Numbered from the stretch's first letter, positions 1-64,000 are shown. The stretch is 64,000 nucleotides of DNA from an uncultured bacterium (GCA_937996235.1 CALKVK010000032.1:242444-306443), one strand, 5' to 3'. Translations and numbers: made by a program. The notes: generated by a model from the sequence alone, not told the origin.

Positions 1-205
1 CTTCGAGCTGTTCCAGATGGACTCCACGCTGCGCGAGATGTGCTTCCGCGGCGAGAGCTCCATGCGCCTGCGCGAGCAGGCGAAGGTCGCGGGCGGCCTC
101 GTGTCGCTCATGGAGGACGGCGTCCGGAAGTTCCTCGCCGGCACCACGACGATCGAGGAGGTCCTCACCGTCGCGGTCGCGGGCGAGTCGATCGGCGGCT
201 CCTGA
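1..205 (+). CDS. C-terminal end of a GspE/PilB-family secretion ATPase (5'-truncated by the window edge)
   Basis: Frame 2 reads ...FELFQMDSTLREMCFRGESSMRLREQAKVAGGLVSLMEDGVRKFLAGTTTIEEV, the typical C-terminus of type II/IV secretion ATPases. The stop codon is TGA at 203-205, 42 bp upstream of pilT. Confidence 0.6.
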   Translation, partial: FELFQMDSTLREMCFRGESSMRLREQAKVAGGLVSLMEDGVRKFLAGTTTIEEVLTVAVAGESIGGS

Positions 206-246
206 GCGGCGCCCGGCGCGCGCCGTCAACGGTGGACTGAGACACG

Positions 247-1353
247 ATGGCCTACGACATCTTCCAGCTCATGGACTTCATCCACGACAAGGGCGGGTCG
301 GACCTGCACCTGTCCGTGGGGCGGCCTCCGACGATCCGCCTGAACGGGCGCATGCGCTCGATCCAGGGCGCGGCGCTCACGCCGGACGACACGATCCACC
401 TCGCGAACCAGCTCATGCCGCCGCGCATGAAGCTCGAGTTCCGCGAGAAGGGCGGCGCCGACTTCAGCTACGCGCACGCCGACAAGTGCCGCTTCCGCTG
501 TGCGGTGTACCGTCAGAAGGGCTGCGTCGGCATCGTGCTGCGCCTGCTCCCGTCACGCATCCTCAGCTTCGAGCAGATCGGGCTCTCGCTGCAGGTGAAG
601 GAGCTGCTCAACCGCCCGCGCGGGCTGATCCTCGTCACGGGCCCCACGGGCTGCGGCAAGACGACGACGCTCGCGACGATGGTCGACCACATCAACCGCT
701 CCTTCGACCACCACATCGTGACGATCGAGGACCCGATCGAGTACTACCACGCGCACGGCCGCTCGATCGTCACGCAGCGCGAGCTCGGCACCGACGTGGG
801 CACGTTCGCCGAGGCGATGCGGCGCGTGCTGCGCATGGACCCGGACGTGATCCTGCTGGGCGAGATGCGCGACCTCGAGACGATCTCGACCGCGATCACG
901 GCGGCCGAGACGGGTCACCTGGTGCTCGGCACGCTGCACACCACGGGCTCGTCCCGCACGATCGACCGCATCATCGACTCGTTCCCGGCCGACCAGCAGG
1001 AGCAGTGCCGCGCGCAGCTCTCGGTGTCGCTCCTCGCGGTCATCTCGCAGGTGCTGATGCCGCGCTCCGACAAGGACGGCGTGGTGGCGGGCTTCGAGAT
1101 CATGATCATGACGCCCGCGATCGAGAACCACATCCGCAAGAACGAGACCTTCAAGATCCGCAGCACGCTGCAGACGTCCCGCAACCAGGGCATGACCCTG
1201 CTCGACGACCACCTGTGGGAGCTCTACAAGAAGGGCACGATCGCCCGCGACACGCTCCTGCAGAAGTGCCAGGACCCGAAGGAGATGCAGCAGAAGCTGG
1301 ACTTCGACGGCCTCGGCGGCGGCCAGGCGGCCGCCCCGAAGAAGGGAACGTAG
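247..1353 (+). CDS. pilT: Type IV pilus retraction ATPase PilT (twitching motility)
   Basis: 368 aa. The N-terminus MAYDIFQLMDFIHDKGGSDLHLSVGRPP is PilT-like. Walker A is GPTGCGKTTT; a Walker B/Asp box and the AIRNLIRE-like region are present. Confidence 0.9.
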   Translation: MAYDIFQLMDFIHDKGGSDLHLSVGRPPTIRLNGRMRSIQGAALTPDDTIHLANQLMPPRMKLEFREKGGADFSYAHADKCRFRCAVYRQKGCVGIVLRLLPSRILSFEQIGLSLQVKELLNRPRGLILVTGPTGCGKTTTLATMVDHINRSFDHHIVTIEDPIEYYHAHGRSIVTQRELGTDVGTFAEAMRRVLRMDPDVILLGEMRDLETISTAITAAETGHLVLGTLHTTGSSRTIDRIIDSFPADQQEQCRAQLSVSLLAVISQVLMPRSDKDGVVAGFEIMIMTPAIENHIRKNETFKIRSTLQTSRNQGMTLLDDHLWELYKKGTIARDTLLQKCQDPKEMQQKLDFDGLGGGQAAAPKKGT

Positions 1354-1356
1354 CGC

Positions 1357-3021
1357 GTGCCTCCCCGCAAGCAACTGCTCGGTCAGATCCTGAAGGGCCT
1401 GCGCATCGGCGTGCACGAGGGCATGATCCAGGAGGCCCTCCAGGTGCAGCGCACGGACGGCGGCCAGATCGGCCAGATCCTCGTGCGGCTCGGGCACGTG
1501 ACCGAACAGCAGCTCATGCTGGCCCTCGGCGTGCAGGCGGGACTCGAGGTCGTCGACCTCGAGCGCGACCCGCCGGATCCGGCGCTCGTCGCGCGCATCG
1601 ACCGGCAGATGGCCGAGATGTTCGTGGTGTGCCCCGTCCGGATGGACGGCGCGAAGATGGTCGTCGCCATCGCGAACCCGCAGAACGCGTCGGTCCTCGA
1701 CGACCTGCGCTTCGTGCTGAACTGCGAGCTCGTGCCCGCCATCGCCGACGAGGCGCAGATCCGGCGCGCGCTGAAGGGCGGCGGGTCCGACGCCGACGCC
1801 ACGGCGCGCGCCGCGGCGGCCGCCCTCGAGTCCGAGGACGAGGGCAACGTCAACGCCGCGCCCGTCGTGAAGCTGCTGAACTACATCATCCTGCAGGCGG
1901 TGAAGGACAAGGCGTCGGACATCCACCTCGAGCCGTTCGAGACCGACTTCAAGGTGCGCTACCGCGTGGACGGCGTGCTGTACGAGCTCGAGCCGCCGCC
2001 GCCGCACCTCGCGACGGCGCTGATCAGCCGCGTGAAGGTCAAGTCGGGTCTCGACATCGCGGAGACGCGTCTGCCGCAGGACGGGCGCATCGACATGGCG
2101 ATCGGCGGCCGCAGCGTGGACCTGCGCGTCTCCACCCTCCCGACGATGTTCGGCGAGAGCTGCGTGATGCGCGTGCTCGACCGCAGCGTGATCTCGCTCG
2201 ACCTGGACCAGGTCGGCATGCGACCCGACGAGCTGGCCCAGTTCCGCGCGTTCCTCGGCCACCCGCACGGGATCGTGCTCGTCACGGGTCCCACGGGCTC
2301 CGGCAAGACGACCACGCTGTACTCCGCGCTGAACGAGGCCAACAGCCCGGACGCCAAGATCATCACGACCGAGGACCCCGTCGAGTACGACCTCGACGGC
2401 ATCGTGCAGGTCGCCGTGAACGAGGAGGTCGGGCTCACGTACGGCCGCGCCCTGCGCTCGATCCTGCGCCAGGACCCCGACGTGATCCTGGTGGGCGAGA
2501 TCCGCGACAACGAGACGGCTTCGATCGCCATCGAGGCCGCGCTGACGGGCCACCTGGTGTTCTCGACGGTCCACACGAACGACGCGTCGCTCGCCGTGAC
2601 CCGCATGCTCGACCTCGGCGTGGAGCCGTTCCTGCTCACGGCCACCCTCGACGCGATCGTCGCGCAGCGCCTCGTGCGCCGCGTGTGCACGAAGTGCAAG
2701 CAGTACTACGACCCCGCCGAGGACGTGCTGATGGAGCTCGGTCTCCGTCCCGAGGCCGTCGTCGGGAAGCAGTTCGCGTACGGCAAGGGCTGCGACCACT
2801 GCCACTTCACGGGGTTCAAGGGCCGGACGGCGATCTTCGAGATCCTCACGCTGAGCGACCGCATCCGCGAGCGGATCATGGAGGGCGCGGCGACCGACGA
2901 GATCCGCAACATCGCGAAGGAGCAGGGGATGCGCACCCTGCGCGACTCCGGACTGCTCTCCATCTACGACGGCGTGACGACCGTCGAAGAGGTGCTCCGC
3001 GAGACCATCGACGTGATGTGA
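1357..3021 (+). CDS. pilB: Type IV pilus assembly ATPase (GspE/PilB family) with an N-terminal GspII/T2SE_Nter domain
   Basis: 554 aa, GTG start 4 nt after the pilT stop. The N-terminal domain is (EALQVQ..GQILV..G.VTEQQL) and Walker A is GPTGSGKTTT. A CxxC...CxxC tetracysteine (CTKCKQYY...CDHCHFTG) is typical of PilB/GspE. Confidence 0.85.
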   Translation: MPPRKQLLGQILKGLRIGVHEGMIQEALQVQRTDGGQIGQILVRLGHVTEQQLMLALGVQAGLEVVDLERDPPDPALVARIDRQMAEMFVVCPVRMDGAKMVVAIANPQNASVLDDLRFVLNCELVPAIADEAQIRRALKGGGSDADATARAAAAALESEDEGNVNAAPVVKLLNYIILQAVKDKASDIHLEPFETDFKVRYRVDGVLYELEPPPPHLATALISRVKVKSGLDIAETRLPQDGRIDMAIGGRSVDLRVSTLPTMFGESCVMRVLDRSVISLDLDQVGMRPDELAQFRAFLGHPHGIVLVTGPTGSGKTTTLYSALNEANSPDAKIITTEDPVEYDLDGIVQVAVNEEVGLTYGRALRSILRQDPDVILVGEIRDNETASIAIEAALTGHLVFSTVHTNDASLAVTRMLDLGVEPFLLTATLDAIVAQRLVRRVCTKCKQYYDPAEDVLMELGLRPEAVVGKQFAYGKGCDHCHFTGFKGRTAIFEILTLSDRIRERIMEGAATDEIRNIAKEQGMRTLRDSGLLSIYDGVTTVEEVLRETIDVM

Positions 3022-3181
3022 AGCGACGTCGCGCCGGGCACGCGGAGGGGGGCAACTTTCCGCGTGCCGAGCGGCAGGCCACGGATGTACAGTCAGGGCG
3101 ACGTGGGAAGGCGCTCCGCACGAGCGCCGGCGCTCCTCGTGGAGCCCGGCCGGGCGGTCGGCGTCTGCGTGCTACAGGGAG

Positions 3182-4318
3182 GTGACGATGCCGCCGAAGG
3201 CGTCGGCCGCGGCAGCGGGCGGAGCGAAGGCCTCGAGGACGCGGGTCAGCGAGAAGGTGCTGACCGAGTTCACGTCGAATCTGGCCGTCCTCCAGGACGC
3301 CGGCCTGCCGATCGTGCGCTCGCTGAAGATCCTCGAGGGGCAGACCCGCGTCGGTCCCTTCAAGAAGACCCTCGTGGGCGTCTACGAGGACGTCGAGTCG
3401 GGCAACTCGCTGTCCGAGGCGATGGCCAAGCACCCGGGCGTCTTCGACGCGCTCTACACCAACATGGTGAAGGCGGGTGAGGCCGGCGGCATCCTGGACA
3501 CCATCCTGCAGCGCCTGGCCGAGTTCAAGGAGAAGAGCCAGAAGCTGAGGCGCAAGGTGCAGGGCGCGATGTTCTACCCGGTGGTCGTCACCATCGTCGC
3601 GACCGGCCTGCTCGGCTTCATCATGGTGTTCGTGGTGCCCAAGTTCAAGCAGGTGTACTCCACGATCACCACGAAGGACGGCAAGCCGCTCGAGCTGCCC
3701 GCCATCACGACGTTCCTGCTCGACGCGGCGGACTGGCTGATCCACGGCACCGAGAACTTCAAGGTGCCCGGCGCCGTGATCCTGCCGGTGCTCCTGATCC
3801 TGATCTTCATCGCGCTCCAGGCGGCGGCCCGCACGAAGGGCGGACGCGCGTTCTTCGACGGCCTCTGGCTCAAGACGCCCGTGCTCGGCCCCGTGGTGCG
3901 CATGACCATCGTCGCGCGCTTCACGCGCACGCTCGGCACGCTGCTCAACTCCGGCGTGCCGATCCTCGAGGCGCTGAACATCGTCCGCGGCGCGATCGGC
4001 AACGTGCACCTGCAGGCCGCGATCCAGCGCGTGCACGACGCGATCAAGGAAGGCGAGACCATGGCCGAGCCGCTCGGCAAGAGCGGCATCTTCGACGACA
4101 TGGTCGTGAACATGATCGACGTCGGCGAGGAGACGGGCGAGCTCGACAAGATGCTCATCCGCATCGCCGACAACTACGACGACCAGGTCGACGTGCGCCT
4201 GAACGCGCTGATCTCGATCCTGGAGCCGGCCCTGATCGTGGTCATGGGCGGCGCCGTGGCCTGCATCGTGTTCGCGATCTTCCTGCCGATGCTGAAGATC
4301 GTCGAGTCGCTCGGCTAG
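3182..4318 (+). CDS. pilC: Type IV pilus inner-membrane platform protein PilC (GspF family)
   Basis: 378 aa. Duplicated GspF domains and three TM segments are visible. The RBS GGGAGG precedes it. An alternative ATG start lies at 3188. Confidence 0.85.
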   Translation: MTMPPKASAAAAGGAKASRTRVSEKVLTEFTSNLAVLQDAGLPIVRSLKILEGQTRVGPFKKTLVGVYEDVESGNSLSEAMAKHPGVFDALYTNMVKAGEAGGILDTILQRLAEFKEKSQKLRRKVQGAMFYPVVVTIVATGLLGFIMVFVVPKFKQVYSTITTKDGKPLELPAITTFLLDAADWLIHGTENFKVPGAVILPVLLILIFIALQAAARTKGGRAFFDGLWLKTPVLGPVVRMTIVARFTRTLGTLLNSGVPILEALNIVRGAIGNVHLQAAIQRVHDAIKEGETMAEPLGKSGIFDDMVVNMIDVGEETGELDKMLIRIADNYDDQVDVRLNALISILEPALIVVMGGAVACIVFAIFLPMLKIVESLG

Positions 4319-4442
4319 CCGAGCCCGCGCGCGCGACGGTGGGGCCGTCTCGGATCCCGCCGTCGCGCCGCGCGCGCGCACGTCCTCCCTCCGCCGGCGC
4401 TGCGTCGTGCCGGGCTGCGCCGCGCGGTAGTCTGCGCGCTGC

Positions 4443-5942
4443 ATGACGCTCCGCTCGCGGCTGTTCGGCGCGATCGGCATCACGCTCGCCGTGGTGCTGG
4501 CCGTGCTCGTGACCGTGACCGTCTCGCTCGAGTCGGCGCGCGAGGACCGGCGCCGGGAGCTGCAGCAGGCGGCGCTCGAGTTCGCGGCGAGCCTGGCCGC
4601 GAAGGTCCCGTACGAGCAGTACCTCGACACGCAGCTCCTGGTCGACGGGCGCCTGCACCCGAGCCTCTCGTCGCTGGCCGTCTACCAGGTGGACCGCGAG
4701 GGCGAGCTGCAGCCCCTCCAGCGCTACGGGCGCATCGCCGCCGACGCGGAGCTCGAGGCGCGGGTCCTGCCGCTCGTGCGTGAGGTGCGCGACGAGAACG
4801 TGGCGGTGCGGCGCTTCCACCGCGGGAGCTGGGTCGCAGCCGTCCCGGTCGCGCGCGGACGCGGCGAGGCGTCGGGCGGAGAGGGGCGCGACGCGTTCGC
4901 ATACCTGGAGTTCCGACCGCTCGCGCTCGACACGCTCGCCGTCGGCCGCGTGACCTTCTTCGTCATCGTCGCGTCCGGCGGCCTGCTCCTGCTGCTCGTC
5001 TGGCTGATCGTGGACCGCGTCGTCGCGCGGCCTCTGCGCGACGTGGTCGCTGCAGCGCAGCGCGTGGCGGAGGGCGACTACTCGCGCGCGGTGCCCGCGA
5101 CCGGCGCCGACGACGAGATCCAGACGGTCGTCGACGCGTTCAACGCGATGATGCTCGAGATCGGCATGCTGCACGAGCGCATGCAGGACCGGATCGGCGA
5201 GGCGCTGCGCACCGCGCATCGCACGCAGGAGTCGCTCGTGATCGCGCAGCGCCTCGCGGCGACCGGCACGCTCGCGGCCGGGATCGCCCACGAGGTCAAC
5301 AACCCGCTCGGCGGCATGGTCAACGCCGTCCACGCGCTGCGCACCAAGGAGATGACCCCCGAGCGGCGCGACGAGTACCTGGAGCTGGTGGAGGACGGGC
5401 TGCGCCGCATCCAGGAGACGGTCGCCAAGATCCTGCGCTTCACACCGCACCGCGTCGCACCGCAGGCGGTCGAGCTGTCCGACGTCGTGCGCCCGGCACT
5501 GGGGCTCGTGCGCCACCGCCTCGACCGCGAGGGAGTCGCCGTCGAGGTCCACGCGCCGCAGGAGCCCGTCCTCGTGTTCGGCGACTTCTACGAGCTGCAG
5601 CAGGCGCTCCTGAACGTGCTCATCAACGCCCTCGACGCGCTCGAGGAGGCGCACCGCGACGCGCCGCGGATCGAGATCCACGTGACGGGCGACGCGCAGG
5701 AGGCCCGCCTGCTCGTCCGGGACAACGGCGTCGGCATGGCCCCTGCCGACGTGCCGCGGGCGTTCGACCTGTTCTTCACCACCAAGGAGCAGGGGCGCGG
5801 ATCCGGGCTCGGGCTCGCGACCGTCCACAAGATCCTCGAAGACCACGGCGGGCGCGTGGTGCTCACCCCCCGGGCGGGGGAGGGGATGGACGTCACCTTC
5901 GTCCTGCCCCGGCTCCGTCCGCCCGGCGCGACCGTGGCGTGA
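4443..5942 (+). CDS. Sensor histidine kinase (PilS-like position; TM + HAMP + HisKA + HATPase_c)
   Basis: 499 aa. It has an N-terminal TM helix and a second TM (FFVIVASGGLLLLLVWLIV). The H-box is IAHEVNNPLGG; N, G1 (DNGVGM) and G2 (GSGLGL) boxes are present. Confidence 0.85.
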   Translation: MTLRSRLFGAIGITLAVVLAVLVTVTVSLESAREDRRRELQQAALEFAASLAAKVPYEQYLDTQLLVDGRLHPSLSSLAVYQVDREGELQPLQRYGRIAADAELEARVLPLVREVRDENVAVRRFHRGSWVAAVPVARGRGEASGGEGRDAFAYLEFRPLALDTLAVGRVTFFVIVASGGLLLLLVWLIVDRVVARPLRDVVAAAQRVAEGDYSRAVPATGADDEIQTVVDAFNAMMLEIGMLHERMQDRIGEALRTAHRTQESLVIAQRLAATGTLAAGIAHEVNNPLGGMVNAVHALRTKEMTPERRDEYLELVEDGLRRIQETVAKILRFTPHRVAPQAVELSDVVRPALGLVRHRLDREGVAVEVHAPQEPVLVFGDFYELQQALLNVLINALDALEEAHRDAPRIEIHVTGDAQEARLLVRDNGVGMAPADVPRAFDLFFTTKEQGRGSGLGLATVHKILEDHGGRVVLTPRAGEGMDVTFVLPRLRPPGATVA

Positions 5943-6041
5943 CACGGCGGGGCGAGGGTGCGCGCCCGCACGCTCGTGGGGCGGCGGACGTGTGCTGCTA
6001 CCCTGTGCAGGGTCCCGCCGGCAGGGACCGCGGAGGATTCC

Positions 6042-6503
6042 ATGCGCGACCTGAGGAACTGGGCGATCTACGGGCTGTCCGTCGCGTGCGCCTTCCTGCT
6101 CGGAACCGTGCTCAGCCACGGCATCGAGCCGGCGCTGGCGCAGCAGCAGGCCTCGTCGAACTACGGCGACGCGACCGTCTCCTCGAACGGGCGGTACATC
6201 GCCGCGACGGGGGCCGTCGGGAGCGGCATGAGCGTGCTCTGGCTGGTCGACACGCAGGAGCGCCGCGTGGTCGTCTACGGCACGAGCAACTTGGGGAAAA
6301 GTATTGAGTTGCGCGCCGCGCGAAACATAGAGTGGGACCTGCGGCTCGACGAGTACCACGACGAGTCGCAGTACAAGGCGGAGGATCTCGAGCGGCTCTC
6401 CCAGCGCCAGAAGGAACGGCAGTCCCAGAAGGAGCAGAAGCCGGGTTCCGGGCAGAACCCGGACGACGGCGCGAAGGCGCCGGGCTCCGGCAAGGGCGAC
6501 TGA
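6042..6503 (+). CDS. Hypothetical secreted/membrane-anchored protein with a low-complexity KE-rich C-terminus
   Basis: ATG at 6042 is preceded by GGAGG. The N-terminus MRDLRNWAIYGLSVACAFLLGTVLS is a signal or TM segment. The ORF in the track begins upstream at 5958. Confidence 0.45.
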   Translation: MRDLRNWAIYGLSVACAFLLGTVLSHGIEPALAQQQASSNYGDATVSSNGRYIAATGAVGSGMSVLWLVDTQERRVVVYGTSNLGKSIELRAARNIEWDLRLDEYHDESQYKAEDLERLSQRQKERQSQKEQKPGSGQNPDDGAKAPGSGKGD

Positions 6504-6611
6504 TCCCGGACGGCGCGGGCGGCTCCACGGGCGGAGCGCCCACGGGCGCGCTCGACGGACGACGACGTCGGTGGCAGACGGACCGGATCGCGGTCCGCCG
6601 GAGGTGATCGA

Positions 6612-7253
6612 GTGGGCAAGAGCGGTGAGTTCTTCACGTTCGACGAGGTCCTGCGGAAGCTCAAGATCGACGAGACGAAGCTGAAGCGGCTCGTCTCCGA
6701 GGGCGAGATCCGTGCCTTCCGCGAGGGTGAGGAGATGAAGTTCCGGCGCGCCGACGTCGAGAACCTCGACGTCGCCGGCGCACGCTCCGAGGAGGAGACG
6801 GGCGTCATCGACCTCTCCGCCGGTTCGGACTCGTCCGAGACCCTCACCGACGACCTGATCTTCGACGAGGGCGACGATCTCGACCTCAACGCCGACGCCG
6901 GTCTCGCGACCGCCGAGATCTCGAGCCAGGACACGCTGGTCGACGAGGAGATCGGCATGAGCACCGAGCCCCTCGGCGTCGCCTCCGGTGCGATGACCGA
7001 GGTGGTCGAGCCGGATGACGAGGACGACGAGCCCGTCGCCCGTCCGGCCGCCCGCCGCCCGGAGCGCGCCGCCGCGGCCGAGCAGCCGAGCGACCTGCCG
7101 TGGGCGCTCGTGATGACCGTCACGGCGGTGTTCATGATCCTCGGCGCGCTCGTGGTGCGCGGCGCGTCCGACGCGGTCCACGGCGACAAGCCGGTCTTCG
7201 ACACGGCGAAGAGCCTCGCGAACACCTTCGGGCAGAAGGTCGACGGGCGCTAG
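6612..7253 (+). CDS. Hypothetical protein: N-terminal HTH-like (Xis/MerR-type) motif, acidic linker, C-terminal TM helix
   Basis: GTG start at 6612 follows GGAGGTGAT. Residues 1-50 (FFTFDEVLRKLKIDETKLKRLVSEGEIRAF) resemble HTH_17/excisionase folds. A D/E-rich linker follows. The C-terminus ALVMTVTAVFMILGALVV is hydrophobic. Confidence 0.5.
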   Translation: MGKSGEFFTFDEVLRKLKIDETKLKRLVSEGEIRAFREGEEMKFRRADVENLDVAGARSEEETGVIDLSAGSDSSETLTDDLIFDEGDDLDLNADAGLATAEISSQDTLVDEEIGMSTEPLGVASGAMTEVVEPDDEDDEPVARPAARRPERAAAAEQPSDLPWALVMTVTAVFMILGALVVRGASDAVHGDKPVFDTAKSLANTFGQKVDGR

Positions 7254-7443
7254 CCGCGGGCGCGTCCCGTTCCGCCCGCGCGTGCGGAGCACGCCGCGAC
7301 ACGGAACGGGGGCGCACGTCACGACGTCCAAGCGAGGGCGCACCGGCCGAGCCGGTGCGCCCTCGGCGATTCACGGCGTCGACGGCGCCGTGCCGTCAGC
7401 AGAGGAAGCGATCCGGGTGCTGCGACTCCAGAGTCCGCGTGTG

Positions 7444-8667
7444 ATGGCGTGGGGCCTGCGGCTCGCGGTCCTCCTCGCCGCGGCATGCGTGTGCGCGACC
7501 GCACCCGTCCGAGCCGAGGAGGCGCGCGACGCCGTCGGCTGGAACGAGCGCGGCCTGAAGCTGACGGAGGACGGGCGCCACCTCGAGGCCGTCGAGGCGT
7601 TCGTCAAGGCGCTCGACCTGTCGCCCGACGACGCGGTGATCCGTCGCAACCTCGCGCTCGCGCGCTCGAACCTCGCGGTCGCGCTCCTAGCGAAGGGCGA
7701 CGTCGACCATGCGGCGCACCACGCGGAGGAGGCGCTCCGACTGCAGCCGGCCGATCCGGTCGTCGTCCTCAACCTGGCTGCGTGCCGCGACGAGCAGGGC
7801 TATCCCACGCGCGCGGCGGAGCTCGTGCGGCGCGCGCGGGAACTGGGGCCCAGGGACGCCGACGTCCGCGAGCGGATGGGGGCGGTGCTCTATCGCGAAG
7901 GCGATCTCGGCGGCGCGATCTCCGAGTGGACGGTGGCGCTCGCGCTCCGGCCCGACGCGTCCGCGCTGGCGGAGCGACTCGAGCGCGCGCGCCGCTCGAA
8001 GGCGGTCGAGGACGCGCTGACCTCGCAGCTCTCCGCGCACTTCGAGGTGCTGCACGACGCGCAGAGCGCCGTCCTCGCGTCCCTCGTGCTGCGCGAGCTC
8101 GAGGAGGCGCAGCGCGTCGTCACCGCCGAGATCCAGGCGACTCCGCCCTCGCCGGTGCGGGTCGTCCTGCTCTCCGCGGAGGAGTTCCGCGAGACGACCG
8201 GCGCGAGCGCGTGGGTGGCCGGGCTCTACGACGGTCGCATCCGGCTGCCCGTGCGCGGCGTGCGCGACCGCGCGGCACTGCTCGCGCGGGCCCGCCACGA
8301 GTACGTCCACGCCGCGCTCGCGGGACTCGGGCGGCGCGCGCCCTCGTGGCTCCACGAGGGACTGGCGCAGGTGGTGGAGCAGCGTGCGCGCGCGGATGCC
8401 GTGGCGCGTCTGCGGCGCTCCGGGGCGCCCGACTTCGCGACGCTCTCCCGGGCGTTCTCGACGACGTCCGGCGAGGCGGTCGCGCGGACGCTCTACGACA
8501 CCGCGCTGGCGTTCGTCGCGTGGCTGCGCGAGGGGGAGCGCGGGACCCGGTTCCGCTTCGCGCTCTCGCGCCTGTTCGCGGACGACTCCCTCGACGCCGC
8601 CTTCCGCGCGGGCTACGACGCGACGCCTGCCGAACTCTACGAGGCGTTTCGCGCCTCCTTGCGCTGA
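7444..8667 (+). CDS. Secreted TPR-repeat protein
   Basis: Signal peptide MAWGLRLAVLLAAACVCATAPVRA. Multiple TPR-like units are visible (AVEAFVKALDLSPDDAVIRRNLALA...). The track ORF starts upstream at 7282. Confidence 0.7.
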   Translation: MAWGLRLAVLLAAACVCATAPVRAEEARDAVGWNERGLKLTEDGRHLEAVEAFVKALDLSPDDAVIRRNLALARSNLAVALLAKGDVDHAAHHAEEALRLQPADPVVVLNLAACRDEQGYPTRAAELVRRARELGPRDADVRERMGAVLYREGDLGGAISEWTVALALRPDASALAERLERARRSKAVEDALTSQLSAHFEVLHDAQSAVLASLVLRELEEAQRVVTAEIQATPPSPVRVVLLSAEEFRETTGASAWVAGLYDGRIRLPVRGVRDRAALLARARHEYVHAALAGLGRRAPSWLHEGLAQVVEQRARADAVARLRRSGAPDFATLSRAFSTTSGEAVARTLYDTALAFVAWLREGERGTRFRFALSRLFADDSLDAAFRAGYDATPAELYEAFRASLR

Positions 8668-8766
8668 CGCGCACATGCGCTGCCGCGTGCCGCGATCGCG
8701 CGCACCGATGTAACCGCGCGCCTCCTCGCGTGTCCCTGGGCGTGGGCGCCGCACGGTGCGCCCAGC

Positions 8767-9543
8767 GTGCACGACCGAGGAGTGCCCATGCCGCCGCCCG
8801 ACGTCCGCGACATCGCCAGCGCAGGTGTTCCTGCCCGAAGCGCCACGCCCGGCGCCGAGGCCCAGCCGGCCACGGAGTCGGCGCCTGCGTGTGCGCCGCG
8901 TCCGCGCGAGCGGCTGTTCGGCGGCGGGCCCGCGCTGCTGCACGACTCCGAGGTCCTCGCGCTGCTCCTCGGTACCGGCGTTGCCGGAGCTCCTGCGCCG
9001 GCGCTCGCCGCGCGCCTCCTCGACGCGGCGGGCGGCCTGCGCGCGCTGCTCGCGCGGACGCCCGAGGAGCTCGCGGCCCTCCCGGGCCTCGGCGCGGCGC
9101 GCGCCGCGCGTCTCCTGGCCGCGGCGGAGCTCGGGCGTCGCGCGCTCGAGCAGCCGCTGCGCCGCGGGCTGCCGTTCCGCTCGAGCCGCGACGTCTTCCG
9201 CCACTTCGCCCCGCGCCTCGCCGACCTCGCGGTCGAGCAGTTCCACGCGCTGCTCCTCGACGGCAAGCACCGCGTGCTCCGCGACGTCCTCGTCTCGCAG
9301 GGCACGCTCACCTCCTCGCCCGTGCACCCGCGCGAGGTGTTCGGCTGCGCCATGCGGCACGGCGCGGCGGCGGTCGTGCTGTTGCACAACCACCCGTCCG
9401 GGGATCCGACGCCATCCTCCGACGACCTCGACGTCACGCGGCGGCTGTGCCAGGTGGGGGAGCTCGTGGGCATCCGCGTCCTCGACCACGTCGTCGTCGG
9501 CGACGGCAGCTATGCGTCGCTCGCCGATCGCGGCCTGATGTGA
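8767..9543 (+). CDS. radC: RadC-family JAB/MPN domain protein (DNA repair protein RadC homolog)
   Basis: HhH-like N-terminus and the JAMM motif HNHPSGDPTPSSDDLDVTRRL. The start is uncertain; alternative ATG at 8788. Confidence 0.8.
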   Translation: MHDRGVPMPPPDVRDIASAGVPARSATPGAEAQPATESAPACAPRPRERLFGGGPALLHDSEVLALLLGTGVAGAPAPALAARLLDAAGGLRALLARTPEELAALPGLGAARAARLLAAAELGRRALEQPLRRGLPFRSSRDVFRHFAPRLADLAVEQFHALLLDGKHRVLRDVLVSQGTLTSSPVHPREVFGCAMRHGAAAVVLLHNHPSGDPTPSSDDLDVTRRLCQVGELVGIRVLDHVVVGDGSYASLADRGLM

Positions 9544-9739
9544 GGGCGCCGGCCGGACGTCGCGCCGGTGCGCGGGCCACGCGCGCTCCGCGCGCGGTCG
9601 CGTGCGCGCGCGGTCGGGCCGCACGACCGCGCACGCACGAGAGTCCTGCACGTGACGCAGGTCTCCGTCGCTGCCGGCGCCGCGACCTACCCTGACCGTC
9701 GCGCCCGCCGTCGGCCGACGGCCCGCGCGGAGGTCTCCG

Positions 9740-10897
9740 ATGGAGCGAGCCCGCCGTCGCCGGATCGCGACGCTGCTGTTCGCGGCGGTCTGCGTCGCGG
9801 TGTTCCTCTACGCGTCCGGCGCGCTGCGCTCGGGACGCGTGGCGCCGGGCACCACGGCGATCGAGGCCGTGGTCCCGGAGCCGGCGGCGACCGTGACCGC
9901 CGAACGCGCCCGGGTGGCGGCCACCGAGACGGCGGTCGGCACGGTGCGCTCCCGGCGCCGGGTCGACGTCGCCGCGCAGGTGACGGGTCGTGTCGAGGCC
10001 GTCGCGGCGCGCGCCGGCGAGCGCGTGCGCGCGGGCACCGAGATCGTCGTGCTCGACGACCGCGAGGCACGCACCGCGTTGGCGCAGGCGCAGCAGACGC
10101 TCGAGGCGTCGGAGGCCGCGGTGCGGCGCGCGGACCAGGCGCTCGTGCAGGTCCGCGCGCGGCTCGACCAGGTCAGCGCACGCCGCGACCGCGTCCGGGC
10201 GCTCGCGGAGCGCGCCGCCGCCACGTCCGAGGAGGTGGAGGCCGCGGAGGCCGACTACCTCACGGCGCGTGCCGCCGTCGCGGATGCGGACGCGGCGATC
10301 GCCGCCGCCGCCGCCGCGCGCGAACGGGCGCGCGAGGGCGTCGGCGGGGCCGAGGTCGCGCTCGGCCACACGCGCGTGCTCGCGCCGATCGACGGCGTCG
10401 TCTCGGAGCGCCTCGTCGAGCCGGGCGACCTCGCGTGGCCGGGACGCACGCTGCTCGTGGTGCTCGATCCGTCCGCGCTGCGGCTCGAGGCGCAGGTGCG
10501 CGAGGGGCTGATCGCGCGCGTGCACGTCGGCGACCGGCTCGTGGTGTCGCTGCCCGCGGCGGCGCGCAGCGCGGACGGCGTCGTCGCCGAGATCCTGCCG
10601 ACGGCCGATCCGCTGTCGCGCACGTTCGAGGTGCGCGTGGATCTCGCCGACGCGCCGGGTGTGCTGCCCGGGATGTTCGGGCGGGTCGGCATCCCCGTCG
10701 GCGAGCGCGAGGTCGTGCGCCTGCCCGAGACCGCTGTCGCGCGCATCGGGCAGCTCAGCATGGTCGTGGTCCGGCAGGACGGCCGCTGGCGGCGGCGCCT
10801 GGTGACGCTCGGGGAGAGCTTCGACGACGGCGTCGTCGAGGTGCTCTCCGGACTTGCCGGCGGCGAGGTGGTGGGTACGCCCGGGACCGCGCGATGA
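9740..10897 (+). CDS. Efflux RND transporter periplasmic adaptor subunit (HlyD/MFP family)
   Basis: 385 aa. N-terminal TM anchor, coiled-coil hairpin region (A/E/R-rich), then beta-barrel/lipoyl-like segments. Its stop overlaps the start of the downstream RND pump (ATGA). Confidence 0.8.
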   Translation: MERARRRRIATLLFAAVCVAVFLYASGALRSGRVAPGTTAIEAVVPEPAATVTAERARVAATETAVGTVRSRRRVDVAAQVTGRVEAVAARAGERVRAGTEIVVLDDREARTALAQAQQTLEASEAAVRRADQALVQVRARLDQVSARRDRVRALAERAAATSEEVEAAEADYLTARAAVADADAAIAAAAAARERAREGVGGAEVALGHTRVLAPIDGVVSERLVEPGDLAWPGRTLLVVLDPSALRLEAQVREGLIARVHVGDRLVVSLPAAARSADGVVAEILPTADPLSRTFEVRVDLADAPGVLPGMFGRVGIPVGEREVVRLPETAVARIGQLSMVVVRQDGRWRRRLVTLGESFDDGVVEVLSGLAGGEVVGTPGTAR

Positions 10898-13800
10898 GCG
10901 GCGATCCCGGCCACGAGCCGCTCGTCCAGCGCATCGTCCGCGCGTTCGTCACCGGACCGCTCTCGCCGGTTCTCCTCCTGCTCGCCGTGACCGCCGGTGT
11001 GGTTGCGGTCCTCGGCACGCCGCGCGAGGAGGAGCCGCAGATCGAGGTGCCGTCGGCCGACGTGCTCGTCTCGTTCCCCGGGGCGTCCGCCGAGGAGGTC
11101 GAGCGCCTCGTCGCGACGCCGCTCGAGCGCCTGCTCTGGCAGGTCGACGGCGTCGAGCACGTCTACTCCGTCTCGCGCCGCGACGGCGCCGCCGTGACCG
11201 TCCGCTTCTTCGTCGGCGAGGACCGCGAGCGCGCCCTCGTCCGCCTGCAGTCGAGGATCGACGCGCACCGCGACGAGGTCCCGCCCGGAGTGACCGGCTG
11301 GGTCGTGCGCCCGGTGGAGATCGACGACGTCCCGATCGTGTGCCTGACGCTCTGGTCGGAGTCCTGCGGACCGGCCGAGCTGCGGCGCGTCGCGGAGGAA
11401 CTCGGCGCGCGGCTCGACGACGTGCCCAACCTCTCGCGCACCCAGGTGATCGGCGGGCAGCCGCGCGAGGTCCGCGTCGAGCTCGACGCCGAGGCTCTCG
11501 GCGCGCACGGACTCACGGCGCTCGACGTCTCGCGCGCCCTCGCCGGGGCGGATTCCGCGCGCACGGCCGGAGCGTTCGACGCACTCGACGCCCACACGGC
11601 CGTGGCCGCCGGGCCCTTCGTCGGCGGCAGCGCGGAGGCCGCGGAGCTGGTGGTGGGGGCGCATGCGGGGCGGCCCGTGCGCCTGCGCGACGTCGCGCGC
11701 GTGCTCGACGCACCGGCGGAGGCGCGCGACGTCGTCCGCCTGGCGTTCGGCGCGGCGGCGCGCGGTGCAGGGCCCGTCGGCGCGACGTTCCCGGCCGTCA
11801 CGCTCGCGCTCTCGAAGAAGCGCGGCACGAACGCCGTCGGCGTCGCCGACGACGTGCTCGCACGGGCGCGCGAGCTGGCGCGCGACGTCCTGCCCTCCGA
11901 CGTGCACGTGCTCGTCACGCGCGACCACGGCGCGACGGCCGACGCGAAGGTGGACGAGCTGCTCGAAGAGCTCGCGCTCGCGATCGTGACCGTGGTGGGG
12001 CTCGTCGCGCTGTCGCTCGGCTGGCGCGAGGGACTCGTCGTCGCGGCAGCGGTGCCCATCACGTTCGCGCTGACGCTGCTCGTGAACCTGCTGGCCGGAT
12101 ACTCCGTCAACCGCGTGACGTTGTTCGCGCTGGTGCTCGCGCTCGGGCTCGTCGTCGACGACCCGATCGTCGACGTCGAGAACATCCACCGCCACTTCGC
12201 GCGCAAGCTGCGGCCGCCGCTCGAGTCGGTGCTCGCCGCCGTCAACGAGGTGCGCCCGCCCGTGATCGTGGCGACGCTCGCGGTGATGGTCTCGTTCCTG
12301 CCGATGCTCTTCATCACCGGGATGATGGGCCCGTACATGCGCCCGATGGCGCTCAACGTGCCGATCGCGATGGCGATGAGCCTGCTCGTCGCGTTCACGC
12401 TGACGCCGTGGATGTCGTACCACATGCTGCGCTCGCGCTACGGCGTCGCCGACGCCCACGACGCGGAGCACCCGGGGTGGACGGGGCGCGCCTACCGGCG
12501 GCTGATGCGCGCGCTCCTCGGCAGCGCCGCCCTGCGCGGCGGGCTGCTCGTCGTCGTGCTGGCGCTCCTCGCCGGCGCGGGCGCGCTCGCGCTCACGGGC
12601 GCGGTCCCGCTGAAGATGCTGCCGTACGACAACAAGAGCGAGCTGCAGGTGCTCCTCGACATGCCGGAGGGCACGACGCTCGAGCGCACGGACTCCGTCG
12701 TCCAGGAGGTCGCGTCCGAGCTTCTCGGCGCGCCCGAGGTGACCGACCTCGCGAGCTACGTCGGCGTGCCGGGGCCGATCGACTTCAACGGTCTCGTGCG
12801 GCGCTACGCGACCCGCACGGCACCGCACCAGGCCGAGGTGCGCGTCAACCTGCTGCCCAAGCAGGACCGCGTCCAGCGCTCGCACGAGATCGGCCTGCGC
12901 CTGCGGAACGCGCTCACGGCGATCGCCGAGCGCCACGGCGCGCGTCTCAAGATCGTGGAGATGCCGCCCGGTCCGCCCGTGCTGTCGACGCTCGTGGCCG
13001 AGGTCCGCGGGCCGCCGGGCGTCGCGTACGAGGACCTCGTCTCCGGCGCGCGCGACGTCGAGCGCCGACTCGCCGCGGAGCGCGGCGTCGTGGACACGGA
13101 CGTGATGGCGGAGGACCCGCACGCGCGGCTCGACTACGCGCTCGACAAGGAGAAGGCCGCGCTGCACGGCGTCGCGACGGCCGACGTGACACGCACGCTC
13201 GCGCTGGCGCTCGGCGGCGAGGTCCCCGCCACCGTGCACGAGCCCGGCGAGCGCGCGCCGCTGGCGCTGCGGCTGCAGCTCCCGCGGGCGCGGCGCAGCA
13301 GTGCCGGCGACCTCGCGCGCGTACGCGTGCGCGGGGCCGGCGACGCGCTGGTGCCACTCGCCGAGCTCGGGAGCTTCGAGACGCGCACGGAGGACCAGCC
13401 CGTCTTCCACAAGGACCTCGCGCCGGTGGCGTTCGTGCTGGGCGACGTCGCGGGCCGGCCTCCGGCCGAGGTCGTGCTGGCGCTGCAGCGCGACCTGGGC
13501 GAGCGACCGCTCGCCGCCGGCGCCGTCGCCGCGTGGGACGGCGAGGGCGAGTGGAAGATCACGCTCGACGTGTTCCGCGACCTCGGCATCGCGTTCGCCG
13601 GGGCGCTCGTCGGCATCTACGTCCTGCTCGTCGTCGAGACGCGCTCGTTCGGCATGCCGCTGCTCGTGATGCTCGCGATCCCGCTCTCGGCGATCGGCAT
13701 CCTGCCGGGCTTCTGGCTGCTGAACGTCCTCGGCACGGCCCCCGTCGGCGGCCACGCCGCACCCGTGTTCTTCACGGCCACGGGCATGATCGGGATGATC

Positions 13801-14103
13801 GCGCTCGCCGGGATCGTCGTGCGGAACGCGATCATCCTCATCGACTTCGTGCGCCACCGCGTGGACGCGGGCGCGCCGCTCGACGACGCCGTCGTCGAGA
13901 GCGGCGCGGAGCGGCTGCGTCCCATCATCCTGACCGGCGGGACGGCGCTCCTCGGCGCGTGGCCCATCACGCTCGACCCGATCTTCTCGGGTCTGGCGTG
14001 GAGCCTGATCTTCGGCCTCGTCGCGTCCACCGCGTTCACGCTGGTCGTCGTCCCCGTCGCCTACCACACCCTGACGAAGGGCCGGAGCGCCGCCGCGCGC
14101 TGA
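10894..14103 (+). CDS. RND efflux transporter permease (AcrB/CusA superfamily)
   Basis: 1069 aa, in frame within the 9568..14103 ORF, with ATG at 10894. N-terminus MSGDPGHEPLVQRIVRAFVTGPLSPVLLLLAV. 12-TM topology with two large periplasmic loops. Confidence 0.85.
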   Translation: MSGDPGHEPLVQRIVRAFVTGPLSPVLLLLAVTAGVVAVLGTPREEEPQIEVPSADVLVSFPGASAEEVERLVATPLERLLWQVDGVEHVYSVSRRDGAAVTVRFFVGEDRERALVRLQSRIDAHRDEVPPGVTGWVVRPVEIDDVPIVCLTLWSESCGPAELRRVAEELGARLDDVPNLSRTQVIGGQPREVRVELDAEALGAHGLTALDVSRALAGADSARTAGAFDALDAHTAVAAGPFVGGSAEAAELVVGAHAGRPVRLRDVARVLDAPAEARDVVRLAFGAAARGAGPVGATFPAVTLALSKKRGTNAVGVADDVLARARELARDVLPSDVHVLVTRDHGATADAKVDELLEELALAIVTVVGLVALSLGWREGLVVAAAVPITFALTLLVNLLAGYSVNRVTLFALVLALGLVVDDPIVDVENIHRHFARKLRPPLESVLAAVNEVRPPVIVATLAVMVSFLPMLFITGMMGPYMRPMALNVPIAMAMSLLVAFTLTPWMSYHMLRSRYGVADAHDAEHPGWTGRAYRRLMRALLGSAALRGGLLVVVLALLAGAGALALTGAVPLKMLPYDNKSELQVLLDMPEGTTLERTDSVVQEVASELLGAPEVTDLASYVGVPGPIDFNGLVRRYATRTAPHQAEVRVNLLPKQDRVQRSHEIGLRLRNALTAIAERHGARLKIVEMPPGPPVLSTLVAEVRGPPGVAYEDLVSGARDVERRLAAERGVVDTDVMAEDPHARLDYALDKEKAALHGVATADVTRTLALALGGEVPATVHEPGERAPLALRLQLPRARRSSAGDLARVRVRGAGDALVPLAELGSFETRTEDQPVFHKDLAPVAFVLGDVAGRPPAEVVLALQRDLGERPLAAGAVAAWDGEGEWKITLDVFRDLGIAFAGALVGIYVLLVVETRSFGMPLLVMLAIPLSAIGILPGFWLLNVLGTAPVGGHAAPVFFTATGMIGMIALAGIVVRNAIILIDFVRHRVDAGAPLDDAVVESGAERLRPIILTGGTALLGAWPITLDPIFSGLAWSLIFGLVASTAFTLVVVPVAYHTLTKGRSAAAR

Positions 14104-14374
14104 CGAAAGTCGTTGCGGTGCGGCGCCCATGCGGTGAAATACGCCGTCTCCCGGACCGCGGCGCACGTCGCCGGGGCAGGGGCCGATGCAGGAAGACGAC
14201 GACTCCTCCGTTCGCGCGGGGCAGCGGATCGCCGCTCGCAGGGTGGGGATCGTGCTCGCGGTGCTCGTCGCGCTCCTGTTCGCGCTCCCGTTCCTGTACC
14301 GGACGCTGTAGCGGGGGAGGCGGGCGCCGCGCGGCGCCCCGCGCGGCCGGACGACAGGGAGCGGAGGTGACTCC

Positions 14375-15019
14375 TTGAGCAGCATCGCCCCCATCGATGC
14401 GATGGGACAGGAGCGCTACGGGCTGAAGACGTTCGGCTACACGCCGGGCAAGTTCGCCATGTGGCTGTTCCTCGCCTCGGACGCCATGGGCTTCGTCGGT
14501 CTGATCGGCGCGTACATCATCCTGCGCGCGAGCTACGTCGGCTCGACCTGGGTGCCGACCGTCGGCGACTGGACGGAGCACGGCGGTGGCGGCCTGCCGC
14601 ACCTCGACACGACCGTGACCGGCATCAACACGTTCATCCTGATCGTGTCGTCGTTCACGATGGTGCGCGCGCTCAGCGCGATCGGGAAGGGCAACCAGGC
14701 GGGCCTGAAGCTCTGGCTCGGTGCGACGATCCTCGGCGGCGCCACGTTCCTGGGCGTGCAGGTGTACGAGTACTCGCACCTGATGGCGCACGGGCTGCAC
14801 ATGCAGTCGCACCTGTACGGCGCGACCTTCTACATCTGCACCGCGTTCCACGGTGCGCACGTCCTCTCGGGCGTCATCTACCTCTCGTGCATCTGGATCG
14901 CCGCGGCGCGCGGTCGGTACACCGCCGAGAGCCACAGCCCGGTCGAGCTCGTGGGCCTCTTCTGGCACTTCGTGGACCTCGTCTGGATCATCCTGTTCAC
15001 GATCGTCTACCTGATCTGA
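14375..15019 (+). CDS. Heme-copper oxidase subunit III-family protein
   Basis: TTG start at 14375 (GGAGG 7 nt upstream); alternative ATG at 14402. Five-TM subunit III pattern (FAMWLFLASDAMGF...HGAHV...FWHFVDLVWI). Confidence 0.75.
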   Translation: MSSIAPIDAMGQERYGLKTFGYTPGKFAMWLFLASDAMGFVGLIGAYIILRASYVGSTWVPTVGDWTEHGGGGLPHLDTTVTGINTFILIVSSFTMVRALSAIGKGNQAGLKLWLGATILGGATFLGVQVYEYSHLMAHGLHMQSHLYGATFYICTAFHGAHVLSGVIYLSCIWIAAARGRYTAESHSPVELVGLFWHFVDLVWIILFTIVYLI

Positions 15020-15029
15020 GGGGAGCGCC

Positions 15030-15371
15030 ATGCACGCGGAACACCACGGTTCGGAAGTGCAGCACGACGCCGCCCACGGCGGGGACCACATGCGCCAGTA
15101 CTGGCGTGTGATCATCTCGCTCGCGGTGCTGACCGCCGTCGAGTTCGGCGTCGCGATCCCGCTCCACGGCCGCGAGGGCGCGATCCTCATGCTGGGCATC
15201 CTCGCCCTGCTCGGACTCGCCGCGTGGAAGGCCGCGCTCGTGGGCCGCTGCTTCATGCACCTGCAGTACGACCCGCGGCTCCTGTCGCTGATCGCGATCA
15301 CGCCCGTCGTGCTGGCCGGTCCGCTCCTCGCGGTGGGCGTGTTCGACGGTCGCCACGGCCCGAACTTCTGA
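15030..15371 (+). CDS. Cytochrome c oxidase subunit IV-like small membrane protein (prokaryotic CoxIV/DUF-type)
   Basis: 113 aa, His-rich N-terminus, then YWRVIISLAVLTAVEF and two TM helices. It lies 10 nt downstream of the subunit III gene. Confidence 0.6.
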   Translation: MHAEHHGSEVQHDAAHGGDHMRQYWRVIISLAVLTAVEFGVAIPLHGREGAILMLGILALLGLAAWKAALVGRCFMHLQYDPRLLSLIAITPVVLAGPLLAVGVFDGRHGPNF

Positions 15372-15434
15372 ACCGCCCGGCGCGCCGCCGCGTCCCGTCT
15401 CGCCACGACCCGGACGGGACCGTACGCTCTCGGG

Positions 15435-16781
15435 ATGATGCGTCCCGCCGCCGCGGCGATCGTCGCCGCGCTCGTCCTGAGCGCCGCCGTCGCTCCGCCG
15501 CGTGAGCCCGTCAGCGCCGCGCCGTCGGGCTCGGCGCGCAAGCTGGTCGACGCCTACCTGAAGGCACGCAAGGATGCGGACCGCGAGCGCGCGTGGGCGG
15601 AGATCGAGGCCTGCGCGCCGCTGACGCCGGCAGACGTGGCCGACCTCGCGCCGCGCCTGCTCGAGGGTGTCCGCAAGCAGCGCCGCAAGATCGAGTCGGG
15701 CCGCTCGGAGTGGTTCGACGAGAAGAAGGACGGCTGGCAGGGGCTCTACCTGACCAGCGGCAAGGGCAGGAAGGGTCTCGTGCTCGCACTCCACGGCGGC
15801 GGCGCGGGGGCGGGGGACGCCGGGCAGGCGGAGTCGTCGTTCGCGGGCGAGATCTCGGGGCTCGGGATGCGCGGCGTCTACCCGGAGGTCCTCCGCAAGA
15901 CCGAGTACGGCTGGACGGACCCGCCCGAGACGGAGCGGTGGATCATCGAGGAGTTGATCCCCGCGGCGATCCGCACGTGGGACGTGGACCCGAACCGCGT
16001 GTACGTGACCGGCCACTCGATGGGGGGCTACGGCACGTGGACCTACGGCGCCATCCACGCCGACCGCTTCGCGGCGGGGGCGGCGTTCGCGGGCGCCCCG
16101 ACGGTGTACTGGGCGCCGGGCCAGAAGGACCAGAAGGCCGACGGCGTCGTCGACGGCTACCTGCCGAACCTCTACCGCCTGCCGCTCTTCGTGTACCAGA
16201 GCCTCGACGACCGCAACGTCCCGGCCGCCGCGAACGTCTTCGCCTGTGCGCGCCTCGACGAGCTGCGCGCGTCGGACCCGGCCGGCTGGGAGCACGTCTA
16301 CGAGCAGGTGGACGGCCGCGGGCACGCGTTCCCCGAGAAGGGGCCGGGTCCCGGACTCGAGTGGATGGCGTCGCACGTGCGCGACCCGCGGCCGGTGCGC
16401 GTGCGCTGGCAGCCGTCCCGCGCGTGGAAGCACACGTTCTACTGGGTGCGCTGGGACGATCCGTGGCTCGGCGCCGAACTCGTCGCGTCCGTGGACCGCG
16501 AGGCCAACGCGATCGAGGTGACGATTGCGCGGCCGCGTTCGGCGACGCCACGCGAGACCGAAGCGGAGCGCGAGGCGCACGTCGCGACGCTCTCGTTCCA
16601 CGTCGACGGGCGGCTCGTGGACATGGCGCGCGAGGTCGTGGTCCGCGTGGACGGCGTCGAGCGCTTCCGCGGCGTTCCCGAGCTCGAGCTCGCGACGCTC
16701 GTGCGCAGCGTCGAGGAGCGTGAGGACCCGGAGTACGCGTTCGCCGCCCGGCTCCGTCTGCGGGCGGCGGGCGGGGACTAA
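15435..16781 (+). CDS. Secreted alpha/beta-hydrolase (esterase/peptidase S9-like; GHSMGG nucleophile elbow)
   Basis: Signal peptide MMRPAAAAIVAALVLSAAVA. GHSMGGYGTW serine motif. Catalytic D/H candidates lie downstream. Confidence 0.7.
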   Translation: MMRPAAAAIVAALVLSAAVAPPREPVSAAPSGSARKLVDAYLKARKDADRERAWAEIEACAPLTPADVADLAPRLLEGVRKQRRKIESGRSEWFDEKKDGWQGLYLTSGKGRKGLVLALHGGGAGAGDAGQAESSFAGEISGLGMRGVYPEVLRKTEYGWTDPPETERWIIEELIPAAIRTWDVDPNRVYVTGHSMGGYGTWTYGAIHADRFAAGAAFAGAPTVYWAPGQKDQKADGVVDGYLPNLYRLPLFVYQSLDDRNVPAAANVFACARLDELRASDPAGWEHVYEQVDGRGHAFPEKGPGPGLEWMASHVRDPRPVRVRWQPSRAWKHTFYWVRWDDPWLGAELVASVDREANAIEVTIARPRSATPRETEAEREAHVATLSFHVDGRLVDMAREVVVRVDGVERFRGVPELELATLVRSVEEREDPEYAFAARLRLRAAGGD

Positions 16782-16938
16782 TGGCTCCCCGCGCCGGTGC
16801 CGGTGCGTAAGATGAGGCGCCCGGCGACGTGATCCGGTAGGAAGCGCGATCGGGGGGGCGCGGGGCGGGGCGCAGCGTCCTCTGCCCGTTCGTGCCCGCC
16901 CGTCGCGGCGCTGCCGCAAGCCGATCGAGAGGACGTTC

Positions 16939-17688
16939 GTGCGGATCGCCATCATCTCGGACCTGCACGCCAACATCGAGGCGCTGGACGCCGTTCTCGC
17001 CCACATCGCGGGCCAGAACGTCACCGACATGGTCTGCCTCGGCGACGTCATCGGCTACGGGCCCAACCCGCGCGAGTGCATCCAGATCGTCAAGAACGTC
17101 CGCTTCTGCCTCATGGGCAACCACGAGGAGGCGGTGATGTTCTACGGCGAGGACTTCAACGAGAAGGCCCGGCAGGCGCTCGAGTGGACGAAGGAGCAGC
17201 TCAACTCGCCGGCGTTCGACCGCAGCGAGAACTACGAGATGTGGAACTTCCTCGGCGGCCTCGAGGAGAGCCACACCGAGGGCGACGTGCTGTACGTCCA
17301 CGGCTCGCCGCGCGTGCCGACCAAGGAGTACATGGTTCCGCAGGACATCCGGAACCGGGAGAAGATGACCGAGATCTTCTCCATGATCCCGTCGCTGTGC
17401 TTCGTCGGACACAGCCACATCCCCGGCGTCTACACCGACAACTTCCGCTTCCTCACGCCGGACCGGCTGGGCGGCAAGTACACGCACCAGGGCGGAAAGG
17501 CGCTGGTGAACGTCGGCTCCGTGGGTCAGCCGCGCGATGGTGACCCGCGCGCTTCGTACGTCATCTACGACGGCCGGAACGTCTTCTTCCACCGCGTCGA
17601 GTACGACGTGCGCACGACGATGGACAAGATCTACGCCACGCCCGGCCTTCCCAACTATCTCGCCGACCGGCTGATCGTCGGCCGCTGA
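16939..17688 (+). CDS. Metallophosphoesterase (calcineurin-like, YfcE/MJ0936-like)
   Basis: GTG start. Motifs ISDLHAN, GDVIGYGP, GNHE and GHSH. Confidence 0.8.
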   Translation: MRIAIISDLHANIEALDAVLAHIAGQNVTDMVCLGDVIGYGPNPRECIQIVKNVRFCLMGNHEEAVMFYGEDFNEKARQALEWTKEQLNSPAFDRSENYEMWNFLGGLEESHTEGDVLYVHGSPRVPTKEYMVPQDIRNREKMTEIFSMIPSLCFVGHSHIPGVYTDNFRFLTPDRLGGKYTHQGGKALVNVGSVGQPRDGDPRASYVIYDGRNVFFHRVEYDVRTTMDKIYATPGLPNYLADRLIVGR

Positions 17689-17812
17689 CCGGGCGGGGTG
17701 CGACGCGTGCGCGGCGAACGTGCGCGCGGCGACGCGGTTGTCGGAGGCGCGCCCCGCGCGCGCGTCCCGCAGCCGAGCACCCCGGGCCGCCGCCCCACGG
17801 AGACCCCGACGA

Positions 17813-19594
17813 ATGGAGAAGCGCGTCGTCCTGGCGATGGTCCTGAGCGTCGTCCTGCTCATGGGCTGGTCCGCTCTGGCCCGCAGGTACGCTCCGCCCC
17901 CGGCGCCGCCGCGGACGACCGTCGCCCCGGCGGACGGGCAGGGCGGACCGGACGCGCCGGCCGTACCGCCGCCGCCGCCGCCGCCGGACGGGCACGGCGA
18001 CGCGTCCGCGCCGGGCGCCGTCCCCGCCCCCGTGGCCGAGGACGCGCCGCCGACGACGCTCGACGTGGACCCGGGCCGCATCCGCTTCCGCGCGACCTCG
18101 GCGGGCGCCGGCCTCCAGCGCGCCGCGGTGTGGGCCTGCCCGGTGCACGCGGTCGACGATCCGGAGGCGCAGGACGACCCGGGTGTCGTCTCCGAGTCGC
18201 CCCCGGGCATGCCCGGCTTCCTCGCGACGAACCTGCTGGGCAGCGACCTCTACCGGCGCAACTGGACCCTCACGCGCGACGGCAACGGCTTCGTCGCGTC
18301 GATCGACGATCCCGAGCGGGGCGTGCGTCTCACGAAGACGGTGACGCCGGTCGCCACGGAGGCGGATCCGTACGGCATCGACGTGGAGATCCGGGTCGAG
18401 GGACTCGGAACGGGGACGGGGCGCGCGCTGACGCTCGAGGTGGTCGGTCCGGCCACCGTGCCGTCGTCGACGCCGTTCCCGGAGGACGGTGTCTGCGTCG
18501 CGCGTCCCGACCAGGACCTTTCGGTGCGCCACGCCGACGCGATCGTGAAGGAGCTCACGGCGAACCCCACGTTCGAGGAGTCGGCGGCCGGCGGGCTCAC
18601 GTGGGTCGGCACGCGCAACGGGTTCCACCTCGGCGCACTCGGATTCGTCGGGCCCGTCCCCGAGGGGGCGGCGGTCGGCTTCGTGCAGGGCGCGGCGACC
18701 CTCCACGGTGCGGCGCAGCCCGTGCTCGTTGCGGCGCCGACGCTGCGCATGCCCGTCGTGGTCCCCGCGGCGGGTCAGGTCGTGACGCTGCGCCTGCGCG
18801 CGTTCGCCGGTCCGAACAGCCGCCCGCTCCTCACGGCGGAGGATTCCCCGTACCGCGCGTACGCGGACGCGGTCGTCAACCGCGGCTTCTTCTTCCTGCG
18901 CTTCGGCTGGATCTCTCGCATCCTCGGCTGGTTCCTGCGCGTGCTGGCGTCGACCGGCATGGGCTACGGCGTCGCGATCGTGTGCCTCACGGTCATCGTG
19001 CGCGGACTGCTCTTCCCGATCTCGAAGAAGTCGCAGATCTCGATGCGCGTCCACGGCAAGAAGATGCAGCTCCTGAAGCCGCGCATGGACGCGATCAAGG
19101 AGAAGATCAAGGACCAGCGCAAGCAGCAGGAAGCGATCATGAAGCTGATGCGCGAGGAGAAGGTGTCGCCGGTGCCCGGCGGCTGCCTGCTCGCGTTCAT
19201 CCAGATGCCGATCTGGATCAGCCTCTACGGCGTGCTCCAGAGCACGTTCGAGCTGCGCCACGAGCGCTTCCTGTGGGCGGCCGACCTCACGCGCCCGGAC
19301 CACCTGCTGCGGCTGCCGTTCACCGACGGGCTGTGGATCGTCGACGGGTGGCTGAACCTCTTCCCGATCCTGATGATGATCACGTGGGGGATCTCGTCGT
19401 TCATGGCGCCCCTGCCCGACGACCCGCAGCAGCGGCAGACGGCGAAGATGATGCGCTGGATGCCCATGCTGTTCGGCGTGATGCTCTACAACTACGCCTC
19501 CGGCCTGTGCATCTACATGACGTGTTCGGCCATCTGGTCGATCGGCGAGATGCAGCTCATCAAGCGCGTGTGGCTCGCGAAGCTCGACCTCTGA
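17813..19594 (+). CDS. yidC: Membrane protein insertase YidC
   Basis: N-terminal TM MEKRVVLAMVLSVVLLMGW, a large periplasmic domain, and a C-terminal five-TM Oxa1 core (PISKKSQISMRVHGKKMQLLKPRMDAIKEKIKDQ...). The track ORF begins upstream at 17720. Confidence 0.85.
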   Translation: MEKRVVLAMVLSVVLLMGWSALARRYAPPPAPPRTTVAPADGQGGPDAPAVPPPPPPPDGHGDASAPGAVPAPVAEDAPPTTLDVDPGRIRFRATSAGAGLQRAAVWACPVHAVDDPEAQDDPGVVSESPPGMPGFLATNLLGSDLYRRNWTLTRDGNGFVASIDDPERGVRLTKTVTPVATEADPYGIDVEIRVEGLGTGTGRALTLEVVGPATVPSSTPFPEDGVCVARPDQDLSVRHADAIVKELTANPTFEESAAGGLTWVGTRNGFHLGALGFVGPVPEGAAVGFVQGAATLHGAAQPVLVAAPTLRMPVVVPAAGQVVTLRLRAFAGPNSRPLLTAEDSPYRAYADAVVNRGFFFLRFGWISRILGWFLRVLASTGMGYGVAIVCLTVIVRGLLFPISKKSQISMRVHGKKMQLLKPRMDAIKEKIKDQRKQQEAIMKLMREEKVSPVPGGCLLAFIQMPIWISLYGVLQSTFELRHERFLWAADLTRPDHLLRLPFTDGLWIVDGWLNLFPILMMITWGISSFMAPLPDDPQQRQTAKMMRWMPMLFGVMLYNYASGLCIYMTCSAIWSIGEMQLIKRVWLAKLDL

Positions 19595-19916
19595 GCCGCG
19601 CCCGGCCCGCCCTGCACTGTCCCCGCCCGCGCGTACCATCCTGACGTGCGCGCGGGCTCCGGCGGCCCGTCGGCACACCGGCGTCCGGAAGGGCCGCCGG
19701 CGTCCGGCCTCGAGTCGCCCGCGACCGTCCCGCGAGGCGCCGTCCGCACGCGGACGCGCGCCGCGTACGGCCCTCGCGTGGATGCGGAAACGGCTTGTGG
19801 CGCAACGGGTTGGGTCCTAGACTGCCTGCCATCGCAAGATCCTGGGGTGGCCGGGCGCGGGGACCGTCGTGTCCGCTCTGCCCGGGGCCGGCGCCCGGGC
19901 TCGTGGGGAGCCGCGC

Positions 19917-20420
19917 ATGCGTTGTCCGTTCTGCAAGGAGAACCGCGACAAGGTCATCGACTCCCGCGAGAGCTCCGACGGCTTCATCATCCGTCGGCGT
20001 CGGGAGTGCGAGGGCTGCGAGCGGCGCTTCACCACGCGGGAGCGCATCGAGGAGACGCCGCTGCGCGTCATCAAGCGCGACGGCAGCCGCGAGGACTTCG
20101 AGCGGCGCAAGATCCTGATGGGCCTGCTCACGGCGTGTCAGAAGCGGCCGATCGCGACCGACGACCTCGAGAAGATCGTCCAGCGCGTCGAGGAGCGCAT
20201 CCTCGACACCGCCGATCGCGAGATCGAGACCGAGGCGATCGGCGACATGGTCATGCGCGAGCTCGCCGGGATCGACAAGGTCGCGTACGTCCGCTTCGCG
20301 TCGGTGTACCGCAACTTCGAGTCGCCCGAGGACTTCGAGGCGATCGCGCAGCAGGTCGCGAAGCCCGCTCGGCGCGCGGCGCGCAAGTCGCAGAAGGCGA
20401 AGGAGCCCGAGGCCACGTGA
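19917..20420 (+). CDS. nrdR: Transcriptional repressor NrdR
   Basis: MRCPFCKENRDKVIDSRESSDGFIIRRRRECEGCERRFTT zinc ribbon plus ATP-cone (VIKRDGSREDFERRKI). Confidence 0.9.
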   Translation: MRCPFCKENRDKVIDSRESSDGFIIRRRRECEGCERRFTTRERIEETPLRVIKRDGSREDFERRKILMGLLTACQKRPIATDDLEKIVQRVEERILDTADREIETEAIGDMVMRELAGIDKVAYVRFASVYRNFESPEDFEAIAQQVAKPARRAARKSQKAKEPEAT

Positions 20421-22516
20421 GGCGCGTGGCCCTGGTCCGCCGGCGCGACGGCGAGACGGTCGCCTTCGAGCAGCAGCGCGTCCGCGACGCGGTCGAGCGT
20501 GCGCTGCTGGCGACCGGCGGACCGGACCGCGGTCTCTCCGAGCACGTCGCGGCGATGGTCGAGCTGTTCCTCGACAAGACCTACTTCGACGAGATCCCGA
20601 CCACCGACCAGGTCGAGGACATGGTCGAGAAGGTCCTCATGGACACCGGCCACGCCGAGGCGGCGAAGGCGTTCATCCTCCACCGCGAGCGGCGGCGCCG
20701 CATGCGCGAGGCGCGCGAGGCGCGCGACGCGCGCCTGCAGCCGACGCTGTTCGACAACCGCGTCGTCGTCGTCGACGACGCCGTCGAGGGCCGTGCGGCC
20801 GCCTTCTCGCGCGAGCGGCTCGCGCGCACGCTCTCGGCCGACGGCTCGGTCACGCGCGCCCTCGCCGACGACGTCGCGGCGGCGGTCGAGATGCGGCTCC
20901 GCGCGGGCGGCGTCGCGCGTGCCCCGGCCGCGCTCGTCCGCGCGCTCGCGGAGGCGGAGCTCCTCGAGCGGAGCGCGGCGCTCGACCTGCGACGGCGCGG
21001 CGGCGCCGTGCTCGCGCCGGAGCGCCTCGCCGCGGCCCTCTATCGCAAGGGCACCGGCGGACCCGCCGCGCCCGGCGGCGCGCCGTTCCCCGCCGTCGCC
21101 GCGACCGAGCTCGGGGGCGCCGCACTGCGCTGCCACGCGCTCGGCGAGCTGCTCCCGGCCGACGTGGCGCGCGCGCACCAGGACGGCGACGTGCACGTGC
21201 ACGGGCTCTCGCTCCCGGCGGCGCTCTTCTCGGCATCGCTCTCGCCGCGCGACGTCGCGGAGGGCAACGCGCCGGGCGCGGCCTCGCGCGTCCCCGCCGA
21301 CGCGGCGCGCAGCGCACGGCGCCTCACGGCGATGCTCGGGCGCAGCGCGCGCTTCCTCGGCGCGGCCGTCATCGACGGCGTCGCGGTCGTGGACGTACCC
21401 GACGCGTACGCGCCGCTCCTCGCGTCGGCCGACCGCGACGCGCTCGCCGAGGAGGCGTGGCACCTGCTCCTCGAGTGCTCGGCGGACGTCGGCGGCCGCC
21501 GCGTCGCGCTCGACCTCTCGCCCGTCGCCGACGCGGGCGAGGAGACGGCATCGGCGGCGTTCGCGACGGCACTGCTGCGCGCGCACGGGCGGCGCGAGGG
21601 GCTGCCCGGGGCCGACCTCCTGCCGCTGCCCGTCGTGACCGTCTCGGATCGCGCGTTCGAGAGCGACGCGGCGCGCGACGTGCTGCGCCTCGCCGCGGAC
21701 GCCGTGCTGCGCGGCTCCACGGTCGTGTTCCCTCTCGTGCGCGGCGCGGCGCCCGCCGCCTCGCCGCGCGACGTGCGCCGCGGAGCGAGCGCGCGGCCGG
21801 CGCGCGCGTGCGCGGGACGCATCACGCTGAACCTGCCCCGGCTCGCGCGCCGCGTCGGACGCGGCCGCATCGAGGGCTTCCTGCGCGCGTGCGACCGCCT
21901 CGTCGACCTGGCCGCTGCGGGGCATCAGGCGCGCCGCGAGCTCCTCGCGCAGGTGGCGGGCGCCTCGGGCGGCTGCCTGGCGCCGCTCCTGCGCGGACCG
22001 CGCGGGCGCACGCCGCTCTACGACCTCGCCGACGCGACGTGGTCCTTCGGCGTCACGGGTCTGAACGAGACGGCGCAGCTCCTCTGCGGCTTCGAGCTGC
22101 ACGACGACGACGAGGGCGCGGCGCGGCTCGCACGCCGCATCGCGTCGTACCTGGCGCTGCGCGTGCGCGAGGCGGGCGCAGCCGGCGACTTCCACGCGAC
22201 GCTCGACTCCGACGACGACGCGGACACGGCGCAGCGCCTCTTCGCCGCCGACCGGCTCGACGCGCCCGCGGCGATGTCCGACCACTTCCCCGATCGCAGC
22301 TCGTACTCGCCGGGCGTCGCCGTCCGCGAGGACGCGCCGGTCGACCTCCTCGCACGCATCGACCACGAGGAGGCGCTGCACGCGAACCTTGCGACGGCGA
22401 CGCTCCGGGTGCGGCTCGCGGCGGGGGACACGGGCGGCCCCGACGGGATCGTCGCGCTCCTGCGCAAGCTCCTCAGGGCGGGTGCCGCCGAGCGCGTGGA
22501 GGTGGCGACGTGGTGA
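20417..22516 (+). CDS. nrdD: Anaerobic (class III) ribonucleotide reductase NrdD-like protein with N-terminal ATP-cone; no canonical C-terminal glycyl-radical motif seen
   Basis: GTG start overlapping the nrdR stop. ATP-cone (VRRRDGETVAFEQQRVRDAVERAL). NrdD-like motifs AHQDGDVHVHGL, GRITLNLPRLA and FGVTGLNETAQLL. The C-terminus ...VALLRKLLRAGAAERVEVATW lacks an RVCGY-type glycine loop and a Cys-rich Zn ribbon. Confidence 0.6.
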   Translation: MRRVALVRRRDGETVAFEQQRVRDAVERALLATGGPDRGLSEHVAAMVELFLDKTYFDEIPTTDQVEDMVEKVLMDTGHAEAAKAFILHRERRRRMREAREARDARLQPTLFDNRVVVVDDAVEGRAAAFSRERLARTLSADGSVTRALADDVAAAVEMRLRAGGVARAPAALVRALAEAELLERSAALDLRRRGGAVLAPERLAAALYRKGTGGPAAPGGAPFPAVAATELGGAALRCHALGELLPADVARAHQDGDVHVHGLSLPAALFSASLSPRDVAEGNAPGAASRVPADAARSARRLTAMLGRSARFLGAAVIDGVAVVDVPDAYAPLLASADRDALAEEAWHLLLECSADVGGRRVALDLSPVADAGEETASAAFATALLRAHGRREGLPGADLLPLPVVTVSDRAFESDAARDVLRLAADAVLRGSTVVFPLVRGAAPAASPRDVRRGASARPARACAGRITLNLPRLARRVGRGRIEGFLRACDRLVDLAAAGHQARRELLAQVAGASGGCLAPLLRGPRGRTPLYDLADATWSFGVTGLNETAQLLCGFELHDDDEGAARLARRIASYLALRVREAGAAGDFHATLDSDDDADTAQRLFAADRLDAPAAMSDHFPDRSSYSPGVAVREDAPVDLLARIDHEEALHANLATATLRVRLAAGDTGGPDGIVALLRKLLRAGAAERVEVATW

Positions 22517-22557
22517 GGCGTGCGCCGCCGCTGCCCCCCGTGCGCGGACTCCAGCCG

Positions 22558-23247
22558 ATGTCGCTGACGGCGTGGGAGGGGCGCGTCACCGCGGTGCTGC
22601 AGATCCAGGGCTGCAACTTCCACTGCCCGGACTGCCCCGTGCCGCACCTGATCGCCACGTCCGTCGAAGGGGGCTCGATCCCGATCGAGAGCGCGCTCGA
22701 GGCGCTGTACCGCCGCCGGCGCTGGCTCGACGCGGTCGTCATCGCCGGCGGCGAGCCCACGCTGCACGAGGGCACGCGCGAGCTCGTCCGGCTGGTCCGC
22801 GAGTTCGGCCTGCGCGTGCGGCTGCACACGAACGGCTCGAACCCGCTCGCGCTGCGCGAACTGCTCGACACCGGCGAGCTCGCCAGCGTCTCGATGACCG
22901 TGCGCGGTCCGCTCGACCCGACCTACGCCGTCGCCGTCGGCGCGCGCGTGCGCCTCGCGAACGTCTACGAGTGCGTCGAGCTGCTCCTGCGCGCGCCGGG
23001 GGAGCACGAGTTCCGCGTGCCGTGGCTCCCGCAGGTCGTCGAACACGACCAGATGGTGGCCGTGCTGCGCATGCTCGCGGGTGCGCGCCGTGTCGTGCTC
23101 GAGCCGGCGCGCGACGGTTCGCCCGGAGTCCGGACGCTCCAGCAGGTGGGGCGTGCGGCCGGCACCTACGTCGAGAGCTGCGTCGTGGCGGCGCGGCCCG
23201 GACAGGACTTCGGCGCGCGGGGCCGCTCCCGCAGTGTGTCGCCGTGA
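22558..23247 (+). CDS. nrdG: Radical-SAM activating enzyme (NrdG/PflA family)
   Basis: CNFHCPDC CxxxCxxC cluster and GGEP glycine-rich SAM motif. A GTG at 22513 overlapping the nrdD stop is an alternative start. Confidence 0.7.
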   Translation: MSLTAWEGRVTAVLQIQGCNFHCPDCPVPHLIATSVEGGSIPIESALEALYRRRRWLDAVVIAGGEPTLHEGTRELVRLVREFGLRVRLHTNGSNPLALRELLDTGELASVSMTVRGPLDPTYAVAVGARVRLANVYECVELLLRAPGEHEFRVPWLPQVVEHDQMVAVLRMLAGARRVVLEPARDGSPGVRTLQQVGRAAGTYVESCVVAARPGQDFGARGRSRSVSP

Positions 23248-23287
23248 CCGCACACCGGGGCGGTCGACCCGCAGGGAGTACCCACGC

Positions 23288-26200
23288 ATGCGCCTGAAGT
23301 CGCTCCGGCTGCACGGCTTCAAGTCGTTCGCGCTGCGTACCGAGTTCACGTTCCCCGAAGGGCTGACGTGCATCGTCGGCCCGAACGGCTGCGGGAAGTC
23401 GAACGTCGTCGACGCGATCAAGTGGGTGCTCGGGGAGCAGCGACCGACCGCGCTGCGCGGCTCCGAGATGCAGGACGTGATCTTCGGCGGCACCGCCGCG
23501 CGCAAGCCCGTCGGCATGGCCGAGGTCACGCTCGTCTTCGACAACGCGAACCGCACGATCGACGTCGACTGGACCGAGGTCGAGGTGACGCGCCGCGTCT
23601 ACCGCGACGGCAGCAGCGAGTACCTGCTGAACCGCAGTCGCTGCCGCCTGCGCGACCTGCGCGAGCTGCTCATGGACACGGGCAGCGGGCAGGGCGCGAT
23701 GACGATCATGGAGCAGGGCAAGATCGACCAGATCCTGCGCGAGGGGCACCAGGAGCGGCGCGCGGTGTTCGAGGAGGCGGCCGGCGTCGCGAAGTACAAG
23801 GCGCGGCGCAAGGAGTCGCTGCGGCGCCTCGAGCAGGTCGAGGCCGACCTCCTGCGCGTCAGCGACGTCGTCGCGGAGAAGCAGCGCCTCGTGCGCTCGC
23901 TGAAGATCCAGGCGGGTCGCGCGGAGCGCTACCAGGCGCTCGTCGACGAGATGCGCGCCAAGCGCCTGCAGCTCGCGGTGCACCGCTACGGACTGCTCGT
24001 CACCGAGTCCGACGAGGCCACGCGCCGTGTCGAGGAGCTGACGACCGCCGAGGCCGCCGCGCGCGCCGAGGTCGAGCGCTCCGCCGCCGAGTGCCGCCGC
24101 GTCGAGGACGAGGTCGAGGAGGCGCGCGTCTCGGCCTCGCGTCTCGAGCAGGAGATCACGTCGCTCGAGGGCCAGGCCGAGACCGCGCGCGAGAAGTCCG
24201 CGTTCGCGGCGCGCCTGATGGCCGAGCTCGACGGGAAGATCCGCTGGTACCGCGACGAGATCGAGAGCGGCGGCGAGCGGCTCGAACAGATCGCGGTCGC
24301 CGGGCAGGAGGTCGCCGAATCGCTCGCGCGCGCCGCGGTCGAGCGCGACGAGCGCGCCGCCGCCGTGCGCGCCGCGGAGGAGGGCATCCGAGCGCTCGCC
24401 GCCGACCACGCCGAGCGCCGCCGTGTCACCGACGGTCTCGCGCGGCTGGCGTACGAGGTCGTCGAGCGCCGCGCCGTGCTCGGGAGCCGCCGCTCGCGGC
24501 TCGACGCGCGCCACCAGGCGCTCGAGGCGCAGCGTGCCCGTCTGCTCGAGCGCCTCGCGGGTCTCGAGTCCGACGCGCTCGCCGCGCGCGAGCGGGCCGC
24601 GCGGACGGCCGAGGCGCTCTCCGCCGCGCAGGCGCGCGTGGACGCCGCGCAGAGCGCGCTCGCCGAGGCCGAGGCGCGCACGGCCGCGGCGGAGGAGCGC
24701 GTCCGCGCCGACCGCGAGACGGCGACGAGCCTCGACCGCGAGGTGTCCGGACTGCGCAGCCGCGTGGACGTGCTGCAGCACCTCTGTCGCCAGATGGAGG
24801 GCGTGGCCGAGGGTGCGAAGAAGCTCGTCGCCGCCGCGCGCGCCGGCGAGACCGAACTCGCAGGCGTGCGCGGTCTCCTCGCCGAGTTCGTCGAGACCGA
24901 CGCCGCGGACGCGCCGCTGGTCGAGAGCGCCCTCGGCGCGTACGCCTCGGCCGTGGTGGTCGCGACGTTCGCAGACGCGGAACGCGCCGCCGCGTACCTC
25001 GCGCGGAAGCGCCTCGGGCGCTGCCTACTCGTGCCGCTCGACGACATCCGCGCGGCCGCGGTCGGCGCGGGGGCCGAGTCGCTGGCCGCGCGCGTGCGCT
25101 GCGCCGACGACATCCGGCCCGTCGTCGCGGCGCTCCTGGGCGAGACGGTCGCCGTCGCCACGCTCGCCGAGGCGCGTGCGCGTCGCGCGGACGCACCGCA
25201 CGCACTGCGCGTGGTCACGGTGGGCGGCGAAGTGCTCGAGAGCACGGGGGCGCTCGCCGCGGGCGGCGAGGCCGGCGGGACGGGCGTCCTGCGTCGGCGC
25301 ATCGAGCTCCGCGACCTGTCGGCGCGACTCGACGAGCAGCGCGCGCGGCTCGAGGCGGCGCGCGCATCGCAGCGCGCGGCCGAGCTCGAGCAGACCGAGG
25401 CGCGGCGCGCGCTCGGCGCGGCGCGCGATGCGCTGCGGCGCGACGAGAGCGATGCGCACCGCGCCCGCTCCGAGTCCGAGCGCACGGCGTCCGACGTGAC
25501 GCGCCTCGCCGGCGACTCCACGCGGCTCGACGGCGAGGTCGAGGAGATCGCGCGCGAGCTGACGCGGATCGACGACGAGCGCGAGGTGGCGACGGCCGAC
25601 GCCGCACGCCTCGACGCCGAGCGCGTCGACGTCGAGGCGCGCCGCGCCGACGCCGCCCGCGCCGCGGCCGACGCCGAGGCACGGCTGCGCGAGGCGGAGG
25701 GGCTGCGCGCCGACCTGCGCGTTCAGGCCGCCGCGGTGCAGGAGCGCTGCGCGGCGCTCGAGGCGCGGGCGAAGTCGCTGCAGACCGAGATCCGCGATGT
25801 CGAGGACGGTGTGCGCGAGGCGCGCGAGGAGCTCGCGGCATGCGAGCAGCGGCGCGAGGAGGCGGACCAGCGCGGGAAGCAGGCGCGCACCGACCACACG
25901 AGGGCGCTCGCGCGCCGCGACGACTGCATCGTCGCGCTGACCGAGGTGCGCCACCGCCTGGGCGACGCGCGAGCGCGGCTCGAGGAGCGGCGCGTGCTGC
26001 TCGACGGCTTCGAGAAGGAGGCAGGTGGGCTCGGCAAGGAGCTCACGCGCTTCCGCCTGCGCCAGAACGAGGCGCGGCTGCGTGTCGAGAACCTCGTCGA
26101 GCGGCTGCGCGACGAGCTCGAGATCGATCTGCACGCGGCGTGGATGGCGTCGCGCTCCGAGGGCGCACAGGCGCCCGCCGCGCCCGTCTACGCGGAGAGC

Positions 26201-26896
26201 GCGTCGGCGCCGTTCGACGCCGTCGCCGTCGAGGCCGAGGTGCAGGACCTGCGCGACCGCATCGCGCGCATGGGCAACGTCAACCTCGAGGCCCTCGACC
26301 AGCTCCAGACGGTCGAGCGCGAGGCCGACGAACTGCAGCGGCAGCACGACGACCTGACGCGCTCGCGCGAGTCGCTGCTCGAGGCGATCCGGCGCATCGA
26401 CGCGGAGAGCCGCGAGCTGTTCGTCTCGACGTTCGAGAAGATCCGCGAGAACTTCCGCGAGACGTTCCGTCGGCTGTTCGAGGGCGGCAAGGCCGACATC
26501 TTCCTCGACGAGGGCCAGGACGTGCTCGAGGCGGGCATCGACATCGTCGCGCGTCCGCCGGGCAAGGAGCCGCGCTCGATCTCGCTGCTCTCCGGCGGCG
26601 AGCGCACGATGACCGCCGTTGCGCTGCTCTTCGCCATCTACAAGGCGAAGCCGTCGCCGTTCTGCCTGCTCGACGAGGTGGACGCCGCGCTGGACGAGGC
26701 GAACGTGGAGCGTTTCGCGACGCTCGTGCACGAGTACTCGACCGAGAGCCAGTTCATCATCATCACGCACAACAAGCGCACGATGAGTGCCGCCGACACG
26801 ATCTTCGGCGTGTCGATGCCGGAGCGCGGCGTCAGCCGCCGTCTGGCCGTCCGCCTCGAGGACGTCGGCGACAACGGCGAGATCCGCGCGGCGTAG
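23288..26896 (+). CDS. smc: Chromosome segregation protein SMC
   Basis: 1202 aa. N-terminal Walker A (GPNGCGKSN), long coiled coils with a hinge, C-terminal signature LSGGERTMTAVALLFAI and Walker B (CLLDEVDAALDE). Confidence 0.9.
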   Translation: MRLKSLRLHGFKSFALRTEFTFPEGLTCIVGPNGCGKSNVVDAIKWVLGEQRPTALRGSEMQDVIFGGTAARKPVGMAEVTLVFDNANRTIDVDWTEVEVTRRVYRDGSSEYLLNRSRCRLRDLRELLMDTGSGQGAMTIMEQGKIDQILREGHQERRAVFEEAAGVAKYKARRKESLRRLEQVEADLLRVSDVVAEKQRLVRSLKIQAGRAERYQALVDEMRAKRLQLAVHRYGLLVTESDEATRRVEELTTAEAAARAEVERSAAECRRVEDEVEEARVSASRLEQEITSLEGQAETAREKSAFAARLMAELDGKIRWYRDEIESGGERLEQIAVAGQEVAESLARAAVERDERAAAVRAAEEGIRALAADHAERRRVTDGLARLAYEVVERRAVLGSRRSRLDARHQALEAQRARLLERLAGLESDALAARERAARTAEALSAAQARVDAAQSALAEAEARTAAAEERVRADRETATSLDREVSGLRSRVDVLQHLCRQMEGVAEGAKKLVAAARAGETELAGVRGLLAEFVETDAADAPLVESALGAYASAVVVATFADAERAAAYLARKRLGRCLLVPLDDIRAAAVGAGAESLAARVRCADDIRPVVAALLGETVAVATLAEARARRADAPHALRVVTVGGEVLESTGALAAGGEAGGTGVLRRRIELRDLSARLDEQRARLEAARASQRAAELEQTEARRALGAARDALRRDESDAHRARSESERTASDVTRLAGDSTRLDGEVEEIARELTRIDDEREVATADAARLDAERVDVEARRADAARAAADAEARLREAEGLRADLRVQAAAVQERCAALEARAKSLQTEIRDVEDGVREAREELAACEQRREEADQRGKQARTDHTRALARRDDCIVALTEVRHRLGDARARLEERRVLLDGFEKEAGGLGKELTRFRLRQNEARLRVENLVERLRDELEIDLHAAWMASRSEGAQAPAAPVYAESASAPFDAVAVEAEVQDLRDRIARMGNVNLEALDQLQTVEREADELQRQHDDLTRSRESLLEAIRRIDAESRELFVSTFEKIRENFRETFRRLFEGGKADIFLDEGQDVLEAGIDIVARPPGKEPRSISLLSGGERTMTAVALLFAIYKAKPSPFCLLDEVDAALDEANVERFATLVHEYSTESQFIIITHNKRTMSAADTIFGVSMPERGVSRRLAVRLEDVGDNGEIRAA

Positions 26897-26920
26897 ACCG
26901 CGCGCACCCGCACGCCGCGG

Positions 26921-27598
26921 TCAGAAGCCGAGGAGTGCGGGCAGTTCCGCGACGTGCGCGATCTCGCGCCACGGCACGTCGTGCGGCTCGACGACGCGCT
27001 GCGCTGCGTACTCGCCGTGCGGTGCGCGCACGAGCACCGTGCGGCAACCCAGTGCGTTTCCCGCGCGGACGTCGGTCGACGGCCGGTCGCCCACGACGAC
27101 CACGCGCGACGGCTCCCAGCCGCGCCGCGCGAGCAGCGCACGCAGCGCGGGGGTCTTCCCGTCACGCGCGTCCGTCGCGACGAACACGAGCTCCGTGAAC
27201 CACGGCCGCAGCGCGAGCCGCTCGACCTTCGCCTGCTGCGTCGCGACGTCGCCGGCGGTGAGGAGTGCCAGCGGACACGCGGCGTGCAGGCGGTCGAGCG
27301 CGCGCCCGACGCGCTCGTCGAGGCGGATGGCCGGGACCTCGAAGCGCTGGAACGCGTCCTCGCCGACGGTTTCGTCGCGCGTGGGGACGCCGTGGGTGCG
27401 CGCGAGCTCGACGAAGGGGCGCGCGGCGCCCGAGGCGCGCAGCGCGCGCAGCGCGGCGCGCGCCGCGTCCTCGTCGAGTGCGAGTCCCGCCGCGCGCAGC
27501 GCCGCGAGCGCGCGCGCGTCGGCCTGCGGCACGAGGAGGCGCGCGGTGTCGAACAGCGTGTCGTCGAGGTCGAGGACGATCGCGTCCGGCACGCGCAT
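26921..27598 (-). CDS. HAD-superfamily hydrolase/phosphatase
   Basis: N-terminal DxD motif (AIVLDLDDTLFDT). A conserved S/T and a K...D(x)D (VVVGDRPSTDV) are present. The start overlaps the stop of the upstream GHMP kinase (ATGA on minus). Confidence 0.75.
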   Translation of the reverse strand: MRVPDAIVLDLDDTLFDTARLLVPQADARALAALRAAGLALDEDAARAALRALRASGAARPFVELARTHGVPTRDETVGEDAFQRFEVPAIRLDERVGRALDRLHAACPLALLTAGDVATQQAKVERLALRPWFTELVFVATDARDGKTPALRALLARRGWEPSRVVVVGDRPSTDVRAGNALGCRTVLVRAPHGEYAAQRVVEPHDVPWREIAHVAELPALLGF

Positions 27599-28599
27599 CA
27601 GCGGACGCCGCGACGCTCCGCTCGGAACGGGAGCACGCGCCCGCCTGCGGCGCGCGCCGCGGCGGCGACCGCGCGGCGCGTCCCGTCGCGGCACCACACG
27701 ACGACGCAGCCGCCGCCGCCCGCGCCGCACGCCTTGGTCGCGAGTGCGCCCGCCTCGCCGACGGCGTCCGCGAGCGCCTCGATCCCGGGCGTCGTCACGC
27801 CCGGCGCGAGACGCTTGCGCGCCTCCCACTCCGCCGCCATCGCACGGCCCGCGGCGTCGAGATCTCCGGCGCGCAGCGCCGCGAGCAGCGCGCGCGCTGC
27901 GTCGGCGACCGCGGCGATGCGCGCGCGCACGCGGCGGTCGCCGTCCACGTAGCGCTTCGTGATCTCCCAGTTGTTCGTCGCGGAGTCGTGCGGCACGCCC
28001 GTGTAGACGAGCACGAGCCGCGCAGCGAGCGCGTCGACGTCGAGCGGCAGAGCGCGGCGCTGCGGCCCGCCCGGCGGGAACGTCACGACGCTGAGTCCGC
28101 CGTAGAGCGCGCCGACGTGGTCCTGCGAGCCCGTCGGCACGCCGATGACGCGCGCCTCGAGCTCACCGGCCGTGCGCAGCAACGCCGCGCGGCCGAGGCG
28201 CGGTCCGCCCGCACCGGCGAGCGCGTGCAGCATCGCGACGACGAGCGTGGAGGACCCGCCGAGCCCGGAACCTGCCGGCACGCCGCTGCGCGTCTCGATC
28301 TCGACGCCGCCCGCCGGCCCGAGATGGAGCGCGACCTGGCGGTGGAGCGCGAGCGGGCCCGCCGCCCGCAGCTCCGCGCGCTCGCGGCAGACGACGCGCA
28401 GGCGCCGATCGCGCGCGGCGAGCACGAAGCGGCCGTCGTCCCGGACCCGTACACGTGCCGTCGCGAGCCGGTCGATCGCGAGGTTGACGGTCACCGCTTC
28501 GGGTTCGAGCTGGCAGATCGGGTAGATGTCGAGCGTGCCCCCGGCGAGGTCGATCCGGGCGGGGGCGCGGGCCGTGGAGACGGGGAGGGGCGCGGGCAT
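27598..28599 (-). CDS. GHMP-family sugar kinase (HddA/fucokinase-like)
   Basis: 334 aa from ATG at 28599. GHMP motifs PAGSGLGGSSTL, and the GHMP C-terminal domain (GAGGGG) near the end. Confidence 0.75.
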   Translation of the reverse strand: MPAPLPVSTARAPARIDLAGGTLDIYPICQLEPEAVTVNLAIDRLATARVRVRDDGRFVLAARDRRLRVVCRERAELRAAGPLALHRQVALHLGPAGGVEIETRSGVPAGSGLGGSSTLVVAMLHALAGAGGPRLGRAALLRTAGELEARVIGVPTGSQDHVGALYGGLSVVTFPPGGPQRRALPLDVDALAARLVLVYTGVPHDSATNNWEITKRYVDGDRRVRARIAAVADAARALLAALRAGDLDAAGRAMAAEWEARKRLAPGVTTPGIEALADAVGEAGALATKACGAGGGGCVVVWCRDGTRRAVAAAARAAGGRVLPFRAERRGVR

Positions 28600-28716
28600 G
28601 CGCCGAGGGTACGCCGACGCGGCCTCGACCCCCACATGTTGGGTGCATACGACGCGGAGGGCACCGGATCGCGCGCATTTGGCGGAGGCCGCAGCGCGGC
28701 GCGCTAACTTCCCGCG

Positions 28717-29409
28717 ATGTCCCTCACCGGCAACGGGCACGTGATCGTCGGGGTCGTCGACCAGGGCACCGAGAAGGTGCAGCACTACGTCGCCTGCATC
28801 GAGGCGGCCGGCGGACGCGCGGAGGTGCTCGGCTGGCGCGGCGGGCGCGATCCCTTCCGCGACGCCGAGGCGTTCGACGCGTACGTGCTGTGCGGCGGCG
28901 ACGACATCGACGCTGCGCACTTCCGCGAGCCGAACCACCCGCGAGTCACCCTCGACGACCCGCGCCGCGACGCGTACGAGATCGCGTTCTGCCGCCGTGC
29001 CGCCGTGCTGGGGGTGCCGCTGCTCGCCGTCTGCCGCGGCGCGCAGGTGCTGAACGTCGCGCTCGGCGGGACGCTCGTGCAGCACATCCCCGACCTCCCC
29101 GGCGCGGGGCGGCACGACGGGGGTGTCCGCCACACGCTGCGGCTGGCGGCGGACTCGCACCTGGTGCGCCTGCGAGGCGCGTCGCAGGAGAGCCTCGCGG
29201 TGAACTCGTACCACCACCAGGCGGTCGGGCGCGTCGCCCCGGCGCTGCGCAGCACGGCCTGGTCCGAGGACGGCTGCATCGAGGCCGTCGAGGGACCGGG
29301 ACCGTTCCTCGTCGGCGTGCAGTGGCACCCCGAGCGCGACGGCAACGACGGCGCGCTCGGGGCCGACCTGTTCGGCGCACTCCTCGACGCCGTGCGGATT
29401 TCGGCGTAG
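28717..29409 (+). CDS. Class I glutamine amidotransferase-like hydrolase (peptidase C26 / gamma-glutamyl-GABA hydrolase family)
   Basis: Catalytic Cys in LLAVCRGAQVLN and His in YHHQAV...WHPE. Confidence 0.75.
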   Translation: MSLTGNGHVIVGVVDQGTEKVQHYVACIEAAGGRAEVLGWRGGRDPFRDAEAFDAYVLCGGDDIDAAHFREPNHPRVTLDDPRRDAYEIAFCRRAAVLGVPLLAVCRGAQVLNVALGGTLVQHIPDLPGAGRHDGGVRHTLRLAADSHLVRLRGASQESLAVNSYHHQAVGRVAPALRSTAWSEDGCIEAVEGPGPFLVGVQWHPERDGNDGALGADLFGALLDAVRISA

Positions 29410-29531
29410 TCGGCGCACCCCGCGTTCGTCCAAGACTGCGGTCGAGGGCGGCGGGGGCGCCGCCGGGGTGTCCGGGTCGTACTCCTGCACGCGGCCGCGC
29501 CCGGCGCCCGCGTGCTACCCTGCGAGCGTCC

Positions 29532-31055
29532 ATGCACAGCGCCACCGGTTCGACCCGTCCGCTCGTCGTGGCAGCCCTCGTCGCGGCCGCCGTGCTGCTC
29601 GCGGCGACCGTTCTCGTGATCGTGGGCGGCGACGCGCCGACGCCGGCGCGCTCCGACGCGACCGACGCGCGCGACGCCGTCGAGGAGGTGCTCGGTGCGG
29701 GCGGCCCGGGTCGCGCCCGCAGGACCGAAGATCCCGACGACGCCGACGACGACCCGTACGCGGAGGACGACGACGGGATCGTCGAGTTCGAGGGCGGCGA
29801 CCGCGAGGCGTGGGGCGAGGAGTTCCGCGTCACGCCCGACTCGCTGCTCGCCGTCTTCGCCGCACGCCACTGGGAGGAGCTGCGCCGCCAGATCGACGTG
29901 CTGCAGCGCGAAGGCGGGACCGTCCCGCAGGAGGTGGTCGACGGACTGCTCGCCCTGCTCGACGGAAGCGACACGCGCCTCGACGCGGTGCTCGCGCTGG
30001 GGCAGATCACGAGCGACGCCGCGGGCCGCGCACTCGCGCAGCGCGCCCTCGGTGCGGCGTATCCGCTCGACGTCCGCACGGCGGCGCTCGACGCGCTCGC
30101 ACACAGCGGCAACCGCGCGGCGTTCGACGAGCTCCGTACGCTGGTCGGCGACGCCGCGACAGACCCGGCGCTGCTCCGCCACGCGTATCCCGCGCTCGCC
30201 GCCATGGGCACCGAGGAGTCCGCGCGCCTGCTCGTCGACGCGCTGCGCGCGAACGCCGGGGGCGACCTCGAGTCGAGCATCGTCAGCGCGCTCGGGAAGG
30301 CGGCGGGTGCGGGCGACGTGCTCGCGCAGTCGCTGCGTGCGGCGCGCGACGCAGGCGACCGCGACCTCGCGGCGCGCATCGTCACGATCGCGCACCTCGG
30401 CTCGGCGCTCGTGTCCGACGACCTGCGCGGCGAGGTGCGGCGACTGATCGAGGACCGCACCGCCGTGGAGTTCGCGGGCGACGCGGACGCACAGCTCGGA
30501 CTCCGCGCCGGCGCCATCGCCGCGGCCGCGGCGATCGGCGGCGACCTGCTCGACCCCGTCCTGCGCATCGCGGAGACGAATCCCGACAACCTGCGCGCGG
30601 TGGCCCTGCACGGACTGCGGCAGGCGCGAGGCGACGACGCGGCCGCCGCCATCCTGCGGCTCGTGGAGCCCGCGGCGAAGGGCGGCTACGAGCGCGAGGT
30701 GCTGGAGGCGCTCGGCGAGACGCGCTCGTGGAAGGCGACGCGCACGCTGGTCGAGCGGCTCGACGCAGACGACGTCAACGTGCGCCACGCCGCGGCGCGC
30801 GGCCTCGTGACCGTGCGCGACCCGGACTCGGTCAAGCCGATCCTCGCGCGCCTCGAGCGCAGCCTCTCGGACTACGTCATGGCGCGCTCCCTCCTCGACG
30901 CGCTCGGCACGATCGGCGCGAACGAGGCGCTCCCGCGTCTCGAGCAGCTCGTGGACGACAAGGCCGTAGCGGACGCGAGTCTCAAGGTCTTCGTGCAGCG
31001 CGCGATCCAGCGCATCCGCACGGGCGACCCGGAGACCAACGTGCTCGCGCGCTGA
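29532..31055 (+). CDS. HEAT/PBS-lyase-repeat protein with N-terminal TM anchor
   Basis: In frame within the 28890..31055 ORF. MHSATGSTRPLVVAALVAAAVLLAATVLVIV anchor, an acidic linker, then many ~30-aa units (RxAAxxALGxxG...). Confidence 0.6.
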   Translation: MHSATGSTRPLVVAALVAAAVLLAATVLVIVGGDAPTPARSDATDARDAVEEVLGAGGPGRARRTEDPDDADDDPYAEDDDGIVEFEGGDREAWGEEFRVTPDSLLAVFAARHWEELRRQIDVLQREGGTVPQEVVDGLLALLDGSDTRLDAVLALGQITSDAAGRALAQRALGAAYPLDVRTAALDALAHSGNRAAFDELRTLVGDAATDPALLRHAYPALAAMGTEESARLLVDALRANAGGDLESSIVSALGKAAGAGDVLAQSLRAARDAGDRDLAARIVTIAHLGSALVSDDLRGEVRRLIEDRTAVEFAGDADAQLGLRAGAIAAAAAIGGDLLDPVLRIAETNPDNLRAVALHGLRQARGDDAAAAILRLVEPAAKGGYEREVLEALGETRSWKATRTLVERLDADDVNVRHAAARGLVTVRDPDSVKPILARLERSLSDYVMARSLLDALGTIGANEALPRLEQLVDDKAVADASLKVFVQRAIQRIRTGDPETNVLAR

Positions 31056-31068
31056 GCGGCGCCCCGGC

Positions 31069-31560
31069 GTGGAACTGCTCGCCGCGCGCGGCGCCCGTGA
31101 CGACACTCCGCGGATCACGGAGGCGCTGCGACCCGAGGACGACGCCGTGCGCGACCGCCCGACCGCGGGCGGCCACCTCGCACGATTCGCACTTCTCGCG
31201 CTCTGGTGCGCCGCGATCTGGTTCCTGTCGGCGCAGTCGGATCCGGCCGACACGGTGGGCTTCCGCGTACCGCTTCCCGACTGGGCGGAGCACGGCATCG
31301 CCTACGCGGTCGGCGGGGTGCTCGCGCTCCGCGCCGCGCGGCCGCTCGTGCCGCGCTTCGGCGTCGCGTGTGCGCTCGCGTTCTGCCTCGCGTGGGGCGC
31401 GCTGGACGAGTGGCACCAGAGCCTCGTGCCCGGGCGGAATTCGGACCGCGCGGACGTCGCGGCCGATCTACTAGGAGCGGGCCTCGGCTGCGCACTGCAC
31501 GAGCTCTTGCGACGTGCGGGACCGCGCCGCTCGGACGCGCGCCGCGCCGGCGCCCGCTGA
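31069..31560 (+). CDS. VanZ-family membrane protein
   Basis: 163 aa with four TM helices. [15 protein letters not shown]... and the WHQS motif are typical of VanZ-like proteins. Confidence 0.55.
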
Positions 31561-31655
31561 GCGGCGACGGCCGGCGCGGCGCGCACCGCCGCCGCGGTCC
31601 GCTGACGACGCAGTCCACGGGTGGCCGGAGCGGAGCCCGGCGCGGGAGCGACCGA

Positions 31656-33710
<2,055 letters not shown>

Positions 33711-33718
33711 GGCCGGGC

Positions 33719-34798
33719 GTGCGCCGGATCGACACCGACGAGAGCCGCTTCCGCCGGATCGTGCGCGGGCAGATCCGCAAGAACCTGCGCCGCTACGTGA
33801 GTCAGGGCGAACTGCTCACGCGGCAGGGCGGACGCGTCGTGTCGGTCCCCATGCCCGAGATCCACCTGCCGCGCTTCACGTTCGGCGACCGCGGCGGCTC
33901 CGGCGTCGGCCAGGGCGACGGGCAGCCGGGCGAGGGTGTCGGCGCCGAACCGGGAGAGGAGGCGGGGGAGCACGAGCTCGAGGCCGAGGTCACGATGGAG
34001 GAGCTCGCGCAGATCCTCGGCGAGGAGCTCGAGCTGCCGCGCATCCAGCCGCGCGGGCGGCAGAACGTCGTCACCGACGTGCGCCGCTATCGCGACATCC
34101 GGCGCGTCGGGCCGCACAGCCTGCGGCACTTCAAGCGCACCTTCCGCAACGCGCTCCGCCGGCAGATCGGCGAGGGCACGTACGATCCGCGCCACCCCGT
34201 GATCCTGCCGCGCGCGGAGGACGAGCGCTTCCGCAGCTTCGACGTGACGCCGGTGCCGGAGTCGTCCGCTGCGATCCTCTACATGATGGACGTCTCCGGC
34301 TCCATGGGAGCGGAGCAGAAGGAGATCGTGCGGAACACGGCGTTCTGGCTCGACGCCTGGATCCGCTCGCAGTATCGCAACGTCTCCACGCGCTACGTCG
34401 TGCACGACGCCGCGGCGCGCGAGGTCGACCGCCACAACTTCTTCCACCTGAAGGAGTCCGGCGGGACCAAGATCTCGAGCGCGTACCGCCTCGTGAACGA
34501 CATCATCGATCACGACTACCCGCCCGATCAGTGGAACGTCTACTGCTTCCAGTTCAGCGACGGCGACAACTGGAGCGGCGGCGACACGACGGAGTGTCTG
34601 CGCCTGCTCGACGAGCAGCTGCTGCCGAAGAGCAACCAGTTCGCGTACGGGCAGGTGAAGAGCGCATACGGCTCGGGGCAGTTCAAGCACGACCTCGACC
34701 AGCGCTTCGGCGGCGACGAACGGCTCGTGACGTCCGACATCCAGGACCGCAACGGGATCCTCGACTGCATCCGCGACTTCCTGAGGCGCGGGCGATGA
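33719..34798 (+). CDS. YeaH/YhbH-family (DUF444, vWA-like) protein
   Basis: GTG start 9 nt after the prkA stop. vWA MIDAS-like DVSGSMG. Conserved C-terminus (YCFQFSDGDNWSGGD). Confidence 0.8.
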   Translation: MRRIDTDESRFRRIVRGQIRKNLRRYVSQGELLTRQGGRVVSVPMPEIHLPRFTFGDRGGSGVGQGDGQPGEGVGAEPGEEAGEHELEAEVTMEELAQILGEELELPRIQPRGRQNVVTDVRRYRDIRRVGPHSLRHFKRTFRNALRRQIGEGTYDPRHPVILPRAEDERFRSFDVTPVPESSAAILYMMDVSGSMGAEQKEIVRNTAFWLDAWIRSQYRNVSTRYVVHDAAAREVDRHNFFHLKESGGTKISSAYRLVNDIIDHDYPPDQWNVYCFQFSDGDNWSGGDTTECLRLLDEQLLPKSNQFAYGQVKSAYGSGQFKHDLDQRFGGDERLVTSDIQDRNGILDCIRDFLRRGR

Positions 34799-36309
34799 CG
34801 CTGACGCCGGAGCTGGTCCGCTGCGCGCAGGAGGCCCACGACGCCGCCCTCGCGTTCGGCCTCGACTTCCCCGAGGTCGTGTTCGAACTCGTCGATCCCG
34901 ACGAGATGAACATGATCGCGGCGTACGGCGGCTTCCCCGTGCGCTACCCGCACTGGCGCTTCGGCATGGAGTACCGGCGCCTGCAGAAGAGCTACGAGTA
35001 CGGACTCGGGAAGATCTACGAGCTCGTCATCAACAACGACCCGTGCTACGCGTACCTGATGCGCACGAACACCGTGATGGAGCAGAAGCTCGTCATGGCG
35101 CACGTGTACGGCCACGCCGACTTCTTCCGCAACAACGCGTGGTTCGCGCCGACCGACCGCAAGATGATCGACGTGATGGCGAACCACGGCACGCGCGTAC
35201 GGCGCCACGTGGACCGCCAGGGCGCGGATCGGGTCGAGACCTTCCTCGACGCGTGCCTCTCGCTCGAGAACCTGATCGACCCCCTCGGCATGTACGTGCG
35301 CCGCGGCGACGGCGAGGAGCCGGCTCCGGAGCTCGACGAGGAGCGCCTCGCGGCGGGGCGCGTGCGACGCTTCCCTGTCGCCCACCCGTACATGGAGCCG
35401 TTCATCAACCCCAAGGCGGAGCTCGAGCGCGAGCAGAAGGAGATCGCGGAGCGGCTGCGCGAGCGGCGCCGCGTCCCGCCCGAGCCGACGCGCGACGTCC
35501 TCGCGTTCCTCCTGCGCCACGCGCCGCTCGCGGACTGGCAGGCCGACTGCCTCGACATCGTCCGCGAGGAGGCCTACTACTTCGCGCCGCAGGCGATGAC
35601 GAAGATCGTCAACGAGGGCTGGGCGTCGTTCGTCCACAGCCGCCTGATGACGACGAAGCTCGTCACCGGCGCGGAGATCGTGGACTACGCGGACAAGCAC
35701 GCCGCGACTCTGGCGACGCAGCCGGGCCGCATCAACCCGTACCGACTCGGCTTCGAGCTGCTCCGCGACATCGAGGAGCGCTGGAACTGCGGGCGCCACG
35801 GACGCGCGTGGGAGGAGTGCGGCGACGCGGAGGAGCGACGGCGCTGGGACACGGGCGCCGCCGACGGGCTGCGCAAGGTCTTCGAGGTGCGTCGCGTCCA
35901 CAACGACCAGACCTTCCTCGACGCGTTCCTGACCCCGGACTTCATCGACCGCCAGCGCCTCTACATCTACGGCCGCGATCCTCGGACCGGCGAGACCGTG
36001 ATCCTCGACCGCGACCCGGCGACCGTGAAGCCCAAGCTCCTGCAGCAGTTCACGAACATGGGGCAGCCGGTCATCGAGCTCGTCGACGCCAACCACCGCA
36101 ACCGCGGCGAGCTCTACCTCGTGCACCGCAGCGACGGCACCGACCTGCGCGAGGACTTCGCGCGGCAGACGCTGCGCGCGCTGCACACACTGTGGACGCG
36201 CCCCGTGCACATCGAGGTCGCCATCGAGGGCAAGGCCGTGCTCTGGAGCTTCGACGGCAAGGACGAGGGCACGCGCGATCTCGGCCGCGCCGCGGAGCTG
36301 GTGCACTGA
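34795..36309 (+). CDS. spoVR: SpoVR-family protein (YcgB homolog)
   Basis: 504 aa. ATG overlaps the yeaH-like stop (ATGA). The conserved triad prkA-yeaH-spoVR is known to occur as an operon. Confidence 0.85.
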   Translation: MTLTPELVRCAQEAHDAALAFGLDFPEVVFELVDPDEMNMIAAYGGFPVRYPHWRFGMEYRRLQKSYEYGLGKIYELVINNDPCYAYLMRTNTVMEQKLVMAHVYGHADFFRNNAWFAPTDRKMIDVMANHGTRVRRHVDRQGADRVETFLDACLSLENLIDPLGMYVRRGDGEEPAPELDEERLAAGRVRRFPVAHPYMEPFINPKAELEREQKEIAERLRERRRVPPEPTRDVLAFLLRHAPLADWQADCLDIVREEAYYFAPQAMTKIVNEGWASFVHSRLMTTKLVTGAEIVDYADKHAATLATQPGRINPYRLGFELLRDIEERWNCGRHGRAWEECGDAEERRRWDTGAADGLRKVFEVRRVHNDQTFLDAFLTPDFIDRQRLYIYGRDPRTGETVILDRDPATVKPKLLQQFTNMGQPVIELVDANHRNRGELYLVHRSDGTDLREDFARQTLRALHTLWTRPVHIEVAIEGKAVLWSFDGKDEGTRDLGRAAELVH

Positions 36310-36310
36310 G

Positions 36311-37471
36311 ATGGGCGCGCTGCGGCTGTCCACCGCGGGCGAGTCGCACGGCGCGGCGCTGGTCGCGTTGCTCGAGGGAGTGCCCTCCGGACTCCCGCTC
36401 GACGCCGCGTGGATCGACGCGCGCCTCGCGCTGCGGCAGCGCGGCTACGGGCGCGGCGGGCGCATGCGGATCGAGCAGGACCACGTCGAGATCGTCGCCG
36501 GCGTGCGCGCGGGGCGGACGACCGGTGCGCCGCTCGCCCTCGTCGTGCGCAACCGCGACGCGACTCTGGAGAAGCTGCCTCCGGTGACGCGCCCGCGCCC
36601 CGGGCACGCCGACCTGCCCGGCATGCTCAAGCACGGGATCGACGATGCGCGCGACGTGCTCGAACGCGCCAGCGCGCGCGAGACGGCCGCACGTGTCGCC
36701 GCGGGCGCCGTGGCCGAGCGGCTGCTCGACGAGTTCGGGGTGCAGGTCGTCGGGTTCGTGCGTGAGCTCGGGCCCGTGAGCGCGGGCGACGTTCCGGACG
36801 ACATGGGCGAGCTCCTGCGCCGCCGCGATGCGTCGGACTTCCTGTGCCCCGACCCCGCCGTCGCTGCGGCCATGCGCGGCGAGGTGGACGCCGCGCACGA
36901 CGCCGGCGACACGGTGGGGGGGATCGTCGAGGTCCGCGCGCGCGGGCTCGTCGCGGGTCTCGGCGGCTACGCGTCCGCCGGGGACCGCCTCGACGGTCGG
37001 CTCGCGGCCGCGCTGTGCCGCGTGCAGGCCGTGAAGGGCGTCGAGATCGGACTCGGCTTCGAGGCCGCACGCCGCCGCGGCTCCGCCGTCCACGACGAGA
37101 TCGTCGCCGCGCCGGGCGGCGGCACGCGGCGCACACGCAACAACGCAGGCGGCATCGAAGGCGGGATGACGACCGGTGAGGACGTCGTCGTCCGCGCGGC
37201 GATGAAGCCCATCTCGACGCTGCGCCGCGCGCTGCGCAGCGTGGACGTGCGCACCGGCGAGAGCGTGGAGGCGGCCTGGGAACGCAGCGATACGTGCGCG
37301 GTGCCCGCGCTCGCCGTCATCGCGCAGGCGGTCGTCGCGCTGGAACTCGCGTCCGCGCTGCTCGAGAAGACCGGCGGCGATGCGCTGCCGGAGGTGTGCC
37401 GGAACCTCGACGGCTACCGGCGTGCCGCGTCCGAACTGCTCGCCCGCGTCCGACACCCCGACGAGCCGTGA
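36311..37471 (+). CDS. aroC: Chorismate synthase
   Basis: MGALRLSTAGESHGAALVALLEGVPSGL, RQRGYGRGGRMRIE, and ...NNAGGIEGGMTTGE motifs. Confidence 0.9.
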   Translation: MGALRLSTAGESHGAALVALLEGVPSGLPLDAAWIDARLALRQRGYGRGGRMRIEQDHVEIVAGVRAGRTTGAPLALVVRNRDATLEKLPPVTRPRPGHADLPGMLKHGIDDARDVLERASARETAARVAAGAVAERLLDEFGVQVVGFVRELGPVSAGDVPDDMGELLRRRDASDFLCPDPAVAAAMRGEVDAAHDAGDTVGGIVEVRARGLVAGLGGYASAGDRLDGRLAAALCRVQAVKGVEIGLGFEAARRRGSAVHDEIVAAPGGGTRRTRNNAGGIEGGMTTGEDVVVRAAMKPISTLRRALRSVDVRTGESVEAAWERSDTCAVPALAVIAQAVVALELASALLEKTGGDALPEVCRNLDGYRRAASELLARVRHPDEP

Positions 37472-37547
37472 TCCGCGGCGCCGCGGCCGGTTCGGATTCC
37501 TTCCCGCCGCTCCGGCCGCTGACCACAATGCGCGGCTCGGGCCGTTG

Positions 37548-37619
37548 GCCGGCGTAGCTCAATGGCAGAGCTCCTGTTTTGTAAACAGGAGGTTGGGGGT
37601 TCGAGTCCCCCCGCTGGCT
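37548..37619 (+). tRNA. tRNA-Thr (anticodon UGU)
   Basis: Hand-folded cloverleaf: acceptor GCCGGCG/CGCTGGC (one G-U), D-arm GCTC-AATGGCA-GAGC, anticodon arm CCTGT-TTTGTAA-ACAGG (UGU), T-arm GGGGG-TTCGAGT-CCCCC. CCA is not encoded. Confidence 0.8.
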
Positions 37620-37695
37620 CCGCCGGCTGCGGCCCGCCGCGCCGTTTCCCCTCGCGGGACCGGCGCGTCCGCTCTCTCGACGCACGCGATCCCGT

Positions 37696-37781
37696 GGGTG
37701 GTTGCCCGAGCGGCCAATGGGACCAGACTGTAAATCTGGCGGCTTATGCCTGCGGTGGTTCGAATCCACCACCACCCACCA
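37696..37781 (+). tRNA. tRNA-Tyr (anticodon GUA), type II with long variable arm, CCA encoded
   Basis: Acceptor GGGTGGT/ACCACCC, anticodon arm CCAGA-CTGTAAA-TCTGG, long variable arm, T-arm GGTGG-TTCGAAT-CCACC. The 5' part is very similar to E. coli tRNA-Tyr. Confidence 0.85.
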
Positions 37782-38019
37782 TCGCGCGTAAAGCGTTGAG
37801 ATAGAGCCTGTTACGCAGGTGCGCCTGCTGCGATTGGCCTCGAGATCGGACCCGAAACAGTCTCCCTGTGCGTTGCACTGAGCGGAACGGCATAGCCTCA
37901 AGCGGAACGCCGTAAGCTGACAGATAAGCTGACAGCGTGCAGGCGGCCGGGGGCGATCTGGGGGCGGCTGTCCGCCTGCGACACTGACAAGCGACGTGCC
38001 ACGCGCGCGCTGGCCGCAG

Positions 38020-38105
38020 TCCTCGCTCGCGAGTCGGCGTGCCGCGGCCTCCGTTGCCCCGAACTCGTCGGTGTCGTGGCCTGCTGCGCGCAGCGCGGAG
38101 GGGCG
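38020..38105 (-). pseudogene. Remnant homologous to the 3' end/last repeat of the STAND-repeat gene at 46754..50545
   Basis: 38030-38099 (gcgagtcggcgtgccgcggcctccgttgccccgaactcgtcggtgtcgtggcctgctgcgcgcagcgcgg) aligns with 46748-46817 (gcgagtcagcgtgcctctgcctccagcgccgtgatctcgtcggcgtcgtgacctgctgcgcgcagcgcgg). Confidence 0.55.
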
Positions 38106-38253
38106 CAGACGGGCGAGAGCCTCTTCGCGACATTCGAGTACGAGCTGATCGATCGCTTCGCGCTCGATCGACGCGCCGCGGAGCCCAGGGGCTTCGACGC
38201 CATCGCGGGCTTCTGCAACACGTGTCCGCGAACACCCCAGACTCCCCCTTGGT
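38039..38253 (+). pseudogene. 5' part of an interrupted IS66-family transposase fragment
   Basis: The frame ending ...GLLQHVSANTPDSPL joins, across the IS21 insertion, to LTDHAENAIR... at 40535. This reconstitutes the IS66 motif (DDPRVPLDNNAAERAIR-like). Only the C-terminal ~110 aa of the transposase survive. Confidence 0.5.
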
Positions 38254-38344
38254 GGACACCTACTCTCCCGCACCTGCCTGACGCGGAGAGCGGGAGCCAG
38301 GATCATGTCCCCCGACCGGGCACGGTGTCCGGAGGAAGGGACAG

Positions 38345-39622
38345 GTGCCGATGGCTCGCCGACTCCGCCCGGAGGACGTGGTGACGATGGGAGTCTTGGC
38401 AGACCGAGGGCAGAGCGCGCGGTCGATCGCGCGGCAGTTGGACGTGGACGAGTCGATGGTGCGGTACCCGCTGAGGCGGCGTGCCGAGGGCGCTGCGGAC
38501 GCGCGCCGCGGGCGGCAGGTGCACCGGGCGTCGGTGCATGCGGAGCTGATCGCGCGCTCGTGGCAGGAGCATGAGAGCGGCGCGCGCCCCCCGATCGTCC
38601 ACGAGCTCCACGACCTCTTGGTCGAGGGGCACGGCTACGGCGGGAGCTACCAGTCGGTGCGGCGCTACGTGCGGGCGCAATTCCCGGCTCCGCGGCGGCG
38701 GGCGTACCGGCGCGTGGAGACGGTGCCGGGGGCGCAGGCGCAGAGCGACTGGGGCGAGTACCCGCGGATCCGCATCCGGCGCCGGGAGGTGCCGCGCAGC
38801 CTCTTCGTGATGGTGCTGAGCCACAGCCGCTGGACGGCGGGCGTGTGGTCGCCGCGGAAGGACCTGGTCGCGTGGCTGACGGTGCACAACGAGGCGTTTC
38901 GTCGTCTGGACGGCATCCCGGCGGTGAACCGGATCGACAACGTGAAGACGGCGATCGTGCGCGGGGCGGGGGCGTGGGGTGTGATCCACCCGACGTTTCG
39001 CACGTACGCGCGCACGGTGGGCTTCCACGTGGACGCGTGCGCGCCGCGGGCGGCGAACGCCAAGGGCAAGACCGAGGCGAAGGTGCGCCTGTCGCGGCTC
39101 TTCGGCGAGCTGCGCACGATGGACTTCGAGTGCGACGAGCACCTGCAGCAGGTGACCGACGCGCGTCTGCGGCGCTGGTCGGAGCGGGCGATCTGCCCGG
39201 CGACGGGGCGGAGCGTGGCGGCGAGCTGGGAGGAGGAGAAGCGGCTCCTGCGGCCCTTGCCGCTGCTGCCCGAGCCGTTTGACATCGCGGTCACGCGGCC
39301 GGTGCGCCGCGACTGCACGGTGGCGTTTGAGGGCCGCAGCTACACGGTGCCGTTTGCGCACGTGGGTCGCGAGGTGGAGGTGCGCGGCTGCGCGGGCACG
39401 GTGCAGGTCGTCGCCGGCGGCGTGGTCGTCGTGCAGTACCCGCGCGCGACGGCCGCGCGGATCTTGATCGACACCCGCTGCTGCGAGGGGCAGGCGACCG
39501 ACCGGGTGCTGCCTCCGCTGCCGCTCGGCAGGATGGGCCGGCGGCTCGAGGAGATCCGGCAGCTGCCCGTCGAGGAGCGTCCGCTGGACCTCTACGGCGC
39601 TCTGGCGGAGGTGGCGCGATGA
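38345..39622 (+). CDS. istA: IS21-family transposase IstA
   Basis: 425 aa. N-terminal HTH, DDE catalytic core, typical IstA length. GTG start with an ATG at 38351. Confidence 0.85.
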   Translation: MPMARRLRPEDVVTMGVLADRGQSARSIARQLDVDESMVRYPLRRRAEGAADARRGRQVHRASVHAELIARSWQEHESGARPPIVHELHDLLVEGHGYGGSYQSVRRYVRAQFPAPRRRAYRRVETVPGAQAQSDWGEYPRIRIRRREVPRSLFVMVLSHSRWTAGVWSPRKDLVAWLTVHNEAFRRLDGIPAVNRIDNVKTAIVRGAGAWGVIHPTFRTYARTVGFHVDACAPRAANAKGKTEAKVRLSRLFGELRTMDFECDEHLQQVTDARLRRWSERAICPATGRSVAASWEEEKRLLRPLPLLPEPFDIAVTRPVRRDCTVAFEGRSYTVPFAHVGREVEVRGCAGTVQVVAGGVVVVQYPRATAARILIDTRCCEGQATDRVLPPLPLGRMGRRLEEIRQLPVEERPLDLYGALAEVAR

Positions 39623-40392
39623 GCGCCGCGAAGAAGGGCCGCGTGGACCCGGACGCGACACGTGCGCAGCTCGAGCAGCTGGGGCTCGGCTACGCCTCGG
39701 AATCGCTCTCCTCGCTGCTGCAGGTGGCGGTGAAGGACGAGCTGCCTGCGCACGGCTTCCTCGACCGGCTGCTGGAGGCCGAGATCGGCCAGCGCGAGGA
39801 GCGGCGGGTGAAGACGTCCTTGGGTCTCTCGGGTCTTCCGACCGGGCAGACGCTGGCCGACTTCGACTGGAACTCCCAGCCCGGGATCCAGAAGAGCCAG
39901 GTGGAGACGCTCGCGACGTGCGAGTGGATCCGAGAGCACGCGACGATGCTGATCCAGGGCCCGCCGGGGGTTAGCAAGACGCACCTGGCCGTGGGTCTGG
40001 GCGCCAAGGCGGTCGAGAACGGCTTCAGCGTGCTCTTCGTGCGGCTCGACGACCTGCTGCACCAGCTCAAGCGCGACGCCGACGTGCCGCCGCAGCGGCT
40101 GCGCCGCAAGAAGTACATGAACGTCGCGCTCCTGATCGTCGACGAGGTCGGCTTCCAGCCGATGGACCGCCACGAGGCGAGCCTCTTCTTCCGGATGGTC
40201 AGACACCGCTACGGGCGTGGCTCGATGCTGATCACGACGAACAAGGCGGTGAAGGACTGGGCCGAGATCCTGGCGGGCGAGGAGGTGATGACCGCGGCGC
40301 TGCTCGACCGGCTGCCGCATCGCTGTCACGTCATGAACATCAAGGGCCGCAGCTACCGGCTGCGGGACCTGGAGAGGCTGCTCAAGCAGTGA
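39619..40392 (+). CDS. istB: IS21-family helper ATPase IstB
   Basis: 257 aa. Walker A GPPGVSKTHLA, Walker B LLIVDEVG. Its start overlaps the istA stop (ATGA). Confidence 0.9.
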   Translation: MSAAKKGRVDPDATRAQLEQLGLGYASESLSSLLQVAVKDELPAHGFLDRLLEAEIGQREERRVKTSLGLSGLPTGQTLADFDWNSQPGIQKSQVETLATCEWIREHATMLIQGPPGVSKTHLAVGLGAKAVENGFSVLFVRLDDLLHQLKRDADVPPQRLRRKKYMNVALLIVDEVGFQPMDRHEASLFFRMVRHRYGRGSMLITTNKAVKDWAEILAGEEVMTAALLDRLPHRCHVMNIKGRSYRLRDLERLLKQ

Positions 40393-40534
40393 GTGTGGCC
40401 GCCGAGAAGCGGCTCCGGTCGGCCCTCCGGGCCTCCCTCCACCGCTTCCCGGCGGCCTCGAGGAGTCGGAACGAAGTCGAAGGCCGCAGGTGCGGGGAAG
40501 TAGGTGTACGCCTAGTGCGGGAATCTAGGTGTCC

Positions 40535-40778
40535 CTTGACAGATCACGCCGAGAACGCGATTCGCGCGGCCGCACTCGGCCGCAGGGACCGGCGGTTCGC
40601 GGGCGGCGACGAGGGCGGACGCCGCGCGGCGCTCTTCTACTCGATCATCGCCAGCTGCACGGCCGCCGGCGTCGAACCCTTCGCCTACATCGAAGGCGTG
40701 CTGGCACGCATCCAGCGGACGCCGCAGTCGCAGGTCCGCGAACTCACGCCGCGCCGCTGGCTCGCCGCGCGCGGCTGA
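40535..40778 (+). pseudogene. 3' part of the interrupted IS66-family transposase (C-terminal fragment)
   Basis: LTDHAENAIRAAALGRRDRRFAGGDEGGRRAALFYSIIASCTAAGVEPFAYIEGVLARIQRTPQSQVRELTPRRWL matches the conserved IS66 TnpC C-terminus (NNxAEN..R..ALGRKNWLFAGS..GG..AA..YSLI.T.K.N.V.P..YL..VL..I...P......ELLP..W). Confidence 0.7.
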
Positions 40779-40982
40779 ACCCGGCGATCGGGATCACCTC
40801 AGAGCTCCCGTGGCTCGCGCTGCCCGCGCGGAGGTGTGCTCGGCCGGCCGGATACGGCTCTCACACCGGGTGGAACGAATCACGGTGGGCGGAGCACGAC
40901 GCACCAGTTCGGCGAGTCGCTCCGCTGTTGTGGGTGTCGGTTTCGGTACGAGATCCCGACGGGTTCGCGGGGCGTGCCGTCA

Positions 40983-43298
40983 CTACGACTCGCCACCCAG
41001 CGCGTCAAATCGCACGAAGAACTCCTTGGCGCCCGACGTCACCCGGAAGTTCTCGGTCAGCGCGTCGGGAACGGGAACGAAGATGCGCCGCCTCGTAATG
41101 AGCGTCGTCGTCGGGACCGGACCGCCGCCGGCTCCGCTACCCGCTATCGGCTCTCGAAGTTGGATGTCGTAGTACACGCTCAGCCGACCGGACGTGTCCG
41201 TGAAGATGTAGATGACCCGGTGACCGCCCCAGACGATGCGAGTCGTGTGCGGGATTCTGAAGAAGTCGGAGTACTCCTTCATCGCCCTGTCGGACAGGCC
41301 GAGTAGCATCGAGAAATTGTTCAATTGGGGATAGCTCGCCGCTGTCGTGAGCAGCTTCATGTCCGACGACAGGTCGTCGCGGACGATCGGTGGAGCCGGG
41401 CCGAACTCTCCGCCCGGAGGGGCCTCCTGCTTCACTGGGGACGCCACCACATCGGGGATGACGTTCTCGACCGTTCCTACCTGTCGGCTGGAGACGCTCT
41501 GGCTCTGTCTTCGGACGCTGGTCCGTGCCGCCAGCATGAGTTCCTTGAGCGGCACAGCGCCAGCCAAGTAGTCGCCCAGGACTCCCTCCAGGTCGCCGCG
41601 CTCGTCCGCCTCGTACCGGTAGAGCTCGCGATTCCGTTGGAGGATCTTACGGAGCGCATCGACGCCTTGCCGCGTCGAGGAAGGCACGTGTTGCTGCACC
41701 GATGGGTAGATGTGAACCCGAACAAAGTCCTTGACGACGGGATGAAACACATCATACGCGGTATCGTAGCACTCCAGCAGGGGGCGGATCTGCGGACCTC
41801 CGCGCGAAAGGTAGATGCGAAGCCCGTCCGAGGTCCTCTCGGGGAGCACGGAGACGCCGTGCGAGATGTCTGCCAGCGCGAACTCCGCCTCGGGGATCAG
41901 GTAGTCCTCCCGCAGAACGGACGTGGCGCGGATGAGCACAGCCACCTCCGGGATCGATAGATCCGCGCCGTCGTAGCGACGCACCACCCTCGCGGAGTCC
42001 GGCACCTGTTCAAGCTTGAGCTGTGTTCGCAGGTATTCCAACTGAACGGTTCTGCGGGGGTTCGATTGAGCTGGAAGCACGAGGCAGAGTTCCTCGTTCG
42101 CAAACGTATTCAGGATGGTCGTATCTAGACCCAAGTAGTAGTGCGCCTTCCGAGAACCGATGTGCGAGAGGAGTTCGCTCAGCGGGACGTCAGTGTCCTC
42201 GGGCAGCACGCGCACGGTGATCCGTCCGACCAGATCCGGTCGGCGGTTGGCGTGCAGCCATTGCACGAACGCGGTGTTGCGGTCTGCAAGCTTGTGCGTT
42301 GCCAAGACCTCCGAGGCGGCTCGTTCGGCCAACCGGATGAAGCGCGCGACTTGGTCGATGCTCTCGCGGCTGAGTGCCTCGCGCCCCGCTGTCGGCTGCA
42401 GGAACGAGAGGTTAGCGATGCCGCCGAATTGAAAGGGACCCGATGCCGGGACCGGGGCAAGGCCGAAATTCGACCGGAGACCGTTGACTTGTCCACCGGA
42501 TTGAAGCAGCACAATCTCGCCATCGACCGGCGCGCCGGCAAGTAAGAGGCTGCGACCGTAGACGAGCACCTGTCCGTTGGCATCCACACGGACTTCGAAA
42601 GATCCTGCGCAACTACCATCCGACTCGTCGCGTGTCCCCGCGTCCGCGAACGTGCGATGGCCGATCGGAAGCACCGCCTCTGCGGTGCGCTGACTGATGA
42701 GCACACCGTTCACGGTCACCGGGACGCGCAGCAGATTCACGAACGGTCCGAGGTAGCCAATCGCCTGCTCAGTGGTCAGCAGGTTCTCGGCGTCAAGCGT
42801 TGCAGTCACTGTCGTCCCGGTATCACGGGACCGCGGCAGCCGGTCTAGGACTATGCACCGCTCGCCGATCTTCAAGGTGGCCCGGTCCGCCGCGCTCCGC
42901 AGCATCTCCGCCGCGCCCTCGGTGCGGGTCTCCACCACGAGTCGCGTGCAGACTCCGAAGTTGGCCATCGCGCCGATCCCGAACGTACCGACGACCCCCG
43001 CCTGCCGGGCTGCCTCGGAGTGCTTGCCACTGGAGCCGGCCTTCCAGAAGTGCGTCGACAGCACGTCCTCGGTCATGCCGATGCCGTTGTCCGTGATGGA
43101 GACCGTCCCATCTCGAATCTCGATCTCGATGTGCCCGCCCTCGGCCAGAACGCCATCGCGAGCGAACCGCATCCGGACGGCGTCGTAGGCATTCTGGAGA
43201 TTCTCCCGGAGCATCGCCAGAGGGGAGTCGTAGATCTCACGGGCGAGCACCCTCAACACGCGGGTCGTATCGACCTCGAAGATGAGACCGTCGGTCAT
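40983..43298 (-). CDS. HSP90-like GHKL ATPase-domain protein (HATPase_c_3 / HtpG-like N-domain; the remaining ~550 aa have no obvious domain)
   Basis: 771 aa. The N-terminus EVDTTRVLRVLAREIYDSPLAMLRENLQNAYDA parallels the HtpG N-terminus (..LYSNKEIFLRELISNASDA). Bergerat-fold motifs ITDNGIGMT and GTFGIGAMANFG (HSP90 GxFGxGFYS). Lower GC (~58-60%) than the core. Its start overlaps the stop of the upstream phosphoesterase gene by 4 nt. Confidence 0.7.
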   Translation of the reverse strand: MTDGLIFEVDTTRVLRVLAREIYDSPLAMLRENLQNAYDAVRMRFARDGVLAEGGHIEIEIRDGTVSITDNGIGMTEDVLSTHFWKAGSSGKHSEAARQAGVVGTFGIGAMANFGVCTRLVVETRTEGAAEMLRSAADRATLKIGERCIVLDRLPRSRDTGTTVTATLDAENLLTTEQAIGYLGPFVNLLRVPVTVNGVLISQRTAEAVLPIGHRTFADAGTRDESDGSCAGSFEVRVDANGQVLVYGRSLLLAGAPVDGEIVLLQSGGQVNGLRSNFGLAPVPASGPFQFGGIANLSFLQPTAGREALSRESIDQVARFIRLAERAASEVLATHKLADRNTAFVQWLHANRRPDLVGRITVRVLPEDTDVPLSELLSHIGSRKAHYYLGLDTTILNTFANEELCLVLPAQSNPRRTVQLEYLRTQLKLEQVPDSARVVRRYDGADLSIPEVAVLIRATSVLREDYLIPEAEFALADISHGVSVLPERTSDGLRIYLSRGGPQIRPLLECYDTAYDVFHPVVKDFVRVHIYPSVQQHVPSSTRQGVDALRKILQRNRELYRYEADERGDLEGVLGDYLAGAVPLKELMLAARTSVRRQSQSVSSRQVGTVENVIPDVVASPVKQEAPPGGEFGPAPPIVRDDLSSDMKLLTTAASYPQLNNFSMLLGLSDRAMKEYSDFFRIPHTTRIVWGGHRVIYIFTDTSGRLSVYYDIQLREPIAGSGAGGGPVPTTTLITRRRIFVPVPDALTENFRVTSGAKEFFVRFDALGGES

Positions 43299-44749
43299 CG
43301 CAGGAACCTCTCTCGCACCCGCCGCATCACCTCCCGCACGCTCGCGTCGTTGCTATCGCGAACCTCTGGCGTGTTGAGAAACGACGTCGCGAACTCCCGA
43401 GCGCCACCTTGAAGTATCACGTCTGCAACCACGACAGCCTCGCCAGCATTCTTCGGCGGCCAGAGCTTGGAGAATATCGCTGGACTATCGCCTAGTTCGC
43501 CGAGGGCCTTGAAGAGAAGTGGTCGGGCGAGGGGGTGCTTGCTGATGGCGTCTAGGCATCGTACGGCGTCCTCCCACTGTCCTGCTCCAATCAGTGCCTC
43601 TGCGCGCTCCAGCGCGAGTGCTGCGTCGAGCCGCTCGGGTCGGTGAGCGAGGGGCTCGCAGACGGGGAACTCAACGTGATCGGTGCCAGTGGCCACGATG
43701 TAGCCCGGTCCCCAGAGGGGCATCGCGGGCGGGAGATTCAACATCTGCCGCAGGTGGACGGTTGCGGTCAGAGCGTCCGGATCGATGGTTACAATGTTGT
43801 AGCTGCGAGGCGTACCGGGAGCGAGGTGACGCACGCCAGAGCAGAGTGTGCCAGAACTGACGACGCTGATCTTGCGGCCGCTTGGGCCGAGTCGGAACCG
43901 CTCGTCCACGCATTCCTGGCGGTGTTGGTGGCCATGGAACGCCAGCGACACACCGGAGTCGATCAGGAGTTGGAGGACGCTGGCGTCCATGTAGTCGTTG
44001 CTCGCAGGCGGGCCGAAGAGATTGTGATGCCATGCTGCTGCGGTCATCCACCCCGTTCGATGGGGGCGCCGCAACTCGCGGGTTCCTTGGGCGAGGCAGT
44101 CTGGGTGGATGGCCCCCGCGCGCCTGAGAAGATCGTTCTCGTGGCAGCTGTTGAGAACGAGAATGCAGAAGCGGAGGTCGGGGAAGTCGAAAACGTGGTA
44201 CTGGAGTGATGGGTCAAGTGGATACATCCGCTGCCCCAAGTAGAACCGTTGGTAGAACTCCGCGAACGCCTCGAAGCGCCTCTCATATGCCGCTTCGTTG
44301 GTGACCCTGAGGAAGGACATCTCGGTCCACGACCAGCGGAGTGACGTGTGCGGATACTGGTACTCGGCCGCGAGCCGACGTTTCTCGGCCGCCGTAGCGG
44401 GTGCATCGACCCTCGACATGCTCGCGAACGCAACGGCCGCGTCGACATCGTGGTTCCCTGGGAGGAGTACGATGCGCTCGCGATCTCCCGCGAAGAACGT
44501 GTCTGCGAGCCTCGCGAGGAACTCCTCCGCCTGCCCATACTGTCGGGCGACTTCCTGTGCCGGAGTCGCGGCCGTTGGGTCGGCTCCGAAGATCAGGTCC
44601 CCCGTGACCAAGCACAGGGAGGGTGCAGGAACGCCTTGATTCACATACTTGTTGCGGTCGCGCTCGAGAGACTCGATGAGCCACGTGTTGGGAAGCTCAT
44701 CGTCGTGGTCCCTGTGGAGATCGGATAGGTGGAGGATCGAGAAACTCAT
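43295..44749 (-). CDS. Calcineurin-like metallophosphoesterase with a C-terminal helical extension
   Basis: 485 aa from ATG at 44749. MPE motifs ILHLSDLH (motif I), GDLIF (II), GNHD (III) and GHQH (V). The ~130-aa C-terminus has TPR-like helices. The track ORF begins upstream at 44836. Confidence 0.7.
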   Translation of the reverse strand: MSFSILHLSDLHRDHDDELPNTWLIESLERDRNKYVNQGVPAPSLCLVTGDLIFGADPTAATPAQEVARQYGQAEEFLARLADTFFAGDRERIVLLPGNHDVDAAVAFASMSRVDAPATAAEKRRLAAEYQYPHTSLRWSWTEMSFLRVTNEAAYERRFEAFAEFYQRFYLGQRMYPLDPSLQYHVFDFPDLRFCILVLNSCHENDLLRRAGAIHPDCLAQGTRELRRPHRTGWMTAAAWHHNLFGPPASNDYMDASVLQLLIDSGVSLAFHGHQHRQECVDERFRLGPSGRKISVVSSGTLCSGVRHLAPGTPRSYNIVTIDPDALTATVHLRQMLNLPPAMPLWGPGYIVATGTDHVEFPVCEPLAHRPERLDAALALERAEALIGAGQWEDAVRCLDAISKHPLARPLLFKALGELGDSPAIFSKLWPPKNAGEAVVVADVILQGGAREFATSFLNTPEVRDSNDASVREVMRRVRERFLR

Positions 44750-45261
44750 GGCCGTCCTGTGTCGCGTCGGGCAGCAAGAATACCCGCTTGGGCAGCCGAC
44801 GCGCATCGGGATCTGCGCTCGAATTTCACATCGCATCCGGCGCCCTGCGCCCTTCGCGTCCCGACTCCTGGGAAGTCGCCGCCGGGGTGGCTTGCGCCTG
44901 CGCGTGCATCACCTCCGCTGACGCGGGCCGAGCTCCGGCCACACGGTCTTCCGTTCGGTCCTCCGGACTCTTTGCCGTTGCGCGACGGGGAGACTGGGGC
45001 GGTCGCCGTCAGTCCACGCCGAGGTGATGCGCATGCCGTGTGCGCGAGACTGGGACCCGCTGCGGCTCATCGAGGTTCGACGCCAGTGGGCGCGGACGCG
45101 CTTCGACGTGCCCGGCAGGCGTCCGGCTCCTGCGTCCGGTGCGCGTCGTCTCCTGCGGCGGTTCAGGGGCGCGAGCCAGAAGGAGAAGCCCACGGAAGCT
45201 AGCAGTGGCCAGAACCGCACGGCCGTCGTGCCTGCGGGGACGGTCCACGCCTCGGTGTGCG

Positions 45262-45269
45262 CCAACGAG
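45262..45269. repeat. Left target-site duplication CCAACGAG of the IS1595 element
   Basis: An identical 8-mer is found at 46313..46320 immediately outside the right IR. Confidence 0.75.
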
Positions 45270-46312
45270 CATGCTTCTCCGGTTGACGACCGTAGCCCCC
45301 ATCGGTAGCGTTCCGGCCGCATGCCGAAGCCGGGCTACCCTCGCAACATCGTGGAGTTCACGCGCGACTTCGCCACCGACGAGCAGTGCCTGGCCTACCT
45401 CGTCCGGTGCCGGTGGCCCGACGGGTTCCGCTGCCGGCGGTGCGGCGGCGAGAGGGCGTGGCCCCGACCCGATCGCAAGGCAATGCGGTGCGCGGGCTGC
45501 GATCTGATCACCACCGTCACGGCAGGCACGGCGATGCACCGCAGCCGCCTGCCGCTCAAGTCGTGGCTCTGGGCCGCGTACATGTTGGCGACGGACAAGC
45601 GGGGGCTCTCGGCGCTCGCACTGCAGCGGCAGCTCGGTCTCGGCCGCTACGAGACCGCGTACCAGATGCTCCAGAAGCTGCGCTCGGCGATGGTCGCGCC
45701 GAATCGCACGCGGCTCGCGGGCGTCGTCGAGGTCGACGAGACGCTGATCGGCGCTCCCTTTCGAGGCCGAAAGGAGCGCACGGCGGCCGACAAGGCCGTC
45801 GTCGTGGGCGCGGTCGAGGTGCTCCCGACCAAGAAGGGCACGCAGCCCGGCCGCATCCGGCTGCGCCACGTGCCGACGGCGGCGAAGCCGCGTCTGATGG
45901 CGTTCGTCAAGGAGTGCGTCGAGCCCAAGGCCCTCGTGATCACCGACGGCCACGAGACCTACGACGAACTCGAGAAGCTCGGCTACGAGCACGGGATCGA
46001 ATCCACCGCGACGGGCGAAGCGCAGGAGAACGTCCTGAGGCACCTGCACCTGGTCTTCTCCAACCTCAAGACGTGGCTCGACGGCACGCACCACGGCCGA
46101 GTCTCGAAGAAGCACCTGCAGCAGTACCTCGACGAGTTCACGTTTCGCTTCAACCGGCGGCACACGCCGCAGGCCGCGTTCCAGACGATCCTCGGCATCG
46201 CCGCGAAGACGCCGCCGCGCACGTACGAGCAGGTGTACGCAGGCGAGCCTGCCGAGCCGCTGCCCTTCTAGCACAAGGGGTTGGGGGTGCGGTCGTCAAC
46301 CGGAGAAGCATG
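45270..46312 (+). mobile_element. IS1595-family (ISXO2-like) insertion sequence, intact
   Basis: Perfect 24-bp terminal inverted repeats (left catgcttctccggttgacgaccg; right cggtcgtcaaccggagaagcatg), an 8-bp TSD typical of IS1595, and a single transposase gene. Total 1043 bp. Confidence 0.85.
45321..46271 (+). CDS. IS1595-family transposase (N-terminal zinc ribbon + DDE_Tnp_IS1595)
   Basis: 316 aa. CRRCGGERAW...CAGC zinc ribbon. The DDE domain with the C-terminal HxxxxxH/FRFNRR motif is characteristic of ISXO2-like transposases. Confidence 0.85.
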   Translation: MPKPGYPRNIVEFTRDFATDEQCLAYLVRCRWPDGFRCRRCGGERAWPRPDRKAMRCAGCDLITTVTAGTAMHRSRLPLKSWLWAAYMLATDKRGLSALALQRQLGLGRYETAYQMLQKLRSAMVAPNRTRLAGVVEVDETLIGAPFRGRKERTAADKAVVVGAVEVLPTKKGTQPGRIRLRHVPTAAKPRLMAFVKECVEPKALVITDGHETYDELEKLGYEHGIESTATGEAQENVLRHLHLVFSNLKTWLDGTHHGRVSKKHLQQYLDEFTFRFNRRHTPQAAFQTILGIAAKTPPRTYEQVYAGEPAEPLPF

Positions 46313-46320
46313 CCAACGAG
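46313..46320. repeat. Right target-site duplication CCAACGAG of the IS1595 element
   Basis: Matches 45262..45269. Confidence 0.75.
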
Positions 46321-46753
46321 CGCGTCGTGAACGGCGCTTCGTTCACGTCGTACGCCGTGCGCCTCAAGCGGTGGTATAGGGGCTACGACGGGACGTCGAA
46401 GTCCGCGAACTCATTCGGCGTGGGCGATGAAGCCGACGCGCTCCCGTGGACAGTGTGCGGCTCTCGTTCCGTCGACACGGATGCGGTCTGCAGCGATCCT
46501 CACGCCGCCTGGCTCGCCGCTCGCTCCGAGAGGGCGCCCCGGGTCTGGCTCCACCTCCGAGGTGCGGGAACCCGTGGCGCAGGGGATAGGTCGACGTGAA
46601 GGGAGCGAGCATACGGCTCGGATAACGGGACGTTGACAAGATGCGACGCGGTTGCGTCTCAGCGCAGGGGTAACGCGGGACGCCGGGCCATGAGCCGCGC
46701 AGGTGCGTGAGCCGTCCGAGTGCGCTAGTCACGGTGCAGTCGTTGCTTGCGAG

Positions 46754-49700
46754 TCAGCGTGCCTCTGCCTCCAGCGCCGTGATCTCGTCGGCGTCGTGAC
46801 CTGCTGCGCGCAGCGCGGCGATGCGGTCGGCGAGGCGAAGGCGGGCGGCTGGGTCGGGCTCGACGACGGTGGCGTTGAACAGCGCCTTGGCCTCGTTCAG
46901 CGCGACCTCGTCGGTGTCGTGGTCCGCTGCTCGCAACGCGGCGACGCGGTCGGCCAAGCGCAGGCACGCGGCGGGATCGGGCTCGACGACGGTGGCGTTG
47001 AACAGCGCCTTCGCCTCCTCGAGCGCGATCTCGTCGGTGTCGTGGCCTGCCGCTCGCAGCGCGGCGACGCGGTCGGCGAGGCGCAGGCGGGCGGCTGGGT
47101 CGGGCTCGTTGGCGGTGACGTTGATGAGCGCCTTCGCCTCCTGGAGCGCGATCTCGTCAGTGTCGTGACCTGCTGCGCGCAGCGCGGCGATGCGGTCGGC
47201 GAGGCGCAGACACGCGGCTCGGTCGGGCTCGACTACGGTGGCGTTGAACAGCGCCGTCGCTTCCTCGAGCGCGAGCTCGTCGGTGTCGTGGCCTGCTGCT
47301 CGCAGCACGGCGATGCGGTCGGCGAGGCGCAGGCACGCGGCGGGGTCGGGCTCGTTGGCGGTGGCGTTGAACAGCGCCTTGGCCTCGTTCAGCGCGACCT
47401 CGTCGGTGTCGTGGTCCGCTGCCCGCAGTGCGGCGATGCGGTCGGCGAGGCGAAGGCGGGCGGCTGGGTCGGGCTCGACGACGGTGGCGTTGAACAGCGC
47501 CTTGGCCTCGTTCAGCGCGACCTCGTCGGTGTCGTGGTCCGCTGCCCGCAGTGCGGCGATGCGGTCGGCGAGGCGAAGGCGGGCGGCTGGGTCGGGCTCG
47601 CCGACGGTGGCGTTGAACAACGCCTTCGCCTCGCGGAGCGCGATCTCGTCAGTGTCGCGACCTGCTGCCCGCAGCGCGGCGATGCGGTCGGTGAGGCGCA
47701 GACACGCGGCAGGGTCGGGCTCGACTACGGTGGCGTTGAACAGCGCCTTGGCCTCGTTTAGCGCGACCTCGTCGGTGTCGTGGCCTGCTGCGCGCAGCGC
47801 GGCGATGCGGTCCGCGAGGCGCACGCGGACGGCCGGGTCGGGCTCGACGACGGTGGCGTTGTTCAGGGCGTTCGCCTCCTGGAGCGCGACCTCGTCGGTG
47901 TCGTGGTCCGCTGCCCGCAGTGCGGCGATGCGGTCGGCGAGGCGAAGGCGGGCGGCTGGGTCGGGCTCGCCGACGGTGGCGTTGAACAACGCCTTCGCCT
48001 CCTCGAGCGCGATCTCTTCCGTGTCGTGGCCTGCTGCCCGCAGCGCGGCGATGCGGTCCGCGAGGCGCACGCGGACGGCCGGGTCGGGCTCGACGACGGT
48101 GGCGTTGTTCAGGGCGTTCGCCTCCTGGAGCGCGACCTCGTCGGTGTCGTGGTCCGCTGCCCGCAGTGCGGCGATGCGGTCGGCGAGGCGAAGGCGGGCG
48201 GCTGGGTCGGGCTCGCCGACGGTGGCGTTGAACAACGCCTTCGCCTCCTCGAGCGCGATCTCTTCCGTGTCGTGGCCTGCTGCCCGCAGCGCGGCGATGC
48301 GGTCGGCGAGGCGCATGCGGGCGGCCGGGTCGGGCTCGACGATCGTGGTGAAGCGTAGAGCCGCAGCGTGCCGGAGCGCACCGACCTGAGCATCGACATG
48401 CCGCCCGCAGTCCCGGACATGGTCGGCGAGTTCCTCGCGCAGGCTCTCCGCGCGAGAGCGGAGGGGCTCCTCGGTGACGAGGTGCGTGATCGACCAGATG
48501 AGCGGCAGCGCCGACAGCGCGAACGGCGCAAGGGCCCTGATCGGATCGTCGTGGAAGCGACCCTGCCACGAGAGCCGCGTGCTGGCGACGCCCGGCGGAT
48601 GGAGGGACTCGCGGACGATGTGGACGCGTAGGCCGTCCGGCCGCATCACGAAGAGCCCAGGCTCACCTTCGTTCGCACGTTCGTGGGCGAGGAAGCGCAC
48701 TTCACTCAGTTGCCACGCTACGTCGCGCAGATCCGGAGGAAGTGCCTCCGGCTCCGCGTGTCCCACATACGCCAGGATGCGGAGCACGCGGAGGCGTTGG
48801 CCGTCGAGGTCGGCGCCCGCTGCCGACCTCGCAACCCGCTCGATCGCTCTCGAGTACGAATTCGCCAGGAGCTCAGCAGAAGTCTGTGGGATCGGCACGC
48901 CGGGCTGTAGGGCCAGCGCAAGACCGCGCAACGCAGCCTCGAAGTGTCCCTCGGAGGCCAGGGCCACGGCAGCCAACGCGTCGTTGCGCCGCAGCGCAGC
49001 GGCGGCGCGAGGACTGGCGGCGGCGATGCGTCGCAGATACTCCGCAACGGAGCCGGGATCATGTACCGGCTCGAACGCGAACTCGGAGTACCGCTCGCGC
49101 TGATGCCGACGCTCTCCGAGCACGTCGTGTGTCGGCCAGGTGGTCACCAGGCATCGCAGCGCGAAGTCGCCTTCCCAAGTCCACGGCAGGTCGAGAAACG
49201 CGCCCATGCGCTCAGGCTGCGAGCCCTTGTAGTCGTCCCACACGACGAGGCAGCGGAAAGACGCGCCGGAGTGCCCGCGTGGCCCGCTCGCTCGGAGCCG
49301 GTGGAGAGACGCCATCGCGGCGTCGGTGAACGAGTTGTCGCCTGCCGTGACGAACAGGACGTGCCACCCCTCGCCGCGTGCCAGGTCCGCGGCGGCGAGC
49401 GCGAACCGCGTCTTGCCGGTGCCGGGCGGGCCGCGCCACACGTGCACGCGGATCTTGTCCTCCGCGAGCAGCCCTCGGACCTTCTCGAGTTCTCCGTGGC
49501 GCCCGAGGAACGTCTCCTGCAGCGCGCTCGCTGTCGATGCCTCGGCCCACAGATCGTCGAGTCCGTAGTCGTACGTGCGAGCGATGCTCCAGTAGCGACT
49601 GGCGAACGTGGCGAGCGGCTCCAGGCGCGAACCGTAGAGCCCCCGCAGCGTCTCGGCGATCTCCAGGAGGCGCTCGTCGATGCGCGCGAGCCGGCCCACC

Positions 49701-50545
49701 AGTTCCGCATGGTGCTCCGAGAGCTGATCGCGGAGTTGGGCAACCGACTCCTCGATCGACAACTGCAGCTGGTGCTCTGCTGCCCAGATCTGACGGATCT
49801 GCGAGTCGTTCAACTCTCCCAGCAGCGCCTTGACCCGATCGGTATCCGCCTCGTGACCTGCGCGAAGAGCCTGGAGCGTGGCGAGAACGGCCCCCTGGAA
49901 GCGCAGGGTGAGCGCCGCATAAGCACGGCCTTCTGCGGGGCCCTCGCCGTTCACGTCGCGCTTCAGCAACTCGACGACCGCGCTCTGGAACGGCTCGGTC
50001 AACCGGTGCGCGGCCGCCGTGATGGACGCGTCGTCGTGCGGCGTGCCGCACGCTTGCAGCAGGGTGGCGACGGTCTCCCCCAACTCGGGTGCTGCGCTGC
50101 GGGCGTTGGGCCCGTGCAGCCCCGTCAGCATCCCGAGGATCTCGCCGTCAGCGACGACCGGAAGCTCCGTCGGCTGCTCCGATCTCAGTTCCCTCTCGAC
50201 CGCGGCACGGAGGTCCTCGAGCAGCTTCCGTCGCGCCGTGCTTCCTGAGCGGGTGCGCCCCAGATCTCGTTCGGCCGCCGTGTCGAGTGCGTGCAGCGCG
50301 AGCACCTCGAGGTCGTGGTTGCGGAGGAGAGCCCCAGCTGTCGGCCGCGCGCGCTGCTTGCGCCCCTCGATCAGCTTCGTGAACTGGTCGACGCCGATCT
50401 CGATGCCGGCCGCACCGAGGGCCGCGAGGAGGATCTGCGGCATCGGCCCCGCGAGCGTCGCGAGGGCAGGCGCGACGAACGAGAGGCTGGAAACGGCCGC
50501 GAGCACAGCCACCTTCGACACTGCGGCGGGGGTGTTGCCGGGCAC
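46754..50545 (-). CDS. Large STAND/NLR-like P-loop NTPase: N-terminal hydrophobic segment, helical region, AAA+/NACHT-like NTPase, C-terminal array of ~13 near-identical 41-aa repeats
   Basis: 1263 aa. The N-terminus MPGNTPAAVSKVAVLAAVSSLSFVAPALATLAGPMPQILLAALGAAGIEIGV is a predicted TM segment. Walker A is VWRGPPGTGKTRFAL (~aa 395) and Walker B is FRCLVVWDDYKG. The repeats EPDPAARLRLADRIAALRAA(G/D)HDTDEVAL(N/Q)EAKALFNATVV are encoded by 123-bp DNA units. Confidence 0.7.
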   Translation of the reverse strand: MPGNTPAAVSKVAVLAAVSSLSFVAPALATLAGPMPQILLAALGAAGIEIGVDQFTKLIEGRKQRARPTAGALLRNHDLEVLALHALDTAAERDLGRTRSGSTARRKLLEDLRAAVERELRSEQPTELPVVADGEILGMLTGLHGPNARSAAPELGETVATLLQACGTPHDDASITAAAHRLTEPFQSAVVELLKRDVNGEGPAEGRAYAALTLRFQGAVLATLQALRAGHEADTDRVKALLGELNDSQIRQIWAAEHQLQLSIEESVAQLRDQLSEHHAELVGRLARIDERLLEIAETLRGLYGSRLEPLATFASRYWSIARTYDYGLDDLWAEASTASALQETFLGRHGELEKVRGLLAEDKIRVHVWRGPPGTGKTRFALAAADLARGEGWHVLFVTAGDNSFTDAAMASLHRLRASGPRGHSGASFRCLVVWDDYKGSQPERMGAFLDLPWTWEGDFALRCLVTTWPTHDVLGERRHQRERYSEFAFEPVHDPGSVAEYLRRIAAASPRAAAALRRNDALAAVALASEGHFEAALRGLALALQPGVPIPQTSAELLANSYSRAIERVARSAAGADLDGQRLRVLRILAYVGHAEPEALPPDLRDVAWQLSEVRFLAHERANEGEPGLFVMRPDGLRVHIVRESLHPPGVASTRLSWQGRFHDDPIRALAPFALSALPLIWSITHLVTEEPLRSRAESLREELADHVRDCGRHVDAQVGALRHAAALRFTTIVEPDPAARMRLADRIAALRAAGHDTEEIALEEAKALFNATVGEPDPAARLRLADRIAALRAADHDTDEVALQEANALNNATVVEPDPAVRVRLADRIAALRAAGHDTEEIALEEAKALFNATVGEPDPAARLRLADRIAALRAADHDTDEVALQEANALNNATVVEPDPAVRVRLADRIAALRAAGHDTDEVALNEAKALFNATVVEPDPAACLRLTDRIAALRAAGRDTDEIALREAKALFNATVGEPDPAARLRLADRIAALRAADHDTDEVALNEAKALFNATVVEPDPAARLRLADRIAALRAADHDTDEVALNEAKALFNATANEPDPAACLRLADRIAVLRAAGHDTDELALEEATALFNATVVEPDRAACLRLADRIAALRAAGHDTDEIALQEAKALINVTANEPDPAARLRLADRVAALRAAGHDTDEIALEEAKALFNATVVEPDPAACLRLADRVAALRAADHDTDEVALNEAKALFNATVVEPDPAARLRLADRIAALRAAGHDADEITALEAEAR
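46757..48340 (-). repeat. Tandem array of ~13 x 123-bp near-identical coding repeats (41-aa units), including a perfect 246-bp two-unit tandem duplication (~47785-48030 and ~48031-48276)
   Basis: The period was measured between recurring ctcgtcggtgtcgtg motifs (46786, 46909, 47032...). The +strand ORFs across this region (46703..47761, 47190..48389) are artefacts of the repeat. Confidence 0.85.
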
Positions 50546-51196
50546 GGCGGGCGACGAGCGTAGGCGCCTGCCGTGAGCGGGTCAATCGCGCTCCACACGG
50601 GCGCCTCGCGCTCGCACTAGGGCAACGGCCTACCGCAACTCGGGCAAGCGAGCGCCGCACGCTGTCGAGCGCGGGAGCAACTCGGTTCGACCACCGGACG
50701 CGTGAGTTCCTCCGTGTGCGGAGGCCGTGACCGCCGTGCCCGGAGACGCCCCCACCTGCGTGCACAGGTGTGCACGGAGGTGGGGGAACTCCATCCACGC
50801 GGCTGTGCGCCGCAGGCCCGAGGGGCGCACGAGCTGCCGCTGGAGCCGCGCACGCGGCCCGCGGTGCTCGAGAATCGTCATCACGATCGACGAGCAGAGT
50901 CGCACAGCAGAATCGTCCTCGCGACGCGACGCGTTGGACCGCGCCCAGCGCAGTTCGAATCTCGATGGCACGAGTGCGGTCAGGCGGAAGGCTACTTTGT
51001 GCCGTCCGCCGAGTGCGAGGCCGGCGCACAATCCGACTGACAGCCGCTCGCAGTGGCCGGTGCGGCAAACCGCGCACCGTCGCGCGAGAGCCAGCTGGCG
51101 CCGCCGAGGACGGCCAACTCCACGTCGGTGACTCGGGCTGCGTCCACCGGCAGGGCCGGTCCGGGCTTGCCGGTGGGGGAGGGACGCGACGGGCGT

Positions 51197-54169
51197 CTAC
51201 CCGGCGTCTCGGAGCCTCCGGTAGATCTCCTCCAGCATCCGCTTCCGGAACCACTCCAGCTTCGCCGGGTCGCTGAACATCGCGTCGATGAAGCGGCCGT
51301 GCTCGGCGTGGCGGTCGACGAGGGCGTCGTCGAGGGCCGGGTCGAGCACGTAGCGGAAGTTCTCCTTCGTGTTCGCCGCGGCGGCCTGCTGGATCCTCTC
51401 GTCGGCGACGAGTTGCTCGCGGACGCCGTCGATCAGGTCCTGGGCATCGAAGTCCGTGCCGAACGCCTGGTTCAGGAGGTCGATCAGGCGCGACAGGCGC
51501 TCCTTCGTCGGCTCCTTCGCGGCGGTGCCCGTCTCCGTGGGCCCAGGGAGCTCCTGCATGCCCTCCGCGACGAGGCCGATGGTTCCCTCCGCGATCTTCT
51601 CCAAGCGGTAGTAGCGGAGGCCCACGTCCTCGCCGAGGTCGATCGGCGGCGCGCTCTCGCCCTTCGCCGGCAGCTTCCGGAGCAGGTTGCGGCCGAAGGC
51701 GTACCGCTTCTCGAGGTCGATGTCGCTGAACGGGACGATCTGGCTCAGGAACCCGTAGAGGTTCACGAACGCCTGCAGCTTGCCGCGGAAGTCGTCCTGG
51801 TCCTCCGGCTCGCGGTCGCGGAAGCGATCGACCGCCGTGTCGAGCGCCGCGTTCATCAGGCCGTTGTCCTGCGGCGTCGGGTTCGCGCGGAAGAACGCCC
51901 TCGCGAACGACTCCACCTCGCTCGCGTAGTAGACCTGCGCGGCGTCCAGCTCCGCCTCGAGCTCGTGCAGGCGCTGCGGGTCGACCGGCCCCTCCGTGGT
52001 CGTGCCCTCGTAGTACGGCTGGAAGCTCTGGAGGATCTCCTCGCGCTCGTTCACGAAGTCGAGCACGAAGGTCTGCGTCTTGCCGGGGAAGGTCCGGTTG
52101 AGGCGCGAGAGCGTCTGCACCGCCTGGATGCCCGAGAGGCGCTTGTCCACGTACATGGCGGTCAGCAACGGCTGGTCGAAGCCGGTCTGGTACTTGTCCG
52201 CGACGATCAAGAGGTTCCACTCCGGGCCGGCGAAGGCCTGCGGGAGCTCCTTCTCGCGGATACCCCGGTTCATGCCCGGCTCGGTGTAGGTCGTCATGGG
52301 GGCGTCCGGGTCGCGGACCTCCCCGGAGAACGCCACGAGCGCTCCGATGTCCCCGTAGCCCTTCTCGGCGATGTAGCGGTCGAACGCCTGCTTGTAGCGA
52401 ACGGCGTGGAGGCGTGAGCCGGTCACGACCATCGCCTTCGCCCGCCCGTCGAGCTTCCCCCGCACGCAGGCCCGGAAGTGCTCGACGATGACCTCGGTCT
52501 TCTGCGCCACCTCGACCGGGTGGAACGACACGAACCGCGCCAGCGCGACAGCCGCCTTCCGCTTGTCGAGCTCGGGGTCGTCGGCGACCTCCTTGACGAG
52601 GCGGAAGTACCGCTTGTAGGTCGTGTAGCCGACGAGCACGTCGAGGATGAAGCCCTCGTCAATCGCCTGACGCATGGAGTAGAGGTGGAAGGGGATCGGC
52701 CGGCCGCCGGCATCGCGGTGGCCGAAGAGCTCGAGCGTCTTGAACTTCGGCGTCGCTGTGAACGCGAAGAACGAGAGGTTCCGCTGCGGGCCCTTCGCGA
52801 GCGCGGCCCGGACCACGGCTTGGTCGGCGGGCTCGAGATCCCCGCCGCCTTCCTCCTCGAGCCGCTCTTCGACGCTCGACGCACCCAGCACGGTCTTCAG
52901 GCTGGCCGCCATCTCGCCGCTCTGGCTCGAGTGCGCCTCGTCCACGATCACCGCGTACCGGCGCGACGGCATCTCGCCGAGCTTCTCGGCCACGAACCCG
53001 AACTTGTGGATGGTCGTCACGATGATCGGGACGCCGTCCGAGAGCGCCCGCGCGAGCTGCGCGGAGTCGTGCTCGATCTTCTCGACCACCCCCGTCCGGT
53101 GGTCGAACTGGAAGATCGTGTCCTGCAGCTGGCGATCGAGGACGACCCGGTCGGTCACGACGACCACGCCCTCGTACACGCGCTGATCGTCGGCGTCGTG
53201 GAGCGACGAGAGGCGGTGCGCTAGCCACGCGATGGAGTTCGACTTCCCGGACCCGGCGGAGTGCTGGACCAGGTAGTTGGTCCCGGCGCCGTTCACGCGT
53301 GCGTCCGCGACGAGCCGCCGGACGCAGTCGAGCTGGTGGTGGCGGGGGAAGATCACGGCCTCGCGGGTGTGCGTGCGGCCGTCCGCCGTCGTCTCGCCGA
53401 CGCGTTCGAGATGGATGAACGACGCCAGGATGTCGAGCAGGCTCTCCCGCTCGAGCACCTGCTCCCAGAGGTACGACGTGCGGTGCTTCCCCTCGACGGG
53501 CGGGTTCCCCGCGGCGGTGCCGTGCCCCCGGTTGAACGGCAGGAAGCGCGTGCGCTCGCGCTGGAGGCGGGTCGTCATCTCGACCTCGTCCGAGCCGACC
53601 GCGAAGTGGACGAGCGCGCGCTCTTTGAAGCGGAAGAGCGGGGCGTCGGGGTCCCGCCGCCGGTACTGCGCGACGGCGTCCTTCGCCGTCTGGCACGTCA
53701 GCGCGTTCTTCAGCTCCATCGTGACGACGGGGATGCCGTTCACGCAGAGGACGATGTCGATCGAGTTCTCCGGCGCCTTCGGGTCGAAGTGGATCTGCCG
53801 CACGACGGCGACGCGGTTCTTCGCGTAGTCCTCAAGGGTCTCCGGGTTCAGCCCGAACGCGGGCTTGAAGGTCGCGACGCGCAGGTGCTGCCCGTGGACC
53901 TTGAAGCCCTGACGGAGGACGTGGAGGACGCCGTGCGCCTCGGCCGTCTTTCCAAACGCATCGAGGACGGTGCTGCCGAGGCGTCCACCGAGGATCGCGC
54001 CGAGCTTCTCCCACCGCTCGGGCTGGATCTCCGCGATGTACCCGAGGAGGTCGTCGGCGATGAGCCCGCGGGCCCTGTCGTAGGCCGCGGGATCGCGCCG
54101 GACGTAGCCATGGGCGAGGAGGTGCTCCTCGATCAGGGTCTCGAACGCGGCTTCGCTGGTCGCCTTCAC
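51197..54169 (-). CDS. hsdR: Type I restriction enzyme R subunit HsdR
   Basis: 990 aa. N-terminal PD-(D/E)xK region, SF2 helicase motifs (QHSAGSGKSNSIAW, DEAHSSQ), HsdR C-terminal domain. GTG start overlapping the upstream gene. Confidence 0.9.
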   Translation of the reverse strand: MKATSEAAFETLIEEHLLAHGYVRRDPAAYDRARGLIADDLLGYIAEIQPERWEKLGAILGGRLGSTVLDAFGKTAEAHGVLHVLRQGFKVHGQHLRVATFKPAFGLNPETLEDYAKNRVAVVRQIHFDPKAPENSIDIVLCVNGIPVVTMELKNALTCQTAKDAVAQYRRRDPDAPLFRFKERALVHFAVGSDEVEMTTRLQRERTRFLPFNRGHGTAAGNPPVEGKHRTSYLWEQVLERESLLDILASFIHLERVGETTADGRTHTREAVIFPRHHQLDCVRRLVADARVNGAGTNYLVQHSAGSGKSNSIAWLAHRLSSLHDADDQRVYEGVVVVTDRVVLDRQLQDTIFQFDHRTGVVEKIEHDSAQLARALSDGVPIIVTTIHKFGFVAEKLGEMPSRRYAVIVDEAHSSQSGEMAASLKTVLGASSVEERLEEEGGGDLEPADQAVVRAALAKGPQRNLSFFAFTATPKFKTLELFGHRDAGGRPIPFHLYSMRQAIDEGFILDVLVGYTTYKRYFRLVKEVADDPELDKRKAAVALARFVSFHPVEVAQKTEVIVEHFRACVRGKLDGRAKAMVVTGSRLHAVRYKQAFDRYIAEKGYGDIGALVAFSGEVRDPDAPMTTYTEPGMNRGIREKELPQAFAGPEWNLLIVADKYQTGFDQPLLTAMYVDKRLSGIQAVQTLSRLNRTFPGKTQTFVLDFVNEREEILQSFQPYYEGTTTEGPVDPQRLHELEAELDAAQVYYASEVESFARAFFRANPTPQDNGLMNAALDTAVDRFRDREPEDQDDFRGKLQAFVNLYGFLSQIVPFSDIDLEKRYAFGRNLLRKLPAKGESAPPIDLGEDVGLRYYRLEKIAEGTIGLVAEGMQELPGPTETGTAAKEPTKERLSRLIDLLNQAFGTDFDAQDLIDGVREQLVADERIQQAAAANTKENFRYVLDPALDDALVDRHAEHGRFIDAMFSDPAKLEWFRKRMLEEIYRRLRDAG

Positions 54170-55104
54170 GCGGTCTCCTCCGCGAGTGCATGCAGATGCG
54201 GACCGATCGCGGCAACGAGCCGCTCCATCGCGTCCACCATGCCCTCAATCACCGCCGGCCATCGCGCCTCCTCCTCGAGTCCGCCCTTCCCAATCCAGTA
54301 GCGGATCTGGCAGGCCTGACCGCCTTGCGTCCACTCGAGCTCGCCACCGAACGCGCGCTCGATTGCGCCGGACTCGCTGCGGAGAGCGTTCAGGATGCGA
54401 CGGTTGCGCTCGGCGTCCATGGTCTCGATGTAGAGCTCGACGCGAGCGTCGTTCTTCCTAGCTGCGTACACGTAGTGCAGGCCCTTCAGCCCGGCCGGAG
54501 CGCCAACCCAGTACCCGTGCCCGGTCGAAGCCGATGCGTGCAGATCCGAGCGACGGTTCGCCAGTTCGAGAAGTTGCGACCAGAAGGACGACCGCGTCCG
54601 ATCGAGTTGCGTGATCTCCTTCTTCGTCGCGCCAGCCGCACGGATCTCTGGGCTCGGTCCGACGATGAGCGTGAACAGCGCGGCCGGTGCAGAGTCGTCG
54701 ATGCGCACGGCCTCGACCTGCACGAGGTAGAAGGAGCAGGAGGTCTCCTGGTTCAGCCACGAGACCGCGTTGACGTGCTCCGGTCGCGCCTTCGAGACGA
54801 CCCAGACGGCGACCTCAACGTCCAGCGTCGCGAGGTAGGTCAGAACCTGCCCGAGATGTCTGTGATCCGACGGTTCGAGCTGGTTCTCGATGACGACGTT
54901 GCGGCCGCGGTCGTCCTGCGCGACCAGGTCGACGGAGAAGTCGCCGACCGGCTGCTCGCGCTCCGCCGACACGAGGTCGATGTCAAGAGCCTCGCTCAGC
55001 ACGTCAACGTGATTCTGCAGCCACGCCGTGAAGTCTGCGGCCTCGTGCTTCCACACGTCTCGAAGCGGGACCCGCGTCAGCCGACCGATGCTCATGCTGG
55101 ACAC
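54166..55104 (-). CDS. Hypothetical PD-(D/E)xK-like nuclease-fold protein (DUF4268-like) inserted between hsdS and hsdR
   Basis: 312 aa. Candidate nuclease motif VGDFSVDLVAQDDRGRNVVIENQLE. It overlaps hsdS by 13 nt and hsdR by 4 nt, so it is translationally coupled within the R-M operon. Confidence 0.55.
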   Translation of the reverse strand: MSSMSIGRLTRVPLRDVWKHEAADFTAWLQNHVDVLSEALDIDLVSAEREQPVGDFSVDLVAQDDRGRNVVIENQLEPSDHRHLGQVLTYLATLDVEVAVWVVSKARPEHVNAVSWLNQETSCSFYLVQVEAVRIDDSAPAALFTLIVGPSPEIRAAGATKKEITQLDRTRSSFWSQLLELANRRSDLHASASTGHGYWVGAPAGLKGLHYVYAARKNDARVELYIETMDAERNRRILNALRSESGAIERAFGGELEWTQGGQACQIRYWIGKGGLEEEARWPAVIEGMVDAMERLVAAIGPHLHALAEETA

Positions 55105-56438
55105 TCTCCTGACACGTCGACTTGGCCGGTGACGGCCGCGGTAATGAGGGCTTGGCGGTACTCGTGAAGGCGCCGTACCTGCGATCCCAAGCGACTCCGG
55201 ACCTCGTCCACCTTGCCGCGGAGAGTCCGGATCGCGTCACGGATGGACTCTTGCTCCGGCGTCGGAGGAGCCGGGACGCACCAGTCACGGATGTGCGACT
55301 GAGAGATCTTCACCATTGACGCGCTCGATCCGCGAGCGTCCGCCTCAACCTGGGCGCGCCCCGACGGAGAGCGAAGGAAGCTGGAGACGTACTCCGGATC
55401 GGCGCGATCCGAACGCAATCGAACACGGTAGATCAAGTCCGGGAGGAGGCGGCGAGGGTGGTTGCGTGCAACGACGCAGGTGTCCCCGACGAGTAGGGGA
55501 GTGTTGGCGCGGGTGATAAGTAGATCGCCAGCCTGCGCTGCCAAGAGCCGCCTCGCAACGCTCGTGTCGGGGAGTGCCTTGTGTTCACTTGGCACGAATC
55601 GGCCGTCCGACACGCAACTGAGCTTCAGCACCGCGAACTCGTCCGGGTCCGCGGATCGATCGGATGCAACCGGGCTTGATCCCTGCTCGAGTGAAGTGAT
55701 CAGTCTCCGGAACGGTAGGACCTCCCAGTGCGCCGGGATCTCCCCGATCCACGGCACGCCGGAGTCCTTCATGGGCACGTCGGGATCGAGGCCCTTCGTC
55801 ACCGCGTGGTGGATGAGCGCGGCCCGCTTCTCGGCCAGCAGTTCCAGCAGCCGCTCCTTCTTCTCGATCAGCGCGTCGATGGCGGCCGTCTTCCGGTCGA
55901 GGAAGTCGGCGATGGCGGCCTGCGCCTGGAGCGGCGGTACTGGAACCGTGAGAGACCGAACCACGCCGGAGTTCAGCCCTGCCATGATTGTGCCGCGGCT
56001 CTGCAACTCGGCTTCTGCCCTCGCGACGGTGGACTCACCGAGGAACCACCGCAAGAACTGGCCGTTCAGGATCTCTGGGTCCGTCCGGAGTCTCAGGAGA
56101 TGGGAATCAATGATCCCAGGCGCCGCGCCAACGGGCACGACTCCAACGGCGCCGCTAGAGCCCATCATCGTGACCAGCACATCACCAGGTCGGACGGAGT
56201 ATTGCGAGAGCGATCGAAACTTCGGGTCCGAGATCCGCCGCGAGCCCACGGAAAAGTCCGCCGCCAGGACGTTCTCTTGGCCATAGACGCGACAGCCGAA
56301 CTCGACCATGTCCTCAAGGCGCAACGCGCTCCCGAACGGCCCAATTCGACTGCCGTCTCGTCCAGGGCGCAGACAGTAGGCGAGCCGAAGTGCTCGCCAG
56401 TCGGCCGGGATCTGCGGTTGCCAGGCGGCGTGCGTCAA
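55092..56438 (-). CDS. hsdS: Type I restriction-modification specificity subunit HsdS
   Basis: 448 aa. Two target-recognition domains separated by the central conserved coiled-coil region (LQAQAAIADFLDRKTAAIDALIEKKERLLELLAEKRAALIHHAVTKG). Confidence 0.85.
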   Translation of the reverse strand: MTHAAWQPQIPADWRALRLAYCLRPGRDGSRIGPFGSALRLEDMVEFGCRVYGQENVLAADFSVGSRRISDPKFRSLSQYSVRPGDVLVTMMGSSGAVGVVPVGAAPGIIDSHLLRLRTDPEILNGQFLRWFLGESTVARAEAELQSRGTIMAGLNSGVVRSLTVPVPPLQAQAAIADFLDRKTAAIDALIEKKERLLELLAEKRAALIHHAVTKGLDPDVPMKDSGVPWIGEIPAHWEVLPFRRLITSLEQGSSPVASDRSADPDEFAVLKLSCVSDGRFVPSEHKALPDTSVARRLLAAQAGDLLITRANTPLLVGDTCVVARNHPRRLLPDLIYRVRLRSDRADPEYVSSFLRSPSGRAQVEADARGSSASMVKISQSHIRDWCVPAPPTPEQESIRDAIRTLRGKVDEVRSRLGSQVRRLHEYRQALITAAVTGQVDVSGECPA

Positions 56439-58510
56439 CCCAGCACCTCGTCCAACATCCCGCGGATCTCGTCCTCCAGCGCCCGAATCTCCTTCTCGAT
56501 CTCGGCCAGCGGCCGGGGCGGTGTGTACTCGTAGAAGTGCCGCGTGAACGGGATCTCGTAGCCGATCTTCGTCTTGGTCTCGTCCACCCAGGCATCGGGG
56601 ACGTGCGGCAGGACCTCGCGCTCCATGTAGGCAGCGATGTCCTCGCCGAGCGGGACGTTCTCGTTGTCGCCGAGGTCGGGATCGGGCTCGACGGCACCCT
56701 TCGCGTCGCGGCAGACCTCAGCCGCCTCGTCGCGCTCGCCTAGTGCCGTGAGGATCGCCTTCTGGATGGGGGCGGAGAGCCTCAGGTCGAGACCCTTCGC
56801 CGCGGCGTTCAGGTCCTTCAGGAACGCCTTGCGGCTCGTGTAGACCCGCTCGGCGTCAAAGCAGGCCAGCACATCGCGGATGGCCGCCTGCGCCTGCCGA
56901 CCCCCCTCGATCTCGGAGTGCCGCGCTCCAGCGTCCTTCTTGGTGCTCTTGACGAGGCCCTGCCACGTGCGGTCGTCCTCGAGCCGTGCGATCCGCTCGC
57001 TGCTCGCCTGGAAGTTGAGGCGGAGGGGGCGCTCGACGGTGATCCGACGGAACCCGAAGTCGTCGTTCGCGAAGACCTTCACCTCCGTGCCGGGAACGCC
57101 GTCGGCGTAGAGGCGGACGAGCGCGGCGATGTCGTCCTCCCCGAGTTCCTTGCGCTTGTCGCCGAGCGACTTCCGCATCTTCCGGAAGTACTTCACGCCG
57201 TTGACGAGCAGCACCTTCCCGCGGCGCTCCGGCGTCTTGCGGTTTGTGACCACCCAGACGTACGTGTTGATGCCGGTGTTGTAGAAGAGCTGGTCGGGCA
57301 TCGCGACGATGGCCTCGAGCAGGTCGTTCTCGAGCAGGTAGCGGCGGATCTCGCTCTCGCCCGAGCCGGCGGCGCCGGTGAAGAGAGGGGAGCCGTTGAA
57401 GACGATCGCGAGGCGCGAGCCCCCCTCCTCGGGCGGCTTCATCTTGCTCATCATGTGGAGCAGGAAGAGCAGGGAGCCGTCGTTCTTCCGGGGTAGGCCC
57501 GGGCCGAACCTGCCGGAGAAGCCGCGCTTCTCGTGCTCGTCGCGGACGACCTTCTCGGCCTTCGTCCAGTCCACGCCGAAGGGCGGGTTCGAGATCAGGT
57601 AGTCGGTGTGGAGGGCGGCGTGGCCGTCCTCGCTGAAGGAGTTCCCGCGCTTGATCGCGTCGGCGTCCTGCCCCTTGATCAGCATGTCGGCCTTGCAAAT
57701 GGCGTAGGACTCGGGGTTCAGCTCCTGCCCGAAGACCTGCAGCCGGGCATCGGGGTTCAGCTCGGCCAGGTACTCCTCGGCGACCGAGAGCATGCCGCCC
57801 GTCCCGCAGGCCGGGTCGTAGATGGTCCGGACCGTGCCGGGGCGGCGCAGGGCGTCCGCGTCGCCGACCATGAGCAGGTTGACCATGAGCCGGATGACCT
57901 CGCGCGGCGTGAAGTGCTCGCCGGCGGTCTCGTTGCTCTGCTCCGCGAACTTCCGGATGAGCTCTTCGAAGATCGACCCCATGTGGTGGTTGTCCACCCG
58001 GCCGGGGTGGAGGTCGATCCCGGCGTACTTCTGCAGGACCAGGTAGAGGAGGTCCGCCTTGTCGAGGCGCTCGATCTGCGCCTCGAAGCGGAAGTTCTCG
58101 ACGATGTCCTGGGCGTTCCGGCTGAAGCCGTGGATGTACGCGGTCAGGTTCTGGGCGACGTGGCCCGGAGCGGCGAGGAGCCGCTCGAAGTCGAGCTTCG
58201 AGGTGTTGTAGAAGCTCTGCCCGGCCGCCTTGAGGAGCATCCGCTCCTTCACGGCCTCCGGCGAGCCTTTGTACTTCTCGGCCGCCGCCCAGACCGCCGC
58301 GCGCGTCGGGGCGAGCACCTGGTCGAGGCGGCGCAGGACCGTGAGCGGCAGGATGACCGAGCCGTACTCGTGGGCCTTGTAGTCCCCCCGCAGGAGGTCG
58401 GCCACCGACCAGATGAAGCTGACCTTGTCGCCGAAGCCGTTGGTGCCCGCCACGTCCCTCACCTCCCGCGCCGCAGCGTGACCGCGGCTCCCGTCACGAG
58501 GCAGGATCAT
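56435..58510 (-). CDS. hsdM: Type I restriction-modification DNA methyltransferase HsdM (N6-adenine)
   Basis: HsdM_N motif (IWSVADLLRGDYKAHEYGSVILPLTVLRRLD), AdoMet motif I (DPACGTGGML), catalytic NPPF. ATG at 58510; the track ORF extends to 58633. Confidence 0.9.
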   Translation of the reverse strand: MILPRDGSRGHAAAREVRDVAGTNGFGDKVSFIWSVADLLRGDYKAHEYGSVILPLTVLRRLDQVLAPTRAAVWAAAEKYKGSPEAVKERMLLKAAGQSFYNTSKLDFERLLAAPGHVAQNLTAYIHGFSRNAQDIVENFRFEAQIERLDKADLLYLVLQKYAGIDLHPGRVDNHHMGSIFEELIRKFAEQSNETAGEHFTPREVIRLMVNLLMVGDADALRRPGTVRTIYDPACGTGGMLSVAEEYLAELNPDARLQVFGQELNPESYAICKADMLIKGQDADAIKRGNSFSEDGHAALHTDYLISNPPFGVDWTKAEKVVRDEHEKRGFSGRFGPGLPRKNDGSLLFLLHMMSKMKPPEEGGSRLAIVFNGSPLFTGAAGSGESEIRRYLLENDLLEAIVAMPDQLFYNTGINTYVWVVTNRKTPERRGKVLLVNGVKYFRKMRKSLGDKRKELGEDDIAALVRLYADGVPGTEVKVFANDDFGFRRITVERPLRLNFQASSERIARLEDDRTWQGLVKSTKKDAGARHSEIEGGRQAQAAIRDVLACFDAERVYTSRKAFLKDLNAAAKGLDLRLSAPIQKAILTALGERDEAAEVCRDAKGAVEPDPDLGDNENVPLGEDIAAYMEREVLPHVPDAWVDETKTKIGYEIPFTRHFYEYTPPRPLAEIEKEIRALEDEIRGMLDEVLG

Positions 58511-58833
58511 GGCACGGCGAGGGGCGGGACGGCGACCACGAAGCGCGCCCGTCGGATCCGCCAGTCGTCGGGTGGCGCAGCCCGCCCGAGCCGCGGATGG
58601 CGGCGACGCGCGATCCACGCACACAGCCAGCAACGCGCCCTTCAGCGCCGGCTGTGTGGGGCCGTCGATGCGGCCCGATGTTCGGCGCCGCTCGCCGGCT
58701 CCGAGGTGCTACCTCGCCAGGCCACCCACAAGGTCCGATACGCCGTGCCTCGATGTGCTCGCCGCTCCGAACGCTGCGCTCCCCCGAACTCCGGTACCCA
58801 GGAGGCAGGGCCGTCAGATAGCCTCGAGCGGCG

Positions 58834-59409
58834 TTGCCCGAGGACGAAGCGATGCGACTCCTGCGCGTGCTCGATCTCAAGAAGCTTGATCTCAGCAGGA
58901 TCGCCGAGCTCCCGTGGAGCTGGATCGTGCTGACCGCGATCGGCGTAGCGATCATCGGCTCGCTTGCTCAGTTCGTGGTGGACACGCGACGCAAGCTCCG
59001 GCTTCGAGCGGCGCACGAACAGCTCGACCTCATGCTCGACGCGCGGGGAGAGTTCGATCCCGGCGCGCGGCGCGCGGCGCACGCGAGCTTGGACCACAGG
59101 ACGCAAGCCGCACGAGAACTCGAGCTCGCGAGGCAGCGCGCTCGCGACTCTGGACCGATGCCGGAGCGCGACTTCTTCAAGGGCTCTCCAACGTCCGCCG
59201 TCCTCGCCGTCGGCGTCTGTCTTCCCGTGGGCGTCATCGCTGCTGCGTTCCGCTACACGCTGGGCGTCGCTCTCCTCGGCGTGGGAGCGTCCGAGAACGT
59301 TGCGTGGGGCATCGGAGGCGCGGTCGGTGTCGGCGTCGTGCTGCGCTGGCTCTTCATGGCCGAGCCGCCGCTCTTCGACCTTCGGGAGTCCATCCGACGC
59401 CGGCTGTGA
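58834..59409 (+). CDS. Hypothetical membrane protein (2-3 TM helices)
   Basis: 191 aa. TM helices SWIVLTAIGVAIIGSLAQFVV and VLAVGVCLPVGVIAAAF...GIGGAVGVGVVL. No recognisable catalytic motif. Confidence 0.4.
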   Translation: MPEDEAMRLLRVLDLKKLDLSRIAELPWSWIVLTAIGVAIIGSLAQFVVDTRRKLRLRAAHEQLDLMLDARGEFDPGARRAAHASLDHRTQAARELELARQRARDSGPMPERDFFKGSPTSAVLAVGVCLPVGVIAAAFRYTLGVALLGVGASENVAWGIGGAVGVGVVLRWLFMAEPPLFDLRESIRRRL

Positions 59410-59606
59410 TGGGACATGCAGCATCGCTGCAGCATGCGTTCCGCAGCGTACTTGGCGCGCGCCGTACCGACCCTGTGGGCGGTGATGGATCTGCGAGCGT
59501 CCGCGCTGGATGCCTCCTCCCAACGCGACCGCGGCTGCCGGTGGACTCGTCCGGCAACCAGCGGGCGGCTGCTGGCGATGCGCGGCCTGACACTCCGAGG
59601 TGACGG

Positions 59607-60515
59607 ATGACGCGAAACGCGGACGCTCCCGACTCTCCGGCACACGTCAGGATCGCCGCGATCGCTGCGATCGAGGATCTCGCAGCTCGCATGCAAAGCG
59701 ACTGCCACCGCGTCGCGCGAACGGAGCCCGGTCCCGCTGGCGTGACGCACGCGGAACTCGCTTCCCTGAGACACGGCGAGACCGTTGAGTACCGCTCGCA
59801 GTGCCGCGAGCCCGGAGAACGGGCATGGAGCGCGATCCACGCTGCGGTGTGTGGGACGTCCCACCTGGCAGAGCTCGTGTCGCGACTGGACGCGGTCGCC
59901 GAGACCGACGTGATGGAGTTGGCCCGGTTGCAGTCGGGCCGGCCCCTCGACGTGCCGTTCGGTCTCGAGTACGTCGTCCTAGTCGCGCTTGCCGCACTGC
60001 GGCGATCAGACCGAGATCAAGCGCGCCGAATGCTCCGCTCCATCCCACAGGGGCACTTCGAGCTCCCGCACGAAGGCCTGTTTCATGCGTCCCTCACCAT
60101 CCCGTCGCAGCCTATATACTGCGAGGACCGACCAGGGCTCTTCCAACTGGTGGCGATGGCGCTTGTCGCGGATGCGTTCCGTGAGCGCACGGCGGCGCAG
60201 GAGTTGGCGCGACTAGCGGTGCAGCGCCTGGCCGTCGCGGCCGCAACAACTCCGGCGTGGCTTACCGAGTACGTGGAGGCGCGACTCGAGGAGCAGCGAC
60301 CGAGTGGCGAGTTCGTGCGCGGCGTACCCGCTGCGGTGAATTGGATGGATACGCAGTTCGGGCGCGCGCCATCTGAGTCGACACTCCGACGCGAACTCCA
60401 GGTCGTGGTTGGAACGCGCACGGCGACGCAACGGAACACGACTCTGAAGATCCTGATCCGAGATCTGCACGTCATCGCGCGGAGGCTCGGCTACCAGGCG
60501 CGAGCGGCGCCGTGA
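59607..60515 (+). CDS. Hypothetical protein, no recognisable domain
   Basis: 302 aa ORF, co-directional with the preceding membrane protein. Composition is consistent with coding. Function unknown. Confidence 0.4.
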   Translation: MTRNADAPDSPAHVRIAAIAAIEDLAARMQSDCHRVARTEPGPAGVTHAELASLRHGETVEYRSQCREPGERAWSAIHAAVCGTSHLAELVSRLDAVAETDVMELARLQSGRPLDVPFGLEYVVLVALAALRRSDRDQARRMLRSIPQGHFELPHEGLFHASLTIPSQPIYCEDRPGLFQLVAMALVADAFRERTAAQELARLAVQRLAVAAATTPAWLTEYVEARLEEQRPSGEFVRGVPAAVNWMDTQFGRAPSESTLRRELQVVVGTRTATQRNTTLKILIRDLHVIARRLGYQARAAP

Positions 60516-60680
60516 CGGCGACCCTCGACGGCGTCCCGCAGCGCGGATCCGCCACGCGCGAGGGCGGAGCAGGATCGCGATTCGCCAAGATCCACCAAAG
60601 CGCCAGAGTCGCCTGAAGCGCAGTTCCCAGCCGTCACGGTGTGCGCCACGATGCGGCCCTCTTCAACACAGGGGGTTCCC

Positions 60681-60896
60681 ATGAGCCGCATCGAGCTTCT
60701 TTCCTCGCAAGACGTCGCCGACGAACTCGACGTCAGCGCGAGCACGGTCCGTCGCGCCGCAGCCGCGCTCGGAGTCGGCCGCACCGTCGCCGGGCGGCTG
60801 GTCTTCGACCCGGACGACGTGGCGGCGATCGCTGACGAGATCGAGGGCGATGACGACGGTCACGACGGCGACGACGCCGGCGACGAACTCGACTAG
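60681..60896 (+). CDS. AlpA/Xis-like HTH DNA-binding protein (excisionase/transcriptional regulator of mobile elements) with acidic tail
   Basis: MSRIELLSSQDVADELDVSASTVRRAAAALGVG is HTH_17/AlpA-like. GGGGGT RBS upstream. The track ORF begins at 60639. Confidence 0.6.
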   Translation: MSRIELLSSQDVADELDVSASTVRRAAAALGVGRTVAGRLVFDPDDVAAIADEIEGDDDGHDGDDAGDELD

Positions 60897-60953
60897 CCGA
60901 GGTCGCGGTGGCGCGCGCGGCCTGGACGCCGCGCGCGCTGCTGCGGACGCGCG

Positions 60954-63176
60954 ATGGAACCGCACGCCCACAACTCAAGTGTACACGCCGCGGCGACGCC
61001 ACGCGGCGCTGCGCCGCCCACCCCTCAGCCGAAGTATCCGGGGCCACGCGGCGTGGGCAGCCTCACCGCGGAGATCGTCGCCAACGGGCGCTCCCGTGAT
61101 GCGCTCGAGGAACTCCTCGGGCGGGAGCTGAAGCAGCCCGGAGAGAACACCGTCAGGTGTTGGCAACCGTCGCGTCACGCACACGGAGACCGAAGCCCGA
61201 GTGCGTCGGCCAACGTTGCGAAGGGCGTGCTCCACTGCCACAAGTGCCACGATACGACGGACATCGCGACGTTGATCATCGCGAACGGCCACGCCCGCGA
61301 CTTCCCCGGGGCGCGCGCCTTCGCGCTGCAGCGTGGGTGGCTGCCTAGTCGACCGAGCGGCGCCGCCCTTCTTCCTGCGCCGCACCACGGTGGAGCGAGC
61401 ATCGTCACGGGCGGCACGTCGGAGTTCCCCTACTACCCCGAGGCCGCGAAGCGCCTCGGTTGGGAGTGGAAGACGGACAAGAACGGTACGCGCTGCCTCT
61501 CGGTGCCCACCGTTCTGCCAGACGGCACGCCCGGCCGGCGCAAGCTCCGCGGCCCGCGCATCGAGGGGAAGGTGACAGCCTGGTTCGACGGCGAGCACGC
61601 CACGGGAATCGGTCTGATCGTCAACAGAGAGTTCACCGACGGCCAGAGCAGGGAGCACCGGCGCATCTACGTCGTCGCCGGAGAGACCGACCTCCTCGCG
61701 CTCGAACACTACGCATGCGCCTGGGGCCTCTCTGTGGCGATCGCATCGGGCGCGAAGGGCGAACGGTCCAGCCTCGAGGGCCTGGTCGAGTTGTTCCGCG
61801 GGGCTGAGGTCGTCGTCATCTACGACGCCGATGTCGATGGCCGAGCGGGCGCCGCAACGCTGCTCGCCGAACTGCGGGCCGCCGGCATCGTTGCCGCGTC
61901 ACTGGCACTGGAGTTCGCGGAGGACGAGATAGAGGACGGGAGGAAGGACCTCCGCGACTGGCTCGAGCTTCACTCGGGCGACGTGCGCAAGCTGGTGGCG
62001 CTGGCGGACGCTGCCACGGAGAGAGCCGCGCCGGGTCCGCGCGCCATCTCGGCCGAGGACCTGCTCGACGCCATTGACGCCGGGCGCTTCCCGCTGCCCG
62101 AGCCGCTCTTCACTCCGTACATCCTGCGCGGCGAGATCGTCGGGCTCGGAGGTCCGCCCGGCGCCGGCAAGAGCTTCCTTGCGCTCCGGATGGCCATCGT
62201 CGCTGCGCTCGGCCTTGGCGACGTGTTGATCAACTCCGACGACGATCGCCTCGCGTTCGCGCCGTCGAAGCCCCTGAGGGTGCTGTACATCGACGCCGAG
62301 GTCGGCCACGCCCTGTTCGGGAAGCGCCTACGGAACATCCTCGCGGACATCGGTGTGCAGCGCGGCGCTCTCGAGTCGCGGCTCCACACGCAGTTCCTCC
62401 TCGTCCACGCCTTCGACCTCGTCGAGCTCGGGCACCGCGAGTACGTGCTCGGCGAGATCGAACGGCTCGGACCGGACGTCGTCGTCTGGGACTCTGTCTC
62501 GTCGCTGTTGCCGACGCTGGACCACTCCTCTGGTCCCGCGGTAAGGGCAAGTGTCCGCGATCTCTTCTACGAGGCGCGGAAGCGCGTCGGTGGAGAGCTG
62601 ACGCAGCTTCTTCTCTTCCACGCCACGAAACGGGGCGACGCGCGCTCGCCGAAGTCCGCACAAGATCGCTTCTTCGGCACGCTGATCGGCTGGATGGCGT
62701 GCCTCGACGGTGCGCTGTTGCTCGACACGGGCATCGACCAGAGCGACGGCCGCGTCCACCTCCACCACGCGAAGGCGCGCAACTGCGCGATCCAGACCAC
62801 GGTAACCATGAGGGGGCCGGACGAGTACGGCCGGTTCGAGGTTCTCGATGAGCACGAGCGCGTCTCGAAGCGTCCAGTCAGGCAGGCGACGAGCGCGAGC
62901 GCGGTGACGGCGACGAAGGCGCACGAGGCGATCACGGCTGCGCTGGAGCATCGCAGTAGCGAGTGGGTCACGCTGGCCGAGGTTGTGCACGAGAGCAGCG
63001 TGTCCAGATCCTCGTGGGACCGCGCGCTCAGGGACGGCCTGCTCAGTGAACTGTCGGACCTCTTCGAGTCCGACACGCACGGAGCCCGCGGAGCGCGGCG
63101 GTTCCGGCTCAAGGCGGCACCCGCGCTTCACCAGCGTCAGCAACGTCATGACGCACGTCAGACGAGGCACAAGTGA
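60954..63176 (+). CDS. Primase-helicase fusion: CHC2 zinc-finger/Toprim primase N-terminus + RepA-like AAA_25 ATPase
   Basis: CHC2 finger (CWQPSRHAHGD...HCHKCHD). Toprim (YVVAGETDLLALEH...VVIYDADVDGRAG). Walker A GLGGPPGAGKSFLAL and Walker B VVVWDSVS. The true start is probably downstream of 60954 because the N-terminus is low-complexity. Confidence 0.7.
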   Translation: MEPHAHNSSVHAAATPRGAAPPTPQPKYPGPRGVGSLTAEIVANGRSRDALEELLGRELKQPGENTVRCWQPSRHAHGDRSPSASANVAKGVLHCHKCHDTTDIATLIIANGHARDFPGARAFALQRGWLPSRPSGAALLPAPHHGGASIVTGGTSEFPYYPEAAKRLGWEWKTDKNGTRCLSVPTVLPDGTPGRRKLRGPRIEGKVTAWFDGEHATGIGLIVNREFTDGQSREHRRIYVVAGETDLLALEHYACAWGLSVAIASGAKGERSSLEGLVELFRGAEVVVIYDADVDGRAGAATLLAELRAAGIVAASLALEFAEDEIEDGRKDLRDWLELHSGDVRKLVALADAATERAAPGPRAISAEDLLDAIDAGRFPLPEPLFTPYILRGEIVGLGGPPGAGKSFLALRMAIVAALGLGDVLINSDDDRLAFAPSKPLRVLYIDAEVGHALFGKRLRNILADIGVQRGALESRLHTQFLLVHAFDLVELGHREYVLGEIERLGPDVVVWDSVSSLLPTLDHSSGPAVRASVRDLFYEARKRVGGELTQLLLFHATKRGDARSPKSAQDRFFGTLIGWMACLDGALLLDTGIDQSDGRVHLHHAKARNCAIQTTVTMRGPDEYGRFEVLDEHERVSKRPVRQATSASAVTATKAHEAITAALEHRSSEWVTLAEVVHESSVSRSSWDRALRDGLLSELSDLFESDTHGARGARRFRLKAAPALHQRQQRHDARQTRHK

Positions 63177-63390
63177 TGGCGAGGCAGGTGCTTACGGCTG
63201 CAGTGTCAGCCGCGTCAGCGAGCGGTCGTGACGACGCTGCCGTAACTCCCTCTCTGGGCAACAGCTTGAGTTCCATCACCATCACTACCCCTACGGGGGA
63301 ACAGCGGTGACGCAGCTGTCCCCCTCGGGTAGCTCGCGCCGAACCGAGACGGACGCCGCGACGAGGCGTCGCCGGCAGGGGGCGCGGCCA

Positions 63391-64000
63391 TGACGCCGGG
63401 CCGGGTCCAGCTCGATGCGGAGATCATCGACCGGCTGCGCGCGCGCGGGTGGGGTGCCCGGCGCATCGCGAAGTACGTCGGCACCTCGCGCTCCACGATC
63501 CGGCGGTACCTCATCGGTCGGCGGACTCCGGAGGGGATTCCCAGCACCTCGACGGCGCCTCTTGGCCCGGTAGGTGGGCCACGTCCCCCGGCGGTGGCCC
63601 GGACCGGTCGGGAGCAGGCGAGGTTGGGCGCGGACCCCCGCGCCCGGCATGCGCAGAGCCTGACCAGGGCCTTCCAGGCCGGTCCGCCGGACCGGGATCG
63701 TCACGCGGCCGAATGCATGCGGTCCGCGTTCCTGGATGGCCGCCCCCACGCCACGGCGTGGGTCGCCGTCGACGACGCGCTCCGACAGCTCCGACGGGAG
63801 CGAGAGGACCGCCGTCGCGCGGCGGAGGTCGCCGCCTTCGACCTCCGCCGCCACTGGCGGGACGAGGTTGCGCTGCTCTCGGTACGCGCGGCGCAGCTGA
63901 GCGTTCGCGGCCGTGCGGATCTCCGGCGGGCGGCAGACGGGGAGGAGCGGCGCCTCGCCGAACTCCTCGCCCGCCGGCTGGCGGATGGGACCAGCTACGT
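63391..64000 (+). CDS. Hypothetical HTH-domain protein (3'-truncated by the window edge)
   Basis: ATG at 63391. Resolvase/transposase-type HTH (RARGWGARRIAKYVGTSRSTIRRYL). The ORF runs off the window; the antisense ORF 63291..63854 is judged spurious. Confidence 0.35.

Follow-up and report, generated by a model that had tools for sequence, protein, structure and literature searches.

A Candidate NLR-Like STAND Protein with a Rapidly Changing Array of 41-Residue Repeats in an Uncultured Bacterium

Results

Gene, Layout and Family

The window (a 64,000-nt stretch of DNA from an uncultured bacterium, GCA_937996235.1 CALKVK010000032.1:242444-306443) was found to contain the minus-strand gene for a 1263-aa protein with an NTPase and a repeat array that a preliminary description had reported (Table 1). 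The ORF starts with GTG, and this start is supported because homologue N-termini align with that of the query there (MPNENQVSFARMKVLF.. compared to MPGNTPAAVSKVAVL..). The proposed tripartite layout was confirmed by homologue alignments, in which the N-terminal hairpin module, STAND-type NTPase and repeat array were shown to be common to the family. The product is predicted to be a rare bacterial relative of NOD-like immune receptors without prior characterisation, and literature searches returned no description of the family.

Table 1. Features of the gene and its product (positions counted from the first nucleotide of the window).
Feature	Nucleotides	Residues	Strand	Evidence or content
Whole gene, STAND/NLR-like protein	46754..50545 (stop codon included)	1263 aa	-	ORF list; GC3 0.86; full-length homologues P0007, P0010-P0028
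Gly/Ala-rich hydrophobic hairpin	50390..50512	12-52	-	Hydropathy scan of query and 20 homologues; alignment; AF2
Helical/coiled-coil domain	49541..50389	53-335	-	Alignments A1/A2; AF2 all-helical, pLDDT about 65-80
P-loop nucleotide-binding domain	49061..49540	336-495	-	Pre-P-loop helix, Walker A, Walker B, strand-4 motif
Pre-P-loop helix GR..EL, LGRHGELEKVRGLL		347-360	-	Family alignment
Walker A GPPGTGKT	49409-49432	372-379	-	Motif
Walker B LVVWDDY	49229-49249	433-439	-	Motif
Strand-4 motif LVTTWP	49133-49150		-	Motif
Helical domain and winged-helix-like region	48404..49060	496-714	-	Degenerate G-x-P position; WH-type motif
C-terminal repeat array: half N-cap, 12 full 41-aa units, one truncated unit	46757..48403	715-1263	-	TRF; unit table; AF2
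Most recent duplication, 2.08 exact copies of a 246-bp two-unit block	47793..48304		-	266-bp exact run at offset 246

The family was shown to be very rare, with 31 representatives among 1.84 billion proteins, and the closest relatives, about 30% identical, were found in Acidobacteriota MAGs from genome collections (Solibacteraceae, Terriglobia, Ca. Sulfopaludibacter). The same repeat type, with periods of 40-44 residues, was present in P0002-P0012, P0022, P0027 and P0028. It was joined to other NTPase clades and other N-termini in P0003, P0004 and P0006, and to nSTAND1/AAA_16 in P0008. Such swapping of repeats, NTPases and N-termini appears to represent the modular shuffling typical of immune STANDs.

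NTPase Domain

The P-loop NTPase had been placed at about aa 390-520; both of its signatures, GPPGTGKT and an hhhhDD Walker B, were present, although at aa 372-379 and 433-439. Compared to the features that define the STAND superfamily (Leipe, Koonin & Aravind 2004), a Walker A of the form GxxxxGK[ST] was found to follow an Arg-bearing helix (GR..El), with R349, G375, G377 and K378 invariant in 22 family members and W436 and D437 of Walker B at least 90% conserved in the family alignment. The C-terminal superstructure-forming repeats and variable N-terminal effector or adaptor of STANDs were also recognised, as a 13-unit solenoid and as N-termini that differ between repeat-sharing clades. The STAND assignment of the preliminary description thus held for the pre-P-loop helix and the Walker motifs, but the G-x-P position is degenerate (SEGHFEAAL, aa 531-539, where the query reads GHF), and the strand-4 motif (LVTTWP in the query, VKRvITSWP in the family), which resembles the NACHT motif hhhTSRP and in outline the STAND consensus hhh[TS][ST]R, has a near-invariant Trp (W470) in place of the Arg that contacts the gamma-phosphate. 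Motifs shared across the alignment were GR..EL, G.PG.GKSRL, hhLLWDDY, VKRvITSWP, G[NQH]P and LD.FR.HVVRR, and a WH-type motif (FVMRPDGLRVHIVRESL) was located at aa 632-648. The start of strand 4 carries a conserved KR, a possible substitute for the Arg of that strand.

When family members were scanned individually against Pfam, AAA_16 was matched by 17 of 22 (best 2.2e-8), ATPase_2 by 13, nSTAND_NTPase5 by six (1.4e-9), nSTAND3 by five (1e-6), NPHP3_N by five and nSTAND6 by three; neither NACHT nor NB-ARC was matched by the query or any member. The query alone fell short of the Pfam cut-offs (AAA_16, E 0.017; nSTAND5, E 0.025-0.059), its sub-threshold matches also including AAA_30 and IstB_IS21, and it gave no significant specific match in PADLOC, Pfam or NCBIfam. 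In the PDB sequence-profile search only IstB/DnaA/RFC P-loops were matched (E 1e-5 to 1e-4). The Foldseek ranking did not distinguish STAND from classical AAA+ folds, since NLRP9, RPP1 and Avs5 score no better than the top matches ClpC, ORC and RFC. AF2 model 1 had a mean pLDDT of 61, with values below 50 over aa 1-75 and most of aa 600-680.

Repeat Array

Tandem Repeats Finder detected a 123-bp period with 12.7 copies and 86% matches (46784-48342), the full units corresponding to aa 737-1228, the truncated last unit to aa 1229-1263 and the half-unit N-cap to about aa 715-736. The array had been described as some 13 units nearly identical in DNA; this number was recovered, and some units are 100% identical, but unit-to-unit DNA identity ranges from 74 to 100% (74-98% for most pairs), so the description does not apply to all of them. 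A perfect two-unit tandem duplication was confirmed, and its extent of 2.08 copies follows from the longest exact run at that offset (Table 1).

The array was modelled by AF2 as a two-helix alpha-solenoid (pLDDT 96, pTM 0.89) with two helices of 15-17 residues per unit, and Foldseek related it to TPR and ARM solenoids with probabilities of 0.9-1.0 and TM-scores all at or below 0.5. On the level of sequence, Pfam models for TPR, Arm and Sel1 did not match the arrays even at E up to 10, and HEAT was matched by one array only at 0.2. With the repeat profile, the designed armadillo-repeat protein 4rzp was matched at the borderline (E 6e-6; hhalign probability 49%), as was importin-alpha (E 0.12). 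E-values are inflated by repeat-on-repeat matching, as a perfect consensus array matches unrelated Pfam families at 1e-14. Apart from these matches, PDB sequence searches with the repeat were empty, and hhalign showed no similarity to CTPR and designed-ARM consensus sequences. Across profile, PDB sequence and structure searches, no Pfam or PDB repeat family was thus convincingly matched. The term "undescribed repeat class" is therefore justified for the sequence family, which is absent from Pfam and PDB, but overstated for the fold, which is predicted to be a standard alpha-solenoid built from two-helix units, as in TPR, ARM and HEAT proteins.

Diversification of the Repeats

In eight independent arrays, the variable unit positions were 30, 33 and 36 (i, i+3 and i+6 on helix 2), 40/41 and 7/8, and the near-fixed ones A28, A32, A34, L35, N37 and A38. 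Positions 30, 33 and 36 form a hypervariable helix face adjoining the invariant Asn. In the window gene, pN/pS was 2.45 at codons 7, 30, 33, 36 and 41 compared to 0.20 at the remainder, a contrast that is inflated by the partial choice of these codons from the query itself; the same positions vary in the seven other arrays. Unit number also differed among close relatives (7.9, 8.9 and 14.9), based on metagenome assemblies in which repeat collapse could explain part of the differences. The protein at locus L004 showed 100% identity with P0010 over 702 non-repeat residues and differed by one perfect 40-aa unit, the largest number was found in the L045 orthologue (85% identical), and P0002 and P0007 are 79.5% identical, yet contain at least 8 and 2.5 units, respectively. 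The view that the repeat domain is actively evolving was therefore upheld, as unit number is not invariant among relatives, hypervariable positions are shared and pN/pS exceeds 1 at these positions.

N-Terminal Hairpin and Helical Domain

The hydrophobic N-terminus of about 50 aa noted earlier is present and conserved in the family, but consists of two Gly/Ala-rich segments (aa 12-30 and 34-52) joined by a short Pro-containing turn, and is of no more than borderline hydrophobicity for spanning a membrane. Kyte-Doolittle 19-residue maxima in the query were 1.95 and 1.41, and Hessa dG values, taken as simple sums, were +2.7 and +8.3 kcal/mol; the 20 homologues scanned showed comparable hydropathy and positive summed dG, mostly +2 to +8 kcal/mol. 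With its positive summed dG, the hairpin is more likely to be a latent membrane segment than a constitutive one. It is kept in most full-length members of the alignment ("AGGvLAP" ... "GxGxLGxxGSW"). AF2 placed helices at aa 8-32 and 38-48 with pLDDT below 50. A membrane-disrupting effector at the N-terminus, as suggested previously, was not borne out by a hairpin that is conserved yet marginally hydrophobic and that lies where the model is unreliable. The adjoining helical/coiled-coil domain contains the family motifs LLRNHDL (aa 73-79) and LK(E/R)D..G.GP..GR.(W/Y)AAL (aa 194-212) and gave no specific match in Pfam, NCBIfam or PADLOC.

Genomic Context

The gene adjoins two tRNA genes in an island with IS21 and IS1595, hsdR being its upstream neighbour and the IS1595 transposase its downstream one. 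Also in the island are a type I R-M operon, with a PDC-S11/DUF4268 gene among its members, and a pair formed by a GHKL ATPase and a metallophosphoesterase. The L004 homologue was found between a PDC-S24 Fic gene (1.5e-200), IetA/IetS, an OLD/AriA-like ATPase and DndB. These were the only clear defence islands among about seven family loci; those of L003, L005, L001, L042 and P0009 lie among housekeeping or unrelated genes. No PADLOC-DB 2.0 family matched the query at E up to 1. Given this and the small number of islands, the anti-phage role put forward in the preliminary description is only putative. A small partner ORF with a matching motif, as in BASS/Bell two-gene systems, was not found beside the window gene.

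Discussion

Most likely, the product senses infection or conflict as a single protein, since the repeat surface residues and copy number change quickly. Specifically, we put at roughly 55% the probability that it is a stand-alone NLR-like (STAND-superfamily) protein combining sensor and executioner and representing a rare, uncharacterised clade; an anti-phage role and a membrane effector would be part of this reading. The sensor would be the C-terminal solenoid of 41-aa units, a regular two-helix structure, one face of which carries the invariant Asn and its hypervariable flanks, and this face may bind a ligand of foreign origin, perhaps a peptide in extended form or the surface of a repetitive protein. 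If homology with Avs, Apaf-1 and plant NLRs is a guide, binding of the ligand would free the P-loop domain from autoinhibition and lead to NTP exchange or binding and oligomerisation. Oligomerisation may then cluster the conserved N-terminal helical domain, and the Gly/Ala-rich hairpin, too weak as a constitutive anchor, could insert into and perturb the cytoplasmic membrane, with the infected cell being arrested or killed. This effector step is drawn by analogy from plant CC-NLR resistosomes, fungal HeLo and bacterial Bell domains, MLKL and TM-type Avs effectors. Unequal recombination among the near-identical 123-bp units would diversify the array itself, with positive selection acting on the binding-face codons. 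Most STANDs in defence sense through TPR-like helical repeats, and some Avs homologues carry TM effectors (PMC13581612). Repeats of high internal identity are recognised as characteristic of NLRs in fungi and bacteria (bioRxiv 10.1101/2020.01.06.895854).

A non-immune, membrane-tethered STAND protein for signalling or scaffolding, for example in developmental or envelope signalling of large-genome bacteria with complex lifestyles, is considered unlikely. The hairpin would then be a permanent anchor, for which its positive summed dG is poor; the ATPase would act as a regulatory switch, and the repeats would offer a binding platform to an endogenous partner. Many STAND clades outside defence are found mixed in with defence clades (PMC13581612), housekeeping genes surround several of the family loci, no enzymatic effector was recognised with Pfam, NCBIfam or PADLOC, and the scaffold codons are under strong purifying selection, all of which agree with such a protein. 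An endogenous partner, however, leaves unexplained the hypervariable binding-face positions with pN/pS above 1, the strain-level gain and loss of units and the patchy, rare, singleton-like distribution, and defence islands surround both the window gene and its homologue at L004.

It is rather improbable that the same mechanism serves another trigger, namely other bacteria or kin, as in allorecognition or inter-strain incompatibility (cf. fungal HET/NWD NLRs). Highly internally conserved, positively selected and reshuffled repeats are the signature of fungal allorecognition NLRs, and the Acidobacteriota origin of the nearest genome-collection relatives is in line with this, but neither a polymorphic partner locus nor a secretion or contact system was found beside any member, and the systems next to the gene in the defence islands act against phages or MGEs.

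There is similarly little reason to regard the very recent expansion as an assembly artefact, in which the gene would be real and the 246-bp duplication and unit count due to mis-assembly of near-identical repeats. The window proteins checked were all singletons from one contig, which makes a MAG the probable source, and tandem 123-bp units with up to 100% identity are difficult for short-read assembly. Against this, the frame is intact throughout the array, which ends after helix 1 of the last unit as in homologues, units were gained and lost independently in other family members, and most unit pairs differ enough to anchor reads. It is regarded as very improbable that the protein is not STAND/NLR-like but an ordinary mobile-element AAA+ ATPase (Cdc6/ORC/DnaA/IstB type) whose repetitive tail is unrelated, a reading in line with the PDB profile and sub-threshold Pfam matches, the head of the Foldseek list and the IS elements on the flanks of the gene.

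Comparison with Known Systems

The favoured reading of an NLR-like sensor and executioner was compared with several systems. With membrane-targeting executioners (the plant CC domain of the ZAR1 resistosome, fungal HeLo/HELL, bacterial Bell and the MLKL 4HB) the comparison is by analogy only: no sequence or profile similarity to the query was found, its domain is larger (about 335 aa compared to 100-150 aa) with two hydrophobic segments and a long coiled coil, the acidic residue is missing in the query itself, and its model is poor at aa 1-75 for fold comparison. KAP/Tmn-type NTPases are a different P-loop family. Like the query, these transmembrane proteins combine a P-loop NTPase with hydrophobic segments, and membrane-level anti-phage action has been proposed for them (PMC13001434), but in the query the hairpin lies at the very N-terminus and a sensor made of repeats is present, and the query had no match in PADLOC, whose models cover defence NTPases.

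Avs (AVAST) antiviral STAND NTPases were also considered, especially Avs5/SAMD9-type and TM-effector homologues (Gao et al. 2022; Lee et al. 2026, PMC13581612). The query matched no PADLOC model for Avs or another defence system, its sensor is a regular near-identical array compared to the irregular TPR-like domain of Avs shaped around one phage protein, its family has Trp for the strand-4 Arg, and its 335-aa N-terminal domain is without a described counterpart.

High internal identity is attributed to the TPR-like 42PR repeats (Marold et al. 2015, Structure 23:2055, as cited in PMC5642895). The query shares with 42PR, ARM and HEAT repeats a period of 40-44 residues, a solenoid of two-helix hairpins and very high internal identity. 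By Foldseek E-value, the array came closest to an assembly of designed helical repeats and to superhelices of TPR; by TM-score, it came closest to ARM proteins, namely Vac8 (0.45/0.50), beta-catenin-type proteins (about 0.37) and the LRRK2 N-terminus (about 0.4-0.48). Its "AL.NAT" motif can be aligned with "AL.NIA" of ARM. Compared to TPR, Arm, HEAT and Sel1, the repeat is without a Pfam match; because of this, of TM-scores not above 0.5 and of inflated repeat-on-repeat E-values, ARM membership is not established.

The last comparison was with fungal and bacterial HIC NLRs with WD40, TPR or ANK repeats (Paoletti 2007; Dyrka 2014; bioRxiv 10.1101/2020.01.06.895854). The query NOD is neither a recognisable NACHT nor NB-ARC, its repeat is a helical hairpin of 40-44 residues that matches no TPR, ANK or WD profile, and, compared to NLR/amyloid systems (Dyrka et al. 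2020), no amyloid (BASS) motif or Bell-domain partner gene adjoins it. As in HIC NLRs, however, units are 80-90% identical within the protein, a few surface positions vary under positive selection, and unit number is reshuffled.

Gene structure and N-terminal region

The gene of interest is read, with a probability of roughly 55%, as encoding an NLR-like sensor that works as a single protein: a foreign ligand would be bound on the hypervariable face of its repeat solenoid, NTP binding would allow the STAND module to oligomerise, and the clustered N-terminal domains would present their conserved hairpin, which is marginally hydrophobic, to the membrane. Attack by this hairpin would leave the cell arrested or killed. 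The analysis shows the architecture and how it is kept through the family, a STAND-like NOD, the solenoid fold, the variation pattern with its turnover of units, and a defence island around two of the loci; ligand binding, oligomerisation, membrane attack and the immune role are what we infer.

The ORF is a genuine gene, with a GC3 of 0.86 compared to an overall GC of 0.71 and with a start matched by an equivalent start in the aligned full-length homologues. Neither a sigma-70 promoter consensus nor an intrinsic terminator consensus was found for it, and antisense ORFs over the array (e.g., 46703-47761 and 47190-48389, both plus strand) were regarded as high-GC artefacts.

Two Gly/Ala-rich hydrophobic segments were found at the N-terminus (aa 12-30 and aa 34-52), with Kyte-Doolittle maxima of 1.95 and 1.41 and positive summed Hessa free energies (+2.7 and +8.3 kcal/mol). 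The hydrophobic N-terminus of the preliminary description was thus retained, but as a membrane span it is just marginal. A signal peptide (K11, hydrophobic core, ALA-T) was rejected, since a cytosolic NTPase and the second hydrophobic segment follow and homologues are without the AxA site. An HD-phosphohydrolase reading of 'RNHDL' was also rejected, because His-Asp is unconserved across the wider family.

Distribution of the family

An exhaustive HMMER search with aa 1-737 against 1.84 billion representative proteins gave 31 proteins at E <= 1e-3, six of which, the query included, reached E <= 1e-30; the best relatives showed about 30-34% identity to the query. The family was recovered solely by this search and by a repeat-region search; word-indexed searches (aa 1-737; profile of family alignment A2) returned the query alone from a candidate list that saturates, probably owing to the Ala-rich character of the sequence. 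Full-length relatives were found at seven loci in a scan of 185,579 species genomes and the JGI metagenomes: five from genome collections, all Acidobacteriota MAGs (Solibacteraceae, Terriglobia and Ca. Sulfopaludibacter), and two metagenome contigs without assigned taxon (L045 and L046). A search of the JGI metagenomes found no relative of this gene close enough for strain-level comparison, and no plasmid match was obtained by DNA or by protein. Exact look-ups of the gene product and of the hsdR product found no recorded protein, and the window proteins tested, the aroC product among them, are singletons. Pfam, NCBIfam and PADLOC gave no specific match for the query, just sub-threshold P-loop matches and spurious ones, with no hit to any PADLOC defence model.

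The family alignment showed a common architecture: a hydrophobic N-terminal hairpin ('AGGvLAP' ... 'GxGxLGxxGSW'), an 'LLRNHDL' helix, a strongly conserved 'K(E/R)DatGrGP..GRg(W/Y)AAL' motif, a long coiled coil followed by 'F..YW', a pre-P-loop helix ('GR..EL..F..FL'), Walker A ('G.PG.GKSRL') and Walker B ('hLLhWDDY'), the motifs 'VKRvITSWP', 'aeG[NQH]P..vL' and 'y.L..D.FR.HVVRR', and C-terminal units of 40-44 residues with the signature 'AL.NATv.EPDP..r..LA.RI..L', in arrays of from 2.5 to 15 units. New here are the clade itself, which is rare and unassigned, and its N-terminal domain of 335 aa, which has no earlier description.

Genomic context

The window locus looks like a variable island beside tRNA genes, in which aroC is followed by the tRNAs, IS21, a GHKL/metallophosphoesterase pair, IS1595, the gene of interest and a type I R-M operon (see table). 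A spacer of 650 bp separates the gene of interest from the operon directly upstream, which is complete and co-oriented (hsdM-hsdS-DUF4268-hsdR); the presence within it, between hsdS and hsdR, of a gene matching the PADLOC candidate defence system PDC-S11 is worth recording.

Features of the window
Feature	Position	Strand	Remark
ORF with DUF444 domain	31514-34798	+	1094 aa
aroC	36311-37471		island edge
tRNA-Thr(TGT) and tRNA-Tyr(GTA)	37548-37781
IS21 ORF, probably istA	38345-39622
IS21 IstB	39619-40392
GHKL ATPase and metallophosphoesterase genes	40983-44836	-	overlapping
IS1595	45321-46271	+	ISEba1-like
Gene of interest	46754-50545	-	GTG start; 1263 aa
Repeat array (Tandem Repeats Finder)	46784-48342		period 123 bp; 12.7 copies; 86% matches
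Two-unit block	47793-48304		2.08 perfect copies
Type I R-M operon	51197-58633	-
hsdR	51197-54169	-
DUF4268 gene	54166-55104	-	PDC-S11, E 6e-113
hsdS	55092-56438	-
hsdM	56435-58633	-
ORF	58642-59643	-	no Pfam hit
ORF	59607-60515	+	no Pfam hit
AAA_25 gene	60954-63176	+	740 aa

Downstream of the gene of interest, 480 bp away, sits the IS1595 copy, whose 90% cluster includes ISEba1-like copies from Planctomycetota MAGs. The GHKL gene product (771 aa; GHKL/HATPase_c_3) has as partner a calcineurin-like metallophosphoesterase of 513 aa, with a tail at the C-terminus that appeared TPR-like by eye. The pair may be an uncharacterised two-gene defence module, with weak PADLOC similarity to REase_II-type GHKL and to the candidate system PDC-S60. 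The AAA_25 (RecA/RepA-like) gene and the two ORFs beside it may form the replication/integration module of an integrated element on the far side of the island. In the DUF444 ORF the C-terminal 190 residues match DUF444 (YeaH-like; E 1e-80), and the long N-terminal extension may be a high-GC ORF-calling artefact or a fusion. A BASS amyloid pair was rejected, as no partner gene adjoins the gene of interest.

A defence-island context was found at two loci, the window and L004, where the homologue is flanked by a Fic gene of the candidate system PDC-S24 (E 1.5e-200), IetA/IetS, an OLD/AriA-like ATPase and DndB. The context of the other loci was uninformative or housekeeping: Ser/Thr kinase and UvrD (L003), ribosomal protein S1, NamZ and a WD40 protein (L005), a radical SAM/SPASM gene (L001) and metabolic genes (L042 and the locus of homologue P0009); L043 looks like a conjugative element. 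The L005 WD40 protein (12134-15649, plus strand; Ca. Solibacter MAG) has 1171 aa and about two beta-propellers, adjoins a divergent family member, and may be another NLR-like sensor. No conserved neighbour gene was found across the loci examined, so the protein most likely acts alone.

The housekeeping neighbours would also suit a non-immune, membrane-tethered STAND scaffold; set beside the two defence islands, this reading was judged unlikely. The immune sensor remains the preferred reading; should it be wrong, the protein would just add to the uncharacterised STAND ATPases.

The repeat array

At protein level the array opens with half a unit as a cap (about aa 715-736), continues through 12 complete units of 41 aa (aa 737-1228) and closes with a truncated one (aa 1229-1263), which stops after helix 1 exactly as the arrays of homologues do; the C-terminus is therefore intact and not truncated by the adjacent IS1595. 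The units had been described as near-identical, which holds for units 2 and 4 (identical) and for the pairs 1/3 and 7/8 (98% DNA identity each), but pairwise identities ranged from 74 to 100% at DNA level. An exact run of 266 bp at an offset of 246 confirmed the perfect 246-bp two-unit tandem duplication noted earlier.

An AF2 model of aa 701-1263 (pLDDT 96, pTM 0.89) predicted a regular solenoid with two helices of 15-17 residues per unit. Foldseek returned generic alpha-solenoids only, with best E-values (1e-4 to 1e-2) for the designed helical-repeat assembly 8ga7 and the TPR superhelices of Ctr9, Ski3, APC/C, SPY/OGT and NatA, and best TM-scores (0.36-0.50) for ARM-type proteins (Vac8, beta-catenin-like, LRRK2 N-terminus). 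A PDB sequence search with the array gave no match, nor did the Pfam TPR, Arm, HEAT and Sel1 models, even with a polished consensus array. Hence, of the proposed undescribed repeat class, the sequence family is indeed unclassified, but the predicted fold is an ordinary TPR/ARM/HEAT-like solenoid.

A three-unit-block profile gave one borderline match, to the designed armadillo-repeat protein 4rzp (E 6e-6; hhalign probability 49%, 28% identity), and weak importin-alpha matches (E 0.12), with 'AL.NAT' aligned opposite ARM 'AL.NIA'; repeat-on-repeat matches are demonstrably inflated, as a perfect consensus array also "matches" the unrelated families LAL_C2 (1.5e-14) and PriCT_1 (9e-13). Consensus designed-ARM and CTPR sequences did not match the repeat. 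A relationship to ARM repeats is a lead and not an established result. Matches of the query protein to Pfam HTH_39 (PF14090, also precomputed for P0001; 46757-48334), CW_7 and 'aroma-sacti' were artefacts of small partial matches summed over the units.

Units within an array showed 68-90% protein identity in most members (49% in the degenerate array of P0012), whereas the non-repeat parts of different members were just 27-60% identical, which points to concerted evolution or independent expansions. Nearly all within-array variation in eight independent arrays (periods 40-44) fell at the same positions: 30, 33 and 36 on helix 2 (i, i+3, i+6), 40/41 in the following turn, and 7/8; A28, A32, A34, L35, N37 and A38 were almost invariant. 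The variable residues 30/33/36 thus lie on one helical face with the invariant Asn. In armadillo proteins a Trp/Asn ladder binds peptide, and the face predicted here may be analogous. Among units of the window gene pN/pS was 2.45 at codons 7, 30, 33, 36 and 41, 0.20 at the other 36 and 0.37 overall, the codon choice being partly post hoc in this gene and the positions corroborated by the other seven arrays. Hypervariable positions would also be expected of an allorecognition or inter-bacterial conflict sensor, a reading considered improbable next to the two defence islands; an immune sensor is preferred.

Array copy number changes fast in the family. The L004 protein (Ca. Sulfopaludibacter, 1058 aa) and its homologue P0010 (1018 aa) showed 100% identity over 702 non-repeat residues and differed by exactly one perfect 40-aa unit, the 85% identical L045 orthologue had 14.9 units, and the 79.5% identical homologues P0002 and P0007 had at least 8 and 2.5 units, respectively, all in metagenome assemblies in which some repeat collapse is possible. 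For the recent expansion alone, an assembly artefact would draw on that possibility and was given little credence beside the unit-number changes in other members. The suggestions that the repeat domain is actively evolving and that unit number would vary among relatives were thus both borne out.

The repeat type also occurs joined to NTPases of other clades and to different N-termini. For homologues P0003, P0004 and P0006 the alignment to the family begins at the pre-P-loop helix and leaves out the N-terminal domain (hhalign 99.8%, largely repeat-driven), and P0008 combines a different N-terminus with nSTAND1/AAA_16 and family-type repeats. On the metagenome contig L042 (6593-9233, plus strand) a member of the distant clade with these repeats was called as two genes 4 bp apart, a 467-aa AAA_16 protein and the 410-aa P0005. 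Either a frameshift/sequencing error has divided it, or NTPase and sensor really are separate genes there. Sensors shared across several STAND clades have been reported for defence STANDs (PMC13581612).

The NTPase

The P-loop NTPase of the preliminary description was recovered somewhat upstream of its proposed position, with Walker A (GPPGTGKT) at aa 372-379 and Walker B (LVVWDDY) at aa 433-439. In a per-member Pfam scan AAA_16 was matched in 17 of 22 members (best 2e-8), ATPase_2 in 13, nSTAND_NTPase5 in six (best 1.4e-9), nSTAND3 in five (best 1e-6), NPHP3_N in five and nSTAND6 in three. These matches, the STAND-like motif set and the tripartite architecture favour a STAND assignment. The strand-4 sensor-1 position is Arg in NACHT and NB-ARC STANDs (hhhTSR; 'TSR/TTR'); in the family it is a near-invariant Trp (family motif 'ITSWP', alignment A1; W470 within aa 466-471 of the query), which is new here, and the G-x-P position of the query reads GHF. 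Because of these deviations the proposed STAND-type NTPase was kept at superfamily level: by its motifs the query is filed in an unassigned clade, with no placement in NACHT, NB-ARC or an Avs family. A conserved Lys-Arg was observed at the start of the strand carrying the Trp. A KAP/Tmn-type NTPase was rejected on the lack of a PADLOC hit and on its different topology.

A classical AAA+ of a mobile element was considered hardly tenable against the STAND matches and motifs, even though PDB sequence-profile searches matched solely the Walker A-to-Walker B stretch of IstB, DnaA and RFC, and a Foldseek search with an AF2 model of mediocre quality (mean pLDDT 61; core aa 340-560 about 70-90) did not separate classical AAA+ from NLRs.

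Comparison with known systems

Should the immune-sensor model hold, the gene encodes a compact immune receptor that needs no second gene and comes from soil lineages with little study so far. It would join three features usually discussed for eukaryotic NLRs: an N-terminal membrane attacker on the same chain as the NOD, a sensor built of repeats with high internal conservation, and diversification by repeat reshuffling. More tentatively, the family might be a bacterial CC-NLR/HeLo-NLR-type all-in-one death receptor, in which an N-terminal domain of a kind not described before would cause a membrane lesion with its latent Gly/Ala-rich hairpin on NOD oligomerisation and an armadillo-like asparagine-ladder solenoid would read an extended peptide, two residues per unit, re-programmed by unit gain and loss and by positive selection at three helix positions; this is possible rather than probable, and would make the family a natural modular peptide-binding immune receptor.

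The family adds a clade with Trp for the sensor-1 Arg to the STAND catalogue, and with an invariant scaffold and 3-4 hypervariable positions per unit it is a clean natural data set for how repeat sensors get re-tuned. The regular solenoid of 41-residue units, for which the prediction confidence is very high, may also appeal to protein engineers. New here is an unclassified 40-44-residue repeat with clear hypervariable-face and copy-number dynamics in bacteria. Tripartite STAND sensors of NLR-like type are already well known as a kind, along with effectors of TM type and repeats of high internal conservation, and to a specialist this is a good candidate and no surprise. The array turnover shown by the family is the behaviour described for highly internally conserved repeats in fungal and bacterial NLRs (bioRxiv 10.1101/2020.01.06.895854).
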